Virus record (IMG/VR): IMGVR_UViG_3300020595_000002
Coordinates: 1 to 63,228 of that record
DNA length: 63,228 nucleotides
DNA from: a virus
Strand: one strand, 5' to 3'
Position numbers and translations under genes: made by a program
In this document: piece after piece, positions 1 to 63,228 of the stretch
Numbering within the stretch: position 1 is the first letter of the stretch
How the letters are laid out: the number at the start of each line of letters is the position of its first letter
The notes under the pieces: generated by a model
What the model saw: the letters and a program-made list of their open reading frames with translations, nothing else
What the model was told of the DNA's origin: nothing
Database searches by the model: none

Positions 1-60
1 ACATAGCCCCACGGCCTTCTAAGCCGTAGGTCACAGGTTCGAATCCTGTCTGGCGTACCA
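1..60 (+). tRNA. Partial tRNA-Arg(UCU), 3' portion only (same bases as 63102-63161)
   Basis: Anticodon stem ACGGC/GCCGT with loop CTTCTAA (anticodon TCT). Variable loop AGGTC. T-arm ACAGG-TTCGAAT-CCTGT. 3' acceptor strand CTGGCGT, discriminator A, CCA. Confidence 0.65.
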
Positions 61-127
61 ATAAATATAGGTGGTTAAGTCGTTAAGGCTTAATCGCTTT
101 TTTGTTTGGATATATGCCGGATATATG
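1..127. repeat. Terminal direct repeat, identical to 63102-63228; window closes on itself (unique length 63101 bp)
   Basis: Both window ends read base by base: the same 127-mer (acatagcccc...gccggatatatg). The repeat limits coincide exactly with the window limits. Confidence 0.95.
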
Positions 128-128
128 A
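107..128 (+). promoter_or_regulatory. Candidate integrase arm-type site pair TGGATATATGCCGGATATATGA (two GGATATATG half repeats)
   Basis: The exact 22-mer recurs at 62955-62976. In the circular map the two copies bracket the tRNA-like core. Confidence 0.45.
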
Positions 129-139
129 GATGAGAAAAA

Positions 140-457
140 CTAGACATCAAGCATTAATCGCTGCAGATCGGACAAACTTTCAAACCTGTCTGCCTGCGAT
201 TCTATTTCCATCACACTATCCAGTTTCATTTCTTCGCTTTCGTGGTGAGCTAACGCGACAACTGCGATTGCAATTATAGTGAGTGACGCAAAGGTAACAA
301 TAGATGCGCTCAAGATAGCAATAAGTTCATTCCTGCAAGGCTGTTTTTCTTCAGCATGATGGTCTTCATGTAGAAAAACACAGTTCTGATAAACGCACGA
401 ATCTCTTTTCGCGGAGACGGCAATTGACTCACCGTCTGCGATAATCTCTTCTTTCAT
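140..457 (-). CDS. Hypothetical membrane protein (one central TM segment), lysogeny-side accessory gene
   Basis: 105-aa ORF. SD GGGGAGG lies 7 nt before the ATG on the minus strand. Hydrophobic stretch LIAILSASIVTFASLTIIAIAVVALA. Co-oriented with the repressor. Confidence 0.6.
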   Translation of the reverse strand: MKEEIIADGESIAVSAKRDSCVYQNCVFLHEDHHAEEKQPCRNELIAILSASIVTFASLTIIAIAVVALAHHESEEMKLDSVMEIESQADRFESLSDLQRLMLDV

Positions 458-587
458 TTCAAAGCCTCCCCTGACTCTTCAACTATACACCTAACGTTAA
501 CGGAAGATTGGGGGGGGTGTCAACAACTATATATTGTCATGAATGAGAGATGTTAATTATTAGAATTAATAGGCTTTCTTATTTTGT

Positions 588-1031
588 TCAGCTTCGCCCT
601 TCCAGCTCAGATCTACGTTTTTTAATATCAATGAGTTGGTTTATTAAATTTATTAGAACATTATCGCTACCAACTTCTCTGTTTAAGGAAATTACCTGTT
701 CTTCGAGTGGATAAAGTTTATTAACCGAACTTCCGATATTCGTCTTGGCATCTCTTCCAGCACTTTGAGCAACAGATCCATTGTCTGCCGTTACGGTTAT
801 ACCCGACATGCTGGCTCGATGAAGCTCTGCAGCTGGCGCAAAGTCATGTACCGTACATTCCATAATCTCTGCCAGAGGGACAAGATACTTGCTATTTATA
901 TGTATCTCTTCTTCACCTTTCTTTTCCCACCTTTGTACGGTCCCCTGGTATGCAGCTCCAAGCCGTTCGGCTACATCTTTTTGAGTGAGCCCAAGCTCTT
1001 TCCTTAGTTTTTTAAATTGATTTCCTGTCAT
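588..1031 (-). CDS. CI-like repressor, XRE-family HTH, without a recognisable S24 autocleavage domain
   Basis: HTH signature FKKLRKELGLTQKDVAERLG...TVQRWEKKG. Start placed at ATG 1031 (SD GGAGAG) instead of the longest ORF start at 1061. No Ala-Gly or Ser..Lys peptidase motifs seen in the C-terminal half. Confidence 0.85.
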   Translation of the reverse strand: MTGNQFKKLRKELGLTQKDVAERLGAAYQGTVQRWEKKGEEEIHINSKYLVPLAEIMECTVHDFAPAAELHRASMSGITVTADNGSVAQSAGRDAKTNIGSSVNKLYPLEEQVISLNREVGSDNVLINLINQLIDIKKRRSELEGRS

Positions 1032-1061
1032 TGTCTCTCCGTAAAGTAATAACCCCTTCAC

Positions 1062-1146
1062 CGTCCATTATAGGACAACAAAAAATATATAACAAACAAA
1101 AAAATGCAACATAATGATGTTTTTTCTTGACCAGTACAACAATTAG
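1062..1146. promoter_or_regulatory. Divergent early control region between the repressor and the Cro-like gene
   Basis: AT-rich 85 bp between divergent HTH genes. TTGACC at 1127-1132. Small inverted repeats AACATaatgATGTT (1108-1121) and GTACA-n9-TGTAC (1134-1152) are operator candidates. Confidence 0.5.
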
Positions 1147-1434
1147 ATGTACAAGGATGTTATGGAAAGAAAAAATGATGTAAAAAAACTTGTTTTGAAG
1201 AAGATGAAGAAGAAAGGCCACGTTATAAGCAGAGGTCTTTTGAACTTGTATCTTAGCGGAGAAAGAAACCCTTCATTTGAAAGGGCTAAGGCTTTCTCTG
1301 ATATTCTTCTATCACCTGTCGATATCTGGAAAATACAGAAGAAATATCGACAAAGGATGGTATATCTGAAAAGGTATTCAAAAGCTACAAATACATATTT
1401 ATGTTGTAAAAGGGGGAGGCCCAGAAAGTGTTAA
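1147..1434 (+). CDS. Cro/YdaS-like small HTH regulator
   Basis: Divergent from the repressor. The segment LSGERNPSFERAKAFSDIL resembles YdaS/Cro-type HTH. Start uncertain (alternative ATG at 1162). Confidence 0.5.
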   Translation: MYKDVMERKNDVKKLVLKKMKKKGHVISRGLLNLYLSGERNPSFERAKAFSDILLSPVDIWKIQKKYRQRMVYLKRYSKATNTYLCCKRGRPRKC

Positions 1435-1706
1435 TTGAGAACGTTGAAGACCTTAGACAATTTTTGAGAGATGAAATTTCAGCGATAGCCAAGGCTTCCC
1501 ATGGAACAGACGATCTGCTCACAGAAACAGAGGCAGCTGGTTTTTTAAGAAAGAGGCCGAAAACATTGGCTAACTGGAGAACGCAGAACAAAGGACCGAA
1601 GTACATTTATGACGGAAAGATCCTTTATAAGTATGGCGATCTACTGGAGTTTGTTGAGCAGAAAACCATAAATCCAAACGGGACCGGAAATGAAAAACAA
1701 AATTAA
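1428..1706 (+). CDS. Excisionase/AlpA-type (MerR-like HTH_17) DNA-binding protein
   Basis: LLTETEAAGFLRKRPKTLANWRTQNKGPKYIYDGKILYKYGDLLEFV matches the excisionase-family HTH pattern. Confidence 0.6.
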   Translation: MLIENVEDLRQFLRDEISAIAKASHGTDDLLTETEAAGFLRKRPKTLANWRTQNKGPKYIYDGKILYKYGDLLEFVEQKTINPNGTGNEKQN

Positions 1707-1812
1707 AACCTTTCTCGAAGAGACATTCTTTCCGGCTCTACCTGTAACTTTTTTGTTCATTGTTGGAGCGTATCTTTTTCTTACTCAACTTGCTGAATAC
1801 GGCTGGAAATAA
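1690..1812 (+). CDS. Possible 40-aa single-TM protein (below the ORF-track cutoff)
   Basis: Translates to MKNKIKTFLEETFFPALPVTFLFIVGAYLFLTQLAEYGWK. Fills the gap before 1836. Weak SD. Confidence 0.3.
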   Translation: MKNKIKTFLEETFFPALPVTFLFIVGAYLFLTQLAEYGWK

Positions 1813-1835
1813 CAATCAAAACTCAGGGAGCTAAT

Positions 1836-3794
1836 ATGAAACTATTATCACTCGTTTTACACAATTTCAAAGGAATCAAGGAACAGAAAATAGATTTCAA
1901 TGGTGAAGACCTTGTTATCTACGGCGATAACGCCACCGGCAAAACCACTATTGCAGACGCTTTTTTCTGGCTTCTCTTTGACAAAGATTCTCAGAACAAA
2001 AAACAGTTTGAGATTAAAACTCTCGACAAGGACGGCAAAGCCATTCCCAAGCTGGATCATTCAGTTGATGGTGTTTTTGAAACCGAAAACGGCAAGACCA
2101 TTAAACTGAAGAAGGTTTATGCTGAGAAGTACACCAAGAAACGAGGTCAGGCCAGGGCAGATTTTACCGGTCATACCACAGATTATTACATCAACGATGC
2201 GCCCAAGAAGAAAAATGAATTTGTCGCAAAGGTTGGTGAGCTCACCGCAGACGAAAAGAAGTTTCAACTTCTCACTTCTCCATATTTCTTTCCAGAAAAA
2301 ATGTCATGGCAGGACCAGCGCGACCTTATTCTTGAGGTGTGCGGAGATATTAACGATGCTGATGTTATTGCCAGTGACCCAGACCTTGCCGAGCTTCCCG
2401 CTCTCATGGAAGATAAAACCCTTGACGAGTTCAAGGCTATGGTCCAGGGACAGAAGCGTGATGCCAACAAGAAACTTGAGGGTATTCCGGCAAGAGTTGA
2501 CGAAGCTACAAGAGCCATTCCTGATCTTACCGTTAAAAACGCTCAGCCAATTATTGCCAAACTGAAGACGCTGAATGAAAAACTGGAGATCAAGAAAGAA
2601 GAAATCTCTTCTTTGAAATCTTGTGGCGGAGTTGAGCAGAAGAAACTTGAACTTGTCAACCTTGACACTGCTATTGGCGAGGCGAGGAATAAGCATAACG
2701 CCGGTGCCGATACCGAGGCAATTGAAGAGAAGCGTAAGGAATTGCGGAAGATTCGGAACGATATTGATGATCTTGATCGCAGTATCAAGACCAAAGAGCA
2801 GGATCTTGCAATGTGCAAGATGTCTATTGTTGATGCCAACGACAAGATAGTAGACACTCTTGCGAACTGGAAGCAAGTCAAGGCTCGTCAATACTCAGGA
2901 GACAATACCTGTCCTACCTGCAGTCAGTCTCTTCCTGAAGACCAAATCCAATCAGCCATTGCCAAGTTCAACGAGAACAAGGCAAACGAGCTGGAAAAGA
3001 TTGTGGAAAGAGGGAACGCGACTAAAGCCAAGAAAGAGAGTTTTGAGAACCTTATCAGTAAAACAGAGATTGAACTGACCACAGACCGAAAAACTCTTTC
3101 AGAATGGCAGGAGCAGTCCAAGGAAATCCAGGGAACAATCAAGTCTCTCACCGAAGATGCACCAACCTTTGAGGAAACTCCAGAGCACAAACAGCTCATG
3201 GAAGACCGAGCCAAGATTGAAGAGGAAATAAAGTCTATCCAGGACGGCAATTCACAAGGTGCCGAAAAAGCAGTTGCCGAGAAAGAAGCGCTTGAGGCCG
3301 AGATCAAAGAAAATAACGACCTTATCTCTGCAATCAACCTTACTCAGAGGCAGCAGGACAGAATAGCCGAACTTGAGGAAGAAGAGAAAGCGCTCTCCGC
3401 TGAATATGAAAAACTGGAATCATGGCTTTTCCTTATCGAGTCATTCATTAAGGCAAAAGTCTCAATGCTTGAGTCAAAAATAAATTCAAAGTTTGAGGTT
3501 GTCACATTCAAACTTTTTAACGAACAGATCAATGAGGGTATCAAAGAAACCTGTGAGGTTATGATTAACGGTGTTCCTTATGGTTCTCTCAATTCGGCTG
3601 CTCGTGTCCATGCTGGTCTTGATATTATCAAGACCCTTTCAGAATATTACAACTTTACTCCACCAATATTCATTGACAACAGGGAGTCTGTTACCTCTCT
3701 GCCAGAAATGAAAGCCCAGGTTGTCAGCCTGGTTGTTTCAGGAGAAGACACAGCAATGCGGATTCGACAGGCTGAAACTGCCAAGGCCGCGTAG
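1836..3794 (+). CDS. SbcC/Rad50-like AAA ATPase with coiled coil and CxxC hook
   Basis: N-terminal LHNFKGI...GDNATGKTT (Walker A). Long central coiled coil containing CPTCSQ. C-terminal PIFIDNRES (Walker B-like). Confidence 0.8.
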   Translation: MKLLSLVLHNFKGIKEQKIDFNGEDLVIYGDNATGKTTIADAFFWLLFDKDSQNKKQFEIKTLDKDGKAIPKLDHSVDGVFETENGKTIKLKKVYAEKYTKKRGQARADFTGHTTDYYINDAPKKKNEFVAKVGELTADEKKFQLLTSPYFFPEKMSWQDQRDLILEVCGDINDADVIASDPDLAELPALMEDKTLDEFKAMVQGQKRDANKKLEGIPARVDEATRAIPDLTVKNAQPIIAKLKTLNEKLEIKKEEISSLKSCGGVEQKKLELVNLDTAIGEARNKHNAGADTEAIEEKRKELRKIRNDIDDLDRSIKTKEQDLAMCKMSIVDANDKIVDTLANWKQVKARQYSGDNTCPTCSQSLPEDQIQSAIAKFNENKANELEKIVERGNATKAKKESFENLISKTEIELTTDRKTLSEWQEQSKEIQGTIKSLTEDAPTFEETPEHKQLMEDRAKIEEEIKSIQDGNSQGAEKAVAEKEALEAEIKENNDLISAINLTQRQQDRIAELEEEEKALSAEYEKLESWLFLIESFIKAKVSMLESKINSKFEVVTFKLFNEQINEGIKETCEVMINGVPYGSLNSAARVHAGLDIIKTLSEYYNFTPPIFIDNRESVTSLPEMKAQVVSLVVSGEDTAMRIRQAETAKAA

Positions 3795-3912
3795 AAAAAC
3801 CCCCAAGAGAGGGAGAGGTTGCTTGCATATGAAAGCACAGGTTGAGCGCTGACCTGCCGGATAGCTACCGGACCTCTCCAGTGTTTAAACAATTTACCTA
3901 ACGAGGGACATC

Positions 3913-4764
3913 ATGGGAAATAACAACGGAAGAGCATTAACGCCAGTGGCAAAGCTAAAGAACGTCATGGCTTCTGAGTCAGTACAAGAGCAATTCAAAA
4001 ATGCGATGAACGAGAAGAAGGATCTTTTCATTGCCTCATTAATCGACCTTTACGCCAGCGATACCTACCTGCAGAACTGCGAACCAAACCAAGTGGTAAT
4101 GGAGGCGCTGAAAGCAGCCACCCTTAACCTGCCTATCAATAAATCGCTCGGATTCGCTTACATCGTACCGTACAAAAAGAGCGGCAAGCAAATTCCTCAA
4201 TTCCAGATGGGCTACAAAGGCATGATCCAACTTGCCATGAGAACCGGCCAGTATTCAGTGATTAACGCTGACGTGGTTTATGAAGGTGAGTACCAAGGCT
4301 TTGAAAAGCTGACCGGAAAACTTGATATATCCGGTGACAAAAAGAGCGATAAAGTTGTTGGTTATTTCGCTCACATTGAAACAGTCAACGGCTTCAAGAA
4401 AACCATGTACATGACTGTCGAGGACATGCAGAAACACGGCAAGAAGTACAGCAAGTCATATGACAAAGACTTTTCTCCATGGAAAACAGAGTTTGACGGC
4501 ATGGCAAAAAAGACCATGCTTCGGGCCCTGCTTGGAAAATACGGCATCATGACCGTGGAAATGGCAGATGGCCTAGCTAAAGACGAAAACGACAATGAAG
4601 CTGATTATACCAACTATGCCAACAGTGAAATCATTGACGTTGAGCCACCAAAAAACATTGACATGAAAACCGGAGAAGTAACCGACCCCGAAGACCAGCA
4701 GGAAGAGGAACCACCAGTACCACCAGAAACCAAGCAAGAAGAACTTCCGGGCTTCGCGCAATGA
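3913..4764 (+). CDS. recT: RecT-family single-strand annealing recombinase
   Basis: LNLPINKSLGFAYIVPY...QFQMGYKGMIQLAMRTGQY is a typical RecT core. Acidic C-terminal tail. Confidence 0.85.
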   Translation: MGNNNGRALTPVAKLKNVMASESVQEQFKNAMNEKKDLFIASLIDLYASDTYLQNCEPNQVVMEALKAATLNLPINKSLGFAYIVPYKKSGKQIPQFQMGYKGMIQLAMRTGQYSVINADVVYEGEYQGFEKLTGKLDISGDKKSDKVVGYFAHIETVNGFKKTMYMTVEDMQKHGKKYSKSYDKDFSPWKTEFDGMAKKTMLRALLGKYGIMTVEMADGLAKDENDNEADYTNYANSEIIDVEPPKNIDMKTGEVTDPEDQQEEEPPVPPETKQEELPGFAQ

Positions 4765-5462
4765 TTGATATTCAAGTAATCGCGTCCAGTAGCAAAGGAA
4801 ATTGCTACAGAATAACAGACGGCTACACACCTTTGCTCCTGGAATGTGGACTACCAATCAAGAAGATTAAGGAAGCTCTGAACTTCAAGCTCTCAAGTAT
4901 TGCTGGTTGCCTGGTTTCTCATTCACACATGGATCATGTCAAGGCCGCAAAGGACATCGTTAAGGCAGGAATTGGCCTGTACTGCTCAGAAGAAACAGCG
5001 GAAGCCGTGAACGTCTCAGGCCACAGAGTTCATCACGTCAGCCCGATGAAACACTTCACCATTAAATCGTGGACTGTTCTGGCGTTTCCAACGGTTCATG
5101 ATGTCTCAGGATCATATGGCTACTTGCTGGCAAACGGTGCCGGAGAAAAGCTGTTGTTCCTCACCGATTCAAGCTACTGCAAATATCGGTTTAAAGGACT
5201 CACACATTTAATGCTAGAGGCCAATTTCTCCCAAGCCATCCTCGACCGCAACGTTGAGCAAGGAATTGTCGAAGAAGTCAGGCGAAAGCGTTTGATGGAA
5301 TCGCATTTCAGTATTGAGCGAGTTCTTGATCTGCTTGAGAGGAATGATCTTTCTAGTCTCGTTTCTATTTATCTGATGCACTTGTCCGATGAAAATAGCG
5401 ATGAAGAAAACTTTAAACGACTGGTGCAGCAGAAAACTGGTGTGCCGGTTGTTGTCTGTTGA
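4761..5462 (+). CDS. Metallo-beta-lactamase-fold hydrolase (recombination-associated nuclease candidate)
   Basis: HxHxDH motif (HSHMDH). Overlaps the recT stop by 4 nt. Confidence 0.8.
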   Translation: MIDIQVIASSSKGNCYRITDGYTPLLLECGLPIKKIKEALNFKLSSIAGCLVSHSHMDHVKAAKDIVKAGIGLYCSEETAEAVNVSGHRVHHVSPMKHFTIKSWTVLAFPTVHDVSGSYGYLLANGAGEKLLFLTDSSYCKYRFKGLTHLMLEANFSQAILDRNVEQGIVEEVRRKRLMESHFSIERVLDLLERNDLSSLVSIYLMHLSDENSDEENFKRLVQQKTGVPVVVC

Positions 5463-5476
5463 AAATGGAGGAAAAT

Positions 5477-5758
5477 ATGAACGAAACACCCCAAGGAGTC
5501 GTTGCTGTTCTTGTCGCAGACGACGGGAGAGAGATCGCCAATGCCACCGACTTTCACGCTGGCGCACCTGGCGGGTTCAAGCAACAAGAAGCGCAGAGAA
5601 TACGGGCAAGCAGGATGCTGGCTTTGAAAACAATGAGAGAGTTAGCAAGCCCGTTGTTGAGCAATTCAATCGAAGAACATCAAGCTGATGCGATCTTGCG
5701 AAAAATGTGCGAACGTGGCTGCAAAGTCGTGATTGTTCCGGTTGGATATGATGATTGA
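5477..5758 (+). CDS. Hypothetical protein
   Basis: ORF with a GGAGG SD 5 nt before ATG 5477. The longest ORF starts at TTG 5459. Confidence 0.55.
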   Translation: MNETPQGVVAVLVADDGREIANATDFHAGAPGGFKQQEAQRIRASRMLALKTMRELASPLLSNSIEEHQADAILRKMCERGCKVVIVPVGYDD

Positions 5759-5928
5759 CACCATTACACGATTTGGTTGGCGTGCGAAGGAGCGCGGGCA
5801 TGAAAAAAATAAATCAGCAGCATCCGAGTTATGCGAGAGCCTGGACGCAGGATGCAAAATGCGGTTGTGCTCCTTCTCACGCCAACTAGGTTAATAAATA
5901 CCAACGAAGAAAACTTTAAAGGATAACT

Positions 5929-6144
5929 ATGTCTGCAAACACCTTCCTCTATACGGCAATTGGTATTTTAGCTCTCACTCTCTCAAGCGGAAACTTTGAC
6001 CTCATAGATGCCGTTACAGTGTCAACCTTTCTGATTTTATGGAAGCTCGAAGAGATCCGCCAGGCGATACTCGCAAAGCACAATCTTTTTTGTGAAGACA
6101 TAAATCTTTTTGTGAAAAAAGAAGAATGTAAGGAAGAGGAATAA
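5929..6144 (+). CDS. Hypothetical small membrane protein
   Basis: SD AAGGA. Hydrophobic N-terminal half. Confidence 0.55.
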   Translation: MSANTFLYTAIGILALTLSSGNFDLIDAVTVSTFLILWKLEEIRQAILAKHNLFCEDINLFVKKEECKEEE

Positions 6145-6146
6145 CC

Positions 6147-6530
6147 ATGGAATGTTCATGTGAAATAGAAACCTACAACGACGACTATGATCCTGTTCAG
6201 CTTTTCAACCGTAAAACCAGAAAAGCCAGGAAGACTCACAAGTGCAGTGCTTGCCACCGTGAGATCTTGCGAGGTGAAGAGTACGAGTTCTGGTCATATT
6301 TATTTGAAGGAAAGTTCTGGGAAGACAAGATCTGTAATGATTGCATGAGCGCAAGCTATATTTTCTTCCCTGGCAGTGGATTTTGCCCTCAAGAACTTTG
6401 GGGAGAAATAAAAAACTTTATAGACAATTCCTGTGGAGAAATCCCTGAGGATTGCATTGTCAAACTTACCCCGCTGGCAAGAGTAAAGGTTTGTGATCTT
6501 ATTCAGCAGTTCTTTGTTCGGGATTATTAA
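6147..6530 (+). CDS. Hypothetical Cys-rich protein
   Basis: SD GAGGA. Several CxxC-like pairs. Confidence 0.6.
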   Translation: MECSCEIETYNDDYDPVQLFNRKTRKARKTHKCSACHREILRGEEYEFWSYLFEGKFWEDKICNDCMSASYIFFPGSGFCPQELWGEIKNFIDNSCGEIPEDCIVKLTPLARVKVCDLIQQFFVRDY

Positions 6531-6542
6531 AAAGGAATAACC

Positions 6543-6776
6543 ATGGGAAAATACGGATTATCAGGAAACAGTGGTTTTGTCTCAAGTGAGTTGCATATCG
6601 CCAGGTCTTACGATTCAAACGGAAAGGTTTTTGTAGAGACGAATGACGAAGAATACGGTGTTTGGTGGGAAAGAGTAGACGAAGATAAAGCCAAGAAAGA
6701 AGACCTTCCAATTATTTCCTGTTCAATGTGCGAAAAAATCTGCTGTCTCTCTCGATCATCATTGGCCACATTATAG
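6543..6776 (+). CDS. Hypothetical protein
   Basis: Shares the AGGAATAACCATGG translation-initiation context with 6147. Confidence 0.5.
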   Translation: MGKYGLSGNSGFVSSELHIARSYDSNGKVFVETNDEEYGVWWERVDEDKAKKEDLPIISCSMCEKICCLSRSSLATL

Positions 6777-6842
6777 CGACAATAACCGATGTAAAGACCA
6801 TTACGGTAAATAGGCATCCTATCAACCTCAAAGGAGAACCCA

Positions 6843-7082
6843 ATGAAAAACCAAAACCAAAAACAACCAGAAATCGCCATAGCCCCCGTTAAATCATCCA
6901 GCCTGGCCGGAGCCGGATTCGACGAAAAAACCGGAACCATGGCAGTGCTGTTCCGCAACGGCAGGAAATATCATTATCCAAATGTTACCCGAAAGGACTT
7001 TGACGAGCTCATGAACGCCAAAAGCGCCGGTAAGCACTTCAACCAGGTTATTCGTGGCAAGTTTGAGAGCGTGGCTGTTTAA
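6843..7082 (+). CDS. KTSC domain protein
   Basis: SSSLAGAGFDEKTGTMAVLFRNGRKYHYPNVTRKDFDELMNAKSAGKHFN fits the KTSC domain pattern. Confidence 0.7.
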   Translation: MKNQNQKQPEIAIAPVKSSSLAGAGFDEKTGTMAVLFRNGRKYHYPNVTRKDFDELMNAKSAGKHFNQVIRGKFESVAV

Positions 7083-7116
7083 TCCTTAACCTTCAATTAG
7101 AGAAAGGAAGAGAAGA

Positions 7117-7347
7117 ATGTATAACAAATCAATGTTACTGAAAATGCTTCAGAAAATGCTTCAGTCAATGTCACTTTCTGTAATGTTTGAAGCATTTACC
7201 CCACACAATGCACCATACCCAAACAGTAATTCTGGATCTTATTCAAGTTGGACAAAGCGCGGCCTGGCAGCAAAGAAAAAAGCAAAGAATCGCAGGAGAA
7301 ATAAGATAGCCAGGCAGTCACGCAGGATTAACCGCAGAGTTAATTAG
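7117..7347 (+). CDS. Hypothetical protein with an arginine-rich C-terminal tail
   Basis: SD AAGGAAGAG. Tail AAKKKAKNRRRNKIARQSRRINRRVN. Contains a 12-nt tandem duplication (aaaatgcttcag x2 at 7141-7164). Confidence 0.55.
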   Translation: MYNKSMLLKMLQKMLQSMSLSVMFEAFTPHNAPYPNSNSGSYSSWTKRGLAAKKKAKNRRRNKIARQSRRINRRVN

Positions 7348-7357
7348 CTGGTTTGTT

Positions 7358-8065
7358 ATGAGCGGAGCCCACCCAAGATTAAGCCTGGACAGGTGCCTTG
7401 TTACTGGCGGATGCAAAGCCACATTTCAACTTGAATCTATCTTTTGGACTTTGTGCAAGGCGAAACAACACGCATATAGAAAATCGCACTTTGACAAAAT
7501 TCCTGTCTTTTGCGACCTCTGCGATAAAACCACTCTTCCCAAGGAAGTAACCATATCAAAGTTGACGGTTGTCAACCCAAACGAAAAAAAGGCTGAAAAG
7601 ATGGCTGAAAAAGTAACTGGTCAATGCGAGATGTGCGAGAAAGAGAACAAGGAGCTTTTTTCTCATACAGAAAAAATGGTGTGCACTACTTGCAAAGCCG
7701 CCCGTAGCTATATCATAAATAACCCTGAAGCTGCGCTTGATGCTATTCGTCACCGTTACACTCTTCACGGTTTTTTGAATGACGAAGAAAAGAAGATGGT
7801 TGCTGCTGATTTAATGACCGTCGTTGGTGGTTTGCAGGATGAGGTTGAAAGGCTGAGTGCTCAGGTTAAGGATGCTGAACAGCCCTTGAGAAGCCTGGCA
7901 TATCCAGAACCTTGTCACGAGACAAACGGGGCAGAGATTGAGAACAAATGCAACAAAGTGGCTTGGGATATTGCTATGGATGCGGTCAGGGGAACCGTGA
8001 AGGGAATTACACCCATTCACCTCAACGCTATTCGCAACATTCATAAGGTAGCAGAACATGAGTGA
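7358..8065 (+). CDS. Hypothetical protein
   Basis: 235-aa ORF in the co-directional gene array. No clear SD, so the start is uncertain. Confidence 0.5.
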   Translation: MSGAHPRLSLDRCLVTGGCKATFQLESIFWTLCKAKQHAYRKSHFDKIPVFCDLCDKTTLPKEVTISKLTVVNPNEKKAEKMAEKVTGQCEMCEKENKELFSHTEKMVCTTCKAARSYIINNPEAALDAIRHRYTLHGFLNDEEKKMVAADLMTVVGGLQDEVERLSAQVKDAEQPLRSLAYPEPCHETNGAEIENKCNKVAWDIAMDAVRGTVKGITPIHLNAIRNIHKVAEHE

Positions 8066-8348
8066 AACCAGGACGCCAGAGATTATTTGGGAAGTGTCAT
8101 TGCCTGGATGCAAAGGCAAAAAACAGCTTAAAATTGAACTGTTTCCTGCCTCGCTATGGCGTGAATATGCAATGAGAATAAAAGACAGGAAACGGTTTTC
8201 TCCAAAGATTCCGTCCCTGCCTGATGCAATGAATGAGTATTACGCAACCAGGTATCGAATCCGCGTAAATGGTCGTTTTGTTCTGGGACCAAAGAAGACC
8301 TTTTTGACGTTTAGTAAGGAAGAGATTTTTCAAAAATACATGGCTTAA
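8058..8348 (+). CDS. Hypothetical protein
   Basis: 8-nt overlap with the upstream gene (start ATG 8058, upstream stop TGA 8063-8065). Confidence 0.55.
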   Translation: MSETRTPEIIWEVSLPGCKGKKQLKIELFPASLWREYAMRIKDRKRFSPKIPSLPDAMNEYYATRYRIRVNGRFVLGPKKTFLTFSKEEIFQKYMA

Positions 8349-8350
8349 CA

Positions 8351-8815
8351 ATGACAAAGATCAAAACCATAGAAATGGAAGTTGCTCTTGCAAACCACAT
8401 TAACCCAAGAGCCAACCTAATCGTTCCAAATGTCCATTGGGGGTTGTTTATTCATGAATGTGACATCTTGGTTATAACGAAAGCCGGTTATGCCTGGGAA
8501 GTCGAAATTAAGGTAACCAAGGCCGATCTTCTCAATGATAAAAAGAAAAAACACGGACACAAAGATCACAGAATTAAAAACTTGTATTTTGCCATTCCTC
8601 ATTACTTGAAAGAGCACATTGACCACATTCCAGAACGAGCAGGAATCATCATCGTTAATGAAAGAAAAAGGTGCAAGGTTGTTCGCAAGCCGAAATCAAA
8701 CAAGAATCCGTACAAGTTCAGCGAAAAAGAACGGTATCAGGTTGCAAGACTTGGAGCTATGCGAATGTGGACCTTGAAAAGAAACATTATACGGCTGTCT
8801 GCAGCTGCTAAATAA
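8351..8815 (+). CDS. MmcB-like PD-(D/E)XK nuclease-fold protein
   Basis: CDILVITKAGYAWEVEIKVTKADLLND ... LYFAIP ... IPERAGIIIV follows the D...E.K core and the MmcB-type order. Confidence 0.6.
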   Translation: MTKIKTIEMEVALANHINPRANLIVPNVHWGLFIHECDILVITKAGYAWEVEIKVTKADLLNDKKKKHGHKDHRIKNLYFAIPHYLKEHIDHIPERAGIIIVNERKRCKVVRKPKSNKNPYKFSEKERYQVARLGAMRMWTLKRNIIRLSAAAK

Positions 8816-8827
8816 AGGAGAATCCAA

Positions 8828-9547
8828 GTGGGAGACACAAAAATAGAATGGACGGAAAAATCATGGAATCCAGTCACCGGATGTACCTTAATATCTCCAG
8901 GCTGTAAAAACTGCTATGCCAAGAAAATGGCGAACAGGCTTAAAGGAAGATACGGCTATCCAGAGGAAAACGACGGTTTCACGCCAGGTACAGTTCACGA
9001 AGACAAACTTAACGAGCCGCTTTCCTGGAAAAAGTCGAGGCGGATATTCGTCTGCAGCATGGGTGATTTATTTCATAAAGATGTGTCGCTATTTGCAATT
9101 GAAAGTGTGTTTCAGATAATGAGGAATTGCCCTCAACACACTTTTATGCTGTTAACTAAACGACCTGACAATATGATAACTTCTGTTTTGAATGTTGAGG
9201 TTTCAAAGAACGGCAAGATTCCTAAAAATATATTGATCGGTGTCACTGCTGAGAATCAGGAACAGTGGGACTGGAGAACCAAATTTTTAGGGCTATTGTC
9301 TGGTATAACTACATTCGTCAGTGTCGAGCCAATGCTTGAAGAAGTTAATGCCGGGGACAATATACAATTTGTTGATTGGGTAATATGTGGAGCAGAAACA
9401 GGACCAGGGGCAAGATACATGCGGCCAGAATGGGCTCTTGACCTTAAAGAACAATGCAAAGCCGCAGGTGTTCCATTCTTCATGAAACAAATGAGCGAGA
9501 AAAAAGCCATACCTCCATACCTTCAATGCCGGGAGTTCCCAAAATGA
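8828..9547 (+). CDS. Phage Gp37/Gp68 family protein (DUF5131, three-Cys motif)
   Basis: N-terminal TKIEWTEKSWNPVTGCTLISPGCKNCYA is the family signature. GTG start with an AAGGAG SD. Confidence 0.8.
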   Translation: MGDTKIEWTEKSWNPVTGCTLISPGCKNCYAKKMANRLKGRYGYPEENDGFTPGTVHEDKLNEPLSWKKSRRIFVCSMGDLFHKDVSLFAIESVFQIMRNCPQHTFMLLTKRPDNMITSVLNVEVSKNGKIPKNILIGVTAENQEQWDWRTKFLGLLSGITTFVSVEPMLEEVNAGDNIQFVDWVICGAETGPGARYMRPEWALDLKEQCKAAGVPFFMKQMSEKKAIPPYLQCREFPK

Positions 9548-9572
9548 ATTGGTTTAGTGAAAGGAGGTTAGT

Positions 9573-9869
9573 ATGAAACCTTATTTTCTCCCCCTTAAAG
9601 GGGAATACTACTTAAAGATAAAAACAGGCAAGCAAAACTGTGAGATCCGCCCCAATAATCATCGTGGGTGGAACATAAGGAATATTTTTCCAGGAAGGAT
9701 ATTGAGGCTTTCCTATGGTTACGGCAAAGGAAACAGGATGTTGAAAGAGATCACAAAGACTGTCGTCAATATAGGACCGTTATTACCTGATAATGTTCCT
9801 CAGTGGCATATCGATGCAGTAGAGGAAATTTACGGAAAGCAAGCCGAATGGCTGATAGCTTATATTTAG
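9573..9869 (+). CDS. ASCH-like domain protein
   Basis: IKTGKQNCEIR matches the ASCH G.K..E.R motif. Strong SD AAGGAGG. Confidence 0.45.
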   Translation: MKPYFLPLKGEYYLKIKTGKQNCEIRPNNHRGWNIRNIFPGRILRLSYGYGKGNRMLKEITKTVVNIGPLLPDNVPQWHIDAVEEIYGKQAEWLIAYI

Positions 9870-9879
9870 GAATATTTTA

Positions 9880-10065
9880 ATGTCAGAAACCTACCAACAA
9901 ATAAGAAAGATCCTCGACAACGCCAACATCCGTGAAGGTGATGGCGTTCTCCGTGAAATGCTCCGCCTCGGCTCAGTCAAAGAGATCAAAACAACCATTG
10001 ACTCAAGTATCGCCAAGCGAAAGCAACAGATTGACGTTCTTCTGGAAATAAAGGGGATGTTATGA
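9880..10065 (+). CDS. Hypothetical protein
   Basis: 61-aa ORF overlapping the next gene by 4 nt. Confidence 0.5.
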   Translation: MSETYQQIRKILDNANIREGDGVLREMLRLGSVKEIKTTIDSSIAKRKQQIDVLLEIKGML

Positions 10066-11012
10066 GCGTCACCATGCTACAGGGAAATTGTCTTGATATT
10101 CTCCCAACGCTTGATACTGGTAGTGTTAACTGCTGCGTGACTTCTCCGCCGTATTATGGACTTCGTGATTACGGAGTTGACGGCCAGATCGGACTTGAGC
10201 AAACCCCGGACGGGTTTGTTGCCGAAATGGTCAAGGTGTTTCGTGAGGTTTGGCGGGTATTGCGTGACGATGGCACGTTGTGGCTGAATTTGGGGGATAG
10301 TTATCAAGGAAGTTGGGGTGGGTATAAACAAAAAGACCGTAGTAATGTGAAAAACGCTAAAGCATTCGAGGGAAAAGATTGGCGTCCACCAACATCGAAC
10401 AAAAACCAATCATTAAAATCAAAAGATCTTATCGGCATCCCCTGGCGTGTAGCCTTCGCCCTACAACAAGACGGCTGGTATCTCCGTCAGGACATAATAT
10501 GGAGCAAACCAAACCCCATGCCTGAGAGCGTCCGTGATCGTTGCACTAAGGCGCATGAGTATATCTTTTTGATGAGTAAATCGCCAAAGTATTACTACGA
10601 TCAGGACTCAATAAAAGAGCCAACTATTTGTGACAAAGTTTGGAAATTTATTGATAGCAGTGATAAACAACGTGGTCACTCAAGGAGACACGCTGGGTTT
10701 AACGGACGATATGCAGAAAAACTAGCCGTAGACGGACCTCCTGAGAGCAAAAACAAACGATCAGTCTGGACAGTAGCCACCCAACCATATTCAGCAGCAC
10801 ACTTCGCAACCTTTCCTGAAAAACTCATTGAACCTTGCATCCTAGCCGGATGTCCTAAAGGTGGGGTTGTGCTAGACCCGTTTGGAGGGAGCGGTACTGT
10901 TGGTGTGGTCGCAACTAAAAACCAGAGAAAAGCTGTCTTGATAGAGCTGAATCCTGATTATATCGAATTTCAAAAACAACGGACATCAAACATCCAGATA
11001 AATATGTTTTAA
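10062..11012 (+). CDS. DNA amino-methyltransferase, beta class (N4-cytosine or N6-adenine)
   Basis: Motif IV TSPPYYG lies near the N-terminus and motif I DPFGGSGTVG near the C-terminus. SPPY rather than DPPY leans towards N4-cytosine. Confidence 0.9.
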   Translation: MSVTMLQGNCLDILPTLDTGSVNCCVTSPPYYGLRDYGVDGQIGLEQTPDGFVAEMVKVFREVWRVLRDDGTLWLNLGDSYQGSWGGYKQKDRSNVKNAKAFEGKDWRPPTSNKNQSLKSKDLIGIPWRVAFALQQDGWYLRQDIIWSKPNPMPESVRDRCTKAHEYIFLMSKSPKYYYDQDSIKEPTICDKVWKFIDSSDKQRGHSRRHAGFNGRYAEKLAVDGPPESKNKRSVWTVATQPYSAAHFATFPEKLIEPCILAGCPKGGVVLDPFGGSGTVGVVATKNQRKAVLIELNPDYIEFQKQRTSNIQINMF

Positions 11013-11022
11013 AGGGGATGCT

Positions 11023-11373
11023 ATGAAAATCAAACTCATTTCAAAAACAAACGAAAAAACCGGCAAGACCATTCATTCATGCCCTGATTGTCCGAACGGA
11101 AAAGAGAAGTGCTATACCACGTTCCCAGGGGAGGTAGATGTTGGATCGTGCGACAATTTCTCTTTCAGGAAACCGACCAAAGACACGCAGCCTGAACCTT
11201 GGTGTAATTGGCACGAGGTGAATAAAGATAGGCGCAAAACGACCTCATGTCCTGGAGGTTGCGGTCGAGAGCTATATCCCAACGAGATAAAAGAGGAATC
11301 GCTTTGTAGTGATTGTTTGGAAAAGTCGAAGATTCTGCCGCTCAGTTGTTCTGATCGGTCTTTGAAAAATTAA
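11023..11373 (+). CDS. Hypothetical Cys-rich protein
   Basis: 116-aa ORF with an SD and several Cys pairs. Confidence 0.55.
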   Translation: MKIKLISKTNEKTGKTIHSCPDCPNGKEKCYTTFPGEVDVGSCDNFSFRKPTKDTQPEPWCNWHEVNKDRRKTTSCPGGCGRELYPNEIKEESLCSDCLEKSKILPLSCSDRSLKN

Positions 11374-11397
11374 CGATAAATTAACAGGAGAGCGAAT

Positions 11398-11640
11398 ATG
11401 AAGATAAAGAATGGTGTCTGCTCTGGATGTGGCAAAAGAGCGTTTCTGTGTGATTGTGACGAGATCAGCGAGTCACCTCGAACGGTGGGTTATGTGCGCA
11501 TTTACGAAGATGGCCAACCGTGTAAACACCATGGATGTAAAAACCACATATCCCATCCATGTGAAGGTTGCGGAAGGACCGGAGCAAGAGGGGTTGTTGA
11601 TTTACCAAGACGTATTTACCAGAATTGGAAAAGCACATAA
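11398..11640 (+). CDS. Hypothetical zinc-ribbon-like protein
   Basis: CSGCG...CDCD...CKHHGC...CEGCG. Preceded by the conserved taacaggagagcgaatATG context also found at 17398. Confidence 0.6.
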   Translation: MKIKNGVCSGCGKRAFLCDCDEISESPRTVGYVRIYEDGQPCKHHGCKNHISHPCEGCGRTGARGVVDLPRRIYQNWKST

Positions 11641-11657
11641 CCACTTATTAACGAAAC

Positions 11658-11729
11658 AGTGAACCTGCCAGCCACGGACTAGGCCAGAACCACGATGTTG
11701 TTCTGGTCAGGTTACACGGCTGGTTATAC
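11658..11729 (+). repeat. Structured intergenic box, copy 1 (conserved flanks, variable inner hairpin)
   Basis: 5' AGTGAACCTGCCAGCCACGGACT and 3' GGTCAGGTTACACGGCTGGTTATAC are shared with 16218-16291. Inner stem GGCCAGAAC/GTTCTGGTC. Confidence 0.85.
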
Positions 11730-11753
11730 TCAAAATAAAAGGAGTGTGGGGTT

Positions 11754-11981
11754 ATGTTTGTAATGAAGGGAATGACAACAGAATTAATTAACAAATATGA
11801 TTGCTCAGTATGCAAAGAGATGGGAATTGAACACGAGGTGTTGAAGGATGTTCCAGGTCCACCGACTACAAAAAGTTCTTGCTGGGGCGAAGGGCTTCCC
11901 ACAACGAAAAGAAAATGCACTGGCTGTGGTTTTGAAGATGGCCCGTGGGTGAGTGCAAACCTAGTGGGCGGAGGTTGGTAA
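11754..11981 (+). CDS. Hypothetical small protein (cargo of cassette-like insertion 1)
   Basis: SD AAGGAG. 75 aa with CSVC and CTGC pairs. Confidence 0.55.
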   Translation: MFVMKGMTTELINKYDCSVCKEMGIEHEVLKDVPGPPTTKSSCWGEGLPTTKRKCTGCGFEDGPWVSANLVGGGW

Positions 11982-12043
11982 AACATAACAGGTGTATAAG
12001 CCCTGATAATAAACTTAATTAACCATTATAAAGGAAATGTTTT

Positions 12044-12451
12044 ATGATCAACAAAGCCATACTTATTGGAAATCTGGGAGCCGATCCCGAAATACGCTAT
12101 ACTCAGTCAGGAACCCAAGTAACAACCTTCAACGTTGCCACAACTGAGCGTTGGAAAGGGCAAGATGGCCAGATGCAGGAGTCAACTGAATGGCATCGAA
12201 TTGTTGCCTGGAAACGCCTTGCGGAGATTTGTGCAGAATATCTCAGTAAAGGCTCAAAGGTCTACATTGAGGGTGCTATAAAAACCCGTAAATGGCAAGA
12301 CCAGCAAGGAAACGACCGCTTCACCACAGAAATAATTGCTCGAGAAATGAAAATGCTCAGTCCTCGGAATGGTGAGAGTTCTTCTGGTGAAATGCCGGAG
12401 CCGCCGAGTGGTTATGGCACTGGTGGTATGGGTGAAGATGTGCCTTTTTAG
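12044..12451 (+). CDS. ssb: Single-stranded DNA-binding protein
   Basis: OB-fold signature [20 protein letters not shown]...TEWHRIV. Gly-rich tail ending in the acidic tip EDVPF. Confidence 0.95.
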
Positions 12452-12491
12452 CAATAAAACCAATAGTTTATTTTAAGGAGAACCAAAACAA

Positions 12492-13712
12492 GTGCCAGCC
12501 TATTACAATGAGTTCGACCCACAAAAAGCTGAGTGGCTGCGTGAACTCATGAAGCGTGATCTTATAGCGCCTGGTGATGTGGACGAAAGGAGTATAGATG
12601 ATATCGCACCAAATGAGCTTATGGGATACACCCAACATCACTTCTTCGCAGGAATTGGAGTCTGGAGCTACGCACTCAGAAAAGCAGGGTGGCCAGACGA
12701 AAGACCAGTCTGGACAGCTTCATGTCCTTGCCAACCTTTCTCATCGGCAGGCAAAGGAGATGGGTTTGACGACGAGCGGCACTTGTGGCCATCACTCTTC
12801 TGGCTTATCCAACAGCTTCGCCCTGTCCAAGTCTTTGGCGAGCAGGTTGCGAGTAAAGACGGACTTGCTTGGCTCGACCTTGTACAAAATGACCTGGAAA
12901 GTGAGGCGTACACCTGCGGGGCGGTCGATTCCTGCGCTGCGGGGTACGGTGCGCCGATGCTCAGACAGAGATTGTACTGGATGGCTTACCCCGAAAGCAT
13001 CGGACAGCAAATGTCCAGGGAAAAGTCGAGATATGCACTTGAATCACCAAGCAACAATATCAGGTTGGCCGACACCAAGTGCATCAAATGCGGAGAGGGC
13101 TGCGTTCAAGGATATATCAAAGCTAATGACGAGGAAAGAGAAAGGCCAGCAAGCAAATCTACAAGAGGATGTATCGTTGAGTGGTTGGCCGACACCGACT
13201 GCAAATCCAGCAAACGGAGAACCGGAAGCGTTTCTGGAGAGAAAGCGCAGGTCTGTGGAGAGAGGATCGAACATGGGAGTTGCCCTAACGGATATCCAAA
13301 TGGTTGCGAAGATAAGCGGTTGGCCAACACCAACAACCACAGATTCACTCAAGGGCGGAAAAGTCAGCCCACGACAGGGAATGATGGGGTTGAGCGAGAC
13401 AATGTCTCTTCTTCGAAAAAACCAGCAGCCTGCCCGACTAACGGCCACTGGAAAGATACTGACTGGCTCTTCTGCAGAGATGGGCTTTGGAGGCCAACTG
13501 AATCCATCGATAAGCCGTTGGATGATGAGCTTGCCAACAGATTGGGATATCGCAGCATTGGCGGTAGATACTCGCTTGATCCGCTCAAAGAAAAAGCAGA
13601 AAACCGAGTAATGAGGTTAAGAGGCTACGGAGATGCAATTGTCGCAGAACAGGCGATTGCTTTTATCGAGGCAGCTTTAGAAATAGAAAACATCCAAGGA
13701 GAACCAAAATGA
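12492..13712 (+). CDS. DNA (cytosine-5)-methyltransferase
   Basis: Motifs in order: FFAGIG (I), PCQPFS (IV), GEQV (VI), QRLYW (VIII), RLRGYGDAIV (X-like). GTG start with an AAGGAG SD. Confidence 0.85.
   Translation: MPAYYNEFDPQKAEWLRELMKRDLIAPGDVDERSIDDIAPNELMGYTQHHFFAGIGVWSYALRKAGWPDERPVWTASCPCQPFSSAGKGDGFDDERHLWPSLFWLIQQLRPVQVFGEQVASKDGLAWLDLVQNDLESEAYTCGAVDSCAAGYGAPMLRQRLYWMAYPESIGQQMSREKSRYALESPSNNIRLADTKCIKCGEGCVQGYIKANDEERERPASKSTRGCIVEWLADTDCKSSKRRTGSVSGEKAQVCGERIEHGSCPNGYPNGCEDKRLANTNNHRFTQGRKSQPTTGNDGVERDNVSSSKKPAACPTNGHWKDTDWLFCRDGLWRPTESIDKPLDDELANRLGYRSIGGRYSLDPLKEKAENRVMRLRGYGDAIVAEQAIAFIEAALEIENIQGEPK
12598..13611 (+). CDS. Embedded +1-frame ORF (337 codons) inside the C5-MTase gene; coding status unresolved
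   Basis: Open frame with GWLTP, three SGWPTP repeats (13063, 13183, 13318) and GGQLNPSISRWMMSLPTDWD (13489-13548). See findings. Confidence 0.35.
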   Translation: MISHQMSLWDTPNITSSQELESGATHSEKQGGQTKDQSGQLHVLANLSHRQAKEMGLTTSGTCGHHSSGLSNSFALSKSLASRLRVKTDLLGSTLYKMTWKVRRTPAGRSIPALRGTVRRCSDRDCTGWLTPKASDSKCPGKSRDMHLNHQATISGWPTPSASNAERAAFKDISKLMTRKEKGQQANLQEDVSLSGWPTPTANPANGEPEAFLERKRRSVERGSNMGVALTDIQMVAKISGWPTPTTTDSLKGGKVSPRQGMMGLSETMSLLRKNQQPARLTATGKILTGSSAEMGFGGQLNPSISRWMMSLPTDWDIAALAVDTRLIRSKKKQKTE

Positions 13713-14002
13713 TCCACGAATACCACAACACCACCAACCTGAAAGGCGATCAATTAAACCAAGCCAAAAAGAAAGCCATCTCACAAAACGAAAGAGTGCT
13801 CAATTTCTTCCAATCACATGCGCTCGAAGAGTTTACCCCTTGTGAAGTTCAAAAACGCGTAGGAGGGCTGATTACGTCAATTCGCAGGGCAATGTCCGTG
13901 TTGACTAAAAAAGGGCTACTGGAGAAGACAAAACATCAAAAAGAAGGTGTGTATGGAAGCCTTGCCTATACCTGGACCTTGAAGCAGCTGGGCGATAGTT
14001 AA
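13709..14002 (+). CDS. Putative winged-helix DNA-binding protein
   Basis: RVLNFFQSH...TPCEVQKRVGGLITSIRRAMSVLTKKGLLEK looks like a wHTH. Overlaps the MTase stop by 4 nt. Confidence 0.4.
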   Translation: MIHEYHNTTNLKGDQLNQAKKKAISQNERVLNFFQSHALEEFTPCEVQKRVGGLITSIRRAMSVLTKKGLLEKTKHQKEGVYGSLAYTWTLKQLGDS

Positions 14003-14227
14003 AAAATTTTGCCTTATACGCACAGCAAATTGTTGTATTATGATGTAAATTGAGGTAGCATTGTGTTATTCAAGGCTGGCTACCTTGTTAATAAAACGAC
14101 AAAGGAAAACAGAATGACGAAATTTAGAAGCTCTGCGAGGCAGCAACGCCACAGACAAGCAATACGGTCCCTTTGTCCCGTAGTCTGTGCTGCCTCTCAG
14201 GGCTTTTATTTTTTATGGGGTTAGCAA

Positions 14228-15067
14228 TTGAATACGGATATCCGCTTACAAATAAGTTTCAAGGAAAATAGAAAGCGAAAAAGGCTAAACCTGAAACTAG
14301 GCTCTGACGCTGTTCTCGCTTTGGTCGATCTATGGCTTGGCGTTGCCGTGAGCAGGCCATGCGGAAAACTTACCGGATGGGACGAGCTTGACATTGCTCT
14401 TGAGGCAAACTACCCAGGAGATCCAAAGGCTTTTGTTGACGCTCTGCTCGACGTTGGATTCTTGGATAAAGATGAGTCTGGAATATATTCAATGCACGAC
14501 TGGCAAGAGCATAACCCATATGCAGCCGGAAGTAAGGAACGATCCGACAAGGCAAGGTTCAGCAAGCTCAAGTCACATTATCCAAAACTATACGAAACGT
14601 TACATAAAAAAGGAAAACGTTCAATATCATCTAACGACTATCAACGAATCGTTAACGAATACTTAAACGAAAAAGAAGAAACCGTTAACGCCGCGTCTGC
14701 TCCATCTCCATCTCCATCTCCATCTCCATCTCCATCTCCATCTCCAAAAGATAAAAGGTTCAACCCTCTTTCTCTTCGTCCTGATTGGTTTCCTGAAGAA
14801 GATTTTAAAGACGTTGTTGAGCAGAGGAAAAAATCATCAAAGAAAACGTCTGAGACAGAAAGGGCGTATAAGTCTCTTATCAAAGAATTTAAAAAAGCGA
14901 TGGAGAAGGATTTTAGCATTAGCGAATGTGTGGACAAGATGACCAGAAGAGGATGGGTTGGCTTTGATTCTGATTGGATGACAGAAAACAACAATAATCC
15001 GGTAAACAATAAGCGAGGTGGATATGTCGAACCAAGCAGAGGCAAGGACTATCGTGAAGGGCTTTGA
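14228..15067 (+). CDS. Putative replication organizer/initiator with an (SP)7 linker
   Basis: TTG start. Immediately upstream of and overlapping the DnaC-like loader. Two domains joined by PSPSPSPSPSPSPSP. Confidence 0.45.
   Translation: MNTDIRLQISFKENRKRKRLNLKLGSDAVLALVDLWLGVAVSRPCGKLTGWDELDIALEANYPGDPKAFVDALLDVGFLDKDESGIYSMHDWQEHNPYAAGSKERSDKARFSKLKSHYPKLYETLHKKGKRSISSNDYQRIVNEYLNEKEETVNAASAPSPSPSPSPSPSPSPKDKRFNPLSLRPDWFPEEDFKDVVEQRKKSSKKTSETERAYKSLIKEFKKAMEKDFSISECVDKMTRRGWVGFDSDWMTENNNNPVNNKRGGYVEPSRGKDYREGL
14702..14746 (+). repeat. Hexanucleotide microsatellite CCA(TCTCCA)x7 encoding P(SP)7
   Basis: Seven perfect tctcca units, read directly. Confidence 0.95.
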
Positions 15068-15791
15068 AAGCGAAGATCCAAAAAAGAGAATTAACGCTGA
15101 CAAGATATGTGACATACATAACGAACAGTATCGGGAAATAAGTTTCGACAAATACGTTTGCCTTTCTTGCGCTTCAGCAGAGGAAGATAAAGAGAAACTA
15201 CAAAGAAGGGTCAGCCAAGCTGTCCAGTCTCTAAGCCTGCCAACAAAACTAGAAAGGTATTCTTTTGAGAATTACAAAGCCACAGGAAAAAGCACAGTTG
15301 TTCTCGATAAATGCAAGAAATACGTTCAATCGTGGCCAGACGTTGGTGGAATAATAATGCTTGGGGGGGTTGGAACAGGAAAAACTCACCTTGCCGTTTC
15401 CATATGCAAAGACCTTTGCGCTAAAGGGGTTGTTTCTCACTTCACAACGGCAAATAAAATTATCCGCAGTGTTAGAAGTTCATGGGGAAACAATAAGCCC
15501 ATTGATGGATGGGGAGAAGTCTTAACAGAGGAAAAAATAATAAACAGGTTCGTTGGTTATGACCTCTTGGTTATTGACGAGATAGGCACTCAGTACGGTT
15601 CGGAATCAGAACGAATAATCATTAACGAAATAATCAACGACAGGTATGAGATGGATAGGCAAACAGTTTTGATCGGCAATGTGTCTTTTGCTGAAGCAGA
15701 GAAGATACTTGGTTCAAGGGTGATAGATCGTGTCAAAGACAATGGAGAGATATTGTTTTTTGAATGGGACTCTTTCAGGCGGTCAAAATAA
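15024..15791 (+). CDS. DnaC/IstB-like AAA+ helicase loader
   Basis: Walker A GGVGTGKTH and Walker B LLVIDEIG. Start at ATG 15024 (SD GAGG) rather than GTG 15018. Confidence 0.85.
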   Translation: MSNQAEARTIVKGFESEDPKKRINADKICDIHNEQYREISFDKYVCLSCASAEEDKEKLQRRVSQAVQSLSLPTKLERYSFENYKATGKSTVVLDKCKKYVQSWPDVGGIIMLGGVGTGKTHLAVSICKDLCAKGVVSHFTTANKIIRSVRSSWGNNKPIDGWGEVLTEEKIINRFVGYDLLVIDEIGTQYGSESERIIINEIINDRYEMDRQTVLIGNVSFAEAEKILGSRVIDRVKDNGEILFFEWDSFRRSK

Positions 15792-15795
15792 TCCA

Positions 15796-16212
15796 ATGAA
15801 AAAAATAGGCATAGACCCAGGCACAAAAACCGGCCTCGCAATCTGGAACACAGCAACAAACGACTTCGACCTCATCACCACAACCACTATCGTCAAAGCC
15901 ATGGAGATAGTTGCAAACTCCACTGAACCAGATTCAGAGATCTACTTTGAAGATGCCAGAAAACGCACTTGGTTCGGCAAAAGACAGTCACCAGAGAAAG
16001 AAAGAGAGAAGCTACAGGGCGTTGGTTCGGTAAAAAGGGATTGCTCAGTGTGGGAAGAATTTTGCGAACATCTTGGTATCAAATATCACAGAGTTCATCC
16101 TCAGCAGATTAACACCAAGACTGATGCGGCTTATTTTAAACGGCTGACCGGATATAAGGGCAGGACTTCGGAGCATGCTCGTGATGCTGCTATGATTGTT
16201 TTTAAGCGATAA
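15796..16212 (+). CDS. RuvC-like Holliday junction resolvase
   Basis: N-terminal MKKIGIDPGTKTGLAIW (catalytic Asp motif of RNase H-fold resolvases). Start at ATG 15796, after the loader stop. Confidence 0.6.
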   Translation: MKKIGIDPGTKTGLAIWNTATNDFDLITTTTIVKAMEIVANSTEPDSEIYFEDARKRTWFGKRQSPEKEREKLQGVGSVKRDCSVWEEFCEHLGIKYHRVHPQQINTKTDAAYFKRLTGYKGRTSEHARDAAMIVFKR

Positions 16213-16217
16213 CGATT

Positions 16218-16291
16218 AGTGAACCTGCCAGCCACGGACTGACCACGAAGCGCAAAACTTCTTCGTGGTCAGGTTGCACGGCTGGTTATAC
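16218..16291 (+). repeat. Structured intergenic box, copy 2
   Basis: Same 23-nt 5' flank and 25-nt 3' flank (one A/G difference) as 11658-11729. The inner stem is GACCACGAAG/CTTCGTGGTC, a different sequence with the same pairing geometry. Confidence 0.85.
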
Positions 16292-16311
16292 CATAGATTA
16301 AGGTGAAACAT

Positions 16312-16569
16312 ATGATAGAAACACATCCTGTTCAAACCGAAGCAAACGGTAGAAGAGGCAGTGGAAAATCCCCAAAGGTTGTCACCATGAGGGCGTATGA
16401 GGTTTATTGCCACTTGCACAGTGAGCAAGAAGCAATGGTAACAGGAGGGTGTCGAGGAGGTTTCGGGACCGGAGAGCTAATAGCGTTCCTCTATGCACAT
16501 TCCTTCCCAAAAGAAGAATGGAAAGAAAGGGTTTTTGAAGCATTCAACGGAATGGAAAATATGGGTTAG
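16312..16569 (+). CDS. Hypothetical small protein (cargo of cassette-like insertion 2)
   Basis: SD AAGGTGA 5 nt before ATG 16312. The longest ORF starts at GTG 16303. Confidence 0.55.
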   Translation: MIETHPVQTEANGRRGSGKSPKVVTMRAYEVYCHLHSEQEAMVTGGCRGGFGTGELIAFLYAHSFPKEEWKERVFEAFNGMENMG

Positions 16570-16593
16570 GGGTATAACGGTTGAAATAAGCGC

Positions 16594-16620
16594 GCGGACG
16601 GGTTTTCCGTCCGCTTAATT
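16594..16620 (+). terminator. Possible weak terminator hairpin
   Basis: GCGGACGG-gtttt-CCGTCCGC followed by TTAATT. Confidence 0.3.
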
Positions 16621-16680
16621 GACTGGTTAGCTTTTGGCAGTAATTGGTCGCAAATGATATCAAGCATTTAGGAGATTTTT

Positions 16681-16899
16681 ATGACACTAGAAAAATTGTT
16701 AAAAATGCAGGTTGAAAGCGAAAATTCTGTAACCGGTGAAAAGGTGCAATGCAGTCCTGAGTTCAGAGTTGCTGTGCAAAACACCGAAGCAGAGATTGGT
16801 GGTAAAAAAGGGGTACATGTTATCATCCACGCCAGTGGCCATAACAGCGACACTTTGGACTTGCTGGTGGCTGGAAACAACACCTTCAAGATTTACTGA
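16681..16899 (+). CDS. Hypothetical protein
   Basis: SD AGGAG. 72 aa. Confidence 0.5.
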   Translation: MTLEKLLKMQVESENSVTGEKVQCSPEFRVAVQNTEAEIGGKKGVHVIIHASGHNSDTLDLLVAGNNTFKIY

Positions 16900-16909
16900 T
16901 TGGTTGTAT

Positions 16910-17389
16910 ATGAAAAACATGAGTCTTTTTTACCAAAACGGAGCTGAGTTCTCGGAGTGCCGAAAATACAGGTATGCCTTGTGGCGCATTTGGGACGAAA
17001 GAAAACCGTTGATTATGTTTATCGGCTTAAACCCCTCAACCGCAAATGAATCAACTGACGACCCAACAATACGAAGAGTTGTCAGTTTTGCAGCAAAATG
17101 GGGTTATGGCGGCGTATACATGATGAATCTCTTTGCCTGGGTTACGCCATATCCTGAAGAGTTGAGACAATGTGAGGACCCTTTGGGTGACAATGATGGT
17201 TGGCTTGAAAAGGTGTCTACTAGATGTGATCGGGTGATTTGTGCCTGGGGTGCTTTTAAAGAGGCTCGTGAGAGGGCTAAGAAAGTAAGGGAAATGTTTG
17301 AGGGCTACGCTTTGGTTGTAAATAGCGATGGGACTCCAAGGCACCCTCTGTATGTTCCAGGTAATACTGAACCAGTTAAGTATAGCTAA
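16910..17389 (+). CDS. DUF1643 domain protein
   Basis: CRKYRYALWRIWDE...LIMFIGLNPSTANESTDDPTIRRV is the DUF1643 signature. Start moved to ATG 16910, after the upstream stop. Confidence 0.7.
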   Translation: MKNMSLFYQNGAEFSECRKYRYALWRIWDERKPLIMFIGLNPSTANESTDDPTIRRVVSFAAKWGYGGVYMMNLFAWVTPYPEELRQCEDPLGDNDGWLEKVSTRCDRVICAWGAFKEARERAKKVREMFEGYALVVNSDGTPRHPLYVPGNTEPVKYS

Positions 17390-17414
17390 CGTTTAAATTA
17401 ACAGGTGAGCGAAT

Positions 17415-17678
17415 ATGAACATTGAACAAGAAGAAAATTTAACCCATGAAGAACAGGCTGAGTGGGAAAAACTCGCAGAGAAGAGCGAGTCCTCGTTGAA
17501 TGATGGGTTACCTGCCGAAGCCACCAGATGGCAAATAACGGATTGTAGAAAGTGCAAAAGCCATAACGGCTATTTAATAGAGGACGCAAGAGGGGATGCT
17601 GAATTTACCTGCCTTGACTGCGGTTTTTCGTGGTGGGTTGAATGGGTGTTATACAATAAATCAAAGGTGAAATTATGA
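17415..17678 (+). CDS. Hypothetical zinc-ribbon protein
   Basis: CRKC...CLDC. Conserved taacaggtgagcgaatATG initiation context. Confidence 0.6.
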   Translation: MNIEQEENLTHEEQAEWEKLAEKSESSLNDGLPAEATRWQITDCRKCKSHNGYLIEDARGDAEFTCLDCGFSWWVEWVLYNKSKVKL

Positions 17679-17953
17679 TAGATAGAAAGTTCAAAATATT
17701 AGCAATCAACCCATGCAAAGGAAAACATTACACAGAAGAAAATTCGATGCTTTTTTGTGCCAAGGACAAAGCTCTAGTGCCGACCCTTGAGGCATACCAC
17801 AACGAGTGTCTTAAATTGGGATGTGGATTAGAGCACCTTGAAAGTGTTGAGCTTTTGATAAGCAGAGTAAAGACATTCCAGAAAGATGAATGTCGCACAC
17901 CAGACACAGACACAGACTGTGAGATTGACCGCTGTATTGGTGGAAATGTATAA
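17675..17953 (+). CDS. Hypothetical protein
   Basis: 92-aa ORF with a 4-nt overlap with the upstream gene. Confidence 0.55.
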   Translation: MIDRKFKILAINPCKGKHYTEENSMLFCAKDKALVPTLEAYHNECLKLGCGLEHLESVELLISRVKTFQKDECRTPDTDTDCEIDRCIGGNV

Positions 17954-18038
17954 CGTGGAGATCACTGGCGTGCCCAGTGGTTGAATTAAAAACGACGTGC
18001 TTCTTCGCGTCCAGTGGATTTGCTTGTTAACTTCTTGA

Positions 18039-18236
18039 GTGGGCAAAATGGAACCGTTTTTTAATAGAAAACTAATTGAAAAAGCAATGGTAACACCAGA
18101 ACAGATGCAAAAAGCAAAAGACAATGGGAAACCATTTTCCTTTAAAGGCAAGGGAGTTGTTATATCTGGTTGGCTATTCAATGGTTGTGTTTACATCAAC
18201 GATATTCGGAATATTTCAAAATCGTATAGAAGTTAA
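18039..18236 (+). CDS. Hypothetical protein
   Basis: 65-aa ORF. GTG 18039 or ATG 18048 start. Weak SD. Confidence 0.4.
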   Translation: MGKMEPFFNRKLIEKAMVTPEQMQKAKDNGKPFSFKGKGVVISGWLFNGCVYINDIRNISKSYRS

Positions 18237-18288
18237 CGATTTAGGTAATGGGCTTGCGGAAGCATAGCCCGTAAATGAGGATAAAACT

Positions 18289-18522
18289 ATGGACAATTCA
18301 GAAGCAAGCAAGACGGGAAAACCGCTGAACTCCGCAAGTCCGATTGACCGCTTGGTTGGCCGACTTGACCCTTTCAGAGAGACACATTTTTCCAGGTTTA
18401 AACACAGCAGGTTCCGTTTCTGGCTTGGAACCAGAGAGTTGTGGGTGCAGATTTGGAAATATGCTTTTTGTATTCACTGGGGTGGAAGGGAAACCGGAAA
18501 GACATTTAAACTTGTCGGCTAA
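18289..18522 (+). CDS. Hypothetical protein
   Basis: SD GAGGA before the ATG. Competing overlapping ORFs (18344 +, 18298 -) were judged less likely. Confidence 0.45.
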   Translation: MDNSEASKTGKPLNSASPIDRLVGRLDPFRETHFSRFKHSRFRFWLGTRELWVQIWKYAFCIHWGGRETGKTFKLVG

Positions 18523-18596
18523 CGATGACTTGAGCGGCGTGGCTAGGGCGTGCCACGAAGAACCGCTATAATTCACGTCCGCTCAAAGGTGTGGTT

Positions 18597-18854
18597 ATGA
18601 AGCTCTATAAGTGCATTTGCGGTGACGACAAGGCCATATGTCCTGATTGTATGCAAGATTGGATTGAAATTGCAGAGGATAAGCTAAGCCAGATAGAAAC
18701 ATGGGTAAAAGCGTATCCATTGGCAGTCTTTCCGGAGCCAGATTTTACAAAGGCTGCAAGGGTGTTAAAAAACAACGGAATGACTCTTGATTCCATAAGC
18801 GCAAGTAACATGAGGCATGTGCTCAACGGAATAACCAGGATAATTTCTACATAA
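18597..18854 (+). CDS. Hypothetical Cys-containing protein
   Basis: SD AAGGTG 5 nt before ATG 18597. CICGDDKAICPDC. Confidence 0.55.
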   Translation: MKLYKCICGDDKAICPDCMQDWIEIAEDKLSQIETWVKAYPLAVFPEPDFTKAARVLKNNGMTLDSISASNMRHVLNGITRIIST

Positions 18855-18907
18855 CCACTTATTAACAGGTAAATTTGCCCTGATAATAGCTAAACCAATC
18901 ATTATCT

Positions 18908-19111
18908 ATGCCAGACAAAAAAAAGAAAAAAGAAAACGCTCTTAAAAAGTTTTCAGTCCTGTATGACCACCTCGAACAAACAGGACATACCGGCGATGTT
19001 CTCATTACACTGAGCTTCAATTGTGGCGGACTTCGGAACAGTGATTTAACTTGGTCCTTTCAGAATTATTTTAATTTGAGCATGGAAGAGAAGGTGCAAA
19101 ACAACAAATAG
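18908..19111 (+). CDS. Hypothetical protein
   Basis: 67-aa ORF, the last gene before the late promoter module. Confidence 0.5.
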   Translation: MPDKKKKKENALKKFSVLYDHLEQTGHTGDVLITLSFNCGGLRNSDLTWSFQNYFNLSMEEKVQNNK

Positions 19112-19139
19112 TTGCATCTTGATGTATAAACTGTATAAT
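19112..19139 (+). promoter_or_regulatory. Strong sigma70-like promoter (candidate late promoter)
   Basis: TTGCAT (19112-19117), 16-nt spacer, TATAAT (19134-19139). Confidence 0.6.
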
Positions 19140-19190
19140 AGTACCTGATAGGTTTCCTTGTGTCCCTCCCTTAATCGGGAGACTGACCAA

Positions 19191-19240
19191 AGCCCCTATA
19201 TGCGATTCTTCCCCTGGATTCGCGTGTAGGGGCTTTTTTA
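19191..19240 (+). terminator. Intrinsic terminator between the promoter and terS
   Basis: AGCCCCTA/TAGGGGCT 8-bp stem enclosing a second imperfect hairpin, followed directly by TTTTTTATTT. Confidence 0.75.
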
Positions 19241-19252
19241 TTTGGGGATTTG

Positions 19253-19870
19253 ATGGGAAAGAGAAAGACATACGATTGGGAAGCAATTGAAAGAGAGTTT
19301 CGCGCCAACCAACTTTCTATTCGTGAGATAGCCAGACAACACGGCTGTTCTGACGGAGCTATCCGTAAAAAAATGAAGGAGCTTGGAGTTGAGCGAGATC
19401 TTTCAAAGAAGGTCGCAGAGAAAGTACGCAATGAATTAGTACGCACAGAAGTACGCACTGCGAACCCACAGACCGAGAAGGAGATTGTTGAGGTTGCAGC
19501 TGCAAGGTCTGTTGAAGTTGTCCGTGGTCATAGAGCGAAACTTTCCCATGGTTCCAGTGTTGTAGAAAAGCTCTTTGGCCAACTAGACGAAGTTTGCACC
19601 AACCGTGAAGAGATTGAAGAAGAGATCGAAGAAGATACAAAGAACGACGAAAACCCTCAGCGTAGAAACATGATGCTCCGCGCAGTTTCTCTTCAGTCAA
19701 ACGCATCAACAGCAGTCAGTCTTTCAGCAGCACTTAAAAATCTCATCACCCTTGAGCGTCAGGCGTTCAACCTTGATGACGACAAGCAAGGATATACAGA
19801 GAAGAAGTTGAGCGAAATAGCAGATGAAATTGACGGTATAACCATAGGATTACCAAATGACCAAAACTGA
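19253..19870 (+). CDS. terS: Terminase small subunit
   Basis: N-terminal HTH (LSIREIARQHGCSDGAIRKKMKELG). Immediately precedes and overlaps TerL. Confidence 0.75.
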   Translation: MGKRKTYDWEAIEREFRANQLSIREIARQHGCSDGAIRKKMKELGVERDLSKKVAEKVRNELVRTEVRTANPQTEKEIVEVAAARSVEVVRGHRAKLSHGSSVVEKLFGQLDEVCTNREEIEEEIEEDTKNDENPQRRNMMLRAVSLQSNASTAVSLSAALKNLITLERQAFNLDDDKQGYTEKKLSEIADEIDGITIGLPNDQN

Positions 19871-21401
19871 ACAGCAATCCCTTGAGTATATCAAAGAACG
19901 CCTTTCAGACAGAGAATGGCGAATAGACAACCTGTATCACGTCAAAGACAAGTTTGGCAAGGTCGTTAAGTTTATTCGCAATCCTTCTCAGCGTAAATTC
20001 TGGATGGAAATGTGGTTTCTCAACATCATCCTTAAAGACAGGCAGCGAGGTTTTTCCACACTCATTGCCATGTTCATTCTTGATTACTGCCTTTTTAACT
20101 CCGGTACTGAAGCCGGAATCATCGATATCACCCTTGAAGATGCACAGAAGAAGCTGGCTAAAATCTCACTTGCCTATGAGATGCTCCCAGACTTTATCAA
20201 AGAGATGTACCCCGTTGAAGTTGACAACAAAAAGTCAATCGTCTGGAAGAACGGATCTTCTGTAAGTGTCGGCACCTCTCACCGTGGCGGAACACTGCAA
20301 CTTCTTCATATCTCAGAAATGGGAAAAATAGCCGCCAGGTTTCCAGAGAGAGCGAGAGAGATACGGACAGGAGCCCTGAACACTCTTGCCCCTGGAAACA
20401 TCATCTTCAATGAATCAACAGCAGAAGGTAATGCAGGTGAGTTCTTTGATGATTGCCAGGAAGCAAAGAGGAAGAAGGACGCAGGAGAAGGGCTGACTAA
20501 ACTTGATTACAAATTTCACTTCTTTGCCTGGTGGGAAGGAACTGAAAACGAGATAGGTCCAGAAAACGTTTATATCTCACCAGATCAGGACAAATACTTC
20601 AGGGAACTTGAGAAAGAACTTGGCTTCACCCTCTCGGAACGCAAGAAAGCCTGGTACGCCAAAAAAGAGAACCAGCAAAAAGGAGACATGAAGCGCGAGT
20701 ATCCAGGTACTCCAGAAGAAGCCTTTGAAGCTGCAATCGAAGGTGCATATCTCTCTAAAGCTCTTATCAAGATCACCAAGAAAGGCCAGATAACATCTAT
20801 TCCGCTTGAGCATGGTATTCCGGTAAACACTGGATGGGATTACGGGCTCAACGACAATATGACCATTTGGCTTCACCAGCGCGTTCAGTTCACTGAAAGA
20901 CTCATTGGCTACCTGGAAGGTTCAGACGACGATGTTCTCTATTACTGGAACAAAATAAACCGCGATTACGATTGTATTTGGGGATATCACTTTCTCCCTC
21001 ACGACTTCGGAGTTCGACGCGGAGGAACAGCGAAGGATCATGCTTCACCACCAAAGACTCTTGAGAAGATTCTCAGAGAAGGTGGAATGAGAGATACCAA
21101 GATCATTCCCAGGATTGACGACAAGCGCTCAGCTATAAACGAGGTCAAGCTATGGCTTCCGAAAGCGTTCATTGACAAAAAGGGTTGCGATAAAGGGCTT
21201 TCATGTCTCAGAAACTTCCGCCGTGAATGGGATGAGGCAAACGCCTGCTGGAAAGACAGACCAAAGCACGATTGGGCTATGCATGGCTATGACGGTCTTG
21301 AAACATTGGTCAGAGGCTTAAACGCCTACGGAACTATAGTTGAAAGCCAAGCCGGTGTGCAAACCAGAGCAAGAGCCCCACTTAACTGGAGAACTGCATA
21401 A
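19857..21401 (+). CDS. terL: Terminase large subunit
   Basis: 514 aa between terS and the portal gene. N-terminal ATPase-like region (RQRGFSTLIAMF). C-terminal nuclease-type GWDYGLNDNMT motif. Confidence 0.85.
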   Translation: MTKTEQQSLEYIKERLSDREWRIDNLYHVKDKFGKVVKFIRNPSQRKFWMEMWFLNIILKDRQRGFSTLIAMFILDYCLFNSGTEAGIIDITLEDAQKKLAKISLAYEMLPDFIKEMYPVEVDNKKSIVWKNGSSVSVGTSHRGGTLQLLHISEMGKIAARFPERAREIRTGALNTLAPGNIIFNESTAEGNAGEFFDDCQEAKRKKDAGEGLTKLDYKFHFFAWWEGTENEIGPENVYISPDQDKYFRELEKELGFTLSERKKAWYAKKENQQKGDMKREYPGTPEEAFEAAIEGAYLSKALIKITKKGQITSIPLEHGIPVNTGWDYGLNDNMTIWLHQRVQFTERLIGYLEGSDDDVLYYWNKINRDYDCIWGYHFLPHDFGVRRGGTAKDHASPPKTLEKILREGGMRDTKIIPRIDDKRSAINEVKLWLPKAFIDKKGCDKGLSCLRNFRREWDEANACWKDRPKHDWAMHGYDGLETLVRGLNAYGTIVESQAGVQTRARAPLNWRTA

Positions 21402-23659
21402 TGGCTGGTAAAAGCAAAGCAGAGCAATTCACTCACGACGACCTTTCTAAAATCTGGCATGAGATCCAGGAGCAACCATCGTGGCGTGTTCAAGCAAACC
21501 GTGAGATGGATTATAAAGATGGCAACCAGCTTGATTCAGCCATTCTCAACGAGCTTGCCCTTAAGGGTATTCCACCTTCCATTGAAAACGCCATTGGTCC
21601 TGTAGTTGATGATCTTACCGGCATGGAAGCCAAAAACCGCACCGACTGGCGAGTACAACCGGACGCAGATAAAGACCCTGAATCAGAGCAAGTCGCCGAA
21701 GCGCTCAACTTTAAATTGAATCAGGCCGAGCGCAGAAGTGGCGCAGATCGGTCTTGCTCCGATGCCTATGAGCCACAAATAGGTGTTGGCCTTGGTTGGG
21801 TTGAGGTTTCCCGTGAGGGAGATGCTTTTAAATATCCGTATCGATGCAGAGCCGTTCACCGTAATGAAATCTGGTGGGACTTTCTAGCTAAAGAGCCGGA
21901 CCTTTCAGATGCCCGTTGGCTTCTGCGTAGACGCTGGACTGATGTTGATATCGTCAAGATGATGTTCCCCAAGCATAAAGACCTTATCGAACAGTCCGGT
22001 ACTGGTTGGGGATCATTTGACCAACTCAACCTCACCTCAGATGATGCCGACGCAATGGAAAACCTCTATCAGTCGCAGGACATTGAACGAGGTTGGAGCG
22101 TTGAAGAACAGGAATGGCGCACCCCAGGAAGCAGGCGAATATGCATCTTTGAAATACTGGAAAGACGATGGGAACCAATGACCGTCATCAAAACTCCTGA
22201 CGGCAGGATTGTTGAGTTTGATAAATCCAACTCCGCACACCAGATGGCGGCAATAGCCTTTGGTAATGGTATTCCTGGCTATGTAATCAAGCAGATAACC
22301 GGAACCAAGATTTATAAGCACTTCTTCTTTGGTCCTCATAGGCTGCAGAGCGAACAATCAGAGTTCAACACCTTCAACTATGTGCCTTTTTGGGGAAAAC
22401 GAGAAGACCGAACAAATGTACCTTACGGCATTATTCGCTGGTTGATGTATTTGCAGGATGAAATAAACGCCCGTATCTCCAAAATGCAATGGCTACTCTC
22501 TGCGACCAGGACTGAAAGAACAGACGGCGCAGTTAAAATGACCGATGAAGTCTTTCGGCAGGAAGTAGGCCGTCCTGATGCTGATATTAAACTTGATCAC
22601 GAACATATGGCCTTGAGCGGCGCACGATTTGAGGTCAAACATAATGAACAGCTCAACCAACAACAGTTTCAACGGCTTCTCGATCTTCGTACTGTGGTTA
22701 AAACTATTTCCAGCGTTTCGGCGGCACTCTCAGGAGAAGAAGAGGCAACAAACGCCGGAGCTATGAGTCAGGCCATTGAGCAATCGATTCAAGGTTTGGC
22801 TAAAATAAATGATAATTTTGCCTTTGGACGCAAGCAAGTAGGTGATCTTCTACTCACTATGATTGTGAAAGACATGGAAGGGCAGCAGGAACAAGTCTTC
22901 ATACCAGGCGCACCGATTAAAGAAGATAAGCAGATCATTCTCAACGCTCCAGTAGAAGACGAGCAGAGCGGCCAACGATATCTTACCAACGATGTAGCCA
23001 GAACCAAGCTGCAGGTCACACTTGAAGAAGTACCAAGTACGCCATCGTTCAGACAACAGCAGCTTTCAGCGCTCTCTGAAGCCTTTAAGTCTGCTCCGCC
23101 TCAGTATCAAGCCGTGATGATGCCACACCTCATGCACCTCGCTAATGTGCCGAATAAGGACGATATCATTGCCGCCATCATGAAGATCAACGAACAAGCC
23201 AATCTTACAGAGGAACAGGTCGAGGAAAGAGTCAAAGAGGCCATTGAGCAGGCGAAAACAAAATGGATGGTCGAACAGAAGGACCGTGAGCTTGCAATCA
23301 AGGAGCGCGAGTCTTCAGCTAAGATTGAGCAGATTGAAGTGAAGAATGTTCTTGACCGGATTGAGGCCAAGTACAGCGCTATCCAAGCAGCCATTCAAGC
23401 CATCTTGAACCCTGGAGCAGCACCGGCCGCAGATCAGTTCTTGAAGTCAAGCGGTGATGAAGACCAGGACGCGGCCCCGTTACTTGCCGAACCAGGACAG
23501 GCGCAGATAAACACTGAGGCATTGCCGGACAAGAATACTTCTCCGATGTTCTCACCGAAGGTACAGGAACCGGATGTCGAAGAGTTACGGGAACCATTGG
23601 CCGAACCGATGCAAGAGGCTGATGAAGGAATGAATCATGGTATTGAAGCAGGGGTATAA
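21401..23659 (+). CDS. Portal protein
   Basis: 752 aa. 1-nt overlap with the terL stop. Canonical position, acidic C-terminus. Confidence 0.75.
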   Translation: MAGKSKAEQFTHDDLSKIWHEIQEQPSWRVQANREMDYKDGNQLDSAILNELALKGIPPSIENAIGPVVDDLTGMEAKNRTDWRVQPDADKDPESEQVAEALNFKLNQAERRSGADRSCSDAYEPQIGVGLGWVEVSREGDAFKYPYRCRAVHRNEIWWDFLAKEPDLSDARWLLRRRWTDVDIVKMMFPKHKDLIEQSGTGWGSFDQLNLTSDDADAMENLYQSQDIERGWSVEEQEWRTPGSRRICIFEILERRWEPMTVIKTPDGRIVEFDKSNSAHQMAAIAFGNGIPGYVIKQITGTKIYKHFFFGPHRLQSEQSEFNTFNYVPFWGKREDRTNVPYGIIRWLMYLQDEINARISKMQWLLSATRTERTDGAVKMTDEVFRQEVGRPDADIKLDHEHMALSGARFEVKHNEQLNQQQFQRLLDLRTVVKTISSVSAALSGEEEATNAGAMSQAIEQSIQGLAKINDNFAFGRKQVGDLLLTMIVKDMEGQQEQVFIPGAPIKEDKQIILNAPVEDEQSGQRYLTNDVARTKLQVTLEEVPSTPSFRQQQLSALSEAFKSAPPQYQAVMMPHLMHLANVPNKDDIIAAIMKINEQANLTEEQVEERVKEAIEQAKTKWMVEQKDRELAIKERESSAKIEQIEVKNVLDRIEAKYSAIQAAIQAILNPGAAPAADQFLKSSGDEDQDAAPLLAEPGQAQINTEALPDKNTSPMFSPKVQEPDVEELREPLAEPMQEADEGMNHGIEAGV

Positions 23660-23662
23660 AAA

Positions 23663-23920
23663 ATGTCTTGGAGATTGGCAAATGATCCACCGAAGGGTCA
23701 AAAAAACAAATGGAGTAAGAAGGTTGTTGCTTTGACTAATTACAGAAACGTTTTCATGCTGTCTCACTATCGCGGAGACGATGATTCGTGCTGGCAAAGA
23801 CTCTCTGCTTTTGAAAAAGGAGAGAAAGTTACGTGGTGGAAATATCCACCACCTCTTACCATCCCTGAGTTTATGAATAGTCTCAGGAAAGACTCAAAGG
23901 ACTGTGAAGCAGGAGCGTAA
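23663..23920 (+). CDS. DUF551-like small protein inserted in the head module
   Basis: C-terminal VTWWKYPPPL resembles the DUF551 HWMPxPxPP end. Paralogous in layout to 42931-43140. Confidence 0.45.
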   Translation: MSWRLANDPPKGQKNKWSKKVVALTNYRNVFMLSHYRGDDDSCWQRLSAFEKGEKVTWWKYPPPLTIPEFMNSLRKDSKDCEAGA

Positions 23921-23988
23921 AGCTCTTTTTAACCATATAAACCTCCTATTTTCGCGGCCTGAGCGATATCAGGAAAGGAGCAAAGAAC

Positions 23989-25011
23989 ATGGCAGAATTT
24001 GAAGAAGTACAAGCAGCATACGACGAAGGACAGATTACCGAAGATCAGTACAATAGTTTTCTCAACGGTGATGAGCTTGAGCTTGATGGCGATACCGCAG
24101 ACGATGAAGCTGCAAAAGCAGCCGATGCAGATGCGGAAAGTGGAGATTCGCCAGCCTCCATAGCAACCGACGAGACTGATACCGGCGCAGTAAAAGCCGA
24201 AGATTCTCAAAACACCGAGGATGATGAGCAGGGAAAGGAGCCAGTTGTATTGACGGCTGATGGTAAGCACACCATTCCTTACTCCGAGCATAAAGAGTTG
24301 CGTGATTCTGTGAAGGAGTTGAAAGAGCAGAATCAGCAGCTTAATGACATGCTCCAGGAGAACAAGACCTTTATGGATGAGCTCAAGGCGGCACAGAAAA
24401 CCGATGCAGCCGAGGGCAACACTGAAGCAACGGACGAGCTTTTTGCCGACCTGGAAGAAGACTATCCTGATGTTGCCAAGACCATAAAAGACATGCGCTC
24501 CGAGCTTTCCGAGTTGAAAGCAAAGGATGAGGAAAAAGTAAAAGCCGACGAAGCAGCTACCGAGGCAGAGAAAAGGCAGGCAGAGTTTGACGGTAAAGTG
24601 TCAGAGCTTGCCCCGAACTATGAGCAGGTAAAAGCAACTGATGAATTTTGGACATGGTTTGAGAAACAACCCTCATATGTCCAGGTTGCCGCCCGTTCTG
24701 GTGATCCTCAAGCGGTAGCAGATATCATCAAATCTTACGAGTCCCAACAACCCGCAGCCGATAGCGATACATCGGAGAAGGACAAGAAGAAGGATGATCC
24801 AGAGGCAACGGCCAAGAAAGTAGCCGATGCACTTGATAAGGCCGGTAAGAACAAAAAAGGTGTGCAATCGTTATCTGATATACCCGGTGGTTCTCATCCT
24901 GCACACGATGCAGAAGAGGCATTTAACGCACTTCCCGAAGATCAGCAGTTGGAGAAGTTGCAAGGCATGACTCCAGAACAAATTAATCAATGGCTGGCAA
25001 AGGCGGTTTAA
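23989..25011 (+). CDS. Scaffolding protein
   Basis: Highly acidic, coiled-coil-rich 340 aa, located between the portal and the major capsid gene. Confidence 0.6.
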   Translation: MAEFEEVQAAYDEGQITEDQYNSFLNGDELELDGDTADDEAAKAADADAESGDSPASIATDETDTGAVKAEDSQNTEDDEQGKEPVVLTADGKHTIPYSEHKELRDSVKELKEQNQQLNDMLQENKTFMDELKAAQKTDAAEGNTEATDELFADLEEDYPDVAKTIKDMRSELSELKAKDEEKVKADEAATEAEKRQAEFDGKVSELAPNYEQVKATDEFWTWFEKQPSYVQVAARSGDPQAVADIIKSYESQQPAADSDTSEKDKKKDDPEATAKKVADALDKAGKNKKGVQSLSDIPGGSHPAHDAEEAFNALPEDQQLEKLQGMTPEQINQWLAKAV

Positions 25012-25215
25012 ATGACGGCAAAAACATTAGCACAGATTCTTTACCGTACCGCCAAGTTCTTTGTCGGATTACTTGAAAAAGAGCTTGGCATAAAGAAGCA
25101 GCCGAAACAGCCAAAATAAAATATTCGATCATAGCACCCGCTTTCTAAGCCGCTGCCTTGATTCTACCTATCGCGCCTTTTGTGGCCCCATGGGATAACC
25201 CGACGAGGTTTTATC

Positions 25216-26484
25216 ATGACCACATTACCTTTTGGCGATCCAGTAGCAATTAAGCGTCAGTCGCTTGGCCTGTTCGCCGCCACAATGAATCGACAGACTG
25301 CCCTCAATAAGATGGCAGGTTCTTTCCCTAAACAGTCTGATGCGGAATCTAAGCTCCGTATGCAGACCTCAGCAGATTATCCGCTCGTAAGGTGTAAAGA
25401 CCTTAGCCGCATGAGTGGCGATCAAATTACTTATGACTTTATCAGCCCTGTAAACGGTATTCCGTTTGTCGGCGGAGAGTACGCCGAAGGTCGAGGCGTA
25501 AAGATGAAGCTCACCAACGATTCTGCAAAGATTGACCAGATTCGTTTTCCCATTAACGCTGGCGATACCATGAGTCAGCAGCGAACCGTTCATACCCTGA
25601 GAAGCATTGCCCGTTCTCAAGGTCTTGGCTGGATGTCTCGGTTTAACGACCAGATGGCCTTTATTCATATGGCCGGTGCGCGTGGATCTCATATGAACGC
25701 TGAGTGGGCTGTACCTCTTGCCTCTCACAGCAAGTTTGCCAAGCTGGTGGTCAATTCCATTAAGGCACCTACCCTGAACCGTCATTATCTCGCCGCAGGT
25801 AACTATGTCGAGCAGATGAACGCCAGTGGTAACGATGTAGGTATTGCCACCACGGATGTATTCAACTTCAGCCTGATTGACCACATGAGCGCAATCCTGA
25901 ATGAAAGCGCAATGCCTATTGCACCTGTGAAGTTTGAAGGTGACTCCATGGCAGACGATGAGCCTTTGCGTGTCTGGTTCGTCTCTGAGTTGCAGTACAA
26001 CTCGCTTCTGCAGTCAACCAACTTCAGAACCTTCCAGGCCCAGGCGCTCACCAGAGCCAACGCAGCCAAGAAGTCAGACCTTTTTCGCGGTAACGTGGGA
26101 ATCTGGCGAAACTTCTTGATTGTGAAGATGCCGAAGCCTATTCGCTTTTACGCAGACGATGCAATCAACTGGTGTGCTTCCAAGACCAGTGAAACCGAAA
26201 CCACTACCGACCTCGTACCAGCCGGATTCTCAACCACTTACGCGGTTGACCGTTCCTTGATCGTTGGTGCCCAGGCGCTTATCGAAGTTCTTGGAAAGGC
26301 CAAGAATGGAAGTCAGCCGGTCTTTGTCTCTGAGAAGATGCTTGACCATGACGACAAAGAAGAAGTGTTGGTCGGAATCATCAACGGCTTTACCAAGCCG
26401 CGCTTTAAAGTTGACTTCGGTGACGATGGTGAGCAGTACACCGACCATGGCGTTGTTGCCGTTGATACAGCAGTCAAGCTGTAA
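25216..26484 (+). CDS. Major capsid protein (HK97-fold, N4-gp56-like type)
   Basis: The pattern DQITYDFISPVNGIPFVGGEYAEGRGVKM...IDQIRFPIN...MSQQR resembles the N4-gp56 capsid family. Start at ATG 25216 (SD GAGG). Confidence 0.75.
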   Translation: MTTLPFGDPVAIKRQSLGLFAATMNRQTALNKMAGSFPKQSDAESKLRMQTSADYPLVRCKDLSRMSGDQITYDFISPVNGIPFVGGEYAEGRGVKMKLTNDSAKIDQIRFPINAGDTMSQQRTVHTLRSIARSQGLGWMSRFNDQMAFIHMAGARGSHMNAEWAVPLASHSKFAKLVVNSIKAPTLNRHYLAAGNYVEQMNASGNDVGIATTDVFNFSLIDHMSAILNESAMPIAPVKFEGDSMADDEPLRVWFVSELQYNSLLQSTNFRTFQAQALTRANAAKKSDLFRGNVGIWRNFLIVKMPKPIRFYADDAINWCASKTSETETTTDLVPAGFSTTYAVDRSLIVGAQALIEVLGKAKNGSQPVFVSEKMLDHDDKEEVLVGIINGFTKPRFKVDFGDDGEQYTDHGVVAVDTAVKL

Positions 26485-26566
26485 TCCTGGCAAGCAAGTA
26501 AGCCTTTAAATTATTAACCTTACCGGCTGTCTGTCATGGATAGCCGGTACTACAGGAGTAACTATC

Positions 26567-27055
26567 ATGGCAACTGTAAACTTAGATAATGTTAAGAACC
26601 TGCCAAATCCAGCATACGGCGGCACCGCTCCTTATGGGAACCTCAGTGCTAAACCGTATCAGTTTAAGACCAATACATCCGGCGTAGTTGCAGGCAGCGA
26701 CCAGGCCACGGCAATTGCTGAAGCTGATGTTGTCCGTCTTGGCGTACTACCGGCAGGAATGAAGCTCATCGACATGATAGCTGTAATCAGTGACGCGTTC
26801 ACTGCTGCAACTGTCTTTGACCTTGGCTTCCAGTATGTTGACGGTGTTGATGTCACCGCCGTTCCCCAGGACGATGATTATTTCGCAGATGGTGTTTCTT
26901 CTGCCTCTGCAGCGACCTTGAGGAAAGCAACCACTACAAAACCCGTAACCCTCCCCAAAGACGCATATCTCATTCTGACCAATAAGACCGGAGCTGATCA
27001 CGCTTCCGCAGGACAGATGGATATCAATATCATTGGTGAGATTACCGGAGTGTAA
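26567..27055 (+). CDS. Putative capsid decoration/cement protein
   Basis: 162 aa directly after the capsid gene and followed by a strong hairpin. Confidence 0.4.
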   Translation: MATVNLDNVKNLPNPAYGGTAPYGNLSAKPYQFKTNTSGVVAGSDQATAIAEADVVRLGVLPAGMKLIDMIAVISDAFTAATVFDLGFQYVDGVDVTAVPQDDDYFADGVSSASAATLRKATTTKPVTLPKDAYLILTNKTGADHASAGQMDINIIGEITGV

Positions 27056-27076
27056 ACCGGAGTGTAACCACTACCA

Positions 27077-27112
27077 GGAAAGCCCTTATCGATAAGGGCT
27101 TTCCGTTTACTT
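27077..27112 (+). terminator. Hairpin terminator after the capsid genes
   Basis: 12-bp stem GGAAAGCCCTTA/TAAGGGCTTTCC, loop TCGA, then GTTTACTT. Confidence 0.55.
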
Positions 27113-27121
27113 GAGGACACA

Positions 27122-27946
27122 ATGAAAGCACAACTAAAGAAAAAAATACTCTCAGTGATCACTAAAACCCTGGACGCTCACGCCAGCAGCCCGGAGATTG
27201 ACCGGCTTCTTGCTGATTCAGTTGAAAAGGTACTTGATGCTGAAAAGCCGCCCATGACAGCCGTTCAGTATATCGGCAAGCGTGGGATATACAGCGACTC
27301 GCTTTATAACACTGGTATGTGGATAAAAGAGCAGATCAAACTTGTTGAGGTAAAGGTTGCTAATAAGATGCTCGATCATCCTGACGTGTATGTAAAAGCC
27401 GAAGCGAAAGACGATGAAGGGCTTGAAATTGCCACCGGAGAACAACCTGCAGGCGATTATGATGAAACTTTATATGAAGGTCGTCAGGCGGTAATGTCGA
27501 TGCAAAGCGAGGAAGATATCAGATCTTTTGTAGCTAGTAACTTTACCGGCGCAAAACTTGAACTTCCAAAAGATGCTGGTATCGATGAAATGCGCCTTGA
27601 AGCCATTCGCATGATCGATATGTATCATCTTCCCGAAACGGCAAAGGAAGAGAAAAGCCCTGTTGACGATGAAACACTGACCGTTATTGAGGGTGAACCG
27701 GAAAAAGATGTTTCCGGCAGTGAAGTTGAAAAAACTGAGACTGAACCGCAACCGGAACCCGTTGAAACACCAGTAGACCTTGAAGCGATTAGTAACTCCA
27801 TCAACGAAATGAAGAAAAAGCAGGACGTTGTAGATTTCGTAGAAAAGGCTACCAACGGAGAGGTTTGTCTTGAGATGAAGGCCAACGACACTCTTCCGAT
27901 GTACAAGGAAGCAGCAATCAAGGTGTTCACTCTTCCAAAGGAATAA
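27122..27946 (+). CDS. Virion-module protein, acidic, unassigned
   Basis: 274-aa ORF in the late operon. Confidence 0.5.
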   Translation: MKAQLKKKILSVITKTLDAHASSPEIDRLLADSVEKVLDAEKPPMTAVQYIGKRGIYSDSLYNTGMWIKEQIKLVEVKVANKMLDHPDVYVKAEAKDDEGLEIATGEQPAGDYDETLYEGRQAVMSMQSEEDIRSFVASNFTGAKLELPKDAGIDEMRLEAIRMIDMYHLPETAKEEKSPVDDETLTVIEGEPEKDVSGSEVEKTETEPQPEPVETPVDLEAISNSINEMKKKQDVVDFVEKATNGEVCLEMKANDTLPMYKEAAIKVFTLPKE

Positions 27947-27949
27947 GCC

Positions 27950-28630
27950 ATGGACACTACCGAGCTTATAGCGAAGTACAGGCAGGAGTCAGATGACAGC
28001 ACATCTCCGTATCTCTTTGACGATGCCGCTATTCTGATTCTTTTTAACGAGGCAATCCACGAAGCCTGTACCCGTAAAGACCTGCTCTTTGACTCCACGA
28101 CAACGGCAGTATGCCAGGTTGATGTGGTTGAAGACACCCGGACGTATGACGTGCATGAGTCAATTACCCGCATTACCAAGGCGTATTTGATTGATTCTGC
28201 AGGTAATTATATCTATCTGGACATCAAAGACCGTGAAGAACTTGACCGGATTGATCCTACTTGGCGCGAGAACGAGGGAGAACCGGAAGTCCTTATCTTC
28301 GATGAAACCAGTATCACCTTCAACAAAACTCCAGAAGCAGATTATACGCTCAAACTTGAAGTGTACCGGACCCCACTCTCAACGGAAGATCTCACCTTAG
28401 TTGATGCCGACCCCGAAGTATTGACCCCGGCAATTGCAACCGCTCATCACAGGTACTTACACCACTATCCATTAATGGTTGTCTATAACTCGGACGAACC
28501 AGAACTCTACGCTCCGCAAAAAGCCAAGAACCATGAAGACAAGTTTAATAGGTATTTTGGTCTTCCGCCCGATGCAGACAGAAAAAGAAAGTCTCAGGAA
28601 AACAGACCACACCGCAATAAACTTTGGTGA
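27950..28630 (+). CDS. Putative head-tail adaptor
   Basis: N-terminal YLFDDAAILILFNEAIHEA resembles connector/adaptor families. Position after the head genes. Confidence 0.35.
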   Translation: MDTTELIAKYRQESDDSTSPYLFDDAAILILFNEAIHEACTRKDLLFDSTTTAVCQVDVVEDTRTYDVHESITRITKAYLIDSAGNYIYLDIKDREELDRIDPTWRENEGEPEVLIFDETSITFNKTPEADYTLKLEVYRTPLSTEDLTLVDADPEVLTPAIATAHHRYLHHYPLMVVYNSDEPELYAPQKAKNHEDKFNRYFGLPPDADRKRKSQENRPHRNKLW

Positions 28631-28633
28631 TTT

Positions 28634-29551
28634 ATGGAAAGAACAATACTCAAAGGAGCGACAGGGCTCAACAATAAGGTAAGTGCAGAGCGCCTTAGTT
28701 ACGACCAGAGAACAGGCATTACCGAGCTTGCCGCAGCTGTAAACGTTGATATCGATGATTCATATGCCATTTCAAGACGGCTTGGAATAACACAGTTGAG
28801 TGACAAGGTTTACCATTCTCTTTTCTGTGATGGCGGAGATTGCTTTATAGTTGAAGATCGTACCGACGATGCAGCTATCATGAAAGTGGCAACAGATTAC
28901 AGCTTAACAGGTGTCCGGTCCTCACTCACTAAAGGCGCAAGAATTTCTTTCTGGCAGGTTGGTGATAAAACCTTTTACTCAAGCCTCTATCAAAACGGGG
29001 TAATCGAATCTGGCGTTTCTTCTCCCTGGCCTACGCAAGATCATGTTGGAGTTGATACAACACGAAATTTTTCAGCTGCTCCGCCTGGAAAACACATTGC
29101 CGTGTTCCTTGGCAGGATGTGGATAGTTGTTGGAAGTGTTATCTGGGTATCAGAACCATATGCCTTTGGTAAATTTGACGTGAGTAGGCGTTTTTTCCAG
29201 TTTGGAGACAACGTTGTTATGATCAAGCCGGTTGAAAATGGCGTGTGGGTTTCAACAAGCAGAGAAATAGGATTTATTGGAAGGGCTGAAACCTTTGAAG
29301 CAATGTCATATGTCAAGAAAGCTTCATTCCCTGCCCATGAATACAGCGCAAATATTGCTCTTATCGACCTCAGCAGTACAAACTTACAAATACCAGGACT
29401 CTCAGCTATCTGGTCAAGCGACCAAGGAATATGTATAGGCACAGAAAACGGACAGTTAGTTATTCCAACGGAACGAGATTTAATCTATTCAACAGGTTCT
29501 TCAGGAGCAACAGTAGTTAAGGATAAAGTTCTTATAAATACGGTTTATTAA
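28634..29551 (+). CDS. Virion structural protein, unassigned
   Basis: 305-aa ORF, tightly packed in the late operon. Confidence 0.5.
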   Translation: MERTILKGATGLNNKVSAERLSYDQRTGITELAAAVNVDIDDSYAISRRLGITQLSDKVYHSLFCDGGDCFIVEDRTDDAAIMKVATDYSLTGVRSSLTKGARISFWQVGDKTFYSSLYQNGVIESGVSSPWPTQDHVGVDTTRNFSAAPPGKHIAVFLGRMWIVVGSVIWVSEPYAFGKFDVSRRFFQFGDNVVMIKPVENGVWVSTSREIGFIGRAETFEAMSYVKKASFPAHEYSANIALIDLSSTNLQIPGLSAIWSSDQGICIGTENGQLVIPTERDLIYSTGSSGATVVKDKVLINTVY

Positions 29552-29636
29552 AACAACGGCAGAAGCCGCCAACAGCCTCCGCTATTTATAGCCGCAAGCT
29601 GCTCTGGAAGTTGATCACGCCATGAAGAAAAAATGG

Positions 29637-29666
29637 CCTCATTAACACAAACTCTAATGAGGTTTT
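29637..29666 (+). terminator. Hairpin with T4 whose 3' arm contains the SD of the next gene
   Basis: CCTCATTA/TAATGAGG 8-bp stem, then TTTT. The GAGG at 29659-29662 is the SD for ATG 29670. Confidence 0.4.
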
Positions 29667-29669
29667 GTC

Positions 29670-30143
29670 ATGGCAGAAAGATTATCCACTGGATTTGTCA
29701 ATGCGGTCAATCAAACCGGATCAGTTAAATCCATCATGCAGGATGGAGTTATTCGTATCTTTTCCGGTACTCAGCCAGCAAATGCTGATGCAGTTGAAAC
29801 CGGAACGCTCTTAATGGAGATAACGGTAGATGCCGGAGCATTCACCCCAGGTGTTGCCACGAATGGCTTAGAAATGGGTTCTTCTGCTGACGGTGTTCTT
29901 TCCAAGGCCGCAGCCGAAACCTGGAAAGGAGTAGGACTTGCCGCGGCCAGTACAGGGACCGTAGCCGGTTGGTTCAGGTGGTATGACAACAACAGGACTA
30001 CCGGAGCAAGCACTACGGCAGTTCGCCTTGACGGTGCCATTGGTGCAACCACTGCATATGAATTACAGATGAGCAATACGACCATCACTGAAGACGGTGA
30101 GAGTATTATCAACACCTTTACCTATACAACGCCTAAGAGCTAA
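29670..30143 (+). CDS. Virion structural protein, unassigned
   Basis: 157-aa ORF in the late operon. Confidence 0.5.
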   Translation: MAERLSTGFVNAVNQTGSVKSIMQDGVIRIFSGTQPANADAVETGTLLMEITVDAGAFTPGVATNGLEMGSSADGVLSKAAAETWKGVGLAAASTGTVAGWFRWYDNNRTTGASTTAVRLDGAIGATTAYELQMSNTTITEDGESIINTFTYTTPKS

Positions 30144-31675
30144 TGGCTGATTATTGGGATTCATCACGACTTCCTTCTGCAAGTCCGTATGGCACTTATT
30201 CTCTATCTGGGTCTGACAATAATGTTGCGACAAAAACAGATAACAACGGGCGTGACCAGCACTTAGAAGGTCTTTCAGGATATTCGGGGAACTTTAGGAA
30301 GTATTTTGAAATAAAGTTTACCAGAAATCCAACGTATAGATCATATCATGACTTTGTTATTGGGTTCTGTACAAAGAACGCTTCTCTTAGCAAAATGGTG
30401 GGAGATAGCAATGTCTATGTTGACTCAGAGAATCCAGACGGGTCAACAGGAAAAGGTATTCGTATCGCAAGTGCTGATTATTCTTATATCGTTTATGGAG
30501 AAGATGAAAGCACTGGAGTTGTTAATGATTTTCCAGTTGGTGACACCACCCCTGTAACAGTAGGGCTTTTGGTCGATGCAGGATTTACCACTGGAGGACA
30601 AGTAAAATGCTGGCTTGTTGTCGGTAGCACTATTTATGGTTCTAATGGCGCAACTGCAACACCAACAGAGGTAACGAATGGTTCAAACCACATATTGAGC
30701 TATTCTGGTTCACAATACCTTGAAGATTGGAATGCAGGCGGAGAGCTGCTATATCCTGCTGCAACACTATACGAGATAGGTGCAACTGCAGAATTGTTAC
30801 TTTCTCAACTAGATATTGAACTTCTTTCTTCGCTTCCTACTGGATTTACTACATGGACAGAGGTCCAGACAGGTGACGGTGACATAATTGCACCAACGAC
30901 CACCGGCAGACTTCACGGTGCCATGGTTGGAGTTACCGCAGCATCAGGTTTTATTAATCCACCATTATCAGAGATAGGTGGAGACGCAACGGTAACAATA
31001 CATTCTACTGCAGATGGTGACATTTCATCACCAACCACAAACGGCAGACTGTTTGGTATTATCTCCAACCCAATTATAGCAGATGGTGACATTAATCAGT
31101 CTCTTCCATCCTTCCATGGATCTATAGCTTCACTTGACAAAATGAGAGTAGTTGCCCCAGGCGCTGAAGTTTCTGGCACGTCCATGACAACCATTCAGTC
31201 ATGGGGAAGATATGGCGTTAGTAGTGGCAACATATCAGCGACAGGGACAGCCCAGAACTTTGCAAACGGTGCTATTCAGCCACCAATAATAAGCGTCACA
31301 GCAGTTGGAGCATGGGAGTCGAATTTTGATTCCTCTCTTCCTCAAGTGTCAGCGGCTGCCAGCAATCCAATTACATGCAGCGGAGCAGTTGCACAACCAA
31401 AAGTTGCGGTTGGTGGAACGGCAAAACTCAGGACAGTTATAAACGTAGATTACACAGTGAAGGGAATATCAGTTGAATCTTCTGGTGAAACAACTCAGGC
31501 AATGCACGTTGATATTAACCAAAGTGTCTCAGAAGTTTCGGGGCAAATGATTCAAAGAAATACCGCGAACGCTGACATTAATTGTCCAGCACCAGCTCTT
31601 TCTGGAGTTGCAGAAACAGTAAAAGATTACAGCGTGATTTCATACAACAAAAACAGATATTGCGCGGAGGTTTGA
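30143..31675 (+). CDS. Virion structural protein, unassigned (tail/fibre candidate)
   Basis: 510 aa. 1-nt overlap with the upstream gene. Internal GDG/ADGDI repeats. Confidence 0.5.
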   Translation: MADYWDSSRLPSASPYGTYSLSGSDNNVATKTDNNGRDQHLEGLSGYSGNFRKYFEIKFTRNPTYRSYHDFVIGFCTKNASLSKMVGDSNVYVDSENPDGSTGKGIRIASADYSYIVYGEDESTGVVNDFPVGDTTPVTVGLLVDAGFTTGGQVKCWLVVGSTIYGSNGATATPTEVTNGSNHILSYSGSQYLEDWNAGGELLYPAATLYEIGATAELLLSQLDIELLSSLPTGFTTWTEVQTGDGDIIAPTTTGRLHGAMVGVTAASGFINPPLSEIGGDATVTIHSTADGDISSPTTNGRLFGIISNPIIADGDINQSLPSFHGSIASLDKMRVVAPGAEVSGTSMTTIQSWGRYGVSSGNISATGTAQNFANGAIQPPIISVTAVGAWESNFDSSLPQVSAAASNPITCSGAVAQPKVAVGGTAKLRTVINVDYTVKGISVESSGETTQAMHVDINQSVSEVSGQMIQRNTANADINCPAPALSGVAETVKDYSVISYNKNRYCAEV

Positions 31676-31678
31676 GAT

Positions 31679-33097
31679 ATGGGCCTATATGTAGATAAAC
31701 CGGCAGTTGAGCCTTTCGAGTGGGGAGAGAACGAAAGATTTGGAACGGGTGTTGACTCCGGCTCACTTTCCTATGTCAGCGCTAAATACACGCAGTCACT
31801 TGAGCTGGCAAACAGCATGATAGAAAAGCTCGTTGGGGTAGATGGCAACAGCGGATATCTTGGAGCTCTTGACAGTATAATTACCAGTTACCCCGCTCCA
31901 AATGTATCAGTTGAAGGTGTCACCGTACCGGATCTTGATATACCAGTTGATAGTCGTCCGGCTGTCGATACTTCAGGGCTTGAAACTTCATTTCCTGTTT
32001 TCGCCGCAACTCCACCCTCACTGCAAACTTTACCAACTGTCGATCTTTCAAGTCTCAACCCTGCAGATATTCCAGCTGAGATAAGCGCGGCTATTTCATG
32101 GGTAGAAAGCGAACACGTTCTTTCTCTTTATACTCCGCTCTTTAATCGTCTCATAGCCGACCTACAATCCGGTGCAACTGGCCTTGACTCGACCGTTGAG
32201 CAAGAGATTTACGATAGAGCTCTTGCCAGGCAGGTTATTGAAGACGATAAAGCACAGCAGCAGGTAGAGGATTATTTTACTACAAGGGGTTTTCCTCTTC
32301 CGACCGGAGCAATGGCCGGAAGACTGCAAGAACAAACTAACGAGCAAGCAAGAAGAACACTGGAGATCAACGGTAAGATCATGATAGAGCAGGCGCAGCT
32401 TGCTCAGAATAACAGCCAGTTTGCAATTCAGATGGCAAACAACCTTGAAGCTGTTTTGCGTGACTTTACTTCCAGGAAGAACGATAGAAGCCTTGATTAT
32501 TCAAAGGCAGTCGCAGCCAACGCTATCAGCGTTTACAGCGAAAGCATCAGGGCATACATAGCCGCAGCAGAAGCAAATAAAATCTATGTTCAAACTCAGG
32601 TTGAGAACTTAAGGGCAATTGTTGAGTACAACAAAGGGCTTGTCGATTCATATTCAGCAGAAGCAGAAGCCTTTAACGCAGTTATTAATGCCAAGGCCAA
32701 GAAAAACGAAGCCCTTATCGGTGCCATAGAAGCCGAGATAAAAGGGTACGACTCAGAGACGAAAGCTATTGCTGAGAGCCAGAAGACCAAAGCAGCGGCC
32801 TATGCCTTGCGACTTCAAAACGCCGACATGCAATTAAGGGAATCAATTGCCAACGCTGAACAGTCAACAAATGGATATACCTCTGAATCCGCATTGCGTG
32901 AAAAAGTATCTGAGGCTATGGCAAACATTGCTATGCAGGCTGTAGCATCAGCTCTTGGTAGTGTTAATGCCAGTGCTGGTATTTCTAATAGTGCTAGCGA
33001 ATCAATTAGCGAGAGTTGGGGCCACTCTGAAAGCAGAAGTGTTGGGACCAGCCATAGCGGAAACATTAGCGAATCGCACAGTTATAGCGAGTCATGA
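31679..33097 (+). CDS. Virion structural protein, coiled-coil rich
   Basis: 472 aa. Ser-rich low-complexity C-terminus. Confidence 0.5.
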   Translation: MGLYVDKPAVEPFEWGENERFGTGVDSGSLSYVSAKYTQSLELANSMIEKLVGVDGNSGYLGALDSIITSYPAPNVSVEGVTVPDLDIPVDSRPAVDTSGLETSFPVFAATPPSLQTLPTVDLSSLNPADIPAEISAAISWVESEHVLSLYTPLFNRLIADLQSGATGLDSTVEQEIYDRALARQVIEDDKAQQQVEDYFTTRGFPLPTGAMAGRLQEQTNEQARRTLEINGKIMIEQAQLAQNNSQFAIQMANNLEAVLRDFTSRKNDRSLDYSKAVAANAISVYSESIRAYIAAAEANKIYVQTQVENLRAIVEYNKGLVDSYSAEAEAFNAVINAKAKKNEALIGAIEAEIKGYDSETKAIAESQKTKAAAYALRLQNADMQLRESIANAEQSTNGYTSESALREKVSEAMANIAMQAVASALGSVNASAGISNSASESISESWGHSESRSVGTSHSGNISESHSYSES

Positions 33098-33702
33098 TAC
33101 CAGTTAAAATAATAGTTGAGGGAAACCAAACAAGAGGCAGAGAGTTTATAGGTTTTGCCAAAGATCAAATGCGAATCCTTGAAAACCTGATGTCTTTCCA
33201 GGGGCTCAAGCAGAGCAAGAGAATTGTTAAGCCGTTTCCCGATATAGTGGTTGAATGTCAATCAATCTTTACTCAACAGGTAATTAAAATTTATGCACAA
33301 CCTGCTATTACAGAAGAAAAAGAAGAGCCTAAAAGAGAACGACTTGAGCGAAAGTGTTTATGTCTTCCACACTTTTCAGTTGGTATCGTTGTAAACGCTT
33401 TTCCAGAAACACCAACCGAGCTATGGCTTGAGGATGGCAGGTTTTACTACAACTTAGATATCTGTGCAGTTGATAAATACGTCAGGTTTGAAGGAGCATA
33501 TGACGCGAATTTTGGCAGGTACAGTGTAGGTCAAATAGTATTAGTAAGCATGTTTGATGAAATGGACTCCTGGACATCACCGCTTGATTGCAAGAAAGAT
33601 TGTTTGATTAATGGAACCAGGTTTGATGATCTTTGTATTGTTCCTCTTCACACTTCAGCAGAAATGAGAGTGTGGAAGGACTACGAGGTAGTTAATGGCT
33701 AA
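33094..33702 (+). CDS. Virion structural protein, unassigned
   Basis: 202 aa with a 4-nt overlap. Confidence 0.5.
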   Translation: MIPVKIIVEGNQTRGREFIGFAKDQMRILENLMSFQGLKQSKRIVKPFPDIVVECQSIFTQQVIKIYAQPAITEEKEEPKRERLERKCLCLPHFSVGIVVNAFPETPTELWLEDGRFYYNLDICAVDKYVRFEGAYDANFGRYSVGQIVLVSMFDEMDSWTSPLDCKKDCLINGTRFDDLCIVPLHTSAEMRVWKDYEVVNG

Positions 33703-35152
33703 CGATATAAGCATACCGGCTTTTTCCATTGATGGAGGAATATACAAGTACCTTGCCAGTGTCGGTTTTACCGAAGAGGCGTTGAGGTCGGTATGTGTAG
33801 TGAAAGCAATAGTTACAGCAGTTGACGATGTAAGTTCAAATACGGTAAGCATTGATATAGATGGCGATATTTACACCGATGTACCGGTGTGGATTCACAC
33901 CGATTGCGGATCACGTTCAAGGCTAATTGCTTCATCTGACGAAGTAAGCCCTTCTCTATACTTTGAAAATGCAGCTCTTCTTTTTCCAATGGCCGCAGGA
34001 AAGTATATAACTGAAATAGGAACAAGTCTTCTTGATTCACCAACAGGACACAATTCCAGAGATCCTGAAGTGCTGGTAATGATAACCAGTACAAATGAAA
34101 TCATTACACCTGTTGGGATTATAGGAATACTTGATAACGGAGTAACTGGAACAGGGTTTGACCGCACAGCAACCGCACACCAGACCTACAAACCGGTAAT
34201 GCTGATAAAAGAAAGACACGGTTCAACCGGAAGTGACTACAGATTCTCTATGTTTGACATGCTTTCAAATGATTGGCTACAGGTCAGTAATGAAGCTGGA
34301 ACAGCACTTGTTGAAGTCCTTGGCCTTTCTGCAACCGCAACTTACGATTTTATCACTGATGGCGGTTTTGAGCTTGAACCAGAACCATACACAATGACCT
34401 TTTATTGTCAGATAGGACCGATATCGGCAATTCCGTCAAATCCTTCAGTTGGTGATTATACCTATGCAGGTTCATGTACCTGCAACGGAGGCGTTCAAGT
34501 GGGTGATCCTGTATGGGAATGTATTCAGGCCGACTATTTAGTTTGCCCACCAGGACAAACAAGACTGCAAGAACAAACATGGATTCCGTTATGTGACGAA
34601 AATGCAGGTTACTACTATCAACAGCTAGAGGATAGCTGTGTCACCGGAACAGGTATTTATTATGAAATAAATGATGTTGCCTATATGAATGACTTTGGCT
34701 TTCCAGTACACGGCAAAAAAAAATATACATTCGACAATTTTCCAGTTGAGTTTGAACGAACGGTTTCAGCAGTATATGACGCTCAGGAAACAAACTACCT
34801 GCAAATTACAGTTGAGTCAGGAAGTGACAGCTATACCTTTGAATACAATGCAAGCAGTACGTTCCCAATAACAATGACAGCAGAAGAAATTATCTTCGAC
34901 AGTCACGGAAGCCTGCTTTTTTCTTTTTCATGTATTTATTTGATGTTCTCAACCGGAGAATCCCTTGGTGGTTTTCAGTTAGAAGGGAACGTTGCAGCGG
35001 GGTTAAGCTTCTCGAGCTTCACCACAAAATTGAAAGAACGGTATTCCGACCTTGTAACGGCAAACCCAAGCGGAGTTACTATAGAGATTGCTTCTTGTTT
35101 TCTGCCATATGACGTGAATTTAAGAAAAACCATTGCAGGGCTAGAGGTGTAG
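33695..35152 (+). CDS. Virion structural protein, unassigned
   Basis: 485 aa with an 8-nt overlap. Confidence 0.5.
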   Translation: MANDISIPAFSIDGGIYKYLASVGFTEEALRSVCVVKAIVTAVDDVSSNTVSIDIDGDIYTDVPVWIHTDCGSRSRLIASSDEVSPSLYFENAALLFPMAAGKYITEIGTSLLDSPTGHNSRDPEVLVMITSTNEIITPVGIIGILDNGVTGTGFDRTATAHQTYKPVMLIKERHGSTGSDYRFSMFDMLSNDWLQVSNEAGTALVEVLGLSATATYDFITDGGFELEPEPYTMTFYCQIGPISAIPSNPSVGDYTYAGSCTCNGGVQVGDPVWECIQADYLVCPPGQTRLQEQTWIPLCDENAGYYYQQLEDSCVTGTGIYYEINDVAYMNDFGFPVHGKKKYTFDNFPVEFERTVSAVYDAQETNYLQITVESGSDSYTFEYNASSTFPITMTAEEIIFDSHGSLLFSFSCIYLMFSTGESLGGFQLEGNVAAGLSFSSFTTKLKERYSDLVTANPSGVTIEIASCFLPYDVNLRKTIAGLEV

Positions 35153-35155
35153 ATC

Positions 35156-35620
35156 ATGCAAACTGTGCGAATAAATTTAAATGTAAATGCCCTAAGCCAA
35201 TATACAAACCACAACTTCAACTCAATGTGTGTGTTCAATGGCGTGATTCTTGGGGCTGGAGATACCGGACTCTTTAACCTCTGTTGTGGTGACAGTGACA
35301 ATGGTACTCAGATAGATGCGTATTTCACTCCGCATAAAACCGACTTTGGAACCGAAGGAGATAAGCGGATCAGGCGTATTTATTACAGTGCACTCTGTGA
35401 TGGAGCAATGACGGTTTCCATTACCGGAGATGATGAAACCACAATAGGCCCGTATCAGGTAACGGCTGATCTTACCAAAGGACAGCAACTTTTTCTTGCC
35501 AAGACAGGAAGGGGCTTAAAGTTCAATTACGCTTCTTTCACCTTTGCCAATGTTGACGGTTCATATTTTTCACTTGATTCAATAAAAGCACAAATCTTTG
35601 CCGATAGAGGCATAATTTAA
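35156..35620 (+). CDS. Virion structural protein, unassigned
   Basis: 154-aa ORF. Confidence 0.5.
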   Translation: MQTVRINLNVNALSQYTNHNFNSMCVFNGVILGAGDTGLFNLCCGDSDNGTQIDAYFTPHKTDFGTEGDKRIRRIYYSALCDGAMTVSITGDDETTIGPYQVTADLTKGQQLFLAKTGRGLKFNYASFTFANVDGSYFSLDSIKAQIFADRGII

Positions 35621-35633
35621 GCAGGAGAACATC

Positions 35634-37064
35634 ATGCCAACCATGGAAAAAGAGAAGAAGTTTAAGTATGACCCTAATAAACGTGGTGTGTTTGCGCCAT
35701 CAAGCGCCCAGAAAGAAGCCAATAAAATAGTTGGGAAAGTTGGCAGAAACGTCGTCGGAATGACCGGAGATATAATTAAAAATAGTCCAGTTGGGATAGG
35801 CGCAAGAACTGCTTCAAAGGTTTTTGCACCTGTACTAGAAAAAGGCTTAGAAGCAGTGAAAGAAGATGCCGTAAATACAAAAACGTTTGTTGCAGGAACA
35901 AAACCCCAAGACCAGATAGAAGATCCTGCAGAAAATGCAAGAACATTTCCGGCAACAGCAAACGCCGCAGAACTCCCAGGGACAACTCAAGAGAACATGC
36001 AGCTTTCTCCTTCTCATAACGTAGGCGAAGTGCCAGATACGGAAGCAAGGACTTTTCCAGCAGCACGACAACCTGGAACCGGTTTTATAAAAAACGAAGA
36101 AACCGGAGACGTTTTCTCTATTTCTGGGAATAAGATAACCGGAAAAGATAAAGACGGAAACGTGATAGACAAACCGACCAGGGCTTTTACACCAGCAGGC
36201 CCACAGGAAGGAACAGACCAAAAATCCAGCCTGTTCAGCTCAGGTAAAGATTACAAAACCGACAGCGGCCTCCAGGTTTCCTTTGACCAAAACACCAGCC
36301 AAGAAGAACGCCAAGCCTTTATGAGAAATCCAACCCAGGGAACGAGACAACGATCTGGTTTGCTCGATCCTGGAGAGCAGAGTGTTCGTGAAAAATACTT
36401 TCAGGCGAGTAAAGACGGAAGAAACAAGCAGGATGAAAAGCCTATTGGATGGCGTGAGCGCGTAGCCAACAAAAGAATAGATACAGGTCTTGAGAGTACC
36501 AAGTTGCAGCAGGAAGGTGCGAATACCAGGCAGGAAGAACAGAACGCTATTCTTTCCGACAAAAATGAAATAGACCGCATTGGTACAGAAGCTATTGCTG
36601 GAGAAAGAAACGCAAAGGCTGAAACTCTTCAGCAAATGAACGATCTTCGCTCCAATATTCTCAATGAAACAGATCCCGACAAACTGGCAAAGTTGGAAGA
36701 ACAATATTATGCACTGAATGGTAAAACTGGCGGAGACACTAGTTTTAACAAGAAAGCTCGAATAGATACATCATTAAAGCTTGCTAAAATGTATGACGAT
36801 AAATTTGCAGAAGATTCTTTTGACCAGAAGCCAACTGATTATATTGACGCAGAGGCAAGTCAACCGATTCCAAGAGAAGTGATGTATTATCGTGATGCGC
36901 CGGAAGCAGCAAGAGCGTTGTACGGAGAACCAAGCCCAGAGGTTCAGGCGTTACTCATCTTAAATAAAAGCCCAGAGTATTGGCAGAAATACCAGACAAC
37001 TTCACCGGAAGGAAGAAGGAAGGTTATTGAGAATATAATCGCGCAGAGCCAAGGAAGAGGGTAA
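35634..37064 (+). CDS. Virion-associated protein, charged/low complexity (internal or ejection protein candidate)
   Basis: 476 aa, Q/E/K rich, the last gene of this late block. Confidence 0.45.
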   Translation: MPTMEKEKKFKYDPNKRGVFAPSSAQKEANKIVGKVGRNVVGMTGDIIKNSPVGIGARTASKVFAPVLEKGLEAVKEDAVNTKTFVAGTKPQDQIEDPAENARTFPATANAAELPGTTQENMQLSPSHNVGEVPDTEARTFPAARQPGTGFIKNEETGDVFSISGNKITGKDKDGNVIDKPTRAFTPAGPQEGTDQKSSLFSSGKDYKTDSGLQVSFDQNTSQEERQAFMRNPTQGTRQRSGLLDPGEQSVREKYFQASKDGRNKQDEKPIGWRERVANKRIDTGLESTKLQQEGANTRQEEQNAILSDKNEIDRIGTEAIAGERNAKAETLQQMNDLRSNILNETDPDKLAKLEEQYYALNGKTGGDTSFNKKARIDTSLKLAKMYDDKFAEDSFDQKPTDYIDAEASQPIPREVMYYRDAPEAARALYGEPSPEVQALLILNKSPEYWQKYQTTSPEGRRKVIENIIAQSQGRG

Positions 37065-37520
37065 CTACTCAACACCTTCAAAGGCTTTTTCAAGATCAAT
37101 CTTATGCCCTGCTTGGTCAACAACTATGGCAGGGCTTTTTTGTTGTGCTATAGGTGGAGACTTACCATCGCCACCAGCCTGTAAAGTAAGCCATCCAACG
37201 GCAAAGACAAAGAGAACAGTGATATTAACAAGAGCTCTTTTTAAACTGACTCTTTGCTCTCGAACTGGTTTTTTCTTTTTGTCTTCTCTATTTCTCTTCA
37301 TAGCTACCAAAAGAACACCTCCAACTATTGCAATACCGACAATTTGAGCAAAAAGGGTAGGGGTGTTTACGATGCCTTTATCTGTTCTGTCGCTCAAGAT
37401 AAAGCCGTAACCAACATTATATTCACCCTTTACCCGCACAGCCTTAAAGGGCGGAAAAAGGATCATTAGGGCTATAACTCCGGCCATAACGAATAAGCTG
37501 ATTTGTTGCGCTTTACTCAT
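37065..37520 (-). CDS. Membrane protein (about 3 TM), second gene of the minus-strand moron
   Basis: Its ATG overlaps the upstream stop (ATGA coupling). TM segments ISLFVMAGVIALMILF, IVGIAIVGGVLLVAM, ITVLFVFAVGWLTL. Confidence 0.6.
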   Translation of the reverse strand: MSKAQQISLFVMAGVIALMILFPPFKAVRVKGEYNVGYGFILSDRTDKGIVNTPTLFAQIVGIAIVGGVLLVAMKRNREDKKKKPVREQRVSLKRALVNITVLFVFAVGWLTLQAGGDGKSPPIAQQKSPAIVVDQAGHKIDLEKAFEGVE

Positions 37521-37699
37521 TTGCTGCACCTTGACATGCACCGTCCATGAGCGTCACCGCACCTAGCAATGCACTGTCCGTCACCATTACACTGAGCAAT
37601 GCATATTCCCTGGTCGGAAGCGCAGTCACCAAAACAATCAGCAAAAGAAACAGAAAAAGATAGCAGGACAAGAAGAGTAGACAACATCAAGTATTTCAT
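37517..37699 (-). CDS. Secreted cysteine-rich peptide (Sec signal plus about 40-aa mature part with four CX3C motifs)
   Basis: SD GAGGGG before ATG 37699. MKYLMLSTLLVLLSFSVSFA then DCFGDCASDQGICIAQCNGDGQCIARCGDAHGRCMSRCSK. Confidence 0.6.
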   Translation of the reverse strand: MKYLMLSTLLVLLSFSVSFADCFGDCASDQGICIAQCNGDGQCIARCGDAHGRCMSRCSK

Positions 37700-37842
37700 A
37701 ATCCCCTCATTAAGAAATTTTTCATCTAACAAATCATACACCCAAAACAAAAACAAGTCAACCTAACTGTTTGATGTGAAAAGAGGTGTTGTATTGTGAA
37801 AAATAAAAACACCAAAAAGATGTATTAAAAGACATTATATTC

Positions 37843-37870
37843 TTGCAAAACAGTATTTTTACGATACAAT
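37843..37870 (+). promoter_or_regulatory. Sigma70-like promoter driving the antirepressor leader
   Basis: TTGCAA (37843-37848), 16-nt spacer, TACAAT (37865-37870). An ACAACA-n14-TGTTGT inverted repeat lies just downstream (37876-37901). Confidence 0.5.
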
Positions 37871-38431
37871 AGAAAACAACAATATGTATTTTTAATGTTG
37901 TAATCGTTTGGCTGGAGCGTCCTTTGATGGGTTAAAATCCTTTTCAACGACTGAAAGAGACACGTTGAAAGGCCGAGTGATCGGCACTATCTAGCCAGAT
38001 CTTCATAACCGCTTTACGGCTCTGCTCGTCTCTTCGAGCGTTTTGGATCGGGTTTTCAGTGACATTTCCCGTTCCTTGTCGCACCTCCCAGGGGCGGAGC
38101 TAGTTAGCTTTTCTTTTCAGGGGAATCAATGGAAGCAACAGTCTCAAAAAATATCTTGACATCTCTTAACAATTCGGGCTACCATTACCTTGCAACGGCA
38201 AAATCCGTTGTCGGGATTAGCAGCCCGAACCTATCAGGCGGACACACCGCCTTATTTACTGGCGGTTTTTTTGTGTCCGATAATCATGACGTTGCTCTGT
38301 TTGGCGAGTCATGTGGGGAGTCTTCGGACTCGCCGGTTCCTGGTAGCCGGTCTGCTAACCCGCATGGTTCGCCTTTTCTGTTTAGCAGCAGAGAAGGTGA
38401 AAACATTTCATCTTTTACCAGGAGCAAGATC
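37871..38431 (+). ncRNA. Long hairpin-dense untranslated leader or embedded regulatory RNA upstream of the antirepressor
   Basis: About 560 nt with no credible CDS. Hairpins: TTCAACG/CGTTGAA (37943-37969), GCCGA-GTGA-TCGGC (37972-37985), alternative GGCGG/CCGCC/GGCGG+T7 (38237-38272), GAGTC-TTCG-GACTC (38318-38331), CTGCTAA/TTAGCAG (38352-38388). Confidence 0.4.
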
Positions 38432-39172
38432 ATGACCAGACACATCTCTGTAGTTACCCCTGAAACCATTCCTCAGATTCACTTCAAAGATCAGCCCGTA
38501 CTTACTACGGCGTTACTTGCACAGTTGTACGGAACTCGCAAAACGAACATCTATACAAATTACAGAAAAAACAAATCAAGATTCACCGTGGGAAAGCACC
38601 TATTTGCTTTAAACCCCAGCGAAACACAATGTTTCAAGATGTTGCTGAGCGAAACTCAGCAAGCCATTATCCCACCAAGTACCCCAAAACTAACCCTCTG
38701 GACAGAACGAGGCGCAGCCCGTCATGCCAAGATGCTTAACACCGATCAGGCATGGGATGTTTTTGAACGCCTGGAGGAGTGTTACTTCGAGCGGTACCCA
38801 CGAACCGTCAACCTTCCTGTTGCTACTATAAGTCCTGAACAGCAGAGAGAAGTGCAAAAGCTCGTTGCCGCAATAGTCCATGGTGAGGATTCAGGAAAAA
38901 GCGGCTTTGCCAAGGTCTACGGCAAAATAAAGGACAGGTTCAAGGTTCCTTCATACAAAGATGTACCGAAAGAGGAATACAAAAGCCTTGTCTCTTTTAT
39001 CCATGAACTCAGCCCTACGGAAGTGAGAAAAACAGATACCTCTCTTTCACACCTTGACCCTGCTCTTGTCAGTTTGTTGGCCAGATGCAGCAAGAGGCAG
39101 ATAGCGCAAATATCTTCACTGCTTGGCATCATCATGTCTGGAGTGAAGTATAGAATGAAACTTGATTACTAA
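38432..39172 (+). CDS. Antirepressor-like protein, ORF6N-type N-terminal domain
   Basis: FKDQPVLTTALLAQLYGTRKTNIYTNYRKNKSRFTVGKHLFAL matches the ORF6N pattern. SD AGGAG 7 nt before ATG 38432. The 101 upstream in-frame codons look non-protein-like. Confidence 0.7.
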   Translation: MTRHISVVTPETIPQIHFKDQPVLTTALLAQLYGTRKTNIYTNYRKNKSRFTVGKHLFALNPSETQCFKMLLSETQQAIIPPSTPKLTLWTERGAARHAKMLNTDQAWDVFERLEECYFERYPRTVNLPVATISPEQQREVQKLVAAIVHGEDSGKSGFAKVYGKIKDRFKVPSYKDVPKEEYKSLVSFIHELSPTEVRKTDTSLSHLDPALVSLLARCSKRQIAQISSLLGIIMSGVKYRMKLDY

Positions 39173-39203
39173 AAACCAATCGTCAAAGGATGTGGGTTTT
39201 CCC

Positions 39204-39470
39204 ATGTCCTTTGGCTGGAGAGAATCAATGACCAGAGCACTAACCAATCTCACCAAAATAATACCATTCACCGGCAAGAAAGACAAAGCCAGCAGAGTTG
39301 TTGACTTGTCCGAGGTGTTTGTCCTTCAGCGCAAAAGGGAAGGAATATGGAAAGACTTTGGTTTCCCAAGGCCAGAAGCAGAAAGACTCTTCAATGTTGC
39401 CAAGAAGATGGATCACGTAGAAACCAGAGTAATCAAACGGCTGACCGTTGACATAGAAATATTCGAATAA
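39204..39470 (+). CDS. Hypothetical protein
   Basis: ORF 39162-39470. ATG 39204 preferred over TTG 39162. Start uncertain. Confidence 0.4.
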   Translation: MSFGWRESMTRALTNLTKIIPFTGKKDKASRVVDLSEVFVLQRKREGIWKDFGFPRPEAERLFNVAKKMDHVETRVIKRLTVDIEIFE

Positions 39471-39488
39471 TTCACAGGAGAGAGAACA

Positions 39489-40193
39489 ATGTCGGAGTAC
39501 GGAAAACCCAACACTAAAGCAGTTGAGAAGATTGAGCGACTTCTTGTTTTGCAGTGCTCAATCAGTGGGCTGGCTAAAACTGTAAATGAAATAATCATTG
39601 ACGAAGCACATTCAAGTCCAACTCACCCGCTTGCAGGAAATGACTTTGTGAAGTCTGCCATGCTGGAAGGAATTGACAGTATGACCTCTGAAGCTGATCG
39701 GTTGTTGGAGTGGTTGCGGGATCGGGAGGAAAGCAGAAGCCAAAACCTCAAAGCAGACTGCACAGAACTAGACCTTGACGTGGAAATATCACCGCTTTCA
39801 GAGGAAGAGAAAAACGCCAGGTGCCAAAAAGCGCTTGATATCATGCAGTCATACCTCAGGAAGTATCACCGCCCAGATGCAGATCTCGTGTTCAATAAAA
39901 TCAAACCAACTATAGAACAAACCACAGAAGACCGCATAAAGTCAATTATATACAACGCCTTTCGTCTACAACACTCCAAAGACCTGCAATTCGATTCTCC
40001 GTCAGACATCCGCAAAACCGACACCCTGCAGGACACGCTCAATGGTGACTCAGTTGATTGCATGGAGATGGTTATGCAGTTGGAGGAAGAGTTTGATATC
40101 ACGATACATGATCCAGATACAGAGCAGTTTGTGACTGTTGGAGATGTTATTGATTTTGCAAGGAAACACCTCTCTGAGATCAGGTCTAATTAG
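39489..40193 (+). CDS. Protein with a C-terminal acyl-carrier-protein (ACP) domain
   Basis: The C-terminal about 85 aa align by eye with AcpP: LNGDSVDCMEMVMQLEEEFDITIHDPDTEQFVTVGDVIDF versus [40 protein letters not shown]. The DS(V/L)D serine is present. Confidence 0.75.
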   Translation: MSEYGKPNTKAVEKIERLLVLQCSISGLAKTVNEIIIDEAHSSPTHPLAGNDFVKSAMLEGIDSMTSEADRLLEWLRDREESRSQNLKADCTELDLDVEISPLSEEEKNARCQKALDIMQSYLRKYHRPDADLVFNKIKPTIEQTTEDRIKSIIYNAFRLQHSKDLQFDSPSDIRKTDTLQDTLNGDSVDCMEMVMQLEEEFDITIHDPDTEQFVTVGDVIDFARKHLSEIRSN

Positions 40194-40225
40194 CTGACTA
40201 CCAATTAACCCAAAAGGAGCCAACC

Positions 40226-40372
40226 ATGCAAAAGCGAATAAACAGTATGATAGCAGTGGCGATTGTCTTCACGGTTTTTTGCATTGCTTTTAATATGATG
40301 CTGACTCCGGTTGCGAAGAAGTTAAATATGGAGCGTGAGGCTGTTGCTGTTGAGCGGGTTGGGGTGAAATAA
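40226..40372 (+). CDS. 48-aa single-TM protein (below the ORF-track cutoff)
   Basis: SD AAGGAG 6 nt before the ATG. MQKRINSMIAVAIVFTVFCIAFNMMLTPV... Confidence 0.5.
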   Translation: MQKRINSMIAVAIVFTVFCIAFNMMLTPVAKKLNMEREAVAVERVGVK

Positions 40373-40374
40373 CC

Positions 40375-40527
40375 ATGGGCGAATACAAAATAATTACAGG
40401 TACAGACTCAGATTGTCAGATGAAGCTCAATCAGTGGAAGCATCAATATAACCTCGATATCCTGCAAATGTCCGTGAGGGCAAGTGACGGTTTTGTGGTG
40501 ATTTTACTGGTAAGACACAAGAAATAG
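40375..40527 (+). CDS. 50-aa hypothetical protein (below the ORF-track cutoff)
   Basis: SD GGGGTGA. MGEYKIITGTDSDCQMKLNQWKHQYNLDILQM... The stop overlaps the first bases of the tRNA-like element. Confidence 0.45.
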   Translation: MGEYKIITGTDSDCQMKLNQWKHQYNLDILQMSVRASDGFVVILLVRHKK

Positions 40528-40676
40528 GGCTGTGGCGGAATTGTGGTAGACGCTATTAGTAGGCAAACGGAGCAGGAATCATAACCTGTGCGACATACGA
40601 GAGGTCGCTCCCTCGTATCTGTATAGCAAAAATTGTCCGGGTAGCCGTGTGAGTTCAAATCTCATCAGCCCTTCCA
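40526..40676 (+). ncRNA. Aberrant tRNA-like element (151 nt)
   Basis: Perfect 7-bp acceptor stem AGGGCTG/CAGCCCT. U8. D-arm GCGG-aattgtGGtag-ACGC. T-arm GTGAG-TTCAAAT-CTCAT. Discriminator T plus CCA. About 95 nt (instead of about 22) lie between the D and T arms. Confidence 0.45.
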
Positions 40677-40703
40677 TTAAAACTCAAATAAGGAGTAGTG
40701 ATT

Positions 40704-41195
40704 ATGCCAACAGCAGTAGAAATGCCAAAGTACAAATGCCACAAGGAAGTCTGGGCGCTGAAGATTGCAAAGATAGAAAAAGACAGTGACGTTGCCGCAA
40801 TTGAGGACAGAGAGACAGACGGTGCAGCCACGCTTTCATTTGAGGAAGATGGTTATGGCGATATCATAGTCAGCCCATCATACGTGAGAAAACACAACCC
40901 ACAAGTCGGTGGATATTACGTGGTTTATCAGGACGGATACAAATCATTCTCACCGGCAGAGGCTTTTGAGACTGGATATACCAGGATGAACTCTGATTAT
41001 AAGAACAGAGTTGTTGAAGAGAAAGAGCAACTTGATATAAAAATATCGAAACTGTCAGCTTTTGTTTTTTCAGGGAAATTTACCGAGATTGAAAACATCA
41101 AAGAGCGCGAATACATGGAACGCCAGCTTCACTACATGATGGATTACAGCAGATGTCTCCGCGAGCGCATTCTTTCGTTTAATAATTCTCGTTAA
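40704..41195 (+). CDS. Hypothetical protein
   Basis: SD AGGAG 8 nt before ATG 40704. 163 aa. Confidence 0.6.
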   Translation: MPTAVEMPKYKCHKEVWALKIAKIEKDSDVAAIEDRETDGAATLSFEEDGYGDIIVSPSYVRKHNPQVGGYYVVYQDGYKSFSPAEAFETGYTRMNSDYKNRVVEEKEQLDIKISKLSAFVFSGKFTEIENIKEREYMERQLHYMMDYSRCLRERILSFNNSR

Positions 41196-41219
41196 CTTAA
41201 CCAGAACCTAAGTAATTCT

Positions 41220-41249
41220 AACCCCGTAACGTTCATTCGTTACGGGGTT
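41220..41249. other. Perfect 12-bp hairpin (AACCCCGTAACG-ttcatt-CGTTACGGGGTT), no T-run
   Basis: Read directly. Followed by two direct TGTGCAGG repeats (41271-41278, 41310-41317) flanking another hairpin. Confidence 0.6.
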
Positions 41250-41357
41250 GTGGCAGTAGAAAGTCCAGCTTGTGCAGGGTCCGGCATCGGTGAAATATCC
41301 GACCCTACCTGTGCAGGTTGGACGGTATTTAAGAAAAAACATTCAAAGGAGAACATC

Positions 41358-41576
41358 ATGAGCGTAAGAGAAGTTTCAAAAAGTGGTAAGTCATTAGTTG
41401 CAGAACTGATGGATGAAGCAAAAGAAGAACTGAGCAAAGAAGTTCGCGGAAAAGCGAAGTCTCGCATTAAAACGCTTCTTTCCAGGCGCAGCGATGCCAA
41501 AAAGGTCTTGGATAACATCGACCGCGAAATCAAAGAGCTTGAACTTACCATCTCTCAGGAAGTAGAGGCTCTTTAA
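41358..41576 (+). CDS. Hypothetical coiled-coil protein
   Basis: SD AAGGAG before ATG 41358. The longer ORF from 41250 runs through the hairpin region. Confidence 0.55.
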   Translation: MSVREVSKSGKSLVAELMDEAKEELSKEVRGKAKSRIKTLLSRRSDAKKVLDNIDREIKELELTISQEVEAL

Positions 41577-42170
41577 ATGCGAGGTAATTGTTACGGACGC
41601 GACCCACGTATCTTGTCCTATCCCATTCAGTTGCATTGGATGGGATGGACAGCATCTACACATGACCTTGCTCGGTATGGATGGGAAATATCAGCAATAG
41701 AAAGACAATTTGATGACTCTATGCAGATTGCCGTTAAGCATAGCTCTCACGGAAGAGAGGTTCGTGGTGTATCAGATATTATAAACGGACATGTCTTTGG
41801 GCGTGGAATTTCTCTAAACGACAGACAGAGATTCGATTTAAGCGTGAGAATGAAACTGGCAGAGCAAATACGCTTAGATCATATTATGTCTATGGAACCA
41901 AGGGATTGGTCAGCAGTAGACCCCAGACCAACGCTTTCCTCGCCAGATATTGAAACTCTTGACGACCTCTGTCATTTTAAAAAGATCAACGTCAACGCTC
42001 AAGAGGTTTTCTTAAAAGAGGCAAGTATTCAGGAGATTTTACAACTTGCTCTTGAGAAGCAGGAACCAAGACAGGCCCAGATTAGAAAAGAAATGATTCG
42101 GAGAAAAGAGATGGAAGAATTTAACCGAGTCGATTCTGAACCACATACAGAATTAAGATTAGTTGCTTAA
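41577..42170 (+). CDS. Hypothetical protein
   Basis: 197-aa ORF starting 1 nt after the upstream stop. Confidence 0.6.
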   Translation: MRGNCYGRDPRILSYPIQLHWMGWTASTHDLARYGWEISAIERQFDDSMQIAVKHSSHGREVRGVSDIINGHVFGRGISLNDRQRFDLSVRMKLAEQIRLDHIMSMEPRDWSAVDPRPTLSSPDIETLDDLCHFKKINVNAQEVFLKEASIQEILQLALEKQEPRQAQIRKEMIRRKEMEEFNRVDSEPHTELRLVA

Positions 42171-42285
42171 TCAAATATCCGGCTCAACAAAACCCAAAAG
42201 GAGGTGATTGCCATGCCCTAAAATAACACCAACCCCACTTTGTTGGTGTGACTGATAAATCAAAAATCAAAATCTCTACTCTCCG

Positions 42286-42326
42286 CCCTTGCCGATTAAC
42301 TAACCCCTTTTCGGTAAGGGCTTTTC
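42286..42326 (+). terminator. Intrinsic terminator candidate
   Basis: 11-bp stem GCCCTTGCCGA/TCGGTAAGGGC (one G-U pair) followed by TTTT. Confidence 0.5.
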
Positions 42327-42367
42327 GGGTGAAAGCTGTTGAGAATCAACCCAACCAAGGAAAACCA

Positions 42368-42565
42368 ATGACATCATACCAATACAACGAGATCAGAACA
42401 TTTAAAACCTTCCGTTACGGGCTTCAATATAATCTCTATCTGATTGGAGCAGAAAACCACCCAAAGGAAGATGTGGCGCTCACCTATATTATTGATAAAT
42501 TTGCTCTTGGTGAGATGAACGAGGTTGCGCCTTCTCTTGTGCTTCTTGAGAGGGAAACGAAATGA
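42368..42565 (+). CDS. Hypothetical protein
   Basis: SD AAGGA before ATG 42368. The upstream part of the longest ORF spans the terminator. Confidence 0.55.
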   Translation: MTSYQYNEIRTFKTFRYGLQYNLYLIGAENHPKEDVALTYIIDKFALGEMNEVAPSLVLLERETK

Positions 42566-42879
42566 AAAACCTCACTAAATTACCATCAAGGATTTTAACT
42601 GGATTCAAGGTGGGATTTTGGGCTATGCGAAATCAAGAAGTATTAGCTGAAAATACCTTTAAGATGCTTAGTGAATTGCTCAATCTTATCCTCAAGGTTT
42701 CTTGCGAAGACAGGCATTACATGACACAAATTGTCATTACCAACCACATGGATGATTCTGTTCAACCAATAGTTTACATATGGGCCGGAGCGGGAGCAGG
42801 AGCAGCTCCATTAAAAAGAATACAAGAGCTTGTTGAAGAAAACAACTTGTTGAAAGATAAGATCAAGAATGGTGGATAA
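42562..42879 (+). CDS. Hypothetical protein
   Basis: 4-nt overlap with the upstream gene. 105 aa. Confidence 0.55.
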   Translation: MKNLTKLPSRILTGFKVGFWAMRNQEVLAENTFKMLSELLNLILKVSCEDRHYMTQIVITNHMDDSVQPIVYIWAGAGAGAAPLKRIQELVEENNLLKDKIKNGG

Positions 42880-42930
42880 ATTGAAAAACAGCTAATATTT
42901 TGCCAGTGGATAGAGGCAAGTGAGGGAAGA

Positions 42931-43140
42931 ATGACTTGGATTTCAGTTAAAGACCAAAAGCCACCATCAGCGGAGCCCGTAGTCTATGCCCGTCCAGATT
43001 TCCGCAGGGGAAGTGGTCATTGGAGTGTAGGTATCGCTTATTGGACAGTCAGTAAGAAATGGAACCCTGAGCTTGAAAGCATACATGCACCAACAGGTTT
43101 TACTCACTGGATGCCTATACCTGATCCACCAAGGAGTTAA
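42931..43140 (+). CDS. DUF551 domain protein
   Basis: MTWISVKDQKPP...THWMPIPDPP is the classic DUF551 start and end. Confidence 0.7.
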   Translation: MTWISVKDQKPPSAEPVVYARPDFRRGSGHWSVGIAYWTVSKKWNPELESIHAPTGFTHWMPIPDPPRS

Positions 43141-43144
43141 AATA

Positions 43145-43300
43145 ATGGACGTTAACTACTTCTACTGCCCTCATTGCGGATATGAGGATTTTGATATTTA
43201 CGTTGGTTTCAGCGCCACGTATGCAGACGACGACTATTATTTTTGTCCGAAGTGTAAAGAGGAAAGCCCTATTGTTGGGGTTTTTGACGATCAAGGTTAA
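43145..43300 (+). CDS. Small zinc-ribbon protein
   Basis: SD AAGGAG. CPHCG...CPKC. Confidence 0.55.
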   Translation: MDVNYFYCPHCGYEDFDIYVGFSATYADDDYYFCPKCKEESPIVGVFDDQG

Positions 43301-43303
43301 TGG

Positions 43304-43660
43304 ATGGTGAATATGACCGCTTCCAGAGGACTACTTATATCAATAAGAGCAATCGAGAAAGAGCTGAAGCTACTCCGCGCAAAAGCTGAAAGATACAAAA
43401 AAGAAGCTGATGAAGCCTGTAATATTGGTAGTGAGTTTATAGCAATACATGAAGAGCTTGGAAAGATCATAAACTCTAAAGAAACCGGAACCCATGTTCT
43501 TCAAAAGCTCGACGCTTTAAAGGTCAGAGAAAAAAGAGCAAAGAAGATCATGGCAAAAGATATTTCTCCTTTAATAGAAAAACAGGCAACGGCTGAAGTT
43601 GAAGCGCAATCGCTGGCCTCAGAGCTATACTATATGAAGATGAGGGCTGGTGTTAGTTGA
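43304..43660 (+). CDS. Hypothetical coiled-coil protein
   Basis: 118-aa ORF. Start at ATG 43304 or 43313. Confidence 0.55.
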   Translation: MVNMTASRGLLISIRAIEKELKLLRAKAERYKKEADEACNIGSEFIAIHEELGKIINSKETGTHVLQKLDALKVREKRAKKIMAKDISPLIEKQATAEVEAQSLASELYYMKMRAGVS

Positions 43661-43683
43661 CCGTCATTCTGGAGGCTGCGAAT

Positions 43684-44061
43684 ATGTCAAAGAACATAAA
43701 ATCTCTAATCTTCGAAAGCGAAGAAAAACGATCTTTCTGGGAGCAAATAGCCAACGACCCTAAAGCATTGAAGGACAGGGAAAAAACCAGAGAAGAGGCT
43801 TTGATGCTGGCAAACTATTTTGAAGGTAAGGCAGACGGTTTTTGTGAGCTGCTAAATCTCTATGGTGGTCCCTGGAGGTGCTTTGAAAAAGAAAGCAGCC
43901 TCTCAAGCAAAAGAAAAGGATTTAAGAAAGAGTGCCAGCAGGAAATCTTTGATACCCTTGTCCCCATCATAAAAAAGTACAAACATAAATGCAGCCGTGA
44001 CGAGTTTTGGGGTTTTATAGAAACGAGTATTACTGAGATACGTTTGCATCTTGATGATTAG
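43684..44061 (+). CDS. Hypothetical protein
   Basis: SD GGAGG before ATG 43684. Confidence 0.55.
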   Translation: MSKNIKSLIFESEEKRSFWEQIANDPKALKDREKTREEALMLANYFEGKADGFCELLNLYGGPWRCFEKESSLSSKRKGFKKECQQEIFDTLVPIIKKYKHKCSRDEFWGFIETSITEIRLHLDD

Positions 44062-44097
44062 CTCTTCCACCATAAAACAACTACCAGTGAGGCGGCA

Positions 44098-44433
44098 ATG
44101 AAAGCATATGTAAGCAGAGAAACACTTGTTGAGATAATAAAGAAAAACACGATTCTCAGTAAGGCTGAGTTTGTTCCAGATGCTTATCAATGGTGGAATC
44201 TTGACGATGGTTCTTTTCTAACATGGGACTTTATATTACTAGATCGTGTCTTGGTTGATGTTGAGGAGTCAGAAATTGTAATTGGATTCAAGACGGCCTT
44301 GTTAATGGGAAAAATGGAGGAATACAATAAAGACCTTCAAATAGCGGAGGAAGGAGTTGACGTAGAAGTCATTGCAGAGTGCCAAGGAAAGGTTGGTGCA
44401 GCAGAAGAACTCCTGTCTCTGCTTGGGATATAA
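44098..44433 (+). CDS. Hypothetical protein
   Basis: SD GAGG. 111 aa. Confidence 0.55.
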   Translation: MKAYVSRETLVEIIKKNTILSKAEFVPDAYQWWNLDDGSFLTWDFILLDRVLVDVEESEIVIGFKTALLMGKMEEYNKDLQIAEEGVDVEVIAECQGKVGAAEELLSLLGI

Positions 44434-44533
44434 CGCATAAAACAACTACCAAAATACAACAATCTATGCTAAAGTTGTTGTGCATATTATGTAATCAGCT
44501 ACCAGAGTGACCCCGACAGGGAGCGCAACCTTG

Positions 44534-44585
44534 GCCTGATATTGAAATGAAGTCCATGCTTCTTTTGATATCAGGCTTTTTTATT
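44534..44585 (+). terminator. Strong intrinsic terminator immediately upstream of the giant gene
   Basis: 9-bp stem GCCTGATAT/ATATCAGGC followed by TTTTTTATT. Confidence 0.8.
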
Positions 44586-44609
44586 GCTAAATCATAACAA
44601 GGACATGCA

Positions 44610-47600
44610 ATGGATTATAGCCACGTAGACCTTGATTCTGTCTTTGATGGAATAGATACCGAAAACAATACATCATCTCCCAAGCCTCAGAAGAAACCTG
44701 TACAACAAAAAGTAGACTATAGCGGTGTAAATCTTGATTCTGTCTTTGACGATGTTCTGGGACCGCAGAAAGAAACTTCCTCTCCTGCTTCTCCTTCTGT
44801 CCAGCGACAAGAGCAGCCTGTCTCTCGAAATGTTGATTACAGCAATGTAGACCTGGACTCGGTTTTTGATGATGTGCTTAGTGGTGGATCAAGTACCGAA
44901 AGGGTTTCTCATGACCGTAATCTTCTAAGCGATATCGGCAGTCATGCACTTCGAGGCGGAGCTAAAGCAGTTGAGCAGATTGGCCGGGGGATGCAGGTTG
45001 TTGATGGCGATTACAGCGACGACGAAGGTTTTCTTGATACAACCGGCAAGAAACTTCAGGAGTTTGGCGAGAACGCACCAAAGAAATTTGATTATCTCAA
45101 GCCCGATGCAGCCGAAGGGACCGACAAAGAATCATGGTTCAAGCAAAAGGCCATGGAAGGTGTTGAATCGCTCGGACCTTCAGCCGTTCCCTTTGTTGCC
45201 GCAGCAGGGACAGGAGCCGCAGTTGCAGCAGCCGGAGCTAGCGCACCTATCACCGCACTTGTTGCAGGAGGAAGTGGTCTTGCCGCTCTTCTTGGAACCT
45301 TTGGCGCAGGTACATACCACGAAAAGAGACAGGAATATGATGGTGTCCCAGGTCTTACCGAAGATCAAAAGCACGTTGCCGCTTTAAAACAGGCTGGTAT
45401 TGAATCTGGCGGTGAGCTCGTCAGTGATATTATCCTCATGGGAATTGGCAAACTTGTCCCGGGTGCAGGAAAAGCGGTTTCTGATGTGGCAAAGAATGGA
45501 ATCAAAACCCTTCTTTCCATGTCTCCAAAGCAGTTGGCAAAGCAAGCAGGAAAGGTTTATCTCGCAGAATGGGGAACAGAAACAGGGCAAGCCTATCTTC
45601 AGTCCGGTATCGATGCCGACCTTGGAGTAGGTGAGCGAATGACTATGCTCGAAGCGGCAATTGAAACAGCAATACCCACGGCTGTAATGACCCTTGCCCT
45701 TGGATCAGCGACAGGCGCCTATAACGTTCGTCAAAAGCAAAAACTTTTTAATCAGCTCAACAGCGAAAATGAAGAGATGCGGATTGCCGCAGCGAATAAC
45801 GTATATGGCACCTTAAAGAAGCAGGACAATGAAGTAGCTGAAGCATGGCGTTCTTTCTCTTCAGAAGCTATCTCCAATGGAAGCCCAATAGATGTAAAAG
45901 CTGATTTTCTTAGCAATCCAACCGGAGAGCAAAAGCCGGACGGAACTGTTTCTAAAGCCGTTGACTCTTCTCTTAAATCTCAACCTGGCACAATCTCCAA
46001 AGCCATACCAAACCAAGACCTCTCAGCAGTTGACCGGATGGAGAACGATCTTGCAAGCCAACCCGACAACGACCTCATTTCTTCAATGATAGATGGTGAA
46101 GTTGACATCCAGGACCAGGCAGACGCGAGGAGCAGAAAGAATAAGTTTGCCGACCTCATGAAGAATTATGAGCAGTTTCAGGCAAACAAGACCGACAAGA
46201 AAACCGCCAAGGAATCAGCAGAAGTTTTTCAAGCCAATCCAGAACAGAGAAATCAGGAATACGAGCAGAAAGAAAAAGACCTTAACGAAACCTTCAGAGC
46301 ATACTTTGCCGAACAGGAAAGACAGGCTGAAGAGAATAAGGCCAAACTCCAAGGCGGTAATATTACCGAGCAAGAAGCCAAAGACTTTGAGGACCGCGTA
46401 AATAAAGAACGTCAGCAATGGGCTAAAAAGAATCGCTCAAAGGCCGCTCAGCGAAAGATTGAAAAGGCCAGTACCGAAGTTGAGCAGGAAGAAGATAGCG
46501 CAGAAGAAAGCCTTTCTTCCGTTCCTTTTGAGGTAATGGCGCAGGCGAAGAAAGAAGCTGAAAATACAGTTCGTGAAGATCCGCGTTATCAAGAGATGGC
46601 AGAGGCCAGAAAGCGAAACGGCATAAACATCTATGACGCAAAGAGTTTCTTTTCTCATACCACAATTGCCGCGCTCAATAAAAAATATCCAGGGCTTTTT
46701 CAAGGTGGACAACTGGCCGTTCAAGGTGATGCTCTTCGAGTAGATGAATATGCTCAGGAGAAAGGTTACACATCCGCTGACGAGATGATAAACAACTGGC
46801 TTTCTGCACCATCGATAAAAGCTGAAACGGCGAGGATTGCCAAAGAGAACGTTGCTGAATGGGAACGGTATGAAAACCTTCAGAAAGAAGATGAAAAAGC
46901 GGCCTCAGCTACAACAACCCAGGAGAAAGGGAACACTGTTGCGCCAGGGCCGCAGCAAACCACTTTACCAGAAGTTGAGAAGATTACCAATAAACAATCG
47001 ATTGCTCATGGCCAGGAAGTAGCTACAAACCCAACCGATGCACAGAAGGAAGCGGAAAACTACAAAACAGCCAAAGTCAATGTCGATGGCCTAAAGATCT
47101 CCGTCGAGAATCCTGCAGGTTCAACCAGATCAGGAACAGACCCAAGCGGTAAAGAATGGTCTGTGAAGATGAAAAACGACTATGGCAGAATCCTTGGTTC
47201 AAATGGCTACGACAAAGACCATGTAGATATCTTTGTTTCACCTGGCTACAAAGGCGGAACCAAATACGCCTATGTCGTTAATCAGCATAATAAAGACGGT
47301 TCATTTGATGAGCATAAAACTGTTGTTGGCGTAAGCAGTGAGCAGGAAGCACTCGACCTCTATAACTCCAATTATAAAAAAGGCTGGACAGGTGGCAAGT
47401 CCGTTACCCGTCTACCAATGGCGGCTTTCAAGAAATGGGTAGGCGGGACCGGACCGGCAAAGGGAGAATTGCGCCGGAGCCGGACCGTCGATTTTCAGCA
47501 GGAGAGAAGCAATGATATTCCTCAATCGTCTGGAAATACGGTGGCTAAAACCGAGAATAGGACACCTGTTGCTGATGAAAGAAGCAATACAGCAATCGGA

Positions 47601-50600
47601 AAACCAGCAGTTGAAAGAGGGAGCAACCGAGAAGATAGAAAAGGTGCTCAAGAAAAAACGCTCACTCCTGCCAATATTCCAGCGAAGGAAGCCGAAAAAG
47701 AACAGGATGATCAGGCCGCGCTGACTCCACGGCAAAAGCAATTCTTAGGTTTTCTCAAATCTGATGCAGAAAACAATCGGCCTGCAATGATACCAAACGA
47801 GAAGAATAAGCCTGTTTATGAATCTCTCGTTAAAAAAGGGCATGCCGAAAAAGAGGGTAACGGTTATGTACTCAAGAAAGTGGAAGATACTCAATCTCTT
47901 GGAAATCAAGATATTCAGCAAGGAGTACCGGAGAAAGGAAAGGGAAGTAAAGAGGTTGCTGAAACGGCTGAAACAGGGGAAGGAAATACCTCAGTTGAGC
48001 AGGAGAGAGTTGGAGGTGATCGAGGGGAATCTGTAGACAAAGAGAATCTTGCCACACACGCTGGCGGAAGTAAAACTTACCAAAAAGGACGAACACAAGT
48101 TAAGCCTGGCGAACTTGGAAGAGGAATAAAGACTAATAAGGCGGTACGGGAATATGTAGAAAATATAAAAGAATCTGGCAAAGTTAAGCCAGTAGAAATA
48201 ACCAGTGACGGTTTTATTGTTGATGGCGAACATCGCTATTCCGCAATGGTTAAGATGGGTGTTGACGATATACCTGTTTTCGTTGGTGAGCAGCTTGGAG
48301 CTTCAGGGAGGCTTGTGTCCCCATACTCTGGAATAAGTGTTGATGTTGTTGTCCCTAACGAAACAGCATCAAAACCAGTTGCCGCTCAAAAACCCGAAAA
48401 TGTGAGCGACAAACCTAAGTCTCGCAAAGCCGAGCCTCCCCCTCAGCAGGAATTGCCGGAAGGTAAGGAGGGGGTGACTGATTTTCCATCGCTCACCGAA
48501 GAAGGACGGCGCACAGACGGAAAGCCTATAAAGCCAGGAGATGTATTCAAAACATCAACAGGCAGGACAACTACACCTTATCCAAAATATTCCACCAAGA
48601 GAACTACAAAGCCCGACATTCGCAGGATGAACCAATGGCTTATTGACAATTATAAATCAGAAGCAGAGGCACGCGGAGACGATTTTAATCAGACTCTTGC
48701 AAAAGGGATGGATGCCGGTAATTTTTCAATTGCTGATGCTGAGGGAATTAATCTGTATCTTTTTAGGAAGCAACAAACCAAGCCAGCAGTTAAGGAAAAC
48801 GTACCTGCTACCGACACCAATGTCGACACCAAAATAACCAACCTCAAAGAACTAACCGACTTCACAGACAAATTAAAAAACGGAACCGTAACGCCAGAAC
48901 AACTAAAACAGGCATATGCTTCAGCAGTAGAAAGCAAAGAAGCAATCCGAGCAGAGTTGGCCAAGAAGACCAAAAAGCAATTGGCACCTCTTGCCGGCTA
49001 CATGAGTTCGAGTGATAAAAAATCAGCTTATATAAAATCCGCATACAGTAATACCATGCAGGGCTTTGTTCCTTCAATGTCAATGTCATGGTCCCCATTC
49101 TCCGAAACAGTTGAAGAGGCTGTACAGCGCAAGGTCAATGAAGCGACTCAAGAGCAAATAGACCAGTATGCCAAGGAAATTGCTGAGGTCCGAGAACGCA
49201 ATAAAAAGTATTACGAGAGCAAGATAAAAGGCGTTACCAACCCTGAAACCCTTGAAGAGTTTAAAACCTTCATTCAGATCAAGGGTAAGGACAAGCTCTC
49301 TGAAGAACAATTACAGAGTTATGAAAAGCTCATAGCTGATAAGAATATCGAAACCAGAGAGCAGCAGCAGGAAAGAAAGGCAACCGTTCAAGGCGTGTCT
49401 GGTGATGTTGATTATGAACTTGCCGAAACGCATCATGCCAAAAAAGATATTCCTCTTTATGTAGTCAAGCTCACCGGAGAAAAATTACCGAGAGAGAGAT
49501 TTTCTGAACTGAGAACCAAGGCCAAGCAATTAGGAGGATGGTATTCTCGTTTTCGTGGCAGTGGTGCAATACCTGGATTTCAGTTTGAGTCTGAAGAGTC
49601 ACGGCAGAACTTTGTTGATGTTCTTTCTGGGGAGACGGTTAAAGATACTGAAACTGTTGAGAAGAAACAGGAAGTTAAAACTAAGAAAAAAGTCTCAAGG
49701 TTACGAACTGTAGCCGAACGATTACAAAAAGCAGGAGAAGAGAAACTTAATCAAGACCGACTCACCAATACAGCTAAACGAGCAAGAGAGGCAGGTTACG
49801 CTGAAGCCAGCGCGAGAACCGATATCGCCACAGCAAAAACCATGCTCAACCTTGCCGATGCTATTGACTCAGGTGAAGCTAAGTATTTGAACGGAATATC
49901 CGCAAAAACTCATCTTGATATACTCAACTCATTACTTAATCGTGCCAAGAATGATGCTGATAAGGACATCCCTTACCGTGATCAAGACAGACACAGAGAG
50001 CCAGTTGAGTCAGATGTAAAGTTTGTTAGTTACATTTATCCGTCTGCTGACAAGTCGTCTCTATACAGTTGGGCTGGAAGTCTTGAAAAGGTTCGTGGGG
50101 GAAAGCGTGTTGCTTCAAAAATAGAAAGTATTGGTCGCGCATTGAAAGAAGAGAACCGCTACTATTTCCAAAACGACATCGATCTGCTACGTGATGTTAT
50201 TAAAAAAATTCCAGATGAGTTTAAATATTCTACCGTAGCTGACACTTTAAAGAACTACGACCGTCTCCAAAGAATCGGCCTCACCGACGAAGCAACCTTA
50301 AAAACAGCACTCCGCGAATATATCCAATTCAAAGACACCGGACCAAAGGTAGACAAGGTAAAAGAACTTGAGCGCTCACTCGTTGGTGAAAAGAACGGAG
50401 TAGATTTCTTCCCAACACCAAGAGCAAAAGCGCAGGAGATTGTTGACAGAGCAGATATTCAGCCTGGCATGAAAGTTCTTGAACCTTCAGCCGGAACCGG
50501 AAACCTTGCCGAAGTTATGCGAGAGGCCGGCGCAGAGGTTGAGGTCGCTGAAATCTCACCAAGGCACAGAGAATTGCTTGAGGCCAAAGGTTTTGATATT

Positions 50601-53600
50601 GTCGAACATGACTTCATGGATATGGAGTCAGGCCAGTACGACCGCATAGTAATGAATCCACCTTTCTCCAAGAATCAAGATATTGAGCATGTAGAGAAAG
50701 CGTATGAATTGCTCAAACCTGGCGGCAAACTTGTTTCAATCATGGGCGAAGGTGCTTTCTTCAGACAGGGTAAAACTGAAACTGCATTTCGTGAATGGCT
50801 TGACGAGGTTGGTTATTCCGAGAAACTGCCTGAAGGTTTTTTTACCGACAGAAGAGAGTTGCGTACCACTGGTGTTAATGCGAGAGTGGTTGAGATTGAG
50901 AAACCAGAAGATGTAAGCGAGTCATTAGAAAATGACTTCTCCGCAGGACTTGTAAGAAAACAAGAAATCAGCCTCAGCGAACTTTTCCAGAAAACACAAA
51001 CCGCAACCGACAATCCGCAGGTTCAAAAACTCAATGAATTACTGTACAGCTTTGTACCAGAATCAAAACTTAATATACCAGTTGTAATTGATCCATCTAT
51101 TACCGCGGCAAAGTACAATGCTCAGGCAAACATGATCACTTTGCGAGATCCGAGTATTGCCCCATCAGCATTACATGAAACTGTTCATGCGGTAACTGTC
51201 AGGGAATTATTTCACGAAAAGAACCAAGCTACCAGGAACAGACTTGCTCGAGTAATGAACAAGGTTAAGCGAGAGGTTGTTGCTCAAGGATTAATTTCAA
51301 GGAAAAATCTTATTGCCATTGAGAAAGCAGGAACGAGCAAGAATTATAAAAGTCAGTTTCCTGAAGGATATTTCAGCGGAGTAGATCATATCTCATATGC
51401 GTTTCTTAATGAAAAAGAGTTTCTTGCCCAGGCGTTCAGCAGCCCACAGTTTCAAGACCTGCTTAAAACGGTAAAAGTCAGAGAGAAAGGAAAGCTCATT
51501 AGTGCCTGGGAGTCTTTTGTTCGTGCGTTGATGAAGATTCTTGATATCAAAGGCACTCACGAAACAGCCTTTGGAGAGGTTTTGGAGATTGTTGCAGAGT
51601 TAGCCGCTTCTGAGAATATAGCAGAAGAAACAAAAGGCGAGTCAAGAAACGAAGAATTGGCATTACCAGATATCTCAAATATCACCGCACCATTCACCGG
51701 CATAAAATCAAGAGCAGTAGCCCTTGCAGAAAAGTACATGCCAAAAGACCGCAGGGAAAAGATAGCAACCTACCTGTGGGACCAAAACGCAGCCGTGGCC
51801 AGGGTGCAACGTGAAATAGGCGAGAAGCCCGAATCGCAGGACTATAACCTTATAAGCAGACTATCCGGTAAGAAGATTGCCGATGAAGTAAAACGCTTTA
51901 CTGAAGACACCCTTGATCCTCTTTTGCAGGACATGGCAGATAATAACGTTTCTTTTAACGAAGTTCATGACCTTGCTTGGGCGCAACATGCTCCAGAGCG
52001 AAACTTGCAGATGAAGCGGGTTAATGCCAGAAGATACGTTGATGAGATGCTTGCCAACATGACCGATACGCAGAAGCGCAAATACCAAGACAGACTTGGC
52101 GACCTGCAAGATGAAATGGTCATGGACGATAAGGATATCAACTTCAAGAGAGATGGCTATATCGAGCTTATGGACGAGCTCGTTGAAAGCGTTCCTCAAC
52201 TCATAGCTGAACGAGGCGATTCCAAAACGGCACTAAAAGAAACCGCCAAACTTCAGGAAACAGCAGAGCAGTGGACAGATGTTAAAGACCGACTTTCTGG
52301 AATGACCAACCAGCAGGCTGCAAATAAAATTGCAGCCCTCAAGAACAAAGACAATTTCAAGGATATCCAGAGAGCCACCAATAAACTCAGAGAGATAAAC
52401 AGAAACGCTCTTGAGATGGTCTATCAGGCCGGTGAGTATACCGACGAAGAATATGCGGCCATGAAGTCGGTGTATAAATATCACGTTCCTTTAATGCGTG
52501 AAGGAATGGAGGAAGGAAAGTCAGCTACCGGAAGAATGGGCGTAGGTCCACTTGCCAAACCGTATAAGATTGCGTCAGGGTCCACCAAAGGCGTTGTCAA
52601 TATCTTTGGCAATGTTGTTGATCGCTATCAGTCAGCTATTTCAAGAAAGCACAAACTTGAAGCTGGAAAAGTATTATTCAACATGGTCAAGGAAAACCCA
52701 GATGAAAACCGATGGGCTATCACCAAACTTGACCAGGAACCATATCTCGATAAAGAAGGAAATATCCGCTTCTATCCAGACCACAATCTCGCACCAAATG
52801 AAACAAAGGTGAAGGTTGACGGAGTGGTGCATATAATCAGTGTTCCGCGCGAGAACGAATCAATGATGCGCTGGATGGAAGCATTGAAGCGTGAACCTGT
52901 ACAACTCGGACCCGTTCTTAAAGTAAGCCAGAAGATCAACAGACTTCTTGCTCAAATGAATACTTCCTTTTCTCCAGAGTTTTTAATCACCAACTTTGCA
53001 AGGGATATTCAAACGGCAGGCATCCATCTTGAAGATACTGAAGGAAGCGGCCTGCAGAAAGAAGTTTTGAAAGGAATCAAGCCAGCTATCGCAGGTATCT
53101 ATAAATCGGAAACCGGAAAAGACGCAGGAGAATGGGGAGAGATTTATAAAGACTTTGCCAAGAACGGCGGCAAGATTGGCTGGATGCAGGACTATGAAAC
53201 CGTTGAACAGCTTGCCAAACAACTTGAATCAGAGCTTTCCTATAAGGCAGGAGAGAAACCGAAACGAGCGGCCTTTAGAAAACTGGTAAAGCATGTTGAG
53301 TCCTTAAACGTTTCAGTTGAAAACGGAGTCAGGCTTGCCACCTATAAAGCCCTTATCGAAAACGGTACTTCAAAAAGAAAAGCGGCCAGGACCGCAGCAA
53401 ATCTCACCGTTGATTTTACCAGACACGGTACGATAGGCCCGTTCATGAATAGTTTGTATATGTTTGCGAATGCCGGAATAATCGGGAATATCAGGATGTT
53501 ACGTGCTTTGTCAAGTAGCAGAAAAGTACAAAAAATAGCAGCCGGTATCTTTGGCTTTGGTTTCATGGCGAATATCCTTGGCGCATATGCTGGTGGTGAC

Positions 53601-54542
53601 GATGAGGACGGAGAGAGCTACTACGATAAGCTGAAGAGAACCAAGCCGTCTCTTTTTGAGCGCAATATGGTTTTCATGATACCGGGGACCGAAGGAAAGA
53701 TAATAAAAATCCCGATGCCGTATGGTTATAACACTCTTTTTGTTATGGGAAATGAAACGGCAAGCGCTGTTCGTAATGTTACTGGTAATGTAGAAGGTTA
53801 TTCACCAACTGAGGGAATGGCGAGAGTTGGCTCAACACTGATGAATACCTTTAATCCCATTGGTTCGTCAACTCTTCTACAAACAATTATGCCAACTGCA
53901 GGTGATCCCATAGCCCAGGTATTTGAAAATAAAGCATGGCATGGTGGAAATCTCATGCCAGGTGATAATCCTTTTGGTATTCCAAAGCCGGACAGTGAGC
54001 GATATTTCAAGTCAGTCAATCCGATTGCCAAGTTTGCAACCAGGTGGGTAAACGATATCACTGGAGGAAGCAGTGTAGAGTCTGGACTGATTGACGTTTC
54101 GCCCGAGACAATAGAAATGCTTTTTGAAACCATGACCGGCTCACTTGGACGCTTGGCAAAAGATTCTCTTTCCCTTCCAATATCAGCGGCTACCGGACAG
54201 GAGATAACTTCTAATAAAATTCCTTTTGTCAGAAAAGTGTTTGAAGGAAAGAACGAATACGCCGACCAGCAAATATATGTCGAGAACAGGGATAATGTAT
54301 TACGCATCAAAAAGATGTATGAAGCTGCAGCTACTCCAAAGGGAAAAAGAGACATCAGAAGCGATCCAAAGACCGCACTTATCGGTTATGCAAGTGATGC
54401 AGAGAAGCGATTGCGACGACTAAGAAAACGCCGTAAGATTGCGGAAAGTAACGATAACGAAAGGATGCAGGAGCGTATTGAGAAAAGCATTAACCGGATT
54501 TACCTAGACTTTAACCGCAAATACAATCAAGTTTCCGGCTAA
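44610..54542 (+). CDS. Giant (3310 aa) multidomain 'polyvalent' protein with ParB-like, N6-adenine MTase and HExxH peptidase-like domains; probable virion-packaged/injected protein
   Basis: Single uninterrupted ORF. ParB-type IVDGEHRYSAMVKMGVDDIPV (48115-48292). MTase motif I LEPSAGTGNL and motif IV NPPF (50395-50905). HETVH (51174-51188). Hydrophobic Gly/Ala segments near both ends. Confidence 0.8.
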   Translation: MDYSHVDLDSVFDGIDTENNTSSPKPQKKPVQQKVDYSGVNLDSVFDDVLGPQKETSSPASPSVQRQEQPVSRNVDYSNVDLDSVFDDVLSGGSSTERVSHDRNLLSDIGSHALRGGAKAVEQIGRGMQVVDGDYSDDEGFLDTTGKKLQEFGENAPKKFDYLKPDAAEGTDKESWFKQKAMEGVESLGPSAVPFVAAAGTGAAVAAAGASAPITALVAGGSGLAALLGTFGAGTYHEKRQEYDGVPGLTEDQKHVAALKQAGIESGGELVSDIILMGIGKLVPGAGKAVSDVAKNGIKTLLSMSPKQLAKQAGKVYLAEWGTETGQAYLQSGIDADLGVGERMTMLEAAIETAIPTAVMTLALGSATGAYNVRQKQKLFNQLNSENEEMRIAAANNVYGTLKKQDNEVAEAWRSFSSEAISNGSPIDVKADFLSNPTGEQKPDGTVSKAVDSSLKSQPGTISKAIPNQDLSAVDRMENDLASQPDNDLISSMIDGEVDIQDQADARSRKNKFADLMKNYEQFQANKTDKKTAKESAEVFQANPEQRNQEYEQKEKDLNETFRAYFAEQERQAEENKAKLQGGNITEQEAKDFEDRVNKERQQWAKKNRSKAAQRKIEKASTEVEQEEDSAEESLSSVPFEVMAQAKKEAENTVREDPRYQEMAEARKRNGINIYDAKSFFSHTTIAALNKKYPGLFQGGQLAVQGDALRVDEYAQEKGYTSADEMINNWLSAPSIKAETARIAKENVAEWERYENLQKEDEKAASATTTQEKGNTVAPGPQQTTLPEVEKITNKQSIAHGQEVATNPTDAQKEAENYKTAKVNVDGLKISVENPAGSTRSGTDPSGKEWSVKMKNDYGRILGSNGYDKDHVDIFVSPGYKGGTKYAYVVNQHNKDGSFDEHKTVVGVSSEQEALDLYNSNYKKGWTGGKSVTRLPMAAFKKWVGGTGPAKGELRRSRTVDFQQERSNDIPQSSGNTVAKTENRTPVADERSNTAIGKPAVERGSNREDRKGAQEKTLTPANIPAKEAEKEQDDQAALTPRQKQFLGFLKSDAENNRPAMIPNEKNKPVYESLVKKGHAEKEGNGYVLKKVEDTQSLGNQDIQQGVPEKGKGSKEVAETAETGEGNTSVEQERVGGDRGESVDKENLATHAGGSKTYQKGRTQVKPGELGRGIKTNKAVREYVENIKESGKVKPVEITSDGFIVDGEHRYSAMVKMGVDDIPVFVGEQLGASGRLVSPYSGISVDVVVPNETASKPVAAQKPENVSDKPKSRKAEPPPQQELPEGKEGVTDFPSLTEEGRRTDGKPIKPGDVFKTSTGRTTTPYPKYSTKRTTKPDIRRMNQWLIDNYKSEAEARGDDFNQTLAKGMDAGNFSIADAEGINLYLFRKQQTKPAVKENVPATDTNVDTKITNLKELTDFTDKLKNGTVTPEQLKQAYASAVESKEAIRAELAKKTKKQLAPLAGYMSSSDKKSAYIKSAYSNTMQGFVPSMSMSWSPFSETVEEAVQRKVNEATQEQIDQYAKEIAEVRERNKKYYESKIKGVTNPETLEEFKTFIQIKGKDKLSEEQLQSYEKLIADKNIETREQQQERKATVQGVSGDVDYELAETHHAKKDIPLYVVKLTGEKLPRERFSELRTKAKQLGGWYSRFRGSGAIPGFQFESEESRQNFVDVLSGETVKDTETVEKKQEVKTKKKVSRLRTVAERLQKAGEEKLNQDRLTNTAKRAREAGYAEASARTDIATAKTMLNLADAIDSGEAKYLNGISAKTHLDILNSLLNRAKNDADKDIPYRDQDRHREPVESDVKFVSYIYPSADKSSLYSWAGSLEKVRGGKRVASKIESIGRALKEENRYYFQNDIDLLRDVIKKIPDEFKYSTVADTLKNYDRLQRIGLTDEATLKTALREYIQFKDTGPKVDKVKELERSLVGEKNGVDFFPTPRAKAQEIVDRADIQPGMKVLEPSAGTGNLAEVMREAGAEVEVAEISPRHRELLEAKGFDIVEHDFMDMESGQYDRIVMNPPFSKNQDIEHVEKAYELLKPGGKLVSIMGEGAFFRQGKTETAFREWLDEVGYSEKLPEGFFTDRRELRTTGVNARVVEIEKPEDVSESLENDFSAGLVRKQEISLSELFQKTQTATDNPQVQKLNELLYSFVPESKLNIPVVIDPSITAAKYNAQANMITLRDPSIAPSALHETVHAVTVRELFHEKNQATRNRLARVMNKVKREVVAQGLISRKNLIAIEKAGTSKNYKSQFPEGYFSGVDHISYAFLNEKEFLAQAFSSPQFQDLLKTVKVREKGKLISAWESFVRALMKILDIKGTHETAFGEVLEIVAELAASENIAEETKGESRNEELALPDISNITAPFTGIKSRAVALAEKYMPKDRREKIATYLWDQNAAVARVQREIGEKPESQDYNLISRLSGKKIADEVKRFTEDTLDPLLQDMADNNVSFNEVHDLAWAQHAPERNLQMKRVNARRYVDEMLANMTDTQKRKYQDRLGDLQDEMVMDDKDINFKRDGYIELMDELVESVPQLIAERGDSKTALKETAKLQETAEQWTDVKDRLSGMTNQQAANKIAALKNKDNFKDIQRATNKLREINRNALEMVYQAGEYTDEEYAAMKSVYKYHVPLMREGMEEGKSATGRMGVGPLAKPYKIASGSTKGVVNIFGNVVDRYQSAISRKHKLEAGKVLFNMVKENPDENRWAITKLDQEPYLDKEGNIRFYPDHNLAPNETKVKVDGVVHIISVPRENESMMRWMEALKREPVQLGPVLKVSQKINRLLAQMNTSFSPEFLITNFARDIQTAGIHLEDTEGSGLQKEVLKGIKPAIAGIYKSETGKDAGEWGEIYKDFAKNGGKIGWMQDYETVEQLAKQLESELSYKAGEKPKRAAFRKLVKHVESLNVSVENGVRLATYKALIENGTSKRKAARTAANLTVDFTRHGTIGPFMNSLYMFANAGIIGNIRMLRALSSSRKVQKIAAGIFGFGFMANILGAYAGGDDEDGESYYDKLKRTKPSLFERNMVFMIPGTEGKIIKIPMPYGYNTLFVMGNETASAVRNVTGNVEGYSPTEGMARVGSTLMNTFNPIGSSTLLQTIMPTAGDPIAQVFENKAWHGGNLMPGDNPFGIPKPDSERYFKSVNPIAKFATRWVNDITGGSSVESGLIDVSPETIEMLFETMTGSLGRLAKDSLSLPISAATGQEITSNKIPFVRKVFEGKNEYADQQIYVENRDNVLRIKKMYEAAATPKGKRDIRSDPKTALIGYASDAEKRLRRLRKRRKIAESNDNERMQERIEKSINRIYLDFNRKYNQVSG

Positions 54543-54546
54543 AGTG

Positions 54547-54575
54547 TTGTATTTTTGTATTTGGTCGTGTATCAT
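54547..54575 (+). promoter_or_regulatory. Sigma70-like promoter candidate after the giant gene
   Basis: TTGTAT (54547-54552), 17-nt spacer, TATCAT (54570-54575). Confidence 0.4.
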
Positions 54576-54632
54576 ATACAACTGAAAGCATCATTCTGAT
54601 TGCATAGGAACCCGCAAATTGCGGAACATCTT

Positions 54633-54686
54633 AGGCCCAGAGTTGAAAGAGCAATTGTTCTTCCATCTCTGGGCCTTTTTTATTTT
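54633..54686 (+). terminator. Strong intrinsic terminator upstream of the fibre block
   Basis: 10-bp stem AGGCCCAGAG/CTCTGGGCCT followed by TTTTTTATTTT. Confidence 0.85.
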
Positions 54687-54698
54687 AGGAGATCCGCC

Positions 54699-55022
54699 AT
54701 GGCCACAGTAGGCATCCAGGTAATTCCCTACCAGACAGCAGCGCACACCTCAGCAGATTTGACCTTCCGTTCTTCAGACATTCCAGCCTCTCTCATTCTC
54801 GACATTGCCTCTGATTTCTCAGGGACCGGAACGATACCAGTTCATTATGTCGGCAATGACGGAATACGACTTACTCCGGTTTTGGATTCTGACGGCAACG
54901 CCTTTGCGTTTTCGGAAACCAACAAGCACTTACCCATTAATTCACCATGCACGATCAGGCTCGTTAAAGGGGTCACTGCAGACGGTGCCATGGGCGTAAA
55001 CCTCCACAACAATCAATTATGA
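54699..55022 (+). CDS. Hypothetical late protein
   Basis: SD AGGAG before ATG 54699. The longest ORF from 54600 crosses the terminator. Confidence 0.55.
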   Translation: MATVGIQVIPYQTAAHTSADLTFRSSDIPASLILDIASDFSGTGTIPVHYVGNDGIRLTPVLDSDGNAFAFSETNKHLPINSPCTIRLVKGVTADGAMGVNLHNNQL

Positions 55023-55459
55023 TCTATCCAGCGATTCAACCGCCAGTAATCAAACCGTGGGGATATCCGTGGAAGCCGAGGTATGTGAGCAGCAATAAAC
55101 CCGACACTCCAGGTTCTCGCACGAATGTTGCCCTCTCAACGGTCATTGTTTCCAGGAAAGTTTACCCAGAAGTTGCCGGGGCAATTTCGGTAGGTGCAGG
55201 ACTTGAGTATGAGAAAAACGGTTCTGGAACCTGGACGGCAGTAGCAGGCACGTTGACCGCAGACGATTATTACAGGGTCAGGCTCACCAGTAGTGCGAAC
55301 TATGAAACTGAAGTTACTGGAACGGTGACGGTTGATGGCACTCCGTATGTTTTCAGTGTTACTACCATGGCAGAACCCCCTAGCCAATTTGACGATTTCA
55401 CAGTCGCTGAACTTGACAGCATGACGGTAGATGAAATTGATGAAACGATAATTCCGTGA
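55019..55459 (+). CDS. Hypothetical late protein
   Basis: 4-nt overlap. 146 aa. Confidence 0.55.
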   Translation: MIYPAIQPPVIKPWGYPWKPRYVSSNKPDTPGSRTNVALSTVIVSRKVYPEVAGAISVGAGLEYEKNGSGTWTAVAGTLTADDYYRVRLTSSANYETEVTGTVTVDGTPYVFSVTTMAEPPSQFDDFTVAELDSMTVDEIDETIIP

Positions 55460-55466
55460 GGCAGAA

Positions 55467-57827
55467 ATGAAGAAAATACTTTTGATTGTTTTTTTAATTG
55501 CGTTCTTTCCGTTCGCTGTAAACTCAGCACAGACTACTCTCGACGAAGCTGTTGACCCGACTCTTGACGGTAACGCAGGAAATACTACTGGCGAGGATTT
55601 GCGCCTTACTCTCTTTGGTAATGATGCAGCTCAGAACTTAATGAACACTGAACTGTATACTGCCACCGCAGATACTTTAGCAAAACTTCCTTGCGCCGAA
55701 GGGCAAGTACCGATGATAGCAGGAGGTAATTGGGGCTGTGCCACTCCAAACACAGACACTGATACTAACGCCGGAACGGAATGTACTGGCGCAACCGTCT
55801 ATATGAATGGTGAAGGGCAGTGTATTGATCTTTCCGCCGTGTATCTAACTTCTGAAACAGACGATCAAAATGCCGCAGAAGTTTCTGTTGCGGATGCTGG
55901 TGGATTAACCACACAAACTACTGTTGAAGGATATCTTGCTGAGAACAGGACAGCCATTAATTTGAATACCGCAAAGACTTCTTTCCCAGGCTTTGACACT
56001 CTCCTTGCAGATTATGGCTTTACTGACAATTCAACCACCTGGGATACGGCTCTCCAGCCAGGGGATACTTTGGATGACGATGATGTTGCCTTTGATGATG
56101 CCAACAGCGATTGGACAGCAACTACTTTTGGAGCAGCGCTTGAGGAAATGGTTGCCTCAATAAACGGCGGTACTCCAAACAGTGCAACCGCAAAGGTTCA
56201 TTGGTCGCAATTGGCTGGTGTCCCTGCTGATTTTGCTGATGGAACTGATGATACCGGAGCTGGCGGGAGTGATGCAACGGCGATTCATGATAATGTTGCC
56301 GGTGAAATTTCACTTATCACTGAAAAAGCAAGTCCGGTAAGTGCTGATCTTATAATCATTGAAGATAGCGCTGACAGCAACAATAAGAAAAGGGTGCAGG
56401 TTGGTAATCTTCCTGGAGGTGGGGGCTCGTCAGATGCAGCTGACATCAACATAGCTGACGCTGGCGGATTGATAACTGGAACCAACGTTGAAACAGCTCT
56501 TCAAGAGAACCGGACGGCAATAAACTTGAACACCGCCAAAGAATCAAACAGTTCTGACGCTGTTCTTCTTGCAAGAGCAAACCATACCGGAACACAACCC
56601 GCCTCAACAATCTCTGATTTTGACACGGAAGTTTCAAATAATGCTTCTGTTGTTGCGAATACTGCTAAAGCTGGAGTTACCGTCGAAGAACAAAATGTCA
56701 ATGCAGATTGGAACAGTTCTTCAGGTGATTCTCAGATACTCAACAAACCGACCATCCCAACCGTAGATGATACGGCTTATAATGCGACATCATGGGATGC
56801 AAATACGGATGCACCAACTAAAGACGCTGTGCGAGATAAGTTTGAAAGCTTGCCAACCATAACAGGAAGTTCTTGGAACCCTGCAACCAATGAACTTACC
56901 ATAGATATTGAAAATGGTGATTCTCAGACCATTACTATAGATGAGTTTACCTCTGTTGTCTTAAGAGACATAGGATTAACCTTGGCTGTACCATCTGACA
57001 TTACAATCAAAGGCGCAGCGATTACCGCAGGAGGTTTCACCACTTCACAAGAGTATGAAATTCTCACAGTAGGAACTACTGACTTTACCTTAATTGGTGC
57101 AAGTGCAAATACCGTAGGCGTAACCTTTACCGCAACTGGTGCAGGAAGCGGAACAGGCACAGCATATCCGTTAAAACCGCTGGTTTCTAACACTATCGCT
57201 TATGGTGATCCTGATGATAATCTGATTGCGCCAAGTATGGAGCAGGTTGGCGAGGTGTTGGCTACGAAGTCAGATACTACTCATGATCATAGCGGTACAT
57301 ATGTCCCTATTGGCTCAGACGACGATGTTCCAGAATCTGGTGATTTCGGTAACGCAGCCGGACTTGACGCAGACGGTGGTGTTTCAAACGATGCTGTAGA
57401 TTCAGCACAAATAGTTGATGGAGCGGTTGACTTTGTACACTTAGCAGCGGACGCAAAGTTCCAGTCATTAGCTGTTGCTGATTTAAGTGATAGTACAACC
57501 CCAAGTGTGTTAACCACAGCAGAAACTACTAACAAAGCTATCTCAAACTATAAATCCACAGGTGCAGATCACGTGTTCACAATGCCAGCAGCTCATGCAG
57601 CAGGTAATGTGATATTTCCTATAGGAGATGAATTTCAAGTTGACATCGAACCTGCATCCGGGACTAATTTCTATTTGAATGGTACTGCAATGGCTAATGA
57701 TGAGCATATCCAAAACACAGCAGATACCCTAGGACAACGAATAGTGGGGTACTGCGTAAACATTAACGGCACCCTAACGTGGATGTTCTATTCTTCTGAC
57801 ACTGATTTTGTTGAGGAGACTCCGTAA
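55467..57827 (+). CDS. Fibre-like repeat protein with an N-terminal Sec-type signal peptide
   Basis: MKKILLIVFLIAFFPFAVNSA. Internal duplication ADAGGL.T.T.VE..L.ENRTAINLNTAK (nt about 55890 and 56455). 786 aa, T/D/G rich. Confidence 0.5.
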   Translation: MKKILLIVFLIAFFPFAVNSAQTTLDEAVDPTLDGNAGNTTGEDLRLTLFGNDAAQNLMNTELYTATADTLAKLPCAEGQVPMIAGGNWGCATPNTDTDTNAGTECTGATVYMNGEGQCIDLSAVYLTSETDDQNAAEVSVADAGGLTTQTTVEGYLAENRTAINLNTAKTSFPGFDTLLADYGFTDNSTTWDTALQPGDTLDDDDVAFDDANSDWTATTFGAALEEMVASINGGTPNSATAKVHWSQLAGVPADFADGTDDTGAGGSDATAIHDNVAGEISLITEKASPVSADLIIIEDSADSNNKKRVQVGNLPGGGGSSDAADINIADAGGLITGTNVETALQENRTAINLNTAKESNSSDAVLLARANHTGTQPASTISDFDTEVSNNASVVANTAKAGVTVEEQNVNADWNSSSGDSQILNKPTIPTVDDTAYNATSWDANTDAPTKDAVRDKFESLPTITGSSWNPATNELTIDIENGDSQTITIDEFTSVVLRDIGLTLAVPSDITIKGAAITAGGFTTSQEYEILTVGTTDFTLIGASANTVGVTFTATGAGSGTGTAYPLKPLVSNTIAYGDPDDNLIAPSMEQVGEVLATKSDTTHDHSGTYVPIGSDDDVPESGDFGNAAGLDADGGVSNDAVDSAQIVDGAVDFVHLAADAKFQSLAVADLSDSTTPSVLTTAETTNKAISNYKSTGADHVFTMPAAHAAGNVIFPIGDEFQVDIEPASGTNFYLNGTAMANDEHIQNTADTLGQRIVGYCVNINGTLTWMFYSSDTDFVEETP

Positions 57828-58564
57828 TGAGGTATTTAATATTATTTATAGTTCTATTGTTTCCTTCACAATGCTTTGCTGATGCGGGGTTTATTGCTGA
57901 GTTAGGAAGTGCTGTTGTTGAGAATGGTTCTTGTCCAGCTTTAACTGGCAATTTAGCCACCGAAGACTTCTCCGGTTCAGGTCTAGCTGGAACTATATTT
58001 GAATCAGATGATGCTAACGTTACCGATCCCGATGACTATAACGATACTTCTATCACTGCTGGGTGTTTTGATGGACAAAGTTTTATTGCCTCTGGAAGTG
58101 ATCACTGGACTAGAATCACTTCATGGACAGAGCCTGTTATCTATTATGAAACTGACTTCTACCTATCTTCTGAGTCTTTAAATGACGGAGACGAAGAATC
58201 AGTTATCTCACTAAGCAATAACAGCCCAACAGAAATTGCAATAAATATAAAACAAGCATCTGGAAGTTTGTATTTTTCTGTAAATTTCGGAAATGGTATA
58301 TATCAAGGAAGCGATGTTCCAGCAGCTACGGGAGTTGCATATAGATTAGGGTTATATCATAACAACACAACAGATACTGGCGCTTGGGTAATTTATAGTT
58401 ACGCAACTGAGAGTAATCTTGACACTTGGTCCGGTTCTGTTTCTGCATCTCTTGGAAACAACGGAGGTGGATATGCTGGACCAGTAAATGGAACCAGTAG
58501 TTATACTGGTCACTTCGATAATGTAGAGTTTGATGACACTGGATGGATGCAACTTTCGCCATGA
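57827..58564 (+). CDS. Secreted protein, possible lectin/LamG-like fold
   Basis: Signal peptide MRYLILFIVLLFPSQCFA. 1-nt overlap with the upstream gene. The fold call is weak. Confidence 0.35.
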   Translation: MRYLILFIVLLFPSQCFADAGFIAELGSAVVENGSCPALTGNLATEDFSGSGLAGTIFESDDANVTDPDDYNDTSITAGCFDGQSFIASGSDHWTRITSWTEPVIYYETDFYLSSESLNDGDEESVISLSNNSPTEIAINIKQASGSLYFSVNFGNGIYQGSDVPAATGVAYRLGLYHNNTTDTGAWVIYSYATESNLDTWSGSVSASLGNNGGGYAGPVNGTSSYTGHFDNVEFDDTGWMQLSP

Positions 58565-60144
58565 AAAAACTACTCATTGCACTTCTTGGTATCTTACTTC
58601 TACCAAGCCTTTCTTTAGCAGCTACTTATTACGTTTCACCTACTGGTTCTGCGACGTGGGGTGTGGCATGTCAATCTGTGGTGAGCGGTACGTCAGCGTG
58701 TAGTTTGAGTGATGCCGAGAGCAACGCTACTGCTGGTGATGTAGTTTATTTAAGGGGCGGGACTTACAATTTACCCTATAAAGATGCAAGCCCAACATGG
58801 GTTGCAGGTTTCATGCCCGAAAACTCTGGAACAAGCGGAAGCCCGATAACTTTCCAAGCATATCTAGGGGAAACGGTATTTTTTGATAACTCTGCTAATG
58901 CAGGGCAATCTGATGCTGTTGCTTCTTATGGGGCATGGGAAGTTGACTATATAATTTTTGATGGTATAGATACAAAAGGTGCGCCTAAGGCTGCTGGTGA
59001 CGCTATAGCGACATATTTACACGGCAGTGTTGGATCTATAATAAGAAATGCAAATATAGAAGGTACATTAACTGGAACAACAAATAGTAATAACATTCGA
59101 GTTGAACACTCGGATTATCACGAGGTTTATAATAATGTCCTTTATAACTCAACAGGGACTAACAACTCAACCGGCATAACCTCTTATTGGTCAACCTACG
59201 GAGATATTTACAACAATACCATATATAACTGTAATCAAGGTATATATGATAAAACAGGTGGCCAATACAATAAGTACCGTCACAACTTCCTGCGATCTAA
59301 CTTTATCGGAATAGGTATATCCGCTGCAACTAATCCAAACCCGCAGCCAATTGGGCTTGAGATATACCACAACATAATCGTCAACGGAACCGATATAGGC
59401 ATTTGGGATAATAGCGCGGCTGATCCCGGAGCTGGACTTCTGATTTATAACAACTCACTTTATAGCAATGACAGACATGGAATAATTCTATCGTCTTCAA
59501 GTGTAACAAATTATGAGATTTTTAATAATATAGTTAACGGACACAGCCTGTCGGAGTTCACAGTACCTGGAGGAACAACCAGCTATTATGCTAATAACAG
59601 CACAACGGACACTTTCGACAACGCTGGTGGAACAACCCCAGAGGATTACCAAAGGACATCTTACCCGACAGACGGGCGAGGCGGTAGTTACTCTAATGTT
59701 ATGGGTGCGTGGATTTCCGATACTAACCCTACACAGATAGGCGCAAGCAGTGGTGGAGTTGCTGACACTACCAATCCTACCTTCTCAAGTGCAACAGCCA
59801 ATGGCTCTACCTTTCAAATCACTCTTTCTGAAGACGTAACGATAACAGGTTTAAGCAATGGTGACTTTGTTGCTACTGGTTCAACAACAGGAGCATCAAA
59901 CCTCAATTCATGCACAGAGAGCGCTGGAGTTATTAGTTGCACTGCTGCCGACACCTTTATTTACGGTGAGACAATAACATTAGCCTATACAACTGGCACC
60001 GACGAGGTTGAAGATTTAGCAGGGAATGACCTTGCTTCGTTTAGTGGTGCGTCGGTAACAAATAACACTGCACAGATATTTACATCAGCACTAACCAGAG
60101 CAGGAAATGGAACAACTAGAGTAGGCACAGGAACTATACAGTGA
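58561..60144 (+). CDS. Right-handed beta-helix (pectate-lyase-like) protein with signal peptide and C-terminal Ig-like domain; polysaccharide depolymerase candidate
   Basis: MKKLLIALLGILLLPSLSLA then ATYYVSPTGS...AGDVVYLRGGTY. Repeated NN.I/VYNN PbH1-like turns. C-terminal ...EDLAGNDL. ATGA overlap with the upstream stop. Confidence 0.65.
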   Translation: MKKLLIALLGILLLPSLSLAATYYVSPTGSATWGVACQSVVSGTSACSLSDAESNATAGDVVYLRGGTYNLPYKDASPTWVAGFMPENSGTSGSPITFQAYLGETVFFDNSANAGQSDAVASYGAWEVDYIIFDGIDTKGAPKAAGDAIATYLHGSVGSIIRNANIEGTLTGTTNSNNIRVEHSDYHEVYNNVLYNSTGTNNSTGITSYWSTYGDIYNNTIYNCNQGIYDKTGGQYNKYRHNFLRSNFIGIGISAATNPNPQPIGLEIYHNIIVNGTDIGIWDNSAADPGAGLLIYNNSLYSNDRHGIILSSSSVTNYEIFNNIVNGHSLSEFTVPGGTTSYYANNSTTDTFDNAGGTTPEDYQRTSYPTDGRGGSYSNVMGAWISDTNPTQIGASSGGVADTTNPTFSSATANGSTFQITLSEDVTITGLSNGDFVATGSTTGASNLNSCTESAGVISCTAADTFIYGETITLAYTTGTDEVEDLAGNDLASFSGASVTNNTAQIFTSALTRAGNGTTRVGTGTIQ

Positions 60145-60149
60145 GGTAA

Positions 60150-60260
60150 ATGGACATAATCGGCGCAATTCTTGACTTCTTTCAGAGCTGGCCGACAATG
60201 GCGTGTGCGGGATTAATTTTATTACTCATAGATTTAATTAAGAAAAAGGTGAAGCAATGA
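60150..60260 (+). CDS. 36-aa membrane protein, first gene of the lysis cassette
   Basis: SD GAGG. MDIIGAILDFFQSWPTMACAGLILLLIDLIKKKVKQ. Confidence 0.45.
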   Translation: MDIIGAILDFFQSWPTMACAGLILLLIDLIKKKVKQ

Positions 60261-60442
60261 AAGAATGGTGGATTAAATTTTTAACCAAGCATGGCGATAG
60301 GATAGTGTACCTGGTTGCTGCCTTGGTAATGGCGTGTGCTTTTATGTGGTTTCCAGACCTTAAAGAATCTGGAAAAACAATTCTTATCGGTATTGCCATG
60401 CTTGCATACAACAAAGCAAGGTCTACGGAAAAAGAGAAGTGA
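60257..60442 (+). CDS. Holin candidate (two TM segments)
   Basis: ATGA overlap with the upstream gene. IVYLVAALVMACAFMWF and ILIGIAMLAY. Charged C-terminus. Confidence 0.55.
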   Translation: MKEWWIKFLTKHGDRIVYLVAALVMACAFMWFPDLKESGKTILIGIAMLAYNKARSTEKEK

Positions 60443-60594
60443 GGCATCTCCACAGAAAACCAAAACGCTTTGCTTTTCTCCGTCTCATCATTGGCCTGAC
60501 TAAAATGGCGGCAAGCGGATTAGCAGTTGTTGTCATAGCCGAAGGAATTGAACTGTTGAAGAAGGTTAATCATTACAGAACAAAAACATCATGA
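60439..60594 (+). CDS. 51-aa membrane protein (holin/antiholin partner candidate)
   Basis: GTG start overlapping the upstream stop (GTGA). Basic N-terminus, then a hydrophobic segment AASGLAVVVIA. Confidence 0.35.
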   Translation: MRHLHRKPKRFAFLRLIIGLTKMAASGLAVVVIAEGIELLKKVNHYRTKTS

Positions 60595-60956
60595 CTGAGA
60601 AAACAGTAGAATCGCAACCTTTCAAAGTGTCTCTCAAGGTAGCGATACCATTCGTGTTAGCATTGCTCTTGGTTAGCTATTCTCTTATCGAGAGAGAGAA
60701 TAAAAGCATTGCCAGGATAACAGCTTGTGAGCAAGGGCTTGATAGGCAGAAGGAAGATATGTCCATTCTTAAGGCTAGACAAGAAAAAGATATGTCCATT
60801 CTTAAGGCGAGGGCAGAGGCTAACGCAGAAGATATCGACGATATCAACATTCAGTACACCAGAATACAAACACAGCTCGTTCAGATAAACGCTGGCATCA
60901 TTGAAGTTAAGGAAAAATTAAAAGAACGTGACAAGCAAAAACTTCAGTCTTTCTAG
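60591..60956 (+). CDS. i-spanin-like protein (N-terminal TM plus coiled coil)
   Basis: ATGA overlap. TM VAIPFVLALLLVSY. Coiled coil carrying a duplicated DMSILKAR unit. Confidence 0.45.
   Translation: MTEKTVESQPFKVSLKVAIPFVLALLLVSYSLIERENKSIARITACEQGLDRQKEDMSILKARQEKDMSILKARAEANAEDIDDINIQYTRIQTQLVQINAGIIEVKEKLKERDKQKLQSF
60754..60808 (+). repeat. Tandem duplication, 22-nt core aagatatgtccattcttaaggc with a 33-nt period
   Basis: Copies at 60754-60775 and 60787-60808, in frame (KEDMSILKARQEKDMSILKAR). Confidence 0.9.
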
Positions 60957-60965
60957 GGTGCAATC

Positions 60966-61346
60966 ATGACACTTCTAAAACAAATACTATACCTGGCAAT
61001 CTGCATCTATCACGAAGCGCGAGGCGAGAGCGCAAAAGGTCAAGTTGCAGTTGGTCACGTAATTATGAACCGAGTGCAAAGCCGTGATAAATCAGTTGAG
61101 GATATTGTCTTACAACCTTATCAGTTCTCATGGGCGAACAATAACAAAAGACCGCCTATCTCAAACTATGGCTCTTTAGCAAAGTGCTATGACTCCGCAA
61201 TGGTTTGCCTTGAAGAACGATTGAACGGACAAGACCTTCACGGAGCAGACCATTATTTTGCGGAGTACATTGAAATGCCATATTGGGCTAAAGATATGGT
61301 GCAGGTTGAGAAGATCGGACAGCATATTTTTTACAGAAGTTCTTAA
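60966..61346 (+). CDS. Endolysin, SleB-type cell wall hydrolase (Hydrolase_2)
   Basis: AICIYHEARGESAKGQVAVGHVIMNRV...QPYQFSW is the SleB-family signature. Confidence 0.85.
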   Translation: MTLLKQILYLAICIYHEARGESAKGQVAVGHVIMNRVQSRDKSVEDIVLQPYQFSWANNNKRPPISNYGSLAKCYDSAMVCLEERLNGQDLHGADHYFAEYIEMPYWAKDMVQVEKIGQHIFYRSS

Positions 61347-61383
61347 CTGTTTTTTATATTAACAAATAACACGTGATTGTGTC

Positions 61384-61701
61384 TCAGTATAATCCTTCAC
61401 TAAATAGACAGTTTTCAAGACCACCGCAACCACGCTCGATGTCTACCTTTTGTCCAGCGGCAATGGCAACTTTCATGGATTCTTCCCTGTCTAAGAAATC
61501 ACCGAACTGATCAATAAAACCTTCTTCCCAGTTAGCACCGTCTCCAGGCTTTAGCGTTCCATTAATCGCTTTAATCTGGGAAACCATAACTTTGTCAAAA
61601 TGTCTTGCCCCGGCAATTATCACATTACCTTTTTTGCACGCTGCACAAACAACAACTTGCTTTGGTTTTCTTATATTATTATCTTTCCAGTAATCAACCA
61701 T
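61384..61701 (-). CDS. Hypothetical protein co-transcribed downstream of int
   Basis: 105 aa. SD AAGGTGA. Starts 12 nt after the int stop. Motifs AGARHFD, EEGFIDQFGDFLDREES, LFSEGLY. Confidence 0.6.
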   Translation of the reverse strand: MVDYWKDNNIRKPKQVVVCAACKKGNVIIAGARHFDKVMVSQIKAINGTLKPGDGANWEEGFIDQFGDFLDREESMKVAIAAGQKVDIERGCGGLENCLFSEGLY

Positions 61702-61713
61702 CTTTCACCTTTT

Positions 61714-62943
61714 TTAACCGTTTTTTATCTTAACAACCTTATCCGGTAACGAAACTTCCTTCTCCATGGCATCCACAGCCTGCTGCATGGCATTACGAAC
61801 AGGTGAGAGAGTAAGGTGGATATAATGAGCTGTAGCATCCCTTGACTTATGTCCAAGTGCTTTACCTATAATGTCACCGCTGATACCAGAAATAGCTTGC
61901 CAGCTGCCTTGAGTCCTTCTTAGATCGTGTAATCTGTAATCTGTTGGTAGACCGGCGTTTTTTAAGAAAGATTTCCATGCCCTTTTTGGTTCGACAATAT
62001 GACCTGTTTTGCTCTTCTCGGAAGGGAAAACAAAAACCGACTTAGTTCTCTTCTTTCTCTTCTCAAGTATCTCTACGGCACCGTCAATCAAAGGAATTAC
62101 CAACTCTTCCTGATCGTTCTCGCTTTTAACCTCTGGAATTATCCAAAATTTGAGAGAAAGGTCAACGTCCTTCCACTGCATAGAAAGCACGTTTGCTCTT
62201 CTTGCGCCGGTATATAAAAAGATTAAGAGCATGTCTTTTAAGTATTCCGGCGTTTTTTTGTTATCAAGAGTTTTGAAGAAAGCTCGAAGGTGGTCGGATC
62301 TCAAGAAAACCTTTCTTTTCTTTTCGTGGTACTTTGGAATATCCTTACACGGGTTTGGTAGGTCGCTGGCGAATCGGTTGTACATACTTCTGACAATACC
62401 AAAGGCTCTATTAACTGTCGTCTTTGATATGCAATCTCCGCTATTCTTGCCCCTAATCTTCTTCTGGTCAAGAACCTTACGCCGCCATGCCTTGATATCC
62501 GACTCTTTTATGGCAGATATTTTCTTTTTCCCGAGATACTTCTTAATATAAAGATTGTATTTGCTCTCATCTTCCTTCCAGGTTTTCTTATTCTCCTTGG
62601 CATATTCCAGCCACTTTTCAAAAAGCCTATCAAGGGTGAGCTCTAAGTTTGTCTCAGTCAGCCCTCTTTTGATGTCCTTTCCTGCGGCAATTTGCTGTAC
62701 ATGCTCTCTGGCAATATCTCTTGCCGTATTGATACCTATTTTCGGATATCGGCCAATGGTGACAACCACAGGCTTTTTCCTAGAGGCATCCCAAGCATTT
62801 AATCGAAAGCTGATTGTGTTATTTGTGGTAAGGCAGATCTGCAAACCATAGCAAATAGAATCATAGAAATAGATTTTCTTGCCGGTCTGGTTCGTTAATT
62901 TTCTGAGTTTTGAATCGGTAAAATTGAACTTGTTTTCTGACAT
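61714..62943 (-). CDS. int: Tyrosine integrase, P4-type (DUF4102 arm-binding N-domain)
   Basis: N-terminal LRKLTNQTGKKIYFYDS...GRYPKIGINTARDIARE. Catalytic HDLRRT ... GHKSRDATAHYIH. Confidence 0.95.
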   Translation of the reverse strand: MSENKFNFTDSKLRKLTNQTGKKIYFYDSICYGLQICLTTNNTISFRLNAWDASRKKPVVVTIGRYPKIGINTARDIAREHVQQIAAGKDIKRGLTETNLELTLDRLFEKWLEYAKENKKTWKEDESKYNLYIKKYLGKKKISAIKESDIKAWRRKVLDQKKIRGKNSGDCISKTTVNRAFGIVRSMYNRFASDLPNPCKDIPKYHEKKRKVFLRSDHLRAFFKTLDNKKTPEYLKDMLLIFLYTGARRANVLSMQWKDVDLSLKFWIIPEVKSENDQEELVIPLIDGAVEILEKRKKRTKSVFVFPSEKSKTGHIVEPKRAWKSFLKNAGLPTDYRLHDLRRTQGSWQAISGISGDIIGKALGHKSRDATAHYIHLTLSPVRNAMQQAVDAMEKEVSLPDKVVKIKNG

Positions 62944-62954
62944 GATATTTCCCC

Positions 62955-62976
62955 TGGATATATGCCGGATATATGA
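62955..62976 (+). promoter_or_regulatory. Candidate integrase arm-type site pair, copy next to the int start codon
   Basis: Identical 22-mer to 107-128. Lies 12 nt upstream of the int start (62943, minus strand). Confidence 0.45.
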
Positions 62977-62996
62977 AACGCATAGTTAATGCAGTT

Positions 62997-63017
62997 AGTA
63001 TAAGGGATAGTAAGGGA
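62997..63017 (+). repeat. Two adjacent AGTA(T)AAGGGA direct repeats in the attP arm
   Basis: agtataaggga t agtaaggga, read directly. Lies between int and the tRNA-like core. Confidence 0.35.
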
Positions 63018-63101
63018 AATAGCAACCATATTTAAAACCGATAAAACCTTATAAAGATAGCATAAAATTACAATGCGGGAATTTCAAGGAAAGCTACAGA
63101 T

Positions 63102-63161
63102 ACATAGCCCCACGGCCTTCTAAGCCGTAGGTCACAGGTTCGAATCCTGTCTGGCGTACCA
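63102..63161 (+). tRNA. Partial tRNA-Arg(UCU) 3' segment; candidate attP core next to the integrase
   Basis: Same fold as 1-60. The upstream sequence (63076-63101) has no ACGCCAG-type 5' acceptor strand and no D-stem partner, so it is not a complete tRNA gene. Confidence 0.65.
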
Positions 63162-63228
63162 ATAAATATAGGTGGTTAAGTCGTTAAGGCTTAATCGCTT
63201 TTTTGTTTGGATATATGCCGGATATATG
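63102..63228. repeat. Terminal direct repeat, second copy of 1-127
   Basis: Identical 127 nt to the window start. Confidence 0.95.

Follow-up and report, generated by a model that had tools for sequence, protein, structure and literature searches.

attC-like folded sites between the small early genes of an uncultured marine temperate phage

The early region of an uncultured marine temperate phage of about 63 kb (IMG/VR record IMGVR_UViG_3300020595_000002, whose 63,228 nucleotides form the window analysed here) carries five folded sites that separate its small genes. In our judgement there is an even chance that the structured box previously noticed there is one member of a strand-specific family of folded sites built on the plan of integron attC sites, that the region is CALIN-like, and that the sites once were, or still are, recombination sites. 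A CALIN is a cluster of attC sites lacking an integrase, for which IntegronFinder requires two or more attC sites on the same strand, within 4 kb of each other, and no integron integrase in the vicinity. Since five attC-like sites separate the genes at 11.6-18.6 kb, the region is organised like a CALIN, and we describe it as a CALIN-like attC-type array with unusual polarity, a label that depends on accepting the sites as attC. The observations behind this reading are the geometry of the sites, their enrichment, their recurrence as arrays in other phages, the edges of the units they bound and a contiguous form of the target; from these we infer a present or past role of the sites as recombination sites in single-stranded form, for a recombinase, integron-type or other, that is supplied in trans. 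The five sites are:

11646..11729, + strand: attC-like site 1 (box 1), TATTAAC / gaaaca / GTGAACCTG ...40 nt... CAGGTT(A)CAC / ggctg / GTTATAC
16207..16291, + strand: attC-like site 2 (box 2), CGATAAC / gatta / GTGAACCTG ...42 nt... CAGGTT(G)CAC / ggctg / GTTATAC
16572..16632, + strand: attC-like site 3, 61 nt, GTATAAC / ggttga / AATAAGCG ... CGCTTA(A)TT / gactg / GTTAGCT
17948..18032, + strand: attC-like site 4, GTATAAC / gtggag / ATCACTGG ... CCAGTG(G)AT / ttgctt / GTTAACT, with the ORF92 stop codon in GTATAAC
18517..18600, + strand: attC-like site 5, GGCTAAC / gatgac / TTGAGCGGCGTG ... CACG(T)CCGCTCAA / aggtgtg / GTTATGA

These share a common layout of NNNTAAC, 4-7 unpaired nucleotides, an 8-12-bp stem with one bulge, a variable top, a further 4-7 unpaired nucleotides and GTTANNN. 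The outer heptamers (the R box, NNNTAAC ... GTTANNN) pair over at least 4 bp in all five sites and match RYYYAAC/GTTRRRY at 5-6 of 7 positions. The spacers between the R and L boxes, 4-7 nt per arm, differ between arms by at most 1-2 nt, and the L box stem has a single bulged base per site, mostly G and on the same arm each time. Variable tops of 19-42 nt give total lengths of 61-85 nt, to be set against the integron attC test criteria of a 20-100-nt variable terminal structure and a total of about 57-141 nt. Sites 2-5 are co-oriented and spaced by 364, 1376 and 569 nt, while site 1 lies 4.56 kb from site 2, an interval enclosing essential replication genes. Site 3 contains a GC-rich hairpin that a simple scan scored as terminator-like on the - strand.

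Both boxes, with the repeats around them, lie where the original prediction put them (some junctions being 1-4 nt off) and exceed chance. Box arms occur in the window only at 11659-11680/11705-11729 and 16219-16240/16267-16291 (0 expected), and no third copy turns up when the window is searched with a covariance model built on the box. The arms of the two boxes are identical and their apical stems differ by three compensatory pairs. The minimum-energy RNA fold of the boxes, however, does not leave the 3' spacer free: its GGCTG is paired there with a CAGCC from the top part. An H-type pseudoknot formed from the box's two interleaved inverted repeats was rejected because the loop lengths exclude it; these are alternative helices, one of them the attC-like L box.

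Several sites overlap the genes that they separate. The stop codon of ORF80 (TAA, 11638-11640) falls in the repeat that leads into box 1, and that of a RuvC-like resolvase gene (TAA, 16210-16212) inside site 2. The GGCTAAC of site 5 holds the stop of a 77-aa ORF (18289-18522) and its GTTATGA the ATG of an 85-aa ORF (18597-18854). In all nine parsed sites of the window and related loci it is the 3' arm, read on the gene-sense strand, that carries the bulge, a polarity not required by the descriptor used below; the same holds for 10 of 12 sites elsewhere whose sense strand is assigned by an ORF end. Such attachment of structure to the sense strand is what would be expected of an element that works only in the transcript, and thus favours the main rival reading, in which the sites act as RNA. 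They would then be intercistronic hairpins in a long rightward early transcript, serving as processing signals, 3'-end stabilisers, binding sites for translational regulators, or a means of bringing stop (UAAC) and start (GUUAUG) together for coupled translation, and the flanking repeats would be by-products of duplicating useful regulatory modules. We regard this as somewhat unlikely. It agrees with the better folding of the + strand at the boxes (z of -3.8 and -4.6, versus -1.5 and -3.7 on the - strand), a difference due to G-U pairs; with the position of the sites in an otherwise tightly packed operon, whose few large intergenic gaps they fill; and with the frequent presence of the upstream stop codon in the site and, once, of the downstream ATG, whose Shine-Dalgarno sequence is in the unpaired spacer. 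No T-run is found 3' of the sites, so they are not simple terminators. Processing by RNase III in the early operon of phage T7 takes place at irregular hairpins between early genes, and five structured sites in an early region of about 7 kb recall that arrangement.

Acting as RNA, however, leaves the AAC/GTT triplets, the 5-nt spacers and the mostly-G bulge, all attC hallmarks, unexplained, and a basal helix of 4-5 bp falls short of a classical RNase III lower stem. Rfam returned no match at the gathering score, and at E<=10 only meaningless miRNA-like matches (E 0.5-5). Nor did the genome offer a complementary partner: a search for a trans-acting antisense RNA turned up no stretch of 11 nt or more complementary to the box arms (a single 11-nt match involves the variable loop of box 2), and the genome's isrK-like and C4-like RNAs show none to the box. 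Should the sites nevertheless act in RNA, they would make up a new family of elements between cistrons, similar to attC in geometry and a source of false attC calls in phages.

Enrichment of the geometry was measured with a descriptor consisting of AAC...GTT with 4-bp R pairing, near-symmetric 4-7-nt spacers, a stem of at least 8 bp and at most one bulge. It finds 6 loci in the window, compared with 0.7 in Markov shuffles, though it was built with the boxes and site 3 already known, and sites 4 and 5 emerged only once it was fixed. Other loci, 3.28 Mb in all, contain 22.6 per Mb, a background that predicts 1.4 loci in the window and 0.16 in the 7 kb (11.6-18.6 kb) that hold the five sites. When TAAC/GTTA is required, the window retains 5 sites, or 79 per Mb, versus a background of 9.2 per Mb. 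Similar arrays occur in four other phage contigs (L092, L225, L236 and L307). In L092, RecT and a RuvC-like gene enclose four 57-58-nt sites with cassette-like spacing, reading GCCTAAC...GTTAGGC and so matching RYYYAAC/GTTRRRY exactly; there are four sites in the phage L225, whose portal is of the P22 type, and three in L236, each directly 3' of an ORF stop. The arrays of L092, L225 and L236 have no sequence similarity to one another, and no tyrosine recombinase was found among the larger ORFs scanned in these three contigs. L225 and L236 came to light through a TIR pattern scan of IMG/VR that was itself at chance level.

The flanking repeats include a conserved post-stop element of 41 nt, present in three states:

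11635..11652, + strand: left arm of the 41-nt element, ACATAACCACTTATTAAC, followed by box 1 in place of the core
11983..12011, + strand: short form of the element, ACATAAC/AGGT gtataa GCCCTGATAATA
18849..18888, + strand: canonical contiguous element (the 'empty site'), ACATAAC CACTT ATTAACAGG taaatttgc CCTGATAATA

The 18-mer ACATAACCACTTATTAAC occurs exactly twice (11635-11652 and 18849-18866), with 0.08 occurrences expected even allowing 3 mismatches and none of 100 shuffles reaching two; AGGT-N6-GCCCTGATAATA likewise occurs at 11990-12011 and 18867-18888 (0.33 expected). The empty site that had been proposed at 18850-18892 is a real and conserved element, but it starts at 18849 and extends over 18849-18888. 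The split copy at 11635 is as originally described: box 1 and a 75-aa ORF (11754-11981) sit between the two halves, and AGGT-N6-GCCCTGATAATA resumes at 11990. Beyond this phage, the 41-nt element is contiguous in three other uncultured phages, L179 (twice), L301 and L307, which makes the arrangement at 11.6 kb the odd one out. Element-pattern matches in L303, L180 and L178, which are RNA-virus-like or unrelated contigs, were treated as chance.

Conservation of the unsplit intergenic sequence in other phages favours the view that 11653-11989 is an interrupting element. That part of the insertion claim finds support, but the reading is not unique: in the short form the core inverted repeat, ATAACAGG-N9-CCTGATAA, is whole, and what is missing is the 11-nt stretch that separates the two TAACs in the canonical form, so that another possible reading of 11983-12011 is a complete short copy of the element with an 11-nt slippage deletion between those TAACs. 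Moreover, the empty site and the split copy are paralogous, not orthologous, and have different flanking genes.

The genes concerned, together with two further repeats and two recombination genes, are:

11754..11981, + strand: ORF75, with an AGGAG Shine-Dalgarno sequence, encoding a Cys-rich, zinc-ribbon-like protein
16312..16569, + strand: ORF85, one of a small-protein family of wide distribution (215 cluster representatives at E<=1e-3)
11377..11405, + strand: copy 1 of a stop/RBS/ATG repeat, TAAATTAACAGGAGAGCGAATATGAAGAT, 93% identical to 17394-17422
17394..17422, + strand: copy 2 of that repeat, 29 nt
17648..17682, + strand: GTTATAC, RBS and ATGATAGA, a copy of 16285-16319
3913..4764, + strand: RecT-family single-strand annealing recombinase (PF03837), given as context only because it could recombine short repeats
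61714..62943, - strand: the only tyrosine recombinase found, an arm-binding phage integrase adjoining a tRNA-derived attP (1-57)

ORF75 is a real gene, with homologues 60-76% identical in three other contexts, all without the box. The second unit, 16214-16578, has the grammar claimed for it (GATAAC, box, Shine-Dalgarno sequence with ORF85, and GGGGTATAAC), and the GTTATAC at 16285-16291 is indeed the exact reverse complement of the GTATAAC at 16572-16578. Because 17648..17682 copies 16285-16319, ORF92 (17675-17953) is bracketed by GTTATACA ... TGTATAAC in the manner of ORF85.

On the attC-type reading, units 1 (11653-11989) and 2 (16214-16578) would be cassettes with their edges in the AAC/GTT triplets, unit 1 having presumably been inserted at G/TT of the conserved 41-nt element. 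Removal of a unit would leave the junctions CACTTATTAAC/AGGTGTATAAGCCC (unit 1) and TTAAGCGATAAC/GGTTGAAATAAGCG (unit 2), and the predicted circles would close at GGTAAAACATAAC/GAAACAGTGAACC and GGGGTATAAC/GATTAGTGAACC, respectively. For unit 2, the cassette start TTATAC and the heptamer GTATAAC are complementary at 7/7 positions, counting G, and the heptamer of the flanking site is inverse-core-like. The genes lie on the strand that matches the attC bottom strand; if these are cassettes, they belong to a mirror-polarity class and are not loot from ordinary bacterial integrons.

Another way to view the repeats is as linkers used by no site-specific system at all, with RecT, or illegitimate recombination at TAAC microhomologies, having swapped small genes at the 18-mer, the 41-nt element, the RBS repeats and the 23-26-nt box arms, by a logic like that of T4-type PeSL shuffling or of lambdoid boundary sequences. 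The phage encodes RecT, the minimal efficient pairing segment of Red-beta-type proteins is 23-27 nt (PMC3945230), which is the length of a box arm, and PeSL cassettes are likewise without a dedicated recombinase (PMC2839356). Homology breaks exactly at stop and start codons, and the small ORFs of the region are mutually non-paralogous, so the boundary sequences have spread independently of the genes; on the same ground tandem gene duplication was discarded as an origin for the repeats. The genome has many repeated translation-initiation regions, and the one at 11377..11405 is also found upstream of an ORF75 homologue in L125/L126. Against this, linker recombination does not explain one precise geometry and bulge polarity at five unrelated junctions, or the mutually dissimilar arrays of L092, L225 and L236; most of the repeats (18, 22 and 29 nt) do not exceed the length that efficient pairing needs, and boxes that flank the replication module as direct repeats would be a liability under pure homologous recombination. 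We think this account quite improbable.

The junction TAAC/AGG, put forward as a recurrent signal, does recur, but at 11385/6, 17402/3, 18866/7 and 11989/90, only the last being as first given. Two of the four (11382, 17399) belong to the separate 29-nt repeat that spans a stop codon, ribosome-binding site and ATG, and the TAACAGG 7-mer is not enriched genome-wide (9 versus 6.25 expected). It is largely a TAA stop followed by the AGG of a Shine-Dalgarno sequence, as would be expected if the whole pattern were ordinary, made up of chance hairpins and of reused good ribosome-binding sites and TAA stop contexts. In keeping with this, 8-9-nt inverted repeats around single ORFs are in only slight excess (5 versus 1.97 expected), and the GC and GC3 of the unit ORFs equal those of their neighbours, for which reason a foreign composition of the units was rejected. 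The enrichment of the repeats and descriptor sites, the 9/9 bulge polarity and the conservation of the 41-nt element in other phages nevertheless make so ordinary an origin very improbable indeed.

Modular cassette shuffling, as originally proposed, finds no support in the phage population. About 25 contigs of this phage from about 15 metagenome samples are all collinear, with no insertion or deletion polymorphism of the units and no empty or alternative unit. The phage is present in SRR7058355, SRR7058377, the runs behind ERZ807182/ERZ807185, ERZ27295531 and ERZ23491064, the SOLA22-1 series and JGI 3300020182. No close relative exists in which polymorphism could be sought: the best large-terminase match is 70% identical and adjoins a different early region, and the best Rep match, at 64%, also has different neighbours. 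Near and distant BLAST searches of isolate phages and E. coli genomes returned methyltransferase similarity only, and the covariance model R1 gave no match in any of four sets: 80 loci with RuvC-like homologues, the relatives by large terminase, the one by Rep, and the loci carrying the 41-nt element. Nor was the box seen beside other cargo ORFs. Exact and gapped patterns of its arms gave only chance matches, vetted by eye and with R1, in IMG/VR, GTDB genomes and JGI metagenomes, the last an incomplete collection for this purpose as its scan missed the phage's own JGI contigs. Therefore, no reservoir integron with this attC type is visible.

In line with the original remark that no dedicated recombinase is evident, we found no intI, attI or Pc of a complete integron, and the sole tyrosine recombinase has Arm-DNA-bind_3, SAM_3 and Phage_integrase domains (Pfam), a layout other than that expected of an integron integrase. 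We count the lack of IntI, the reversed polarity, the single bulge, the collinear contigs and the 4.56-kb gap between sites 1 and 2 as evidence against cassettes. As regards form the cassette-like reading is apt, but a sign of movement and an integron integrase were not found in this phage, and in its population the sites behave as fixed relics.

Other functions of the repeats were rejected individually. By inspection, sigma-70, extended -10, sigma-54 and sigma-28 promoter readings of AGGT-N6-GCCCTGATAATA misfit in spacing or key bases. No TTAWCAGG half-sites in the manner of a CI/Cro operator are present in the immunity region, and N4-type hairpin promoters were discarded as the 3310-aa product belongs to the polyvalent proteins and is no virion RNA polymerase.

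Several arrays within a few Mb of uncultured phage contigs, all with polarity reversed, suggest that such arrays are commoner in environmental phages and mechanistically distinct. It is conceivable, though in our view unlikely, that uncultured temperate phages with a P22-type portal, RecT and RuvC/RusA run an early-region cassette system of their own, with a mirror attC-like site after each small gene, no resident IntI and landing sites such as TTAACAGG-N9-CCTGATAA. Such a system might be serviced by a host integrase acting on the other strand, by a phage recombination or resolution enzyme, or by RNA-level machinery. If the sites described here are recombination sites at all, part of the mosaicism of phage accessory regions would be structure-specific cassette exchange instead of random or homology-driven recombination, and phages would share, or run parallel to, the bacterial integron cassette economy.

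The promoter-early stem-loop (PeSL) cassettes of T4-type phages (Arbiol et al. 2010, PMC2839356; Comeau et al. 2014, PMC4122927), to which the units had been compared, contain a strong sigma-70 promoter, with an AT-rich region upstream of it, and a terminating stem-loop, and their shuffling was demonstrated by indels between 96%-identical phages and by mini-circles; their authors themselves likened them to integrons. The present units resemble them in pairing a conserved intergenic stem-loop motif with a small ORF of unknown function, in a plastic early region, with no dedicated recombinase. The comparison nevertheless fails on the promoter: the box has no promoter-like site, none being found at 11640-11753, 16213-16311 or 18849-18907, and promoter-like matches in the region do not exceed those in shuffles. 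Stable hairpins are present but lack a T-run, site 3 alone being scored as terminator-like, on the - strand.

The RNase III sites of T7 are similar: several irregular hairpins, each with an internal loop and some 60-80 nt long, lie on the transcribed strand between early genes and resemble one another in structure rather more than in sequence, but the basal helix of the phage sites is only 4-5 bp and their conserved AAC/GTT has no counterpart there. Elements of the IS200/IS605 group carry strand-specific hairpins recognised as single-stranded DNA and insert 3' of a fixed tetranucleotide (TTAC for IS608). Strand-specific hairpins are shared with these and with REP/PATE hairpin elements, and TTAC insertion resembles the TAAC edges, whereas the phage units have one hairpin each instead of left and right end hairpins, and an unrelated small ORF as cargo. 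There is no hairpin at the right ends of the units, no HUH Y1 transposase domain (IS200/IS605, REP/RAYT) in neighbouring ORFs, and no TnpA, TnpB or RAYT.

The closest resemblance is to integron attC sites, and the comparison made originally is apt: the box and three further intergenic hairpins have attC geometry, with unit edges at TAAC/GTTA. An aadA-type attC parses to the same 7-5-stem...stem-6-7 layout, with the bulge on the 5' arm. Relative to the gene, the extrahelical base of the phage sites is on the opposite arm, so that their sense strand resembles an attC bottom strand. The defining features of attC used here are those of PMC5027507 and PMC4889954. Classical sites have two or three extrahelical bases (PMC5027507), whereas each phage site shows one; attI and Pc are missing here, and the essential replication module occupies one 4.56-kb interval. 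A 2023 study described CALINs in phage genomes, with attC sites that IntI1 recombines (Qi et al. 2023, PMC9892861), and only 17 were reported among 10,705 isolate genomes (PMC9892861). Like them, the present sites form arrays at 0.3-1.4-kb spacing, with stop codons within the 5' heptamer and no integrase nearby. Like integron attC sites, they are imperfect 57-88-nt hairpins 3' of ORFs, with TAAC...GTTA outer pairing that includes the AAC/GTT triplets, unpaired spacers of about 5 nt on either arm, one base (mostly G) protruding from the inner stem, and a top that varies, conserved in structure and not in sequence.

Direct checking found in the window all of the sequences quoted in the original prediction, although some positions shift by 1-4 nt. 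The 18-mer at 11635-11652, which is the left arm of a 41-nt element, occurs twice against 0.08 copies expected with 3 mismatches permitted, the AGGT-N6-GCCCTGATAATA block twice against 0.33, and the arms of the structured box twice against 0; a covariance model detected no third box in the window. Boxes 1 and 2, which open unit 1 (11653-11989, with ORF75) and unit 2 (16214-16578, with ORF85), match at 22/22 and 24/25 nt of their arms, an extrahelical base being the only difference between the 3' arms. The apical stem-loops differ in sequence and length, yet both pair perfectly, with 3 double (compensatory) changes. No Rfam family matched the boxes. Their two interleaved inverted repeats can be parsed as an integron attC layout, reading TATTAAC/CGATAAC, 5-6 unpaired nt, GTGAACCTG ... 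CAGGTT(R)CAC, GGCTG and GTTATAC, with counterparts of the R box, the unpaired spacers, the L box with 1 extrahelical base and the variable top.

We scanned for this layout with a descriptor (AAC...GTT and a further, fourth R pair; 4-7-nt spacers whose lengths differ by no more than 1 nt; a stem of 8 bp or longer containing no more than 1 bulge; span 47-145 nt). It matched 6 window loci, whereas Markov shuffles gave 0.7. Other fetched sequence (3.28 Mb) showed a background rate of 22.6 per Mb, which predicts 1.4 matches for the window and 0.16 for the 7-kb stretch containing five; with TAAC/GTTA made obligatory, the densities were 79 per Mb in the window and 9.2 per Mb in the background. The five sites are:

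11646-11729, attC-like site 1 (box 1)
16207-16291, attC-like site 2 (box 2)
16572-16632, attC-like site 3
17948-18032, attC-like site 4
18517-18600, attC-like site 5

Sites 4 and 5 were output of the scan and played no part in designing the descriptor. Large intergenic gaps are few, and each site occupies one; the upstream stop codon lies inside the TAAC heptamer in 3/5, and at site 5 the GTTATGA heptamer includes the ATG of the next gene. The sixth match (31843-31916, TGGCAAC...GTTGAAG) falls inside coding sequence of the structural region and carries its bulge on the opposite arm; this hairpin probably arose by chance.

Judged from sequence, there is an even chance that these sites form an attC-type array resembling a CALIN (a cluster of attC sites lacking an integrase), whose units would be cassettes or cassette relics, unit 1 having been inserted at G|TT inside the 41-nt element. 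The unit edges first proposed coincide, on either strand, with the TAAC/GTTA of attC-like sites. If unit 2 were a circular cassette, the sequence closing its R box (G + TTATAC) would pair with GTATAAC at 7/7 positions, against 5/7 for the heptamer now present; for unit 1 the same comparison gives 5/7 against 4/7. ATAACG(A/G)TT flanks unit 2 (16209 and 16574; 9/11 positions matching), and inverted repeats of 8-9 nt, of the GTTAT../..ATAAC type, bracket four small ORFs (75, 85, 92 and the 85-aa ORF at 18597), inverted repeats of at least 8 nt around genes numbering 5 against 1.97 expected.

Unit 1 had been read as a 337-bp insertion into a repeated sequence with an 'empty site', which our check places at 18849-18888. 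The whole of that sequence, A-N-ATAAC(C/T)A(C/T)T(G/T)ATTAACAGG-N7-GCCCTGATAA, is contiguous in three other phage contigs recovered by an IMG/VR pattern scan:

L179, two copies, flanking a NinB/HNH/RusA/DnaD/DnaC/methyltransferase block
L301, one copy
L307, one copy, immediately 5' of a RusA-like gene

The second L179 copy lies just 5' of a TTGACC-N17-TATAAT promoter and the small-terminase gene. The core of the element, an imperfect inverted repeat TTAACAGG-N9-CCTGATAA, directly follows the left arm in 4/4 copies outside the window. The copy at 18849 thus represents the canonical form, and the exception is the junction of left arm and box 1 at 11635. Insertion is a good interpretation, though an alternative exists: deleting the 11 nt between two TAACs of the canonical form would also yield the copy at 11983-12011, whose core is complete. 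Two contigs encoding RNA-dependent RNA polymerase-like proteins (GDD motif), L180 (3131-3155, minus strand) and L303, contain TTAACAGG-N7-GCCCTGATAAT, and L180 has 14 nt in common with the window's stop/RBS repeat; these matches are probably chance.

Evidence of unit movement was sought in about 25 contigs from about 15 samples, carrying ORF75, SSB, ORF80, ORF72, ORF85 or the resolvase, and none was found: every contig is collinear with the window (identity 99.5% or more), and the presence/absence polymorphism anticipated for the units did not appear, with no indel of unit size. Nor did the box turn up beside other cargo ORFs, searches for its sequence in IMG/VR, in a JGI metagenome scan and in GTDB genomes having found none. 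Homologues of ORF75 elsewhere form just three clusters (60-76% identity), which occur in different gene contexts and lack the box; in one of them (L125) the gene is preceded by TAACAGGTTGAGCGATG, the initiation region that in the window stands 5' of ORF80 and ORF87. The small-protein family that includes ORF85 is widespread. Independent metagenome contig ends cluster at 16240-16258 in the loop of box 2 (5 ends, 4 assemblies) and at 11989-12015 in the short 41-nt element (4 ends, 2 assemblies), and one JGI contig covers exactly 11996-16253, which could reflect hairpin-related coverage loss or population heterogeneity. Three short contigs of the SOLA22-1 time series (L335 1-30, L337 1-32, L342 1534-1778) agree perfectly with the window up to a sharp break, the break points being 16615/16616 (just 3' of the site-3 hairpin), 16509/16510 (within ORF85, in frame) and 16869 (within ORF72). 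Such contigs are mosaic variants or else assembly chimeras.

Of the recurrent TAAC|AGG junctions, 2/4 fall in a separate 29-nt repeat covering stop codon, RBS and ATG, and TAACAGG itself is not enriched. Exact 14-nt repeats of RBS regions also occur before unrelated genes (AAGGAGAACCAAAA at 12475 and 13696; AGGAATAACCATGG at 6137 and 6533); initiation regions are reused throughout the genome. Shuffling through RecT and linker sequences, as with the promoter-early stem-loop (PeSL) cassettes of T4-type phages, is improbable as an account of the units, leaving unexplained a geometry common to unrelated sequences. Neither box has a promoter-like site, which excludes membership of the PeSL family itself, nor is there a T-run 3' of either.

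The main rival to an attC-type array is that the same structures act as RNA in the early transcript, which we consider less likely, though more probable than RecT shuffling. The structures are strictly linked to the sense strand, as an RNA role would have it, whereas the AAC/GTT hallmarks do not favour one. The bulged base lies on the 3' arm of the gene-sense strand at 9/9 sites (five in the window, one each in contigs L179 and L130, two in L307), and 10/12 sites elsewhere agree, at loci whose sense strand is assigned by ORF end. Folding of the boxes is significantly better than shuffles on the plus strand (z -3.8 and -4.6) and less consistent on the minus strand (z -1.5 and -3.7).

The genome around the array is that of a temperate phage. 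Positions 1-127 and 63102-63228 are identical (127/127 nt), a pattern that indicates circular assembly (k=127) and puts the genome at about 63.1 kb (about 63,101 bp); identical contigs of 63.1-63.2 kb are present in marine metagenomes. Its integration locus comprises:

1-57, 3' part of a tRNA gene, adjoining the integrase gene
61714-62943, minus strand, tyrosine integrase with arm-binding domain

Together these mark an attP that targets a tRNA gene, which could help in finding the host; TGGATATATGCCGGATATATG at 107, 62955 and 63208, beside the integrase gene, may represent arm-type sites. The long rightward early region encodes an SbcC-like ATPase, RecT, methyltransferases, SSB, an O-like initiator, a DnaC-like loader, a RuvC-like resolvase and many small ORFs, and terminase, P22-type portal and structural genes are also present. 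Nothing similar was found among isolate phages and E. coli genomes; the nearest large terminase, at 70% identity, adjoins a different early region. Just 5' of the small-terminase gene, 19112-19250 carries TTGCAT-N16-TATAAT and then a strong T-run hairpin (AGCCCCTA...TAGGGGCTTTTTTATTT), a layout like the lambda PR'/tR' late promoter-terminator pair that by analogy suggests Q-type antitermination. The 225-nt gap 5' of the replication initiator gene (14002-14228) holds a promoter-like sequence, a long T-run hairpin and a 36-codon ORF (14114-14224) whose N-terminus, MTKFRSSARQQRHRQAIRS, is similar to the arginine-rich motif of N-type antiterminators, and within the O-like initiator gene eight tandem CTCCAT hexamers (14700-14746), coding (SP)n, may be a linker or origin repeats. 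At 38192-38379 an isrK-like Hfq-binding RNA adjoins a C4-type antisense RNA, both exceeding their Rfam gathering scores; together they make up an antirepressor control module of the P1/P7 type, here in a marine phage. A 'polyvalent' protein of 3310 aa (44610-54542) has pyrophosphatase (InPase), methyltransferase and LPD38 domains.

An aadA-type attC, in what we take to be its sequence, parses to the same geometry, but its bulge falls on the sense strand's 5' arm; the phage sites are thus attC-like but mirrored relative to their genes. On recombinogenic attC bottom strands, extrahelical bases lie on the arm opposite the AAC (PMC5027507). Arrays with cassette-like spacing also occur in early regions of IMG/VR phage contigs that had been retrieved for unrelated purposes, with 2-4 attC-like sites each:

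L092, 2462-4710
L225, 1102-2909
L236, 194-1262
L083, 2718-3041

The L092 array, between RecT and a RuvC-like gene, has four sites of 57-58 nt (GCCTAAC...GTTAGGC and variants) spaced 388-1399 nt apart, in agreement with the classical consensus GCCTAAC/GTTAGGC. L225, a phage with an SNF2/methyltransferase protein, terminase and P22-type portal, has four, each immediately 3' of an ORF stop; L236 has three and L307 two. The larger ORFs scanned in L092, L225 and L236 included no tyrosine recombinase. CALINs with attC sites recombined by IntI1 were described in phage genomes in 2023 (17 among 10,705 genomes; PMC9892861).

Follow-up and report, generated by a model that had tools for sequence, protein, structure and literature searches.

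Two short intergenic boxes, 4.5 kb apart around seven genes of an uncultured phage, share nearly identical ends and differ in their centres, and each centre can pair with itself. This raises the question of what the boxes do, and whether the DNA or its transcript is the acting form. We analysed the window in which they lie, the whole 63,228-nucleotide stretch of IMG/VR record IMGVR_UViG_3300020595_000002, which is a temperate phage present in marine metagenomes. Our answer is a tentative one, to which we give less than even confidence: by analogy with T7, the boxes may be intercistronic hairpins for mRNA processing or stability, of the kind cut by RNase III.

The two boxes and their genomic setting

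The first 127 nt of the window recur at its end, so the contig is circular or terminally redundant, with a length of 63.1 kb. The only integrase in the window, which has a P4-type arm-binding domain and is situated at attP with its tRNA-Arg(UCU) fragment (63100-63160), is encoded on the - strand (61714-62943), as is a CI-like HTH protein (588-1061); all other genes are on the + strand. Among these are the gene for a Cro-like protein (1147-1434) and a rightward gene string that opens with an SbcC-like protein, RecT and a hydrolase and then runs into methylases. The boxes are inside this long rightward early operon, 3' of the CI-like/Cro-like switch and 10.5 and 15 kb from the CI/Cro region, where they bracket the replication module. 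The seven genes between them (11754-16212, + strand) are ORF75 (ATG at 11754), SSB (12044-12451), a C5 DNA methylase (12492-13712), ORF97, an O-like replication initiator (14228-15067), a DnaC-like loader (15018-15791) and a RuvC-like resolvase (15730-16212). Downstream of box 2 are ORF85, a DUF1643 protein, small zinc-ribbon ORFs, the terminase and the structural genes. Several of the proteins encoded near the boxes are small and carry CxxC motifs (ORF116, ORF80, ORF75 and ORF87), and ORF87 has a Zn-ribbon Pfam match.

Box 1 (11658-11729) lies between the Cys-rich ORF80 and ORF75, and box 2 (16218-16291) between the RuvC-like resolvase gene and ORF85, both on the + strand. That there are two copies, as the first-pass annotation had described, is borne out by the sequence. 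The 23-nt 5' flank AGTGAACCTGCCAGCCACGGACT is identical in both (11658-11680 and 16218-16240, + strand) and has no other exact match; nor does the window hold any other site with up to three mismatches, where shuffled sequences lead us to expect none. The 25-nt 3' flank GGTCAGGTTRCACGGCTGGTTATAC occurs at exactly two sites (11705-11729 and 16267-16291), which differ by one A/G substitution, bringing flank identity to 47 of 48 positions (all 23 nt of the 5' flank and 24/25 nt of the 3' flank). Neither looser scans with parts of the motif nor an nhmmer profile of both boxes revealed a third copy in the 63-kb window. The similarity begins about 9 nt further upstream than had been annotated, with TAACGA, so that the extended boxes run from 11649 to 11729 and from 16210 to 16291; in extended box 2 the RuvC-like gene terminates at the initial TAA (16210-16212). 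At the other side of the centre, GGTC is part of the 3' strand of the hairpin as well as of the 3' flank. A second intergenic segment is also duplicated in this genome (11377-11405 and 17394-17422, 27/29 nt identical), which indicates that short intergenic sequences do get copied within it.

Each box is thus a separate insert of about 80 nt, reaching from a stop codon to the next Shine-Dalgarno (SD) sequence in an operon whose genes are otherwise closely packed and all point the same way. The stop codon of ORF80 (11638-11640) lies 17 nt ahead of box 1, and the SD of ORF75 (AAGGAG, 11739-11744; ATG at 11754) follows this box at a distance of 9 nt. For box 2 the corresponding distances are 5 nt from the RuvC-like stop codon and 8 nt to the SD of ORF85 (AAGGTG, 16300-16305; ATG at 16312). 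The distance from box end to ATG is 20-24 nt in both cases. The boxes had been placed just upstream of the SDs of small ORFs, which is correct, but at a spacing of 10-25 nt, which is not: we measure 8-9 nt. Comparison of ORF75 with ORF85 agrees with the annotation that the two downstream ORFs are unrelated.

Predicted fold of the box transcripts

The + strand RNA of each box is predicted to fold into one extended hairpin of about 20-22 bp, interrupted by an asymmetric internal loop of about 5 x 7 nt that lies between a 7-bp lower stem and an upper stem of 12-13 bp. The lower stem pairs GCCAGCC with GGCUGGU in both boxes (11667-11673 with 11718-11724 in box 1; 16227-16233 with 16280-16286 in box 2), with pair probabilities of 0.94-1.0. 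In box 1 the upper stem-loop spans 11679-11710 and consists of CU, a bulged A and GGCCAGAAC (11679-11690), a loop (11691-11699), and GUUCUGGUC followed by AG (11700-11710). That of box 2 spans 16239-16272, where CUGACCACGAAG (16239-16250) and CUUCGUGGUCAG (16261-16272) enclose a loop (16251-16260) and form 12 Watson-Crick pairs. It is the CU and AG of the flanks that lengthen the inner stem, to 11 pairs plus the bulged A in box 1 and to 12 pairs in box 2. AU-rich single-stranded stretches lie 3' of both hairpins.

The first-pass annotation had left open whether the folded form is RNA or single-stranded DNA. The predicted energies of the + strand RNA are -31.1 kcal/mol for box 1 and about -35.0 to -36.6 kcal/mol for box 2, with z-scores of -4.3 and -5.5, and none of 200 shuffles was as stable. 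For the - strand RNA the z-scores are -1.6 and -3.7, and neither strand of box 1 folds remarkably well as single-stranded DNA (z -1.4 and -2.1). This strand bias, together with a G.U/A-U difference between the boxes described below, mildly favours RNA of the sense strand. A folded + strand transcript is therefore the reading that fits the boxes best, and it is partly supported, to a modest degree, by the modelled folds; single-stranded DNA fits less well.

Divergence of the upper hairpin

The inner hairpins had been described as GGCCAGAAC-9 nt-GTTCTGGTC in one copy and GACCACGAAG-10 nt-CTTCGTGGTC in the other, and this description holds. They had also been said to differ in sequence, but they are not unrelated: in a structure-aware alignment made by hand they are identical at 16 of 27 columns and differ at 11, and we consider them homologous. 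MAFFT misaligned the inner stem, and the hand alignment is the basis of these counts. Divergence is concentrated in the upper hairpin, with 11/27 columns differing as against 1/48 in the flanks (Fisher p = 2.5e-5).

From box 1 to box 2 the stem shows a G.U pair become A-U, a C-G pair inserted through both strands, and the terminal pair flipped between C-G and G-C. These amount to two fully compensated events and one half-compensated event, all of which preserve pairing; the chance that three random stem substitutions would all do so is about 0.02. The change between G.U and A-U is neutral on the + strand only. The changes do keep the pairing, but the comparative support for covariation amounts to two sequences and two to three events, because every metagenomic copy of this phage carries identical boxes. 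No further homologue showing covariation came to light, an outcome that the first-pass annotation had itself named as telling against the element, and the claim cannot be raised above this level for want of homologues. It is important to note that compensated changes could also arise by templated (quasi-palindrome) mutation in the DNA, independently of selection on an RNA.

A second helix that the flanks could form

The flanks had been seen to offer two crossing pairings, AACCTG/CAGGTT and CCAGCC/GGCTGG, from which either a pseudoknot or alternative states had been proposed. The crossing pairing is real, and longer than had been reported: GUG and AACCUG pair with CAGGUU, a bulged R and CAC, giving 9 bp in total. 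In box 1, GUGAACCUG (11659-11667) is complementary to CAGGUU-A-CAC (11708-11717), and in box 2 the corresponding segments are 16219-16227 and 16270-16279, all on the + strand. Both flank helices are unusual when compared with shuffled flanks (p about 0.008 and 0.009; jointly 0.0005). As the flanks are invariant, neither helix shows covariation.

The pseudoknot finds no support. When the crossing helix is enforced, the predicted energies are -20.8 (box 1) and -24.2 kcal/mol (box 2), against -31.1 and -35.0 kcal/mol for the nested fold. In their full form the crossing and lower-stem helices abut, with loops of 0 nt on both sides, and the CAG of the crossing helix also pairs in the base of the inner stem, so that the two compete. 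Zero-length connecting loops, competition with the inner stem and a penalty of about 10 kcal/mol make the full pseudoknot implausible. An H-type pseudoknot has both helices at once, with loops that span the grooves, and in the models the full form appears sterically implausible as such a structure; a trimmed pseudoknot is conceivable. The crossing helix may be an alternative or transient state, exclusive of the nested fold.

Taken further, this would make the box a new, lineage-specific class of bistable cis-regulatory RNA, in which the invariant flanks would form either the lower stem or the competing 9-bp helix. A phage factor (such as a neighbouring small zinc-ribbon protein) or co-transcriptional folding would select the state, and the whole replication module would be processed or translated accordingly. 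We regard this idea as improbable.

Searches for relatives

The same phage is present in several marine assemblies (SOLA, KRUG, JGI 3300020182 and Logan runs). We compared 18 metagenomic contig segments from several samples, all of which are collinear with the window and 99.5-100% identical to it over the compared stretches. All variants retain the replication module and all carry identical boxes, so that polymorphism is uninformative.

Homologues of the box itself were sought, as the annotation had recommended, and none was found beyond this phage. Four exact or gapped patterns in IMG/VR gave chance matches only, in high-GC coding sequence; one pattern in the JGI metagenomes gave 32 matches, all of them by chance; and two patterns in the 185,579 representative genomes of GTDB again gave chance matches only. 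In 1.6 Mb of loci, an nhmmer profile and fuzzy searches for the flanks that tolerated as many as 5-7 mismatches retrieved the same phage and nothing else. The recommended Rfam scan likewise returned no family at the boxes, whether by gathering score or at E <= 10 (cmscan over 11400-16600).

The phage as a whole is also remote from those in culture. Neither megablast nor blastn matched the window to any of 50,697 phage records, TerL is at most 42% identical to that of any cultured phage, and tblastn found no match of the replication initiator among cultured phages. Homologues of individual proteins do exist, with identities of at most 59% for the RuvC-like resolvase and at most 64% for the replication initiator; ORF75 has one relative (53%), and ORF85 belongs to a widespread family with many relatives at 54-78%. 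At the loci of these four sets of homologues, the box or an equivalent intergenic hairpin is absent. For the ORF85 family in particular, about 30 homologous loci all lack a box, and translation of most of these homologues is coupled to that of the upstream gene. The absence of the box from homologous loci indicates that it is a lineage-specific insert and no conserved leader of either downstream gene family.

Identities considered and rejected

The annotation had held that the box is no terminator, and we agree: no T-run follows either box, the sequence 3' of the hairpin being TATACTCAAAAT in box 1 and TATACCATAGAT in box 2, and a terminator scan lists neither. A scan found no sigma-70-like promoter at the boxes, where TATACT and TATACC occur with no acceptable -35 element at 16-18 nt, and scanning together with inspection by eye led us to reject sigma-70, sigma-54 and ECF promoters alike. 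With neither a T-run nor a sigma-70-like promoter, a terminator or promoter cassette is unlikely. The idea of an N4-type hairpin promoter for a giant virion RNA polymerase was removed when the 3310-aa ORF proved to be DarB-like/methylase and no RNA polymerase.

Other candidates were dismissed on their own tests. Duplex energies with the isrK-like or C4-like RNAs of the phage are not unusual, so the box is not apparently their target. Outside the boxes the flank motif occurs nowhere in the genome, the intergenic region between CI and Cro included, which disposes of a repressor operator or "stoperator". ARAGORN finds no tRNA-like element, and no covariance model of an Rfam self-cleaving ribozyme or riboswitch matches at the boxes (cmscan, E <= 10). 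A MITE or other small mobile insert was rejected for lack of a target-site duplication, the terminal inverted repeat being partial (GTGAACC / GGTTATAC) and copies being absent from every collection searched. Finally, an integron attC site was rejected on account of imperfect cores, the lack of an IntI-type integrase, and the seven genes between the copies.

A possible role in mRNA processing

Among known elements it is the RNase III sites of T7 whose anatomy the boxes match best, and this is why we propose a processing role. The boxes would act in cis, as RNA elements of the long rightward early transcript. A double-strand-specific endonuclease (host RNase III, as in T7, although the processing enzyme could be another) would read the conserved lower stem and internal loop, and of the upper stem pairing alone would be required. 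Cuts at both boxes would divide the early mRNA into three segments, carrying the recombination and methylase genes, the replication module from ORF75 to RuvC, and ORF85 onward. Each upstream segment would keep a hairpin at its 3' end as a shield against 3' exonucleases, each new 5' end would come to lie about 10-30 nt from the next SD, and the three blocks would gain stability and translation uncoupled from one another.

Several properties of the boxes are those of an RNase III site. They are intercistronic, filling the space from stop codon to next SD between packed, co-directional genes, which presumably share a single transcript. The predicted fold offers 7 + 12-13 bp of stacked double-stranded RNA interrupted by an internal loop, or about two helical turns, which puts it in the size class of RNase III substrates. 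Between copies the lower stem and the adjoining internal loop do not vary, and the upper stem and loop have drifted with pairing kept.

Other properties sit less easily with processing. The evidence consists of two copies in one clonal phage population. The flanks are conserved more strictly (23 and 24/25 nt) than a reader of helix shape such as RNase III needs, and the extra complementarity of the flanks (GUGAACCUG with CAGGUU-R-CAC) is left unexplained. In our searches no homologue of the box appeared near the orthologous genes of other phages, and the compensated changes could be explained by templated mutation of a DNA palindrome. As nothing similar was found elsewhere, we infer a processing or stability role from anatomy and position.

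Alternative explanations

The box could instead be an RNA operator, read at its invariant internal loop and lower stem by a sequence-specific RNA-binding protein (one encoded by the phage, such as a small Cys-rich zinc-ribbon protein from nearby, or a host factor) that sets the translation or stability of the downstream genes, from ORF75 and SSB on or from ORF85 on. Invariant flanks with an upper stem constrained only in structure are typical of such recognition, of which the RegA and gp32 operators of T4 and the action of Mu Com on mom are analogues. The boxes end only 8-9 nt from the SDs, in a neighbourhood rich in small CxxC proteins, and in a longer predicted fold the flanks of box 1 pair with the SD and start region of ORF75. 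It is here that the operator runs into difficulty, as the SD of ORF75 is sequestered in this fold but that of ORF85 is free, and we therefore reject consistent SD masking; the link to translation of the downstream ORF that the annotation had raised is inconsistent between the boxes. Furthermore, an RNA-binding domain was found in no neighbouring ORF, the downstream genes are unrelated and give no sign of co-regulation, and the box has no homologues. We consider an operator unlikely.

A different kind of explanation places the function in the DNA. The direct repeats that enclose the 4.5-kb replication module may be a present or former recombination linker, a module boundary, or a small mobile insert, comparable to the PeSL cassettes discussed below, with the palindrome kept by templated repair; the motif GTRnAACCWG(n)CC, of which each box has one forward and two reverse copies, could be a protein-binding site. 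The directly oriented copies do exactly bracket a functional module, from ORF75 to RuvC, and the threefold, inverted arrangement of the flank motif goes together with two flank complementarities that both exceed chance. The box also behaves as an insert, because the ORF85 homologues of other phages lack it, and two assemblies break inside box 2. The duplicated segment at 11377-11405 and 17394-17422 is a further sign of copying, and there is precedent for intergenic stem-loop cassettes that mediate excision and shuffling (PMC2839356). However, a linker for exchange would be expected in other phages, and none was found in IMG/VR, the JGI metagenomes or the GTDB genomes; every metagenomic variant keeps the module. 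Target-site duplications are absent, the terminal inverted repeats are weak, and the neighbourhood holds no transposase or dedicated recombinase, the sole integrase being that at attP. Gene conversion would homogenise the centre along with the flanks, the single-stranded DNA folds of box 1 are those of ordinary sequence (z -1.4, -2.1), and the change between G.U and A-U suits RNA better. An element acting as DNA is, in our estimation, quite unlikely.

It is more doubtful still that the boxes are signals for transcript elongation, that is, put- or nut-like antitermination RNAs serving the co-directional unit of more than 35 kb, or pause or attenuator hairpins, lacking a U-tract, that are switched by the alternative helix. 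Temperate phages that, like this one, have a lambda-like switch and a single very long rightward unit commonly need antitermination, the RNA is structured and has two mutually exclusive helices that both go beyond chance, and two copies per genome recall putL/putR and nutL/nutR. Yet the two boxes share one operon and, at 10.5 and 15 kb from the Cro-side promoter region, are not promoter-proximal, and each is a single long hairpin where put RNA has two adjacent stem-loops. There is no boxA-like sequence, no small boxB-type hairpin, no U-run for termination and no identified N- or Q-like protein, and the nested fold is favoured over the alternative one by about 10 kcal/mol. The probability that remains falls to a non-functional duplication or to something not yet conceived.

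Comparison with known systems

The box lacks the defining features of a terminator, a PeSL, a put RNA, an attC site, a MITE and the ribozyme and riboswitch families of Rfam. With attC it does share a length of 72-74 nt and conserved ends around a variable, structurally conserved centre, and read from the sequence its ends approach the attC cores, AGTGAAC agreeing with R'' (RYYYAAC) at 5/7 positions and GTTATAC with R' (GTTRRRY) at 6/7. These R''- and R'-like ends are imperfect, and complementary to each other at AAC/GTT only; moreover, 4.5 kb and seven genes separate the boxes, whereas there is one attC per cassette. The put sites of HK022 and the nut sites of lambda resemble the boxes as two structured, cis-acting RNA copies per temperate phage, with conserved sequence and compensated stems. 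The boxes differ in being one long hairpin each, compared with two stem-loops in put and boxA plus a 15-nt boxB in nut, and in lying deep in one operon instead of promoter-proximal in two.

Stabilisers of the REP/BIME type, for example that of malE-malF, are also stable intercistronic hairpins without a U-tract, which could stop 3' exonucleases and give the genes of an operon different levels of expression. REPs, however, form families of hundreds of copies throughout host genomes, and no copy of the box was found in 185,579 representative genomes. The PeSL (promoter-early stem-loop) cassettes of T4-like phages are conserved composites that fill the space between a stop codon and the SD that follows. 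They include a stem-loop, lie beside genes or modules and may offer patches of homology for shuffling (PMC2839356). The boxes have in common with them a conserved intergenic cassette from stop codon to SD, a stem-loop and a position at the flanks of a module. But PeSLs combine a strong sigma-70-like promoter with a terminator-like stem-loop and occur in dozens of copies in hyperplastic regions, while the boxes have no promoter-like hexamers, no T-run and two copies, and bracket core replication genes. Nor do the metagenomic variants, collinear and 99.5-100% identical, give any sign of PeSL-style recombination between the box copies.

This leaves the processing hairpins of T7 and SP82, which the box appears to resemble in type, although by sequence it has nothing in common with any known family. 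Repeated hairpins in the early mRNA of the Bacillus phage SP82 are reportedly substrates of RNase III. They belong to a different host group and have no sequence relation to the boxes. These Bs-RNase III sites are reportedly conserved in sequence (Panganiban and Whiteley 1983, cited in PMC4838370).

In T7 there are 10 RNase III sites, conserved in sequence and intergenic in polycistronic mRNA (PMC9135205). The T7/T3 sites R0.3, R0.5, R1, R1.1 and R1.3, like the boxes, occur as several copies in the intercistronic gaps of a polycistronic early mRNA. We folded the five early T7 sites, at the positions reportedly given by Dunn and Studier in 1983, and found a conserved base, ACUCAAGG...CCUUUAUGAUU, below a variable, compensated upper stem. 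The architecture is that of the boxes: an interrupted hairpin of lower stem, asymmetric internal loop and upper stem, with sequence conservation at the base and internal loop, compensated variation in the upper stem, and no T-run after it. By eye there is no sequence similarity between the two sets, and cleavage of the boxes is putative. The boxes are also larger, with 7 + 12-13 bp and a 9-10-nt loop compared with about 5 + 10 bp and a 4-5-nt loop in T7, and they differ from the T7/T3 sites in having two copies only and an additional, competing helix in their flanks. Furthermore, T7 is no relative of their phage, which is temperate and whose TerL reaches at most 42% identity with that of any cultured phage.

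The practical value of the boxes is limited, as two copies in one uncultured phage with no detectable relatives. If they are indeed processing or stability sites, however, a temperate, non-T7-like marine phage would divide its polycistronic early mRNA into functional blocks by means of hairpins conserved in sequence, and free the replication module as an mRNA of its own. A strategy described mainly in T7, T3 and SP82 would thereby reach further.

Repeated and structured sequences near the boxes

The two boxes, intergenic hairpin-forming sequences with near-identical flanks, are not the only duplicated intergenic sequence in this part of the phage. A second duplicated segment, TAAATTAACAGGWGAGCGAATATGAA, occurs at 11377-11405 and 17394-17422 on the + strand, with 27 of 29 nt identical between the copies. 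Each copy covers a stop codon, a ribosome binding site and a start codon, and together they precede two unrelated small Cys-rich ORFs. The copy at 11377 precedes box 1 by 250 nt, and the copy at 17394 follows box 2 at a distance of 1.1 kb.

Further upstream, the intergenic stretch that separates the SbcC-like gene from the RecT gene (3795-3912, + strand) is predicted to fold into a three-way junction (z -2.1), and includes CAGGUU...GACCUGCC, which recalls the flank words of the boxes. This stretch is possibly another cis element in the same operon. Downstream of box 2, a GC-rich hairpin with a perfect 8-bp stem, GCGGACGG-GUUUU-CCGUCCGC, lies a short way 3' of the small gene ORF85 (hairpin at 16592-16614); a terminator scan called it terminator-like on the - strand only. 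ORF85 itself (16312-16569, +) is a member of an unnamed small-protein family that is very widespread and strongly conserved (54-78% identity). Diverse Proteobacteria carry it in their prophages and phages, with records named Desulfobacteraceae, Cupriavidus and Pseudomonas.

Two independent metagenome assemblies of the same phage break within box 2, contig L106 beginning at window position 16240 and contig L110 at 16247, and one of these breaks falls exactly where the 5' flank gives way to the hairpin. There are three candidate explanations for these breaks: a branch in the assembly graph induced by the repeat, reduced coverage over the hairpin, or the junction of a variant.

Contig ends and attachment site

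A repeat search of the window found a 127-nt terminal repeat, with identical copies at 1-127 and 63102-63228; the window is therefore a phage contig of 63,101 bp that is either circularly assembled or terminally redundant. Several assemblies of marine metagenomes contain the same phage, in contigs measuring 63.1-63.2 kb (63,156-63,242 bp). Adjoining the integrase gene (61714-62943, -) is a partial tRNA gene, represented by its 3' portion at 63100-63160 (equivalent to 1-57) and detected as an Rfam tRNA match with its 5' end cut off. Its anticodon loop, read by eye as CUUCUAA, corresponds to Arg-UCU, and this partial tRNA-Arg(UCU) beside the integrase is likely to be the attP core. It would also offer a handle on the identity of the host.

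Coding regions

Eight tandem CTCCAT units (14700-14746, +) lie inside the O-like replication-initiator gene, and could be either a Pro/Ser linker or origin iterons. An ORF of 3310 aa (44610-54542, +) combines DarB-like antirestriction, DNA methyltransferase, lysozyme-like and ParB-like segments, and a 35-nt repeat occurs three times within its first 260 nt (44613, 44715 and 44835). In the late region, the ORF at 39489-40193 (+) encodes a phosphopantetheine-attachment (acyl-carrier-like) domain.

A possible c4/ant-like immunity region

Two RNAs on the + strand score above their Rfam gathering scores: one is isrK-like (38192-38272), the other a C4-type antisense RNA (38297-38379). They lie within or upstream of the ORF at 38129-39172, where an ORF6N/ORF6C antirepressor-like gene has its 5' end. 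Checking this RNA region for pairing with the two boxes revealed nothing out of the ordinary. Taken together with the antirepressor-like gene, the two RNAs look like the P1-type immunity-I (c4/ant) module, here in a marine phage.

Follow-up and report, generated by a model that had tools for sequence, protein, structure and literature searches.

Introduction

Known RNAs that mimic tRNA include tmRNA, YrlA, the viral TLS and skipping-rope RNAs. To our knowledge, the species 1 and 2 RNAs of phage T4 have stayed unexplained for fifty years. These small stable RNAs of 139 and 119 nt (rnaC and rnaD; AF158101 70908-71171) adjoin tRNA genes, and their function is unknown (PMC3014915; PMC9697503). The YrlA RNAs are non-decoding as well and contain tRNA-like D and T arms. 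Some are phage-encoded, their gene lies next to that of Ro60, in one species the RNA is a substrate for RNase P and CCA addition, and nuclease protection has been proposed (PMC4201824). In Lak megaphages, tRNA genes carry 'enigmatic' short, non-ribozyme introns in the anticodon region, and tRNAscan in eukaryotic mode assigns a type and an anticodon with the insert set aside (PMC6784885). A man-made counterpart is the 'tRNA scaffold' engineered in E. coli, in which the anticodon stem-loop is swapped for an RNA of choice and the chimera is recognised, precisely processed and protected from nucleases (Ponchon and Dardel; PMC3753655).

The stretch of DNA analyzed here (the window, 63,228 nt) comes from a marine temperate phage of 63 kb and 44% GC. 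It contains an element of about 151 nt, at 40526-40676 on the plus strand, which we are inclined to regard as a real gene for a non-decoding, tRNA-shaped RNA. Below, its anatomy is compared with a homologue in a planctomycete provirus and with a wider family of phage RNAs.

Results and discussion

A leucine-type tRNA shell without an anticodon arm

The element has the parts by which a tRNA is recognised, i.e., an acceptor stem, a discriminator, and D and T arms with the conserved tertiary nucleotides (Table 1), and its D arm contains GG and A14/A15. The sequence-only reading that preceded this work had listed a perfect acceptor stem, U8, a D arm with GG, a T arm, a discriminator U and an encoded CCA, and all of these were found in the sequence. 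It had further placed some 95 nt where the anticodon arm belongs and had noted an overlap with the upstream reading frame; the gap between the D and T stems indeed counts 95 nt (40554-40648), and the TAG stop codon of the 50-aa frame covers nt 1-2 of the RNA. The D arm is identical at 26 of 27 nt to that of a true phage tRNA-Leu(CAA) in another locus (L003), and the D loop carries two extra nucleotides (TG) relative to the consensus GCGGAATTGGTAGACGC of the family described below.

The shell is far beyond chance. The combination of T arm, perfect 7-bp acceptor stem and NCCA occurs once in the window, and this reduced feature set was found in none of 300 Markov-shuffled windows when both strands were searched.

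Table 1. Features of the tRNA-like element and of the two adjoining genes (window positions).
Feature	Position	Strand	Details
50-aa ORF	40375..40527	+	upstream gene; TAG stop overlaps nt 1-2 of the RNA
Acceptor stem, 5' strand	40526..40532	+	AGGGCTG; 7/7 Watson-Crick pairs with CAGCCCT at 40666-72
U8 G9 and leucine-type D arm	40533..40553	+	T8 G9 at 40533-4; GCGG-AATTGTGGTAGA-CGC at 40535-53
Linker, 8 nt	40554..40561	+	TATTAGTA; replaces nt 26 and the anticodon arm; identical in L097
Long-range helices P1 and P2 (predicted), 5' strands	40562..40571	+	GGC (P1, 40562-4) and CGGA (P2, 40568-71), AAA between; pair with 40644-6 and 40636-9
Hairpin H1	40572..40589	+	GCAGG-AATCATAA-CCTGT; 8-nt loop; stem changes compensated and loop conserved in L097
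H2 domain	40590..40627	+	GC/GC closing pairs; bulged 9-bp hairpin at 40595-40618, loop TCGCT; hairpin in the same place in L097
A-rich joining strand	40628..40635	+	AAAAATTG; AAAACTG in L097
P2 and P1 (predicted), 3' strands	40636..40648	+	TCCG (P2), GCC (P1), then GT before the T stem; conserved block TGTCCGGRTAGCCRTG
T arm	40649..40665	+	GTGAG-TTCAAAT-CTCAT; canonical T54 T55 C56 A58
Acceptor stem, 3' strand, and 3' end	40666..40676	+	CAGCCCT; discriminator T73 and encoded CCA at 40673-6
163-aa gene	40704..41195	+	N-terminal domain fused to Sequestin (PF21825) sponge domain; Pfam 4.5e-17, residues 97-156

The same insert in a different shell

The same 95-nt insert type was found inside a different shell at L097:5065-5213, in a provirus of the planctomycete Aureliella helgolandensis with about 58-61% GC, compared with 44% for the window. 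Both inserts are exactly 95 nt long, and they share an identical 18-nt 5' block, the H1 loop (AAUCAUWA) and the 3' block; the signature of this insert type is GTAGGCAAACGG ... TGTCCGGRTAGCC. The acceptor stem (ACAGCGG/CCGCTGT) and the T stem (GCAGG/CCTGC) of L097 each differ from the window by three compensatory pairs. In H1 of L097, (A)TTGG-AATCATTA-CCAG(G), one A-T pair has become T-A and one C-G pair T.G, with the loop kept. In the H2 region, which was aligned by eye, L097 has a hairpin of unrelated stem sequence with loop ATCGCAA and the same GC...GC closure. Changes on both sides that keep pairing occur in 10 of the 35 consensus pairs between window and L097, and the covariation extends over the shell and H1. 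The flanks of the two elements are not alignable, and homology stops at the RNA ends. L097 has G73; it is preceded by a nucleotide phosphatase-like gene and followed, after 580 nt, by an integrase.

Because the same insert recurs in another shell, with compensatory changes in the stems and with homology that ends at the RNA ends, the element is conserved and modular and not a decaying pseudogene. A dead gene, i.e., a class II tRNA that an insertion or rearrangement has destroyed and that has yet to erode, is a very improbable explanation. It would suit a singleton in a phage of which all seven metagenome copies are identical, the failure of ARAGORN and Rfam to detect the element, and the imperfect direct repeats TAGGCAAA and TAGCAAAA that flank part of the insert. 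It does not sit well with the recurrence, in a provirus from another phylum and within another shell, of an insert of the same length with identical blocks and compensatory stems, nor with the end of homology at the acceptor stem or a shell that is perfect though no anticodon arm remains. Six ENA contigs and the Logan runs are identical to the window and thus give no within-population signal.

This insert type is known from two sequences only, the window element and L097. An nhmmer search with a two-sequence insert profile gave no third member across the loci collected, relatives of the L097 integrase were without the element, and the insert was absent from 401 sampled genomes of Gammaproteobacteria, the class of a Methylococcales MAG. 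With the region as query, blastn returned nothing relevant from 50,697 phage records, from PLSDB plasmids or from E. coli genomes. The window itself holds no repeat or mobile copy of the element.

Predicted fold of the insert

Helices P1 and P2 are present in the minimum free energy folds of both homologues and in the RNAalifold consensus. Their 3' strands lie at 40636-40648, the position of the class II variable arm. The sequence-only reading had described three hairpins in the insert, H1, a bulged 9-bp hairpin and a small CGG-GTAG-CCG hairpin that can form at 40638-47. All three are there, but the last loses out to P1/P2 in the light of L097: G40647 is an A in L097, which breaks this alternative CGG/CCG hairpin, and the sequence comparison favours the predicted long-range helices. 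P1 and P2 are invariant between the two sequences and therefore have no covariation support. For the module, a three-way junction is the most likely fold: the modeled P1/P2 helices exit the shell at the variable-arm position and bear H1 and the variable H2. The calculated energy of this P1/P2 model is -41.3 kcal/mol, against -33.5 kcal/mol for an intron-type nested model. Compared with shuffled sequences the folding energy is not unusual (z between -0.7 and -2).

Two further structural possibilities were rejected. A second tRNA nested inside the insert would be paired too poorly, and the H1 loop could form only 5 bp with the start codon that lies downstream.

A family of phage tRNA-Leu shells with exchanged inserts

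A pattern scan of IMG/VR returned at least 114 loci. Members of the family sample had to match a Leu-type D-arm pattern and to pass a filter for acceptor pairing, so that the sample's being always leucine-type is an ascertainment effect. Among the matches listed, all 7 acceptor pairs are formed in 72 of 90 candidates. The filtered sample contains at least 73 unique phage tRNA-Leu shells with 46 different acceptor stems, all fully paired. These elements have a near-invariant Leu-type D arm with the consensus given above. Each acceptor position shows four to six pair types with at least 96% pairing, again among the matches listed. Default ARAGORN calls none of the 73 unique elements listed, and the Rfam tRNA cut-off was reached across the whole long length by 12 elements in 11 of the 20 loci tested.

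The family is modular in its middle part. Inserts range from 54 to 99 nt and are mostly unrelated to each other; among the matches listed, clustering at 70% identity divides the 73 inserts into 64 groups, and 17 unrelated inserts occur among 19 shells that share one acceptor stem. One member (L103) has nearly the acceptor stem of the window element and a different insert. A large modular phage RNA family with one tRNA shell and a swapped middle was absent from Rfam 15 and from the papers searched. Exact and gapped patterns built on the window's own D loop found only one true tRNA-Leu and chance matches; they required GGAATTG, N0-1 and GGTAGAC, which puts the usual Leu D loop outside their reach.

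With its U8 G9 and Leu D arm, covarying acceptor stem, canonical T arm and exchangeable 95-nt insert, the window element is one member of this large family, in which shell and insert are exchanged independently of each other. It is an atypical one: it is solitary, with no full tRNA gene in the 63,228-nt window, its D loop is 2 nt longer, and it has U73 instead of A73 and an encoded CCA, a feature of 3 of the 73 elements among the matches listed. The usual family setting and ends (tRNA array, A73, no CCA), which the window element does not share, are common traits and not universal ones.

The leucine-type shell could also belong to an aminoacylated tRNA mimic, although we consider this distinctly unlikely. 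The Leu shell would then be kept since LeuRS ignores the anticodon, and the charged RNA would deliver leucine or enter EF-Tu and the ribosome for a non-decoding job, as tmRNA does. E. coli LeuRS reportedly uses a D arm with A15-U48, the placement of G18G19, a long D loop and the CCA end (Asahara et al.), and the window element has all of these. Furthermore, A73 occurs in 53 of the 73 family members among the matches listed, and an acyl-carrier-like protein is encoded 330 nt upstream of the RNA. However, A73 is the main LeuRS determinant, whereas the discriminator is U73 here and G73 in L097, and 27% of the listed family members are without A73. The restriction to Leu shells stems from the search pattern, and the element has neither a tag ORF nor G3:U70.

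The element is neither a decoding tRNA nor a tmRNA

ARAGORN called no tRNA or tmRNA gene at 40526-40676, and Rfam gave no tRNA match at the gathering score and no match of any kind even at E<=10. A canonical decoding tRNA is ruled out by the 95-nt gap, the missing anticodon arm and the sub-threshold results in ARAGORN and Rfam. The third acceptor pair is G3-C70 and not the G3:U70 of tmRNA, and ARAGORN did not report a tmRNA even at an 80% threshold. A reading frame is open from GCA at 40573 into the T arm, but this alone does not make a tag.

A class II tRNA with an intron is unlikely. A 55-58-nt insert right after TTAGT (40560/40561) would be removed by a non-ribozyme mechanism, and the product would decode, with anticodon GUA here and GAG in L097. 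These are the best solutions of ARAGORN in intron mode, which starts the intron at the homologous site in both (TTAGT/AGGCAAACGG), with the threshold relaxed to 90% for the window and at default for L097. A helix UUAGU/GCAAA in the window or UUAGU/GCUGG in L097 is possible, with A-to-G changes that keep the pairing to U, and both loops have U33. One family member (L104) looks like a true tRNA-Leu(UAA) with a mini-insert, and Lak megaphages provide published cases of short, unexplained inserts in the tRNA genes of phages (PMC6784885).

On the other hand, an excision scan found no single excision that yields a 5-bp anticodon stem and a 7-nt loop with U33 and purine 37. In each of the two predicted tRNAs, nucleotide 37 is U and position 26 is filled by 2 nt; the window stem has an A.A mismatch and that of L097 three G.U pairs. 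With one and the same Leu-type shell, the two homologues would specify different amino acids, the required variable-arm hairpin is broken in L097, and the nested fold comes out about 8 kcal/mol less stable than P1/P2. At 55-70 nt, the insert falls far short of the size of a group I intron and gave no Rfam ribozyme match, and the sole RNA-library contig retains the insert. Across the family, the intron-mode 'anticodons' spread over some 20 specificities, and Leu, with 5 of 62 among the matches listed, is at chance level.

Of the three identities put forward in the sequence-only reading, a tRNA-like non-decoding RNA is backed by the conservation, the covarying stems and the family. An insert- or intron-bearing tRNA finds poor support, since no excision restores the anticodon arm and the anticodons differ between the homologues, and a miniature tmRNA-like domain finds none, since G3:U70 is missing and neither ARAGORN nor Rfam reports a tmRNA. 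The checks which that reading had proposed against itself gave a mixed outcome: there is no tRNA or tmRNA score for the window copy, yet L097 and the shell family keep acceptor pairing by compensatory changes.

Genomic context and transcription

The 50-aa protein upstream belongs to a real family, with 92 HMMER relatives at E<=1e-3, many of which have 50-60 aa and 50-65% identity. Its relatives in other contigs stand in other contexts, with no such RNA downstream. The same was seen on the other side, where none of 31 viral loci with relatives of the 163-aa protein has such an RNA. The Sequestin family (PF21825), to which the C-terminal part of that protein belongs, sequesters 3'cADPR and blocks Thoeris (bioRxiv 10.1101/2025.07.12.664507). 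The insert module is conserved between a planctomycete provirus and a low-GC phage, and in the latter it adjoins this anti-Thoeris sponge gene. No relatives were found for the acyl-carrier-like protein or for a 476-aa neighbor.

No plus-strand promoter or terminator was found flanking the element; because it has neither of its own, the RNA is probably transcribed with its neighbors. One metatranscriptome contig spans 40446-40658, with the insert unspliced and without joints. It extends across the predicted RNase P site and may stem from carried-over DNA, and the metatranscriptome cover consists of contig-level data only.

The missing promoter and terminator would also suit a cis-acting punctuation element, a reading to which we give little weight. 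The tRNA shape would then serve only to direct RNase P and the 3' processing enzymes to the polycistronic transcript, and cleavage would fix both the 5' end and the stability of the sponge mRNA. The RNA begins in the upstream stop codon; its 3' end lies 27 nt upstream of the sponge gene's start codon (40704), and this gap contains the Shine-Dalgarno sequence. A U at -1 and an encoded CCA suit the preferences of bacterial RNase P, and the window element has both. However, a plain tRNA shape would suffice for this purpose, yet the 95-nt insert is kept in L097 beside different neighbors, and the family occurs mostly in tRNA arrays and not before protein genes.

Proposed role of shell and insert

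On balance, we lean towards a gene whose product, about 151 nt long, is shaped like a tRNA but does not decode; the shell would be a handle for processing and stability and the insert the working part, and the function is inferred. In its acceptor stem, its D and T arms and its elbow the RNA retains the form of a class II leucine tRNA, and it has no anticodon arm. The RNA would be made as part of a polycistronic transcript, cut by RNase P at 40525/40526 (U at -1, 7-bp acceptor stem, 3' CCA) and trimmed at its 3' end back to the encoded CCA. The shell may then protect the RNA and let it accumulate, as in the engineered 'tRNA scaffold'. The insert may work in trans, with a conserved factor of the host or the phage as its target, and the RNA would be neither spliced nor codon-reading.

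A bolder proposal, which we put forward only tentatively, is that the leucine-tRNA shell is a natural expression scaffold. This plug-in cassette would be loaded with dozens of RNA modules, cut by RNase P and kept stable, and the module found here might be an RNA decoy or aptamer directed at a widely conserved host factor or a defence component.

If the shell is a processing and stability handle, phages would hold a hidden reservoir of functional RNAs missed by tRNA finders and Rfam, and the shell genes would be the natural counterpart of the engineered scaffold. What the window copy adds is a new insert type, carried by a temperate phage of 63 kb and located beside an anti-Thoeris sponge gene. 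It places the family outside the tRNA arrays of giant phages, in an ordinary temperate phage, and together with L097 it indicates that one insert type crosses very different hosts. It is also small and self-contained enough for direct testing.

Comparison with known systems

Class II tRNA-Leu (RF00005) has the same acceptor, D and T arms and the same U8, A14, A15-U48, G18G19, T54, C56 and A58, whereas the window element has no anticodon arm, has U73 and not A73, and stays below the Rfam and ARAGORN thresholds. In contrast to the Lak tRNAs, no excision gives a canonical anticodon arm. Like tmRNA, the element combines an acceptor stem and T arm with a large domain that replaces the anticodon arm, but the G3:U70, A73, reduced D arm, pseudoknots and tag ORF of tmRNA are all missing. 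Most YrlA RNAs bind Ro60 through a stem made of their 5' and 3' termini, which lies outside the tRNA-like domain, whereas the ends of the window element form a normal acceptor stem.

The T4 rnaC RNA also ends in a canonical T arm (CCGGG-UUCGAAU-CCCGG). A single-sequence fold of rnaC, however, has about three terminal pairs and no evident Leu-type D arm, and the T arm is all that it has in common with the window element, with no sequence similarity; T4 rnaD has no tRNA features. The acceptor stem, T arm and D arm are retained in the 'tRNA scaffold' as they are here. That construct is man-made from tRNA-Lys3 or tRNA-Met, with an insert that extends the anticodon stem, whereas the window element has a Leu shell from which the insert seems to exit on the variable-arm side.

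tRNA Features of the Element

The sequence-only reading had described a tRNA-like element with acceptor, D and T arms and an encoded CCA (here called the shell), in which 95 nt (the insert) take the place of the anticodon arm. Every feature it listed lies in the sequence where it was placed, and the acceptor stem consists of seven Watson-Crick pairs. The elbow and core nucleotides are present as well (U8, A14, the A15-U48 pair, G18G19, T54, T55, C56, A58 and G53-C61). A reduced pattern of T arm, then perfect 7-bp acceptor stem, then NCCA matched one site in the window, the element, and none in 300 shuffled windows, both strands included. The element has a leucine-type D arm: a 20-mer from it occurs in one other IMG/VR contig, within a true tRNA-Leu(CAA), with D-arm identity of 26/27 nt.

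ARAGORN called no gene anywhere in the window, and in Rfam the element matched none of the families, tRNA, tmRNA and ribozymes included, whether hits were judged by the gathering score or by E ≤ 10. The suggested miniature tmRNA-like domain was not borne out, since a tmRNA search by ARAGORN came back empty even with the threshold lowered, and G-C instead of G.U forms the third acceptor pair. The suggestion of an insert- or intron-bearing tRNA fits poorly but keeps some weight. In intron mode, ARAGORN calls the element only at a threshold lowered to 90%, as 'tRNA-Tyr(GUA)' with a 58-nt intron; this solution leaves the anticodon stem with an A.A mismatch, puts two nucleotides in place of the single nucleotide 26, and has U37. 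The intron start falls at the homologous position in the element and in L097, an IMG/VR locus with a homologue, and a UUAGU/GCNNN helix can form in both. However, a scan of every single excision in the element restored no canonical anticodon arm: none yielded five anticodon-stem pairs, and among the 4-pair solutions none had U33, a purine at 37 and just one nucleotide at position 26 all together.

Positions of the features discussed, in the window unless a locus is named
Feature	Position	Strand	Remark
Terminal repeat	1-127 and 63102-63228		contains 3' part of tRNA-Arg(UCU)-like sequence; integrase gene adjoins
Accessory stretch with the element			between structural genes and 3310-aa gene
Antirepressor gene			first in order; isrK-like and C4-like RNAs ahead of it
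ACP-like protein gene			second
Two small genes			third
50-aa ORF	40375-40527	+	stop codon overlaps element
Element	40526-40676	+	fourth
Intron of ARAGORN solution	40561-40618
Outer long-range helix	40562-40564/40644-40646		GGC/GCC
Inner long-range helix	40568-40571/40636-40639		CGGA/TCCG
Hairpin H1	40572-40589		loop AATCATWA (shared with L097)
Hairpin domain H2	40590-40627		bulged
9-mer in H2	40596-40604		UACGAGAGG
163-aa protein gene	40704-41195	+	fifth; C-terminal half is a Sequestin (PF21825) domain
3310-aa gene	44610-54542
Homologue of element	L097:5065-5213
Integrase gene	L097:5794-6900		580 nt downstream of homologue
Shell with unrelated insert	L103:2818-2935	+	acceptor AGGGTTG/CAACCCT
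tRNA-Leu(UAA)-like gene	L104:6617-6733	+
DUF2693-FD RNA (RF02926)	L134:576-626		79 nt upstream of shell
tRNA-Leu shell RNA	L134:705-853
82-nt tRNA-like stretch	L044:805-886	+	acceptor GGGGGCG/CGCCTCC (G3.U70)

A Homologue in a Planctomycete Provirus

Among the matches listed from the IMG/VR scan described below, only the L097 homologue shares the insert type of the element, and the insert is exactly 95 nt long in both. L097 lies within a provirus rated complete. NCBI lists the integrase of this provirus under the marine planctomycete Aureliella helgolandensis. GC content at the locus is about 58-61%, versus 44% for the window. The relatives of this integrase that were examined lack the RNA. 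Both inserts contain an identical 18-nt 5' block (TATTAGTAGGCAAACGGA), H1 with its loop, and a 3' block of GCAAAA followed by TGTCCGGRTAGCCRTG. The flanks of the two loci are unalignable, and homology therefore starts and stops with the acceptor stem. Shell and H1 covary: RNAalifold placed 35 consensus pairs on the two sequences, 10 of which change on both sides; among these 10, the acceptor and T stems contribute three each and H1 one. The stem sequences of H2 are unrelated, although both RNAs have a hairpin at the same place, closed by GC/GC pairs and with a loop that contains TCGC. The 9-mer in H2 of the element is identical to the core 9-mer of the 23S rRNA sarcin-ricin loop, probably by chance, because L097 does not keep it.

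The acceptor stem of another locus, L103, is one compensatory change from that of the element, again with U73, around an unrelated insert. The same insert in another shell (L097) and a near-identical acceptor with another insert (L103) show that shell and insert shuffle independently, as separately inherited modules that are both under selection. This leaves the reading as a decaying pseudogene almost no probability.

Proposed Fold of the Insert

Two long-range helices recur in the minimum-energy folds of both homologues and in the consensus fold. In the three-way junction that we propose, H1, the H2 domain and a joining strand rich in A lie within these helices. Between the T stem and the 3' strand of the outer helix there are only two nucleotides, as in a class II variable arm, and an eight-nucleotide link joins the D stem to the 5' strand of that helix; from this spacing, the anticodon arm looks deleted, with the insert leaving the shell on the variable-arm side. 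The CGG-GTAG-CCG hairpin reported earlier does exist in the sequence, but it shares its bases with the long-range helices and its third pair is broken in L097. The long-range-helix model has an energy of -41.3 kcal/mol, versus -33.5 for the intron-type nested fold, which is a further point against an intron-bearing tRNA; the unconstrained optimum (-46.0 kcal/mol) also contains both helices. These are invariant in the element and L097 and are compatible with the data, not proven.

A Wider Family of tRNA-Leu Shells

IMG/VR was scanned with a pattern of the usual Leu D loop (GAATYGGTAGAC), 59-115 nt and a T loop, which returned at least 114 loci. Among the matches listed, 72 of 90 candidates have all seven acceptor pairs (chance for seven pairs about 0.1%), and there are at least 73 distinct shell elements with at least 46 different acceptor stems. 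In these 73, every position of the acceptor stem has four to six kinds of pair and is at least 96% paired, T loops are of the TTCRANT type, inserts measure 54-99 nt, and the D arm and U8 G9 are near-invariant, in a sample that the pattern selected for Leu-type D arms. Leucylation of the family by LeuRS, which does not use the anticodon, is conceivable. That selection weakens the case, as do U73 in the element and G73 in L097, where A73 is the main determinant for LeuRS.

The family is modular. Among the matches listed, clustering at 70% identity splits the 73 inserts into 64 groups (shuffled baseline 53%, maximum 66%), 19 shells with one acceptor stem hold 17 unrelated inserts, and several insert types occur with different acceptor stems. 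Default ARAGORN called none of these 73 elements; in intron mode its 'anticodons' spread over about 20 specificities, with Leu at chance level (5/62). Rfam was run on 20 loci (19 of the shortest shell-bearing loci plus L097), many of them in tRNA arrays, and 12 shell elements in 11 of the 20 passed the tRNA model across their whole long length.

A few matches are probably true tRNA-Leu genes with mini-inserts. L104 is an example and is different in kind from the anticodon-less shells: it resembles a true tRNA-Leu(UAA) with roughly 35 nt inserted in the anticodon loop. Its anticodon stem (TCAGA/TCTGA) is perfect, and it also has a variable arm and ends in ACCA. In the intron mode of ARAGORN, however, it comes out as tRNA-Arg(TCT), with an insert of 32 nt. 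The tRNA-like stretch in L044 has A73 and the T arm CTGAG-TTCGAAT-CTCAG, no normal D or anticodon arm, and no ARAGORN call. In L134, the shell RNA follows a DUF2693-FD RNA, a tRNA mimic according to a 2026 preprint.

Genomic Setting

The window phage is complete, circularly assembled and temperate (63.1 kb, from marine metagenomes), with nearly all genes on the plus strand. The terminal repeat is probably an assembly overlap of the circular genome, because its 127 bp equal the largest SPAdes k-mer; the part of a tRNA-Arg(UCU)-like sequence that it holds next to the integrase gene is probably attP. The phage recurs in several marine data sets, every copy being identical. The element region had no DNA match in the phage, plasmid and E. 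coli collections, and for the proteins encoded nearby, relatives were either absent or sat in unrelated contexts. A single contig of a metatranscriptomic library, weak evidence given that DNA carry-over is possible, covers 40446-40658 with the insert in place.

The overlap of the 50-aa ORF stop codon with the start of the element was confirmed. This ORF, skipped by the ENA gene calls, represents a real protein family (92 HMMER relatives, many of 50-60 aa at 50-65% identity), and its domain is repeated up to 19 times within giant proteins. The 163-aa protein is a fusion of an N-terminal domain of about 95 aa, which phages often encode by itself as a protein of about 93-100 aa, with Sequestin at residues 97-156. 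The Sequestin family sequesters 3'cADPR and blocks Thoeris defence (bioRxiv 10.1101/2025.07.12.664507), and the fusion may be a two-headed sponge against nucleotide-signalling defences.

Possible Mode of Action

Because no plus-strand promoter or terminator was found flanking the element, its RNA would be made within a longer transcript. Bacterial RNase P favours substrates with U at -1, a 3' CCA and an acceptor stem of 7 bp that stacks on a T arm, and the element has all of these. If the transcript were cut at 40525/40526 and its 3' end trimmed back as far as the encoded CCA, a 151-nt RNA would be freed, which the tRNA-like ends and elbow would protect. RNAs replacing the anticodon stem-loop of an engineered tRNA scaffold are protected in E. 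coli (PMC3753655), and protection by a tRNA-like module has been proposed for YrlA (PMC4201824).

The insert would be the working part of the RNA. It may act in trans on something widely conserved, because it is conserved between phages of what seem to be very different hosts (L097 being a planctomycete provirus) while its neighbours differ. An element acting purely in cis as a punctuation signal is improbable, since this would leave the conserved 95-nt insert unexplained. An anti-defence role for the insert fits the position beside a defence-countering sponge gene, although position is no evidence.

Comparison with Known Systems

The nearest published natural analogue found is T4 species 1 RNA (rnaC), a stable phage RNA of 139 nt with no assigned function, situated beside tRNA genes and ending in a canonical T arm. 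In a single-sequence fold, however, rnaC shows neither a full acceptor stem nor a Leu-type D arm. Among the about 10,000 candidate viral RNAs catalogued in 2023, tRNA-like ones come up only where ARAGORN overlapped them (PMC10690425). The tRNA inserts of Lak megaphages differ in that the genes holding them can still be given a tRNA type and an anticodon (PMC6784885). We rate the element among the tRNA mimics. New features are the insert type, its occurrence in phages of apparently very different hosts, and the setting, which is an ordinary temperate phage.
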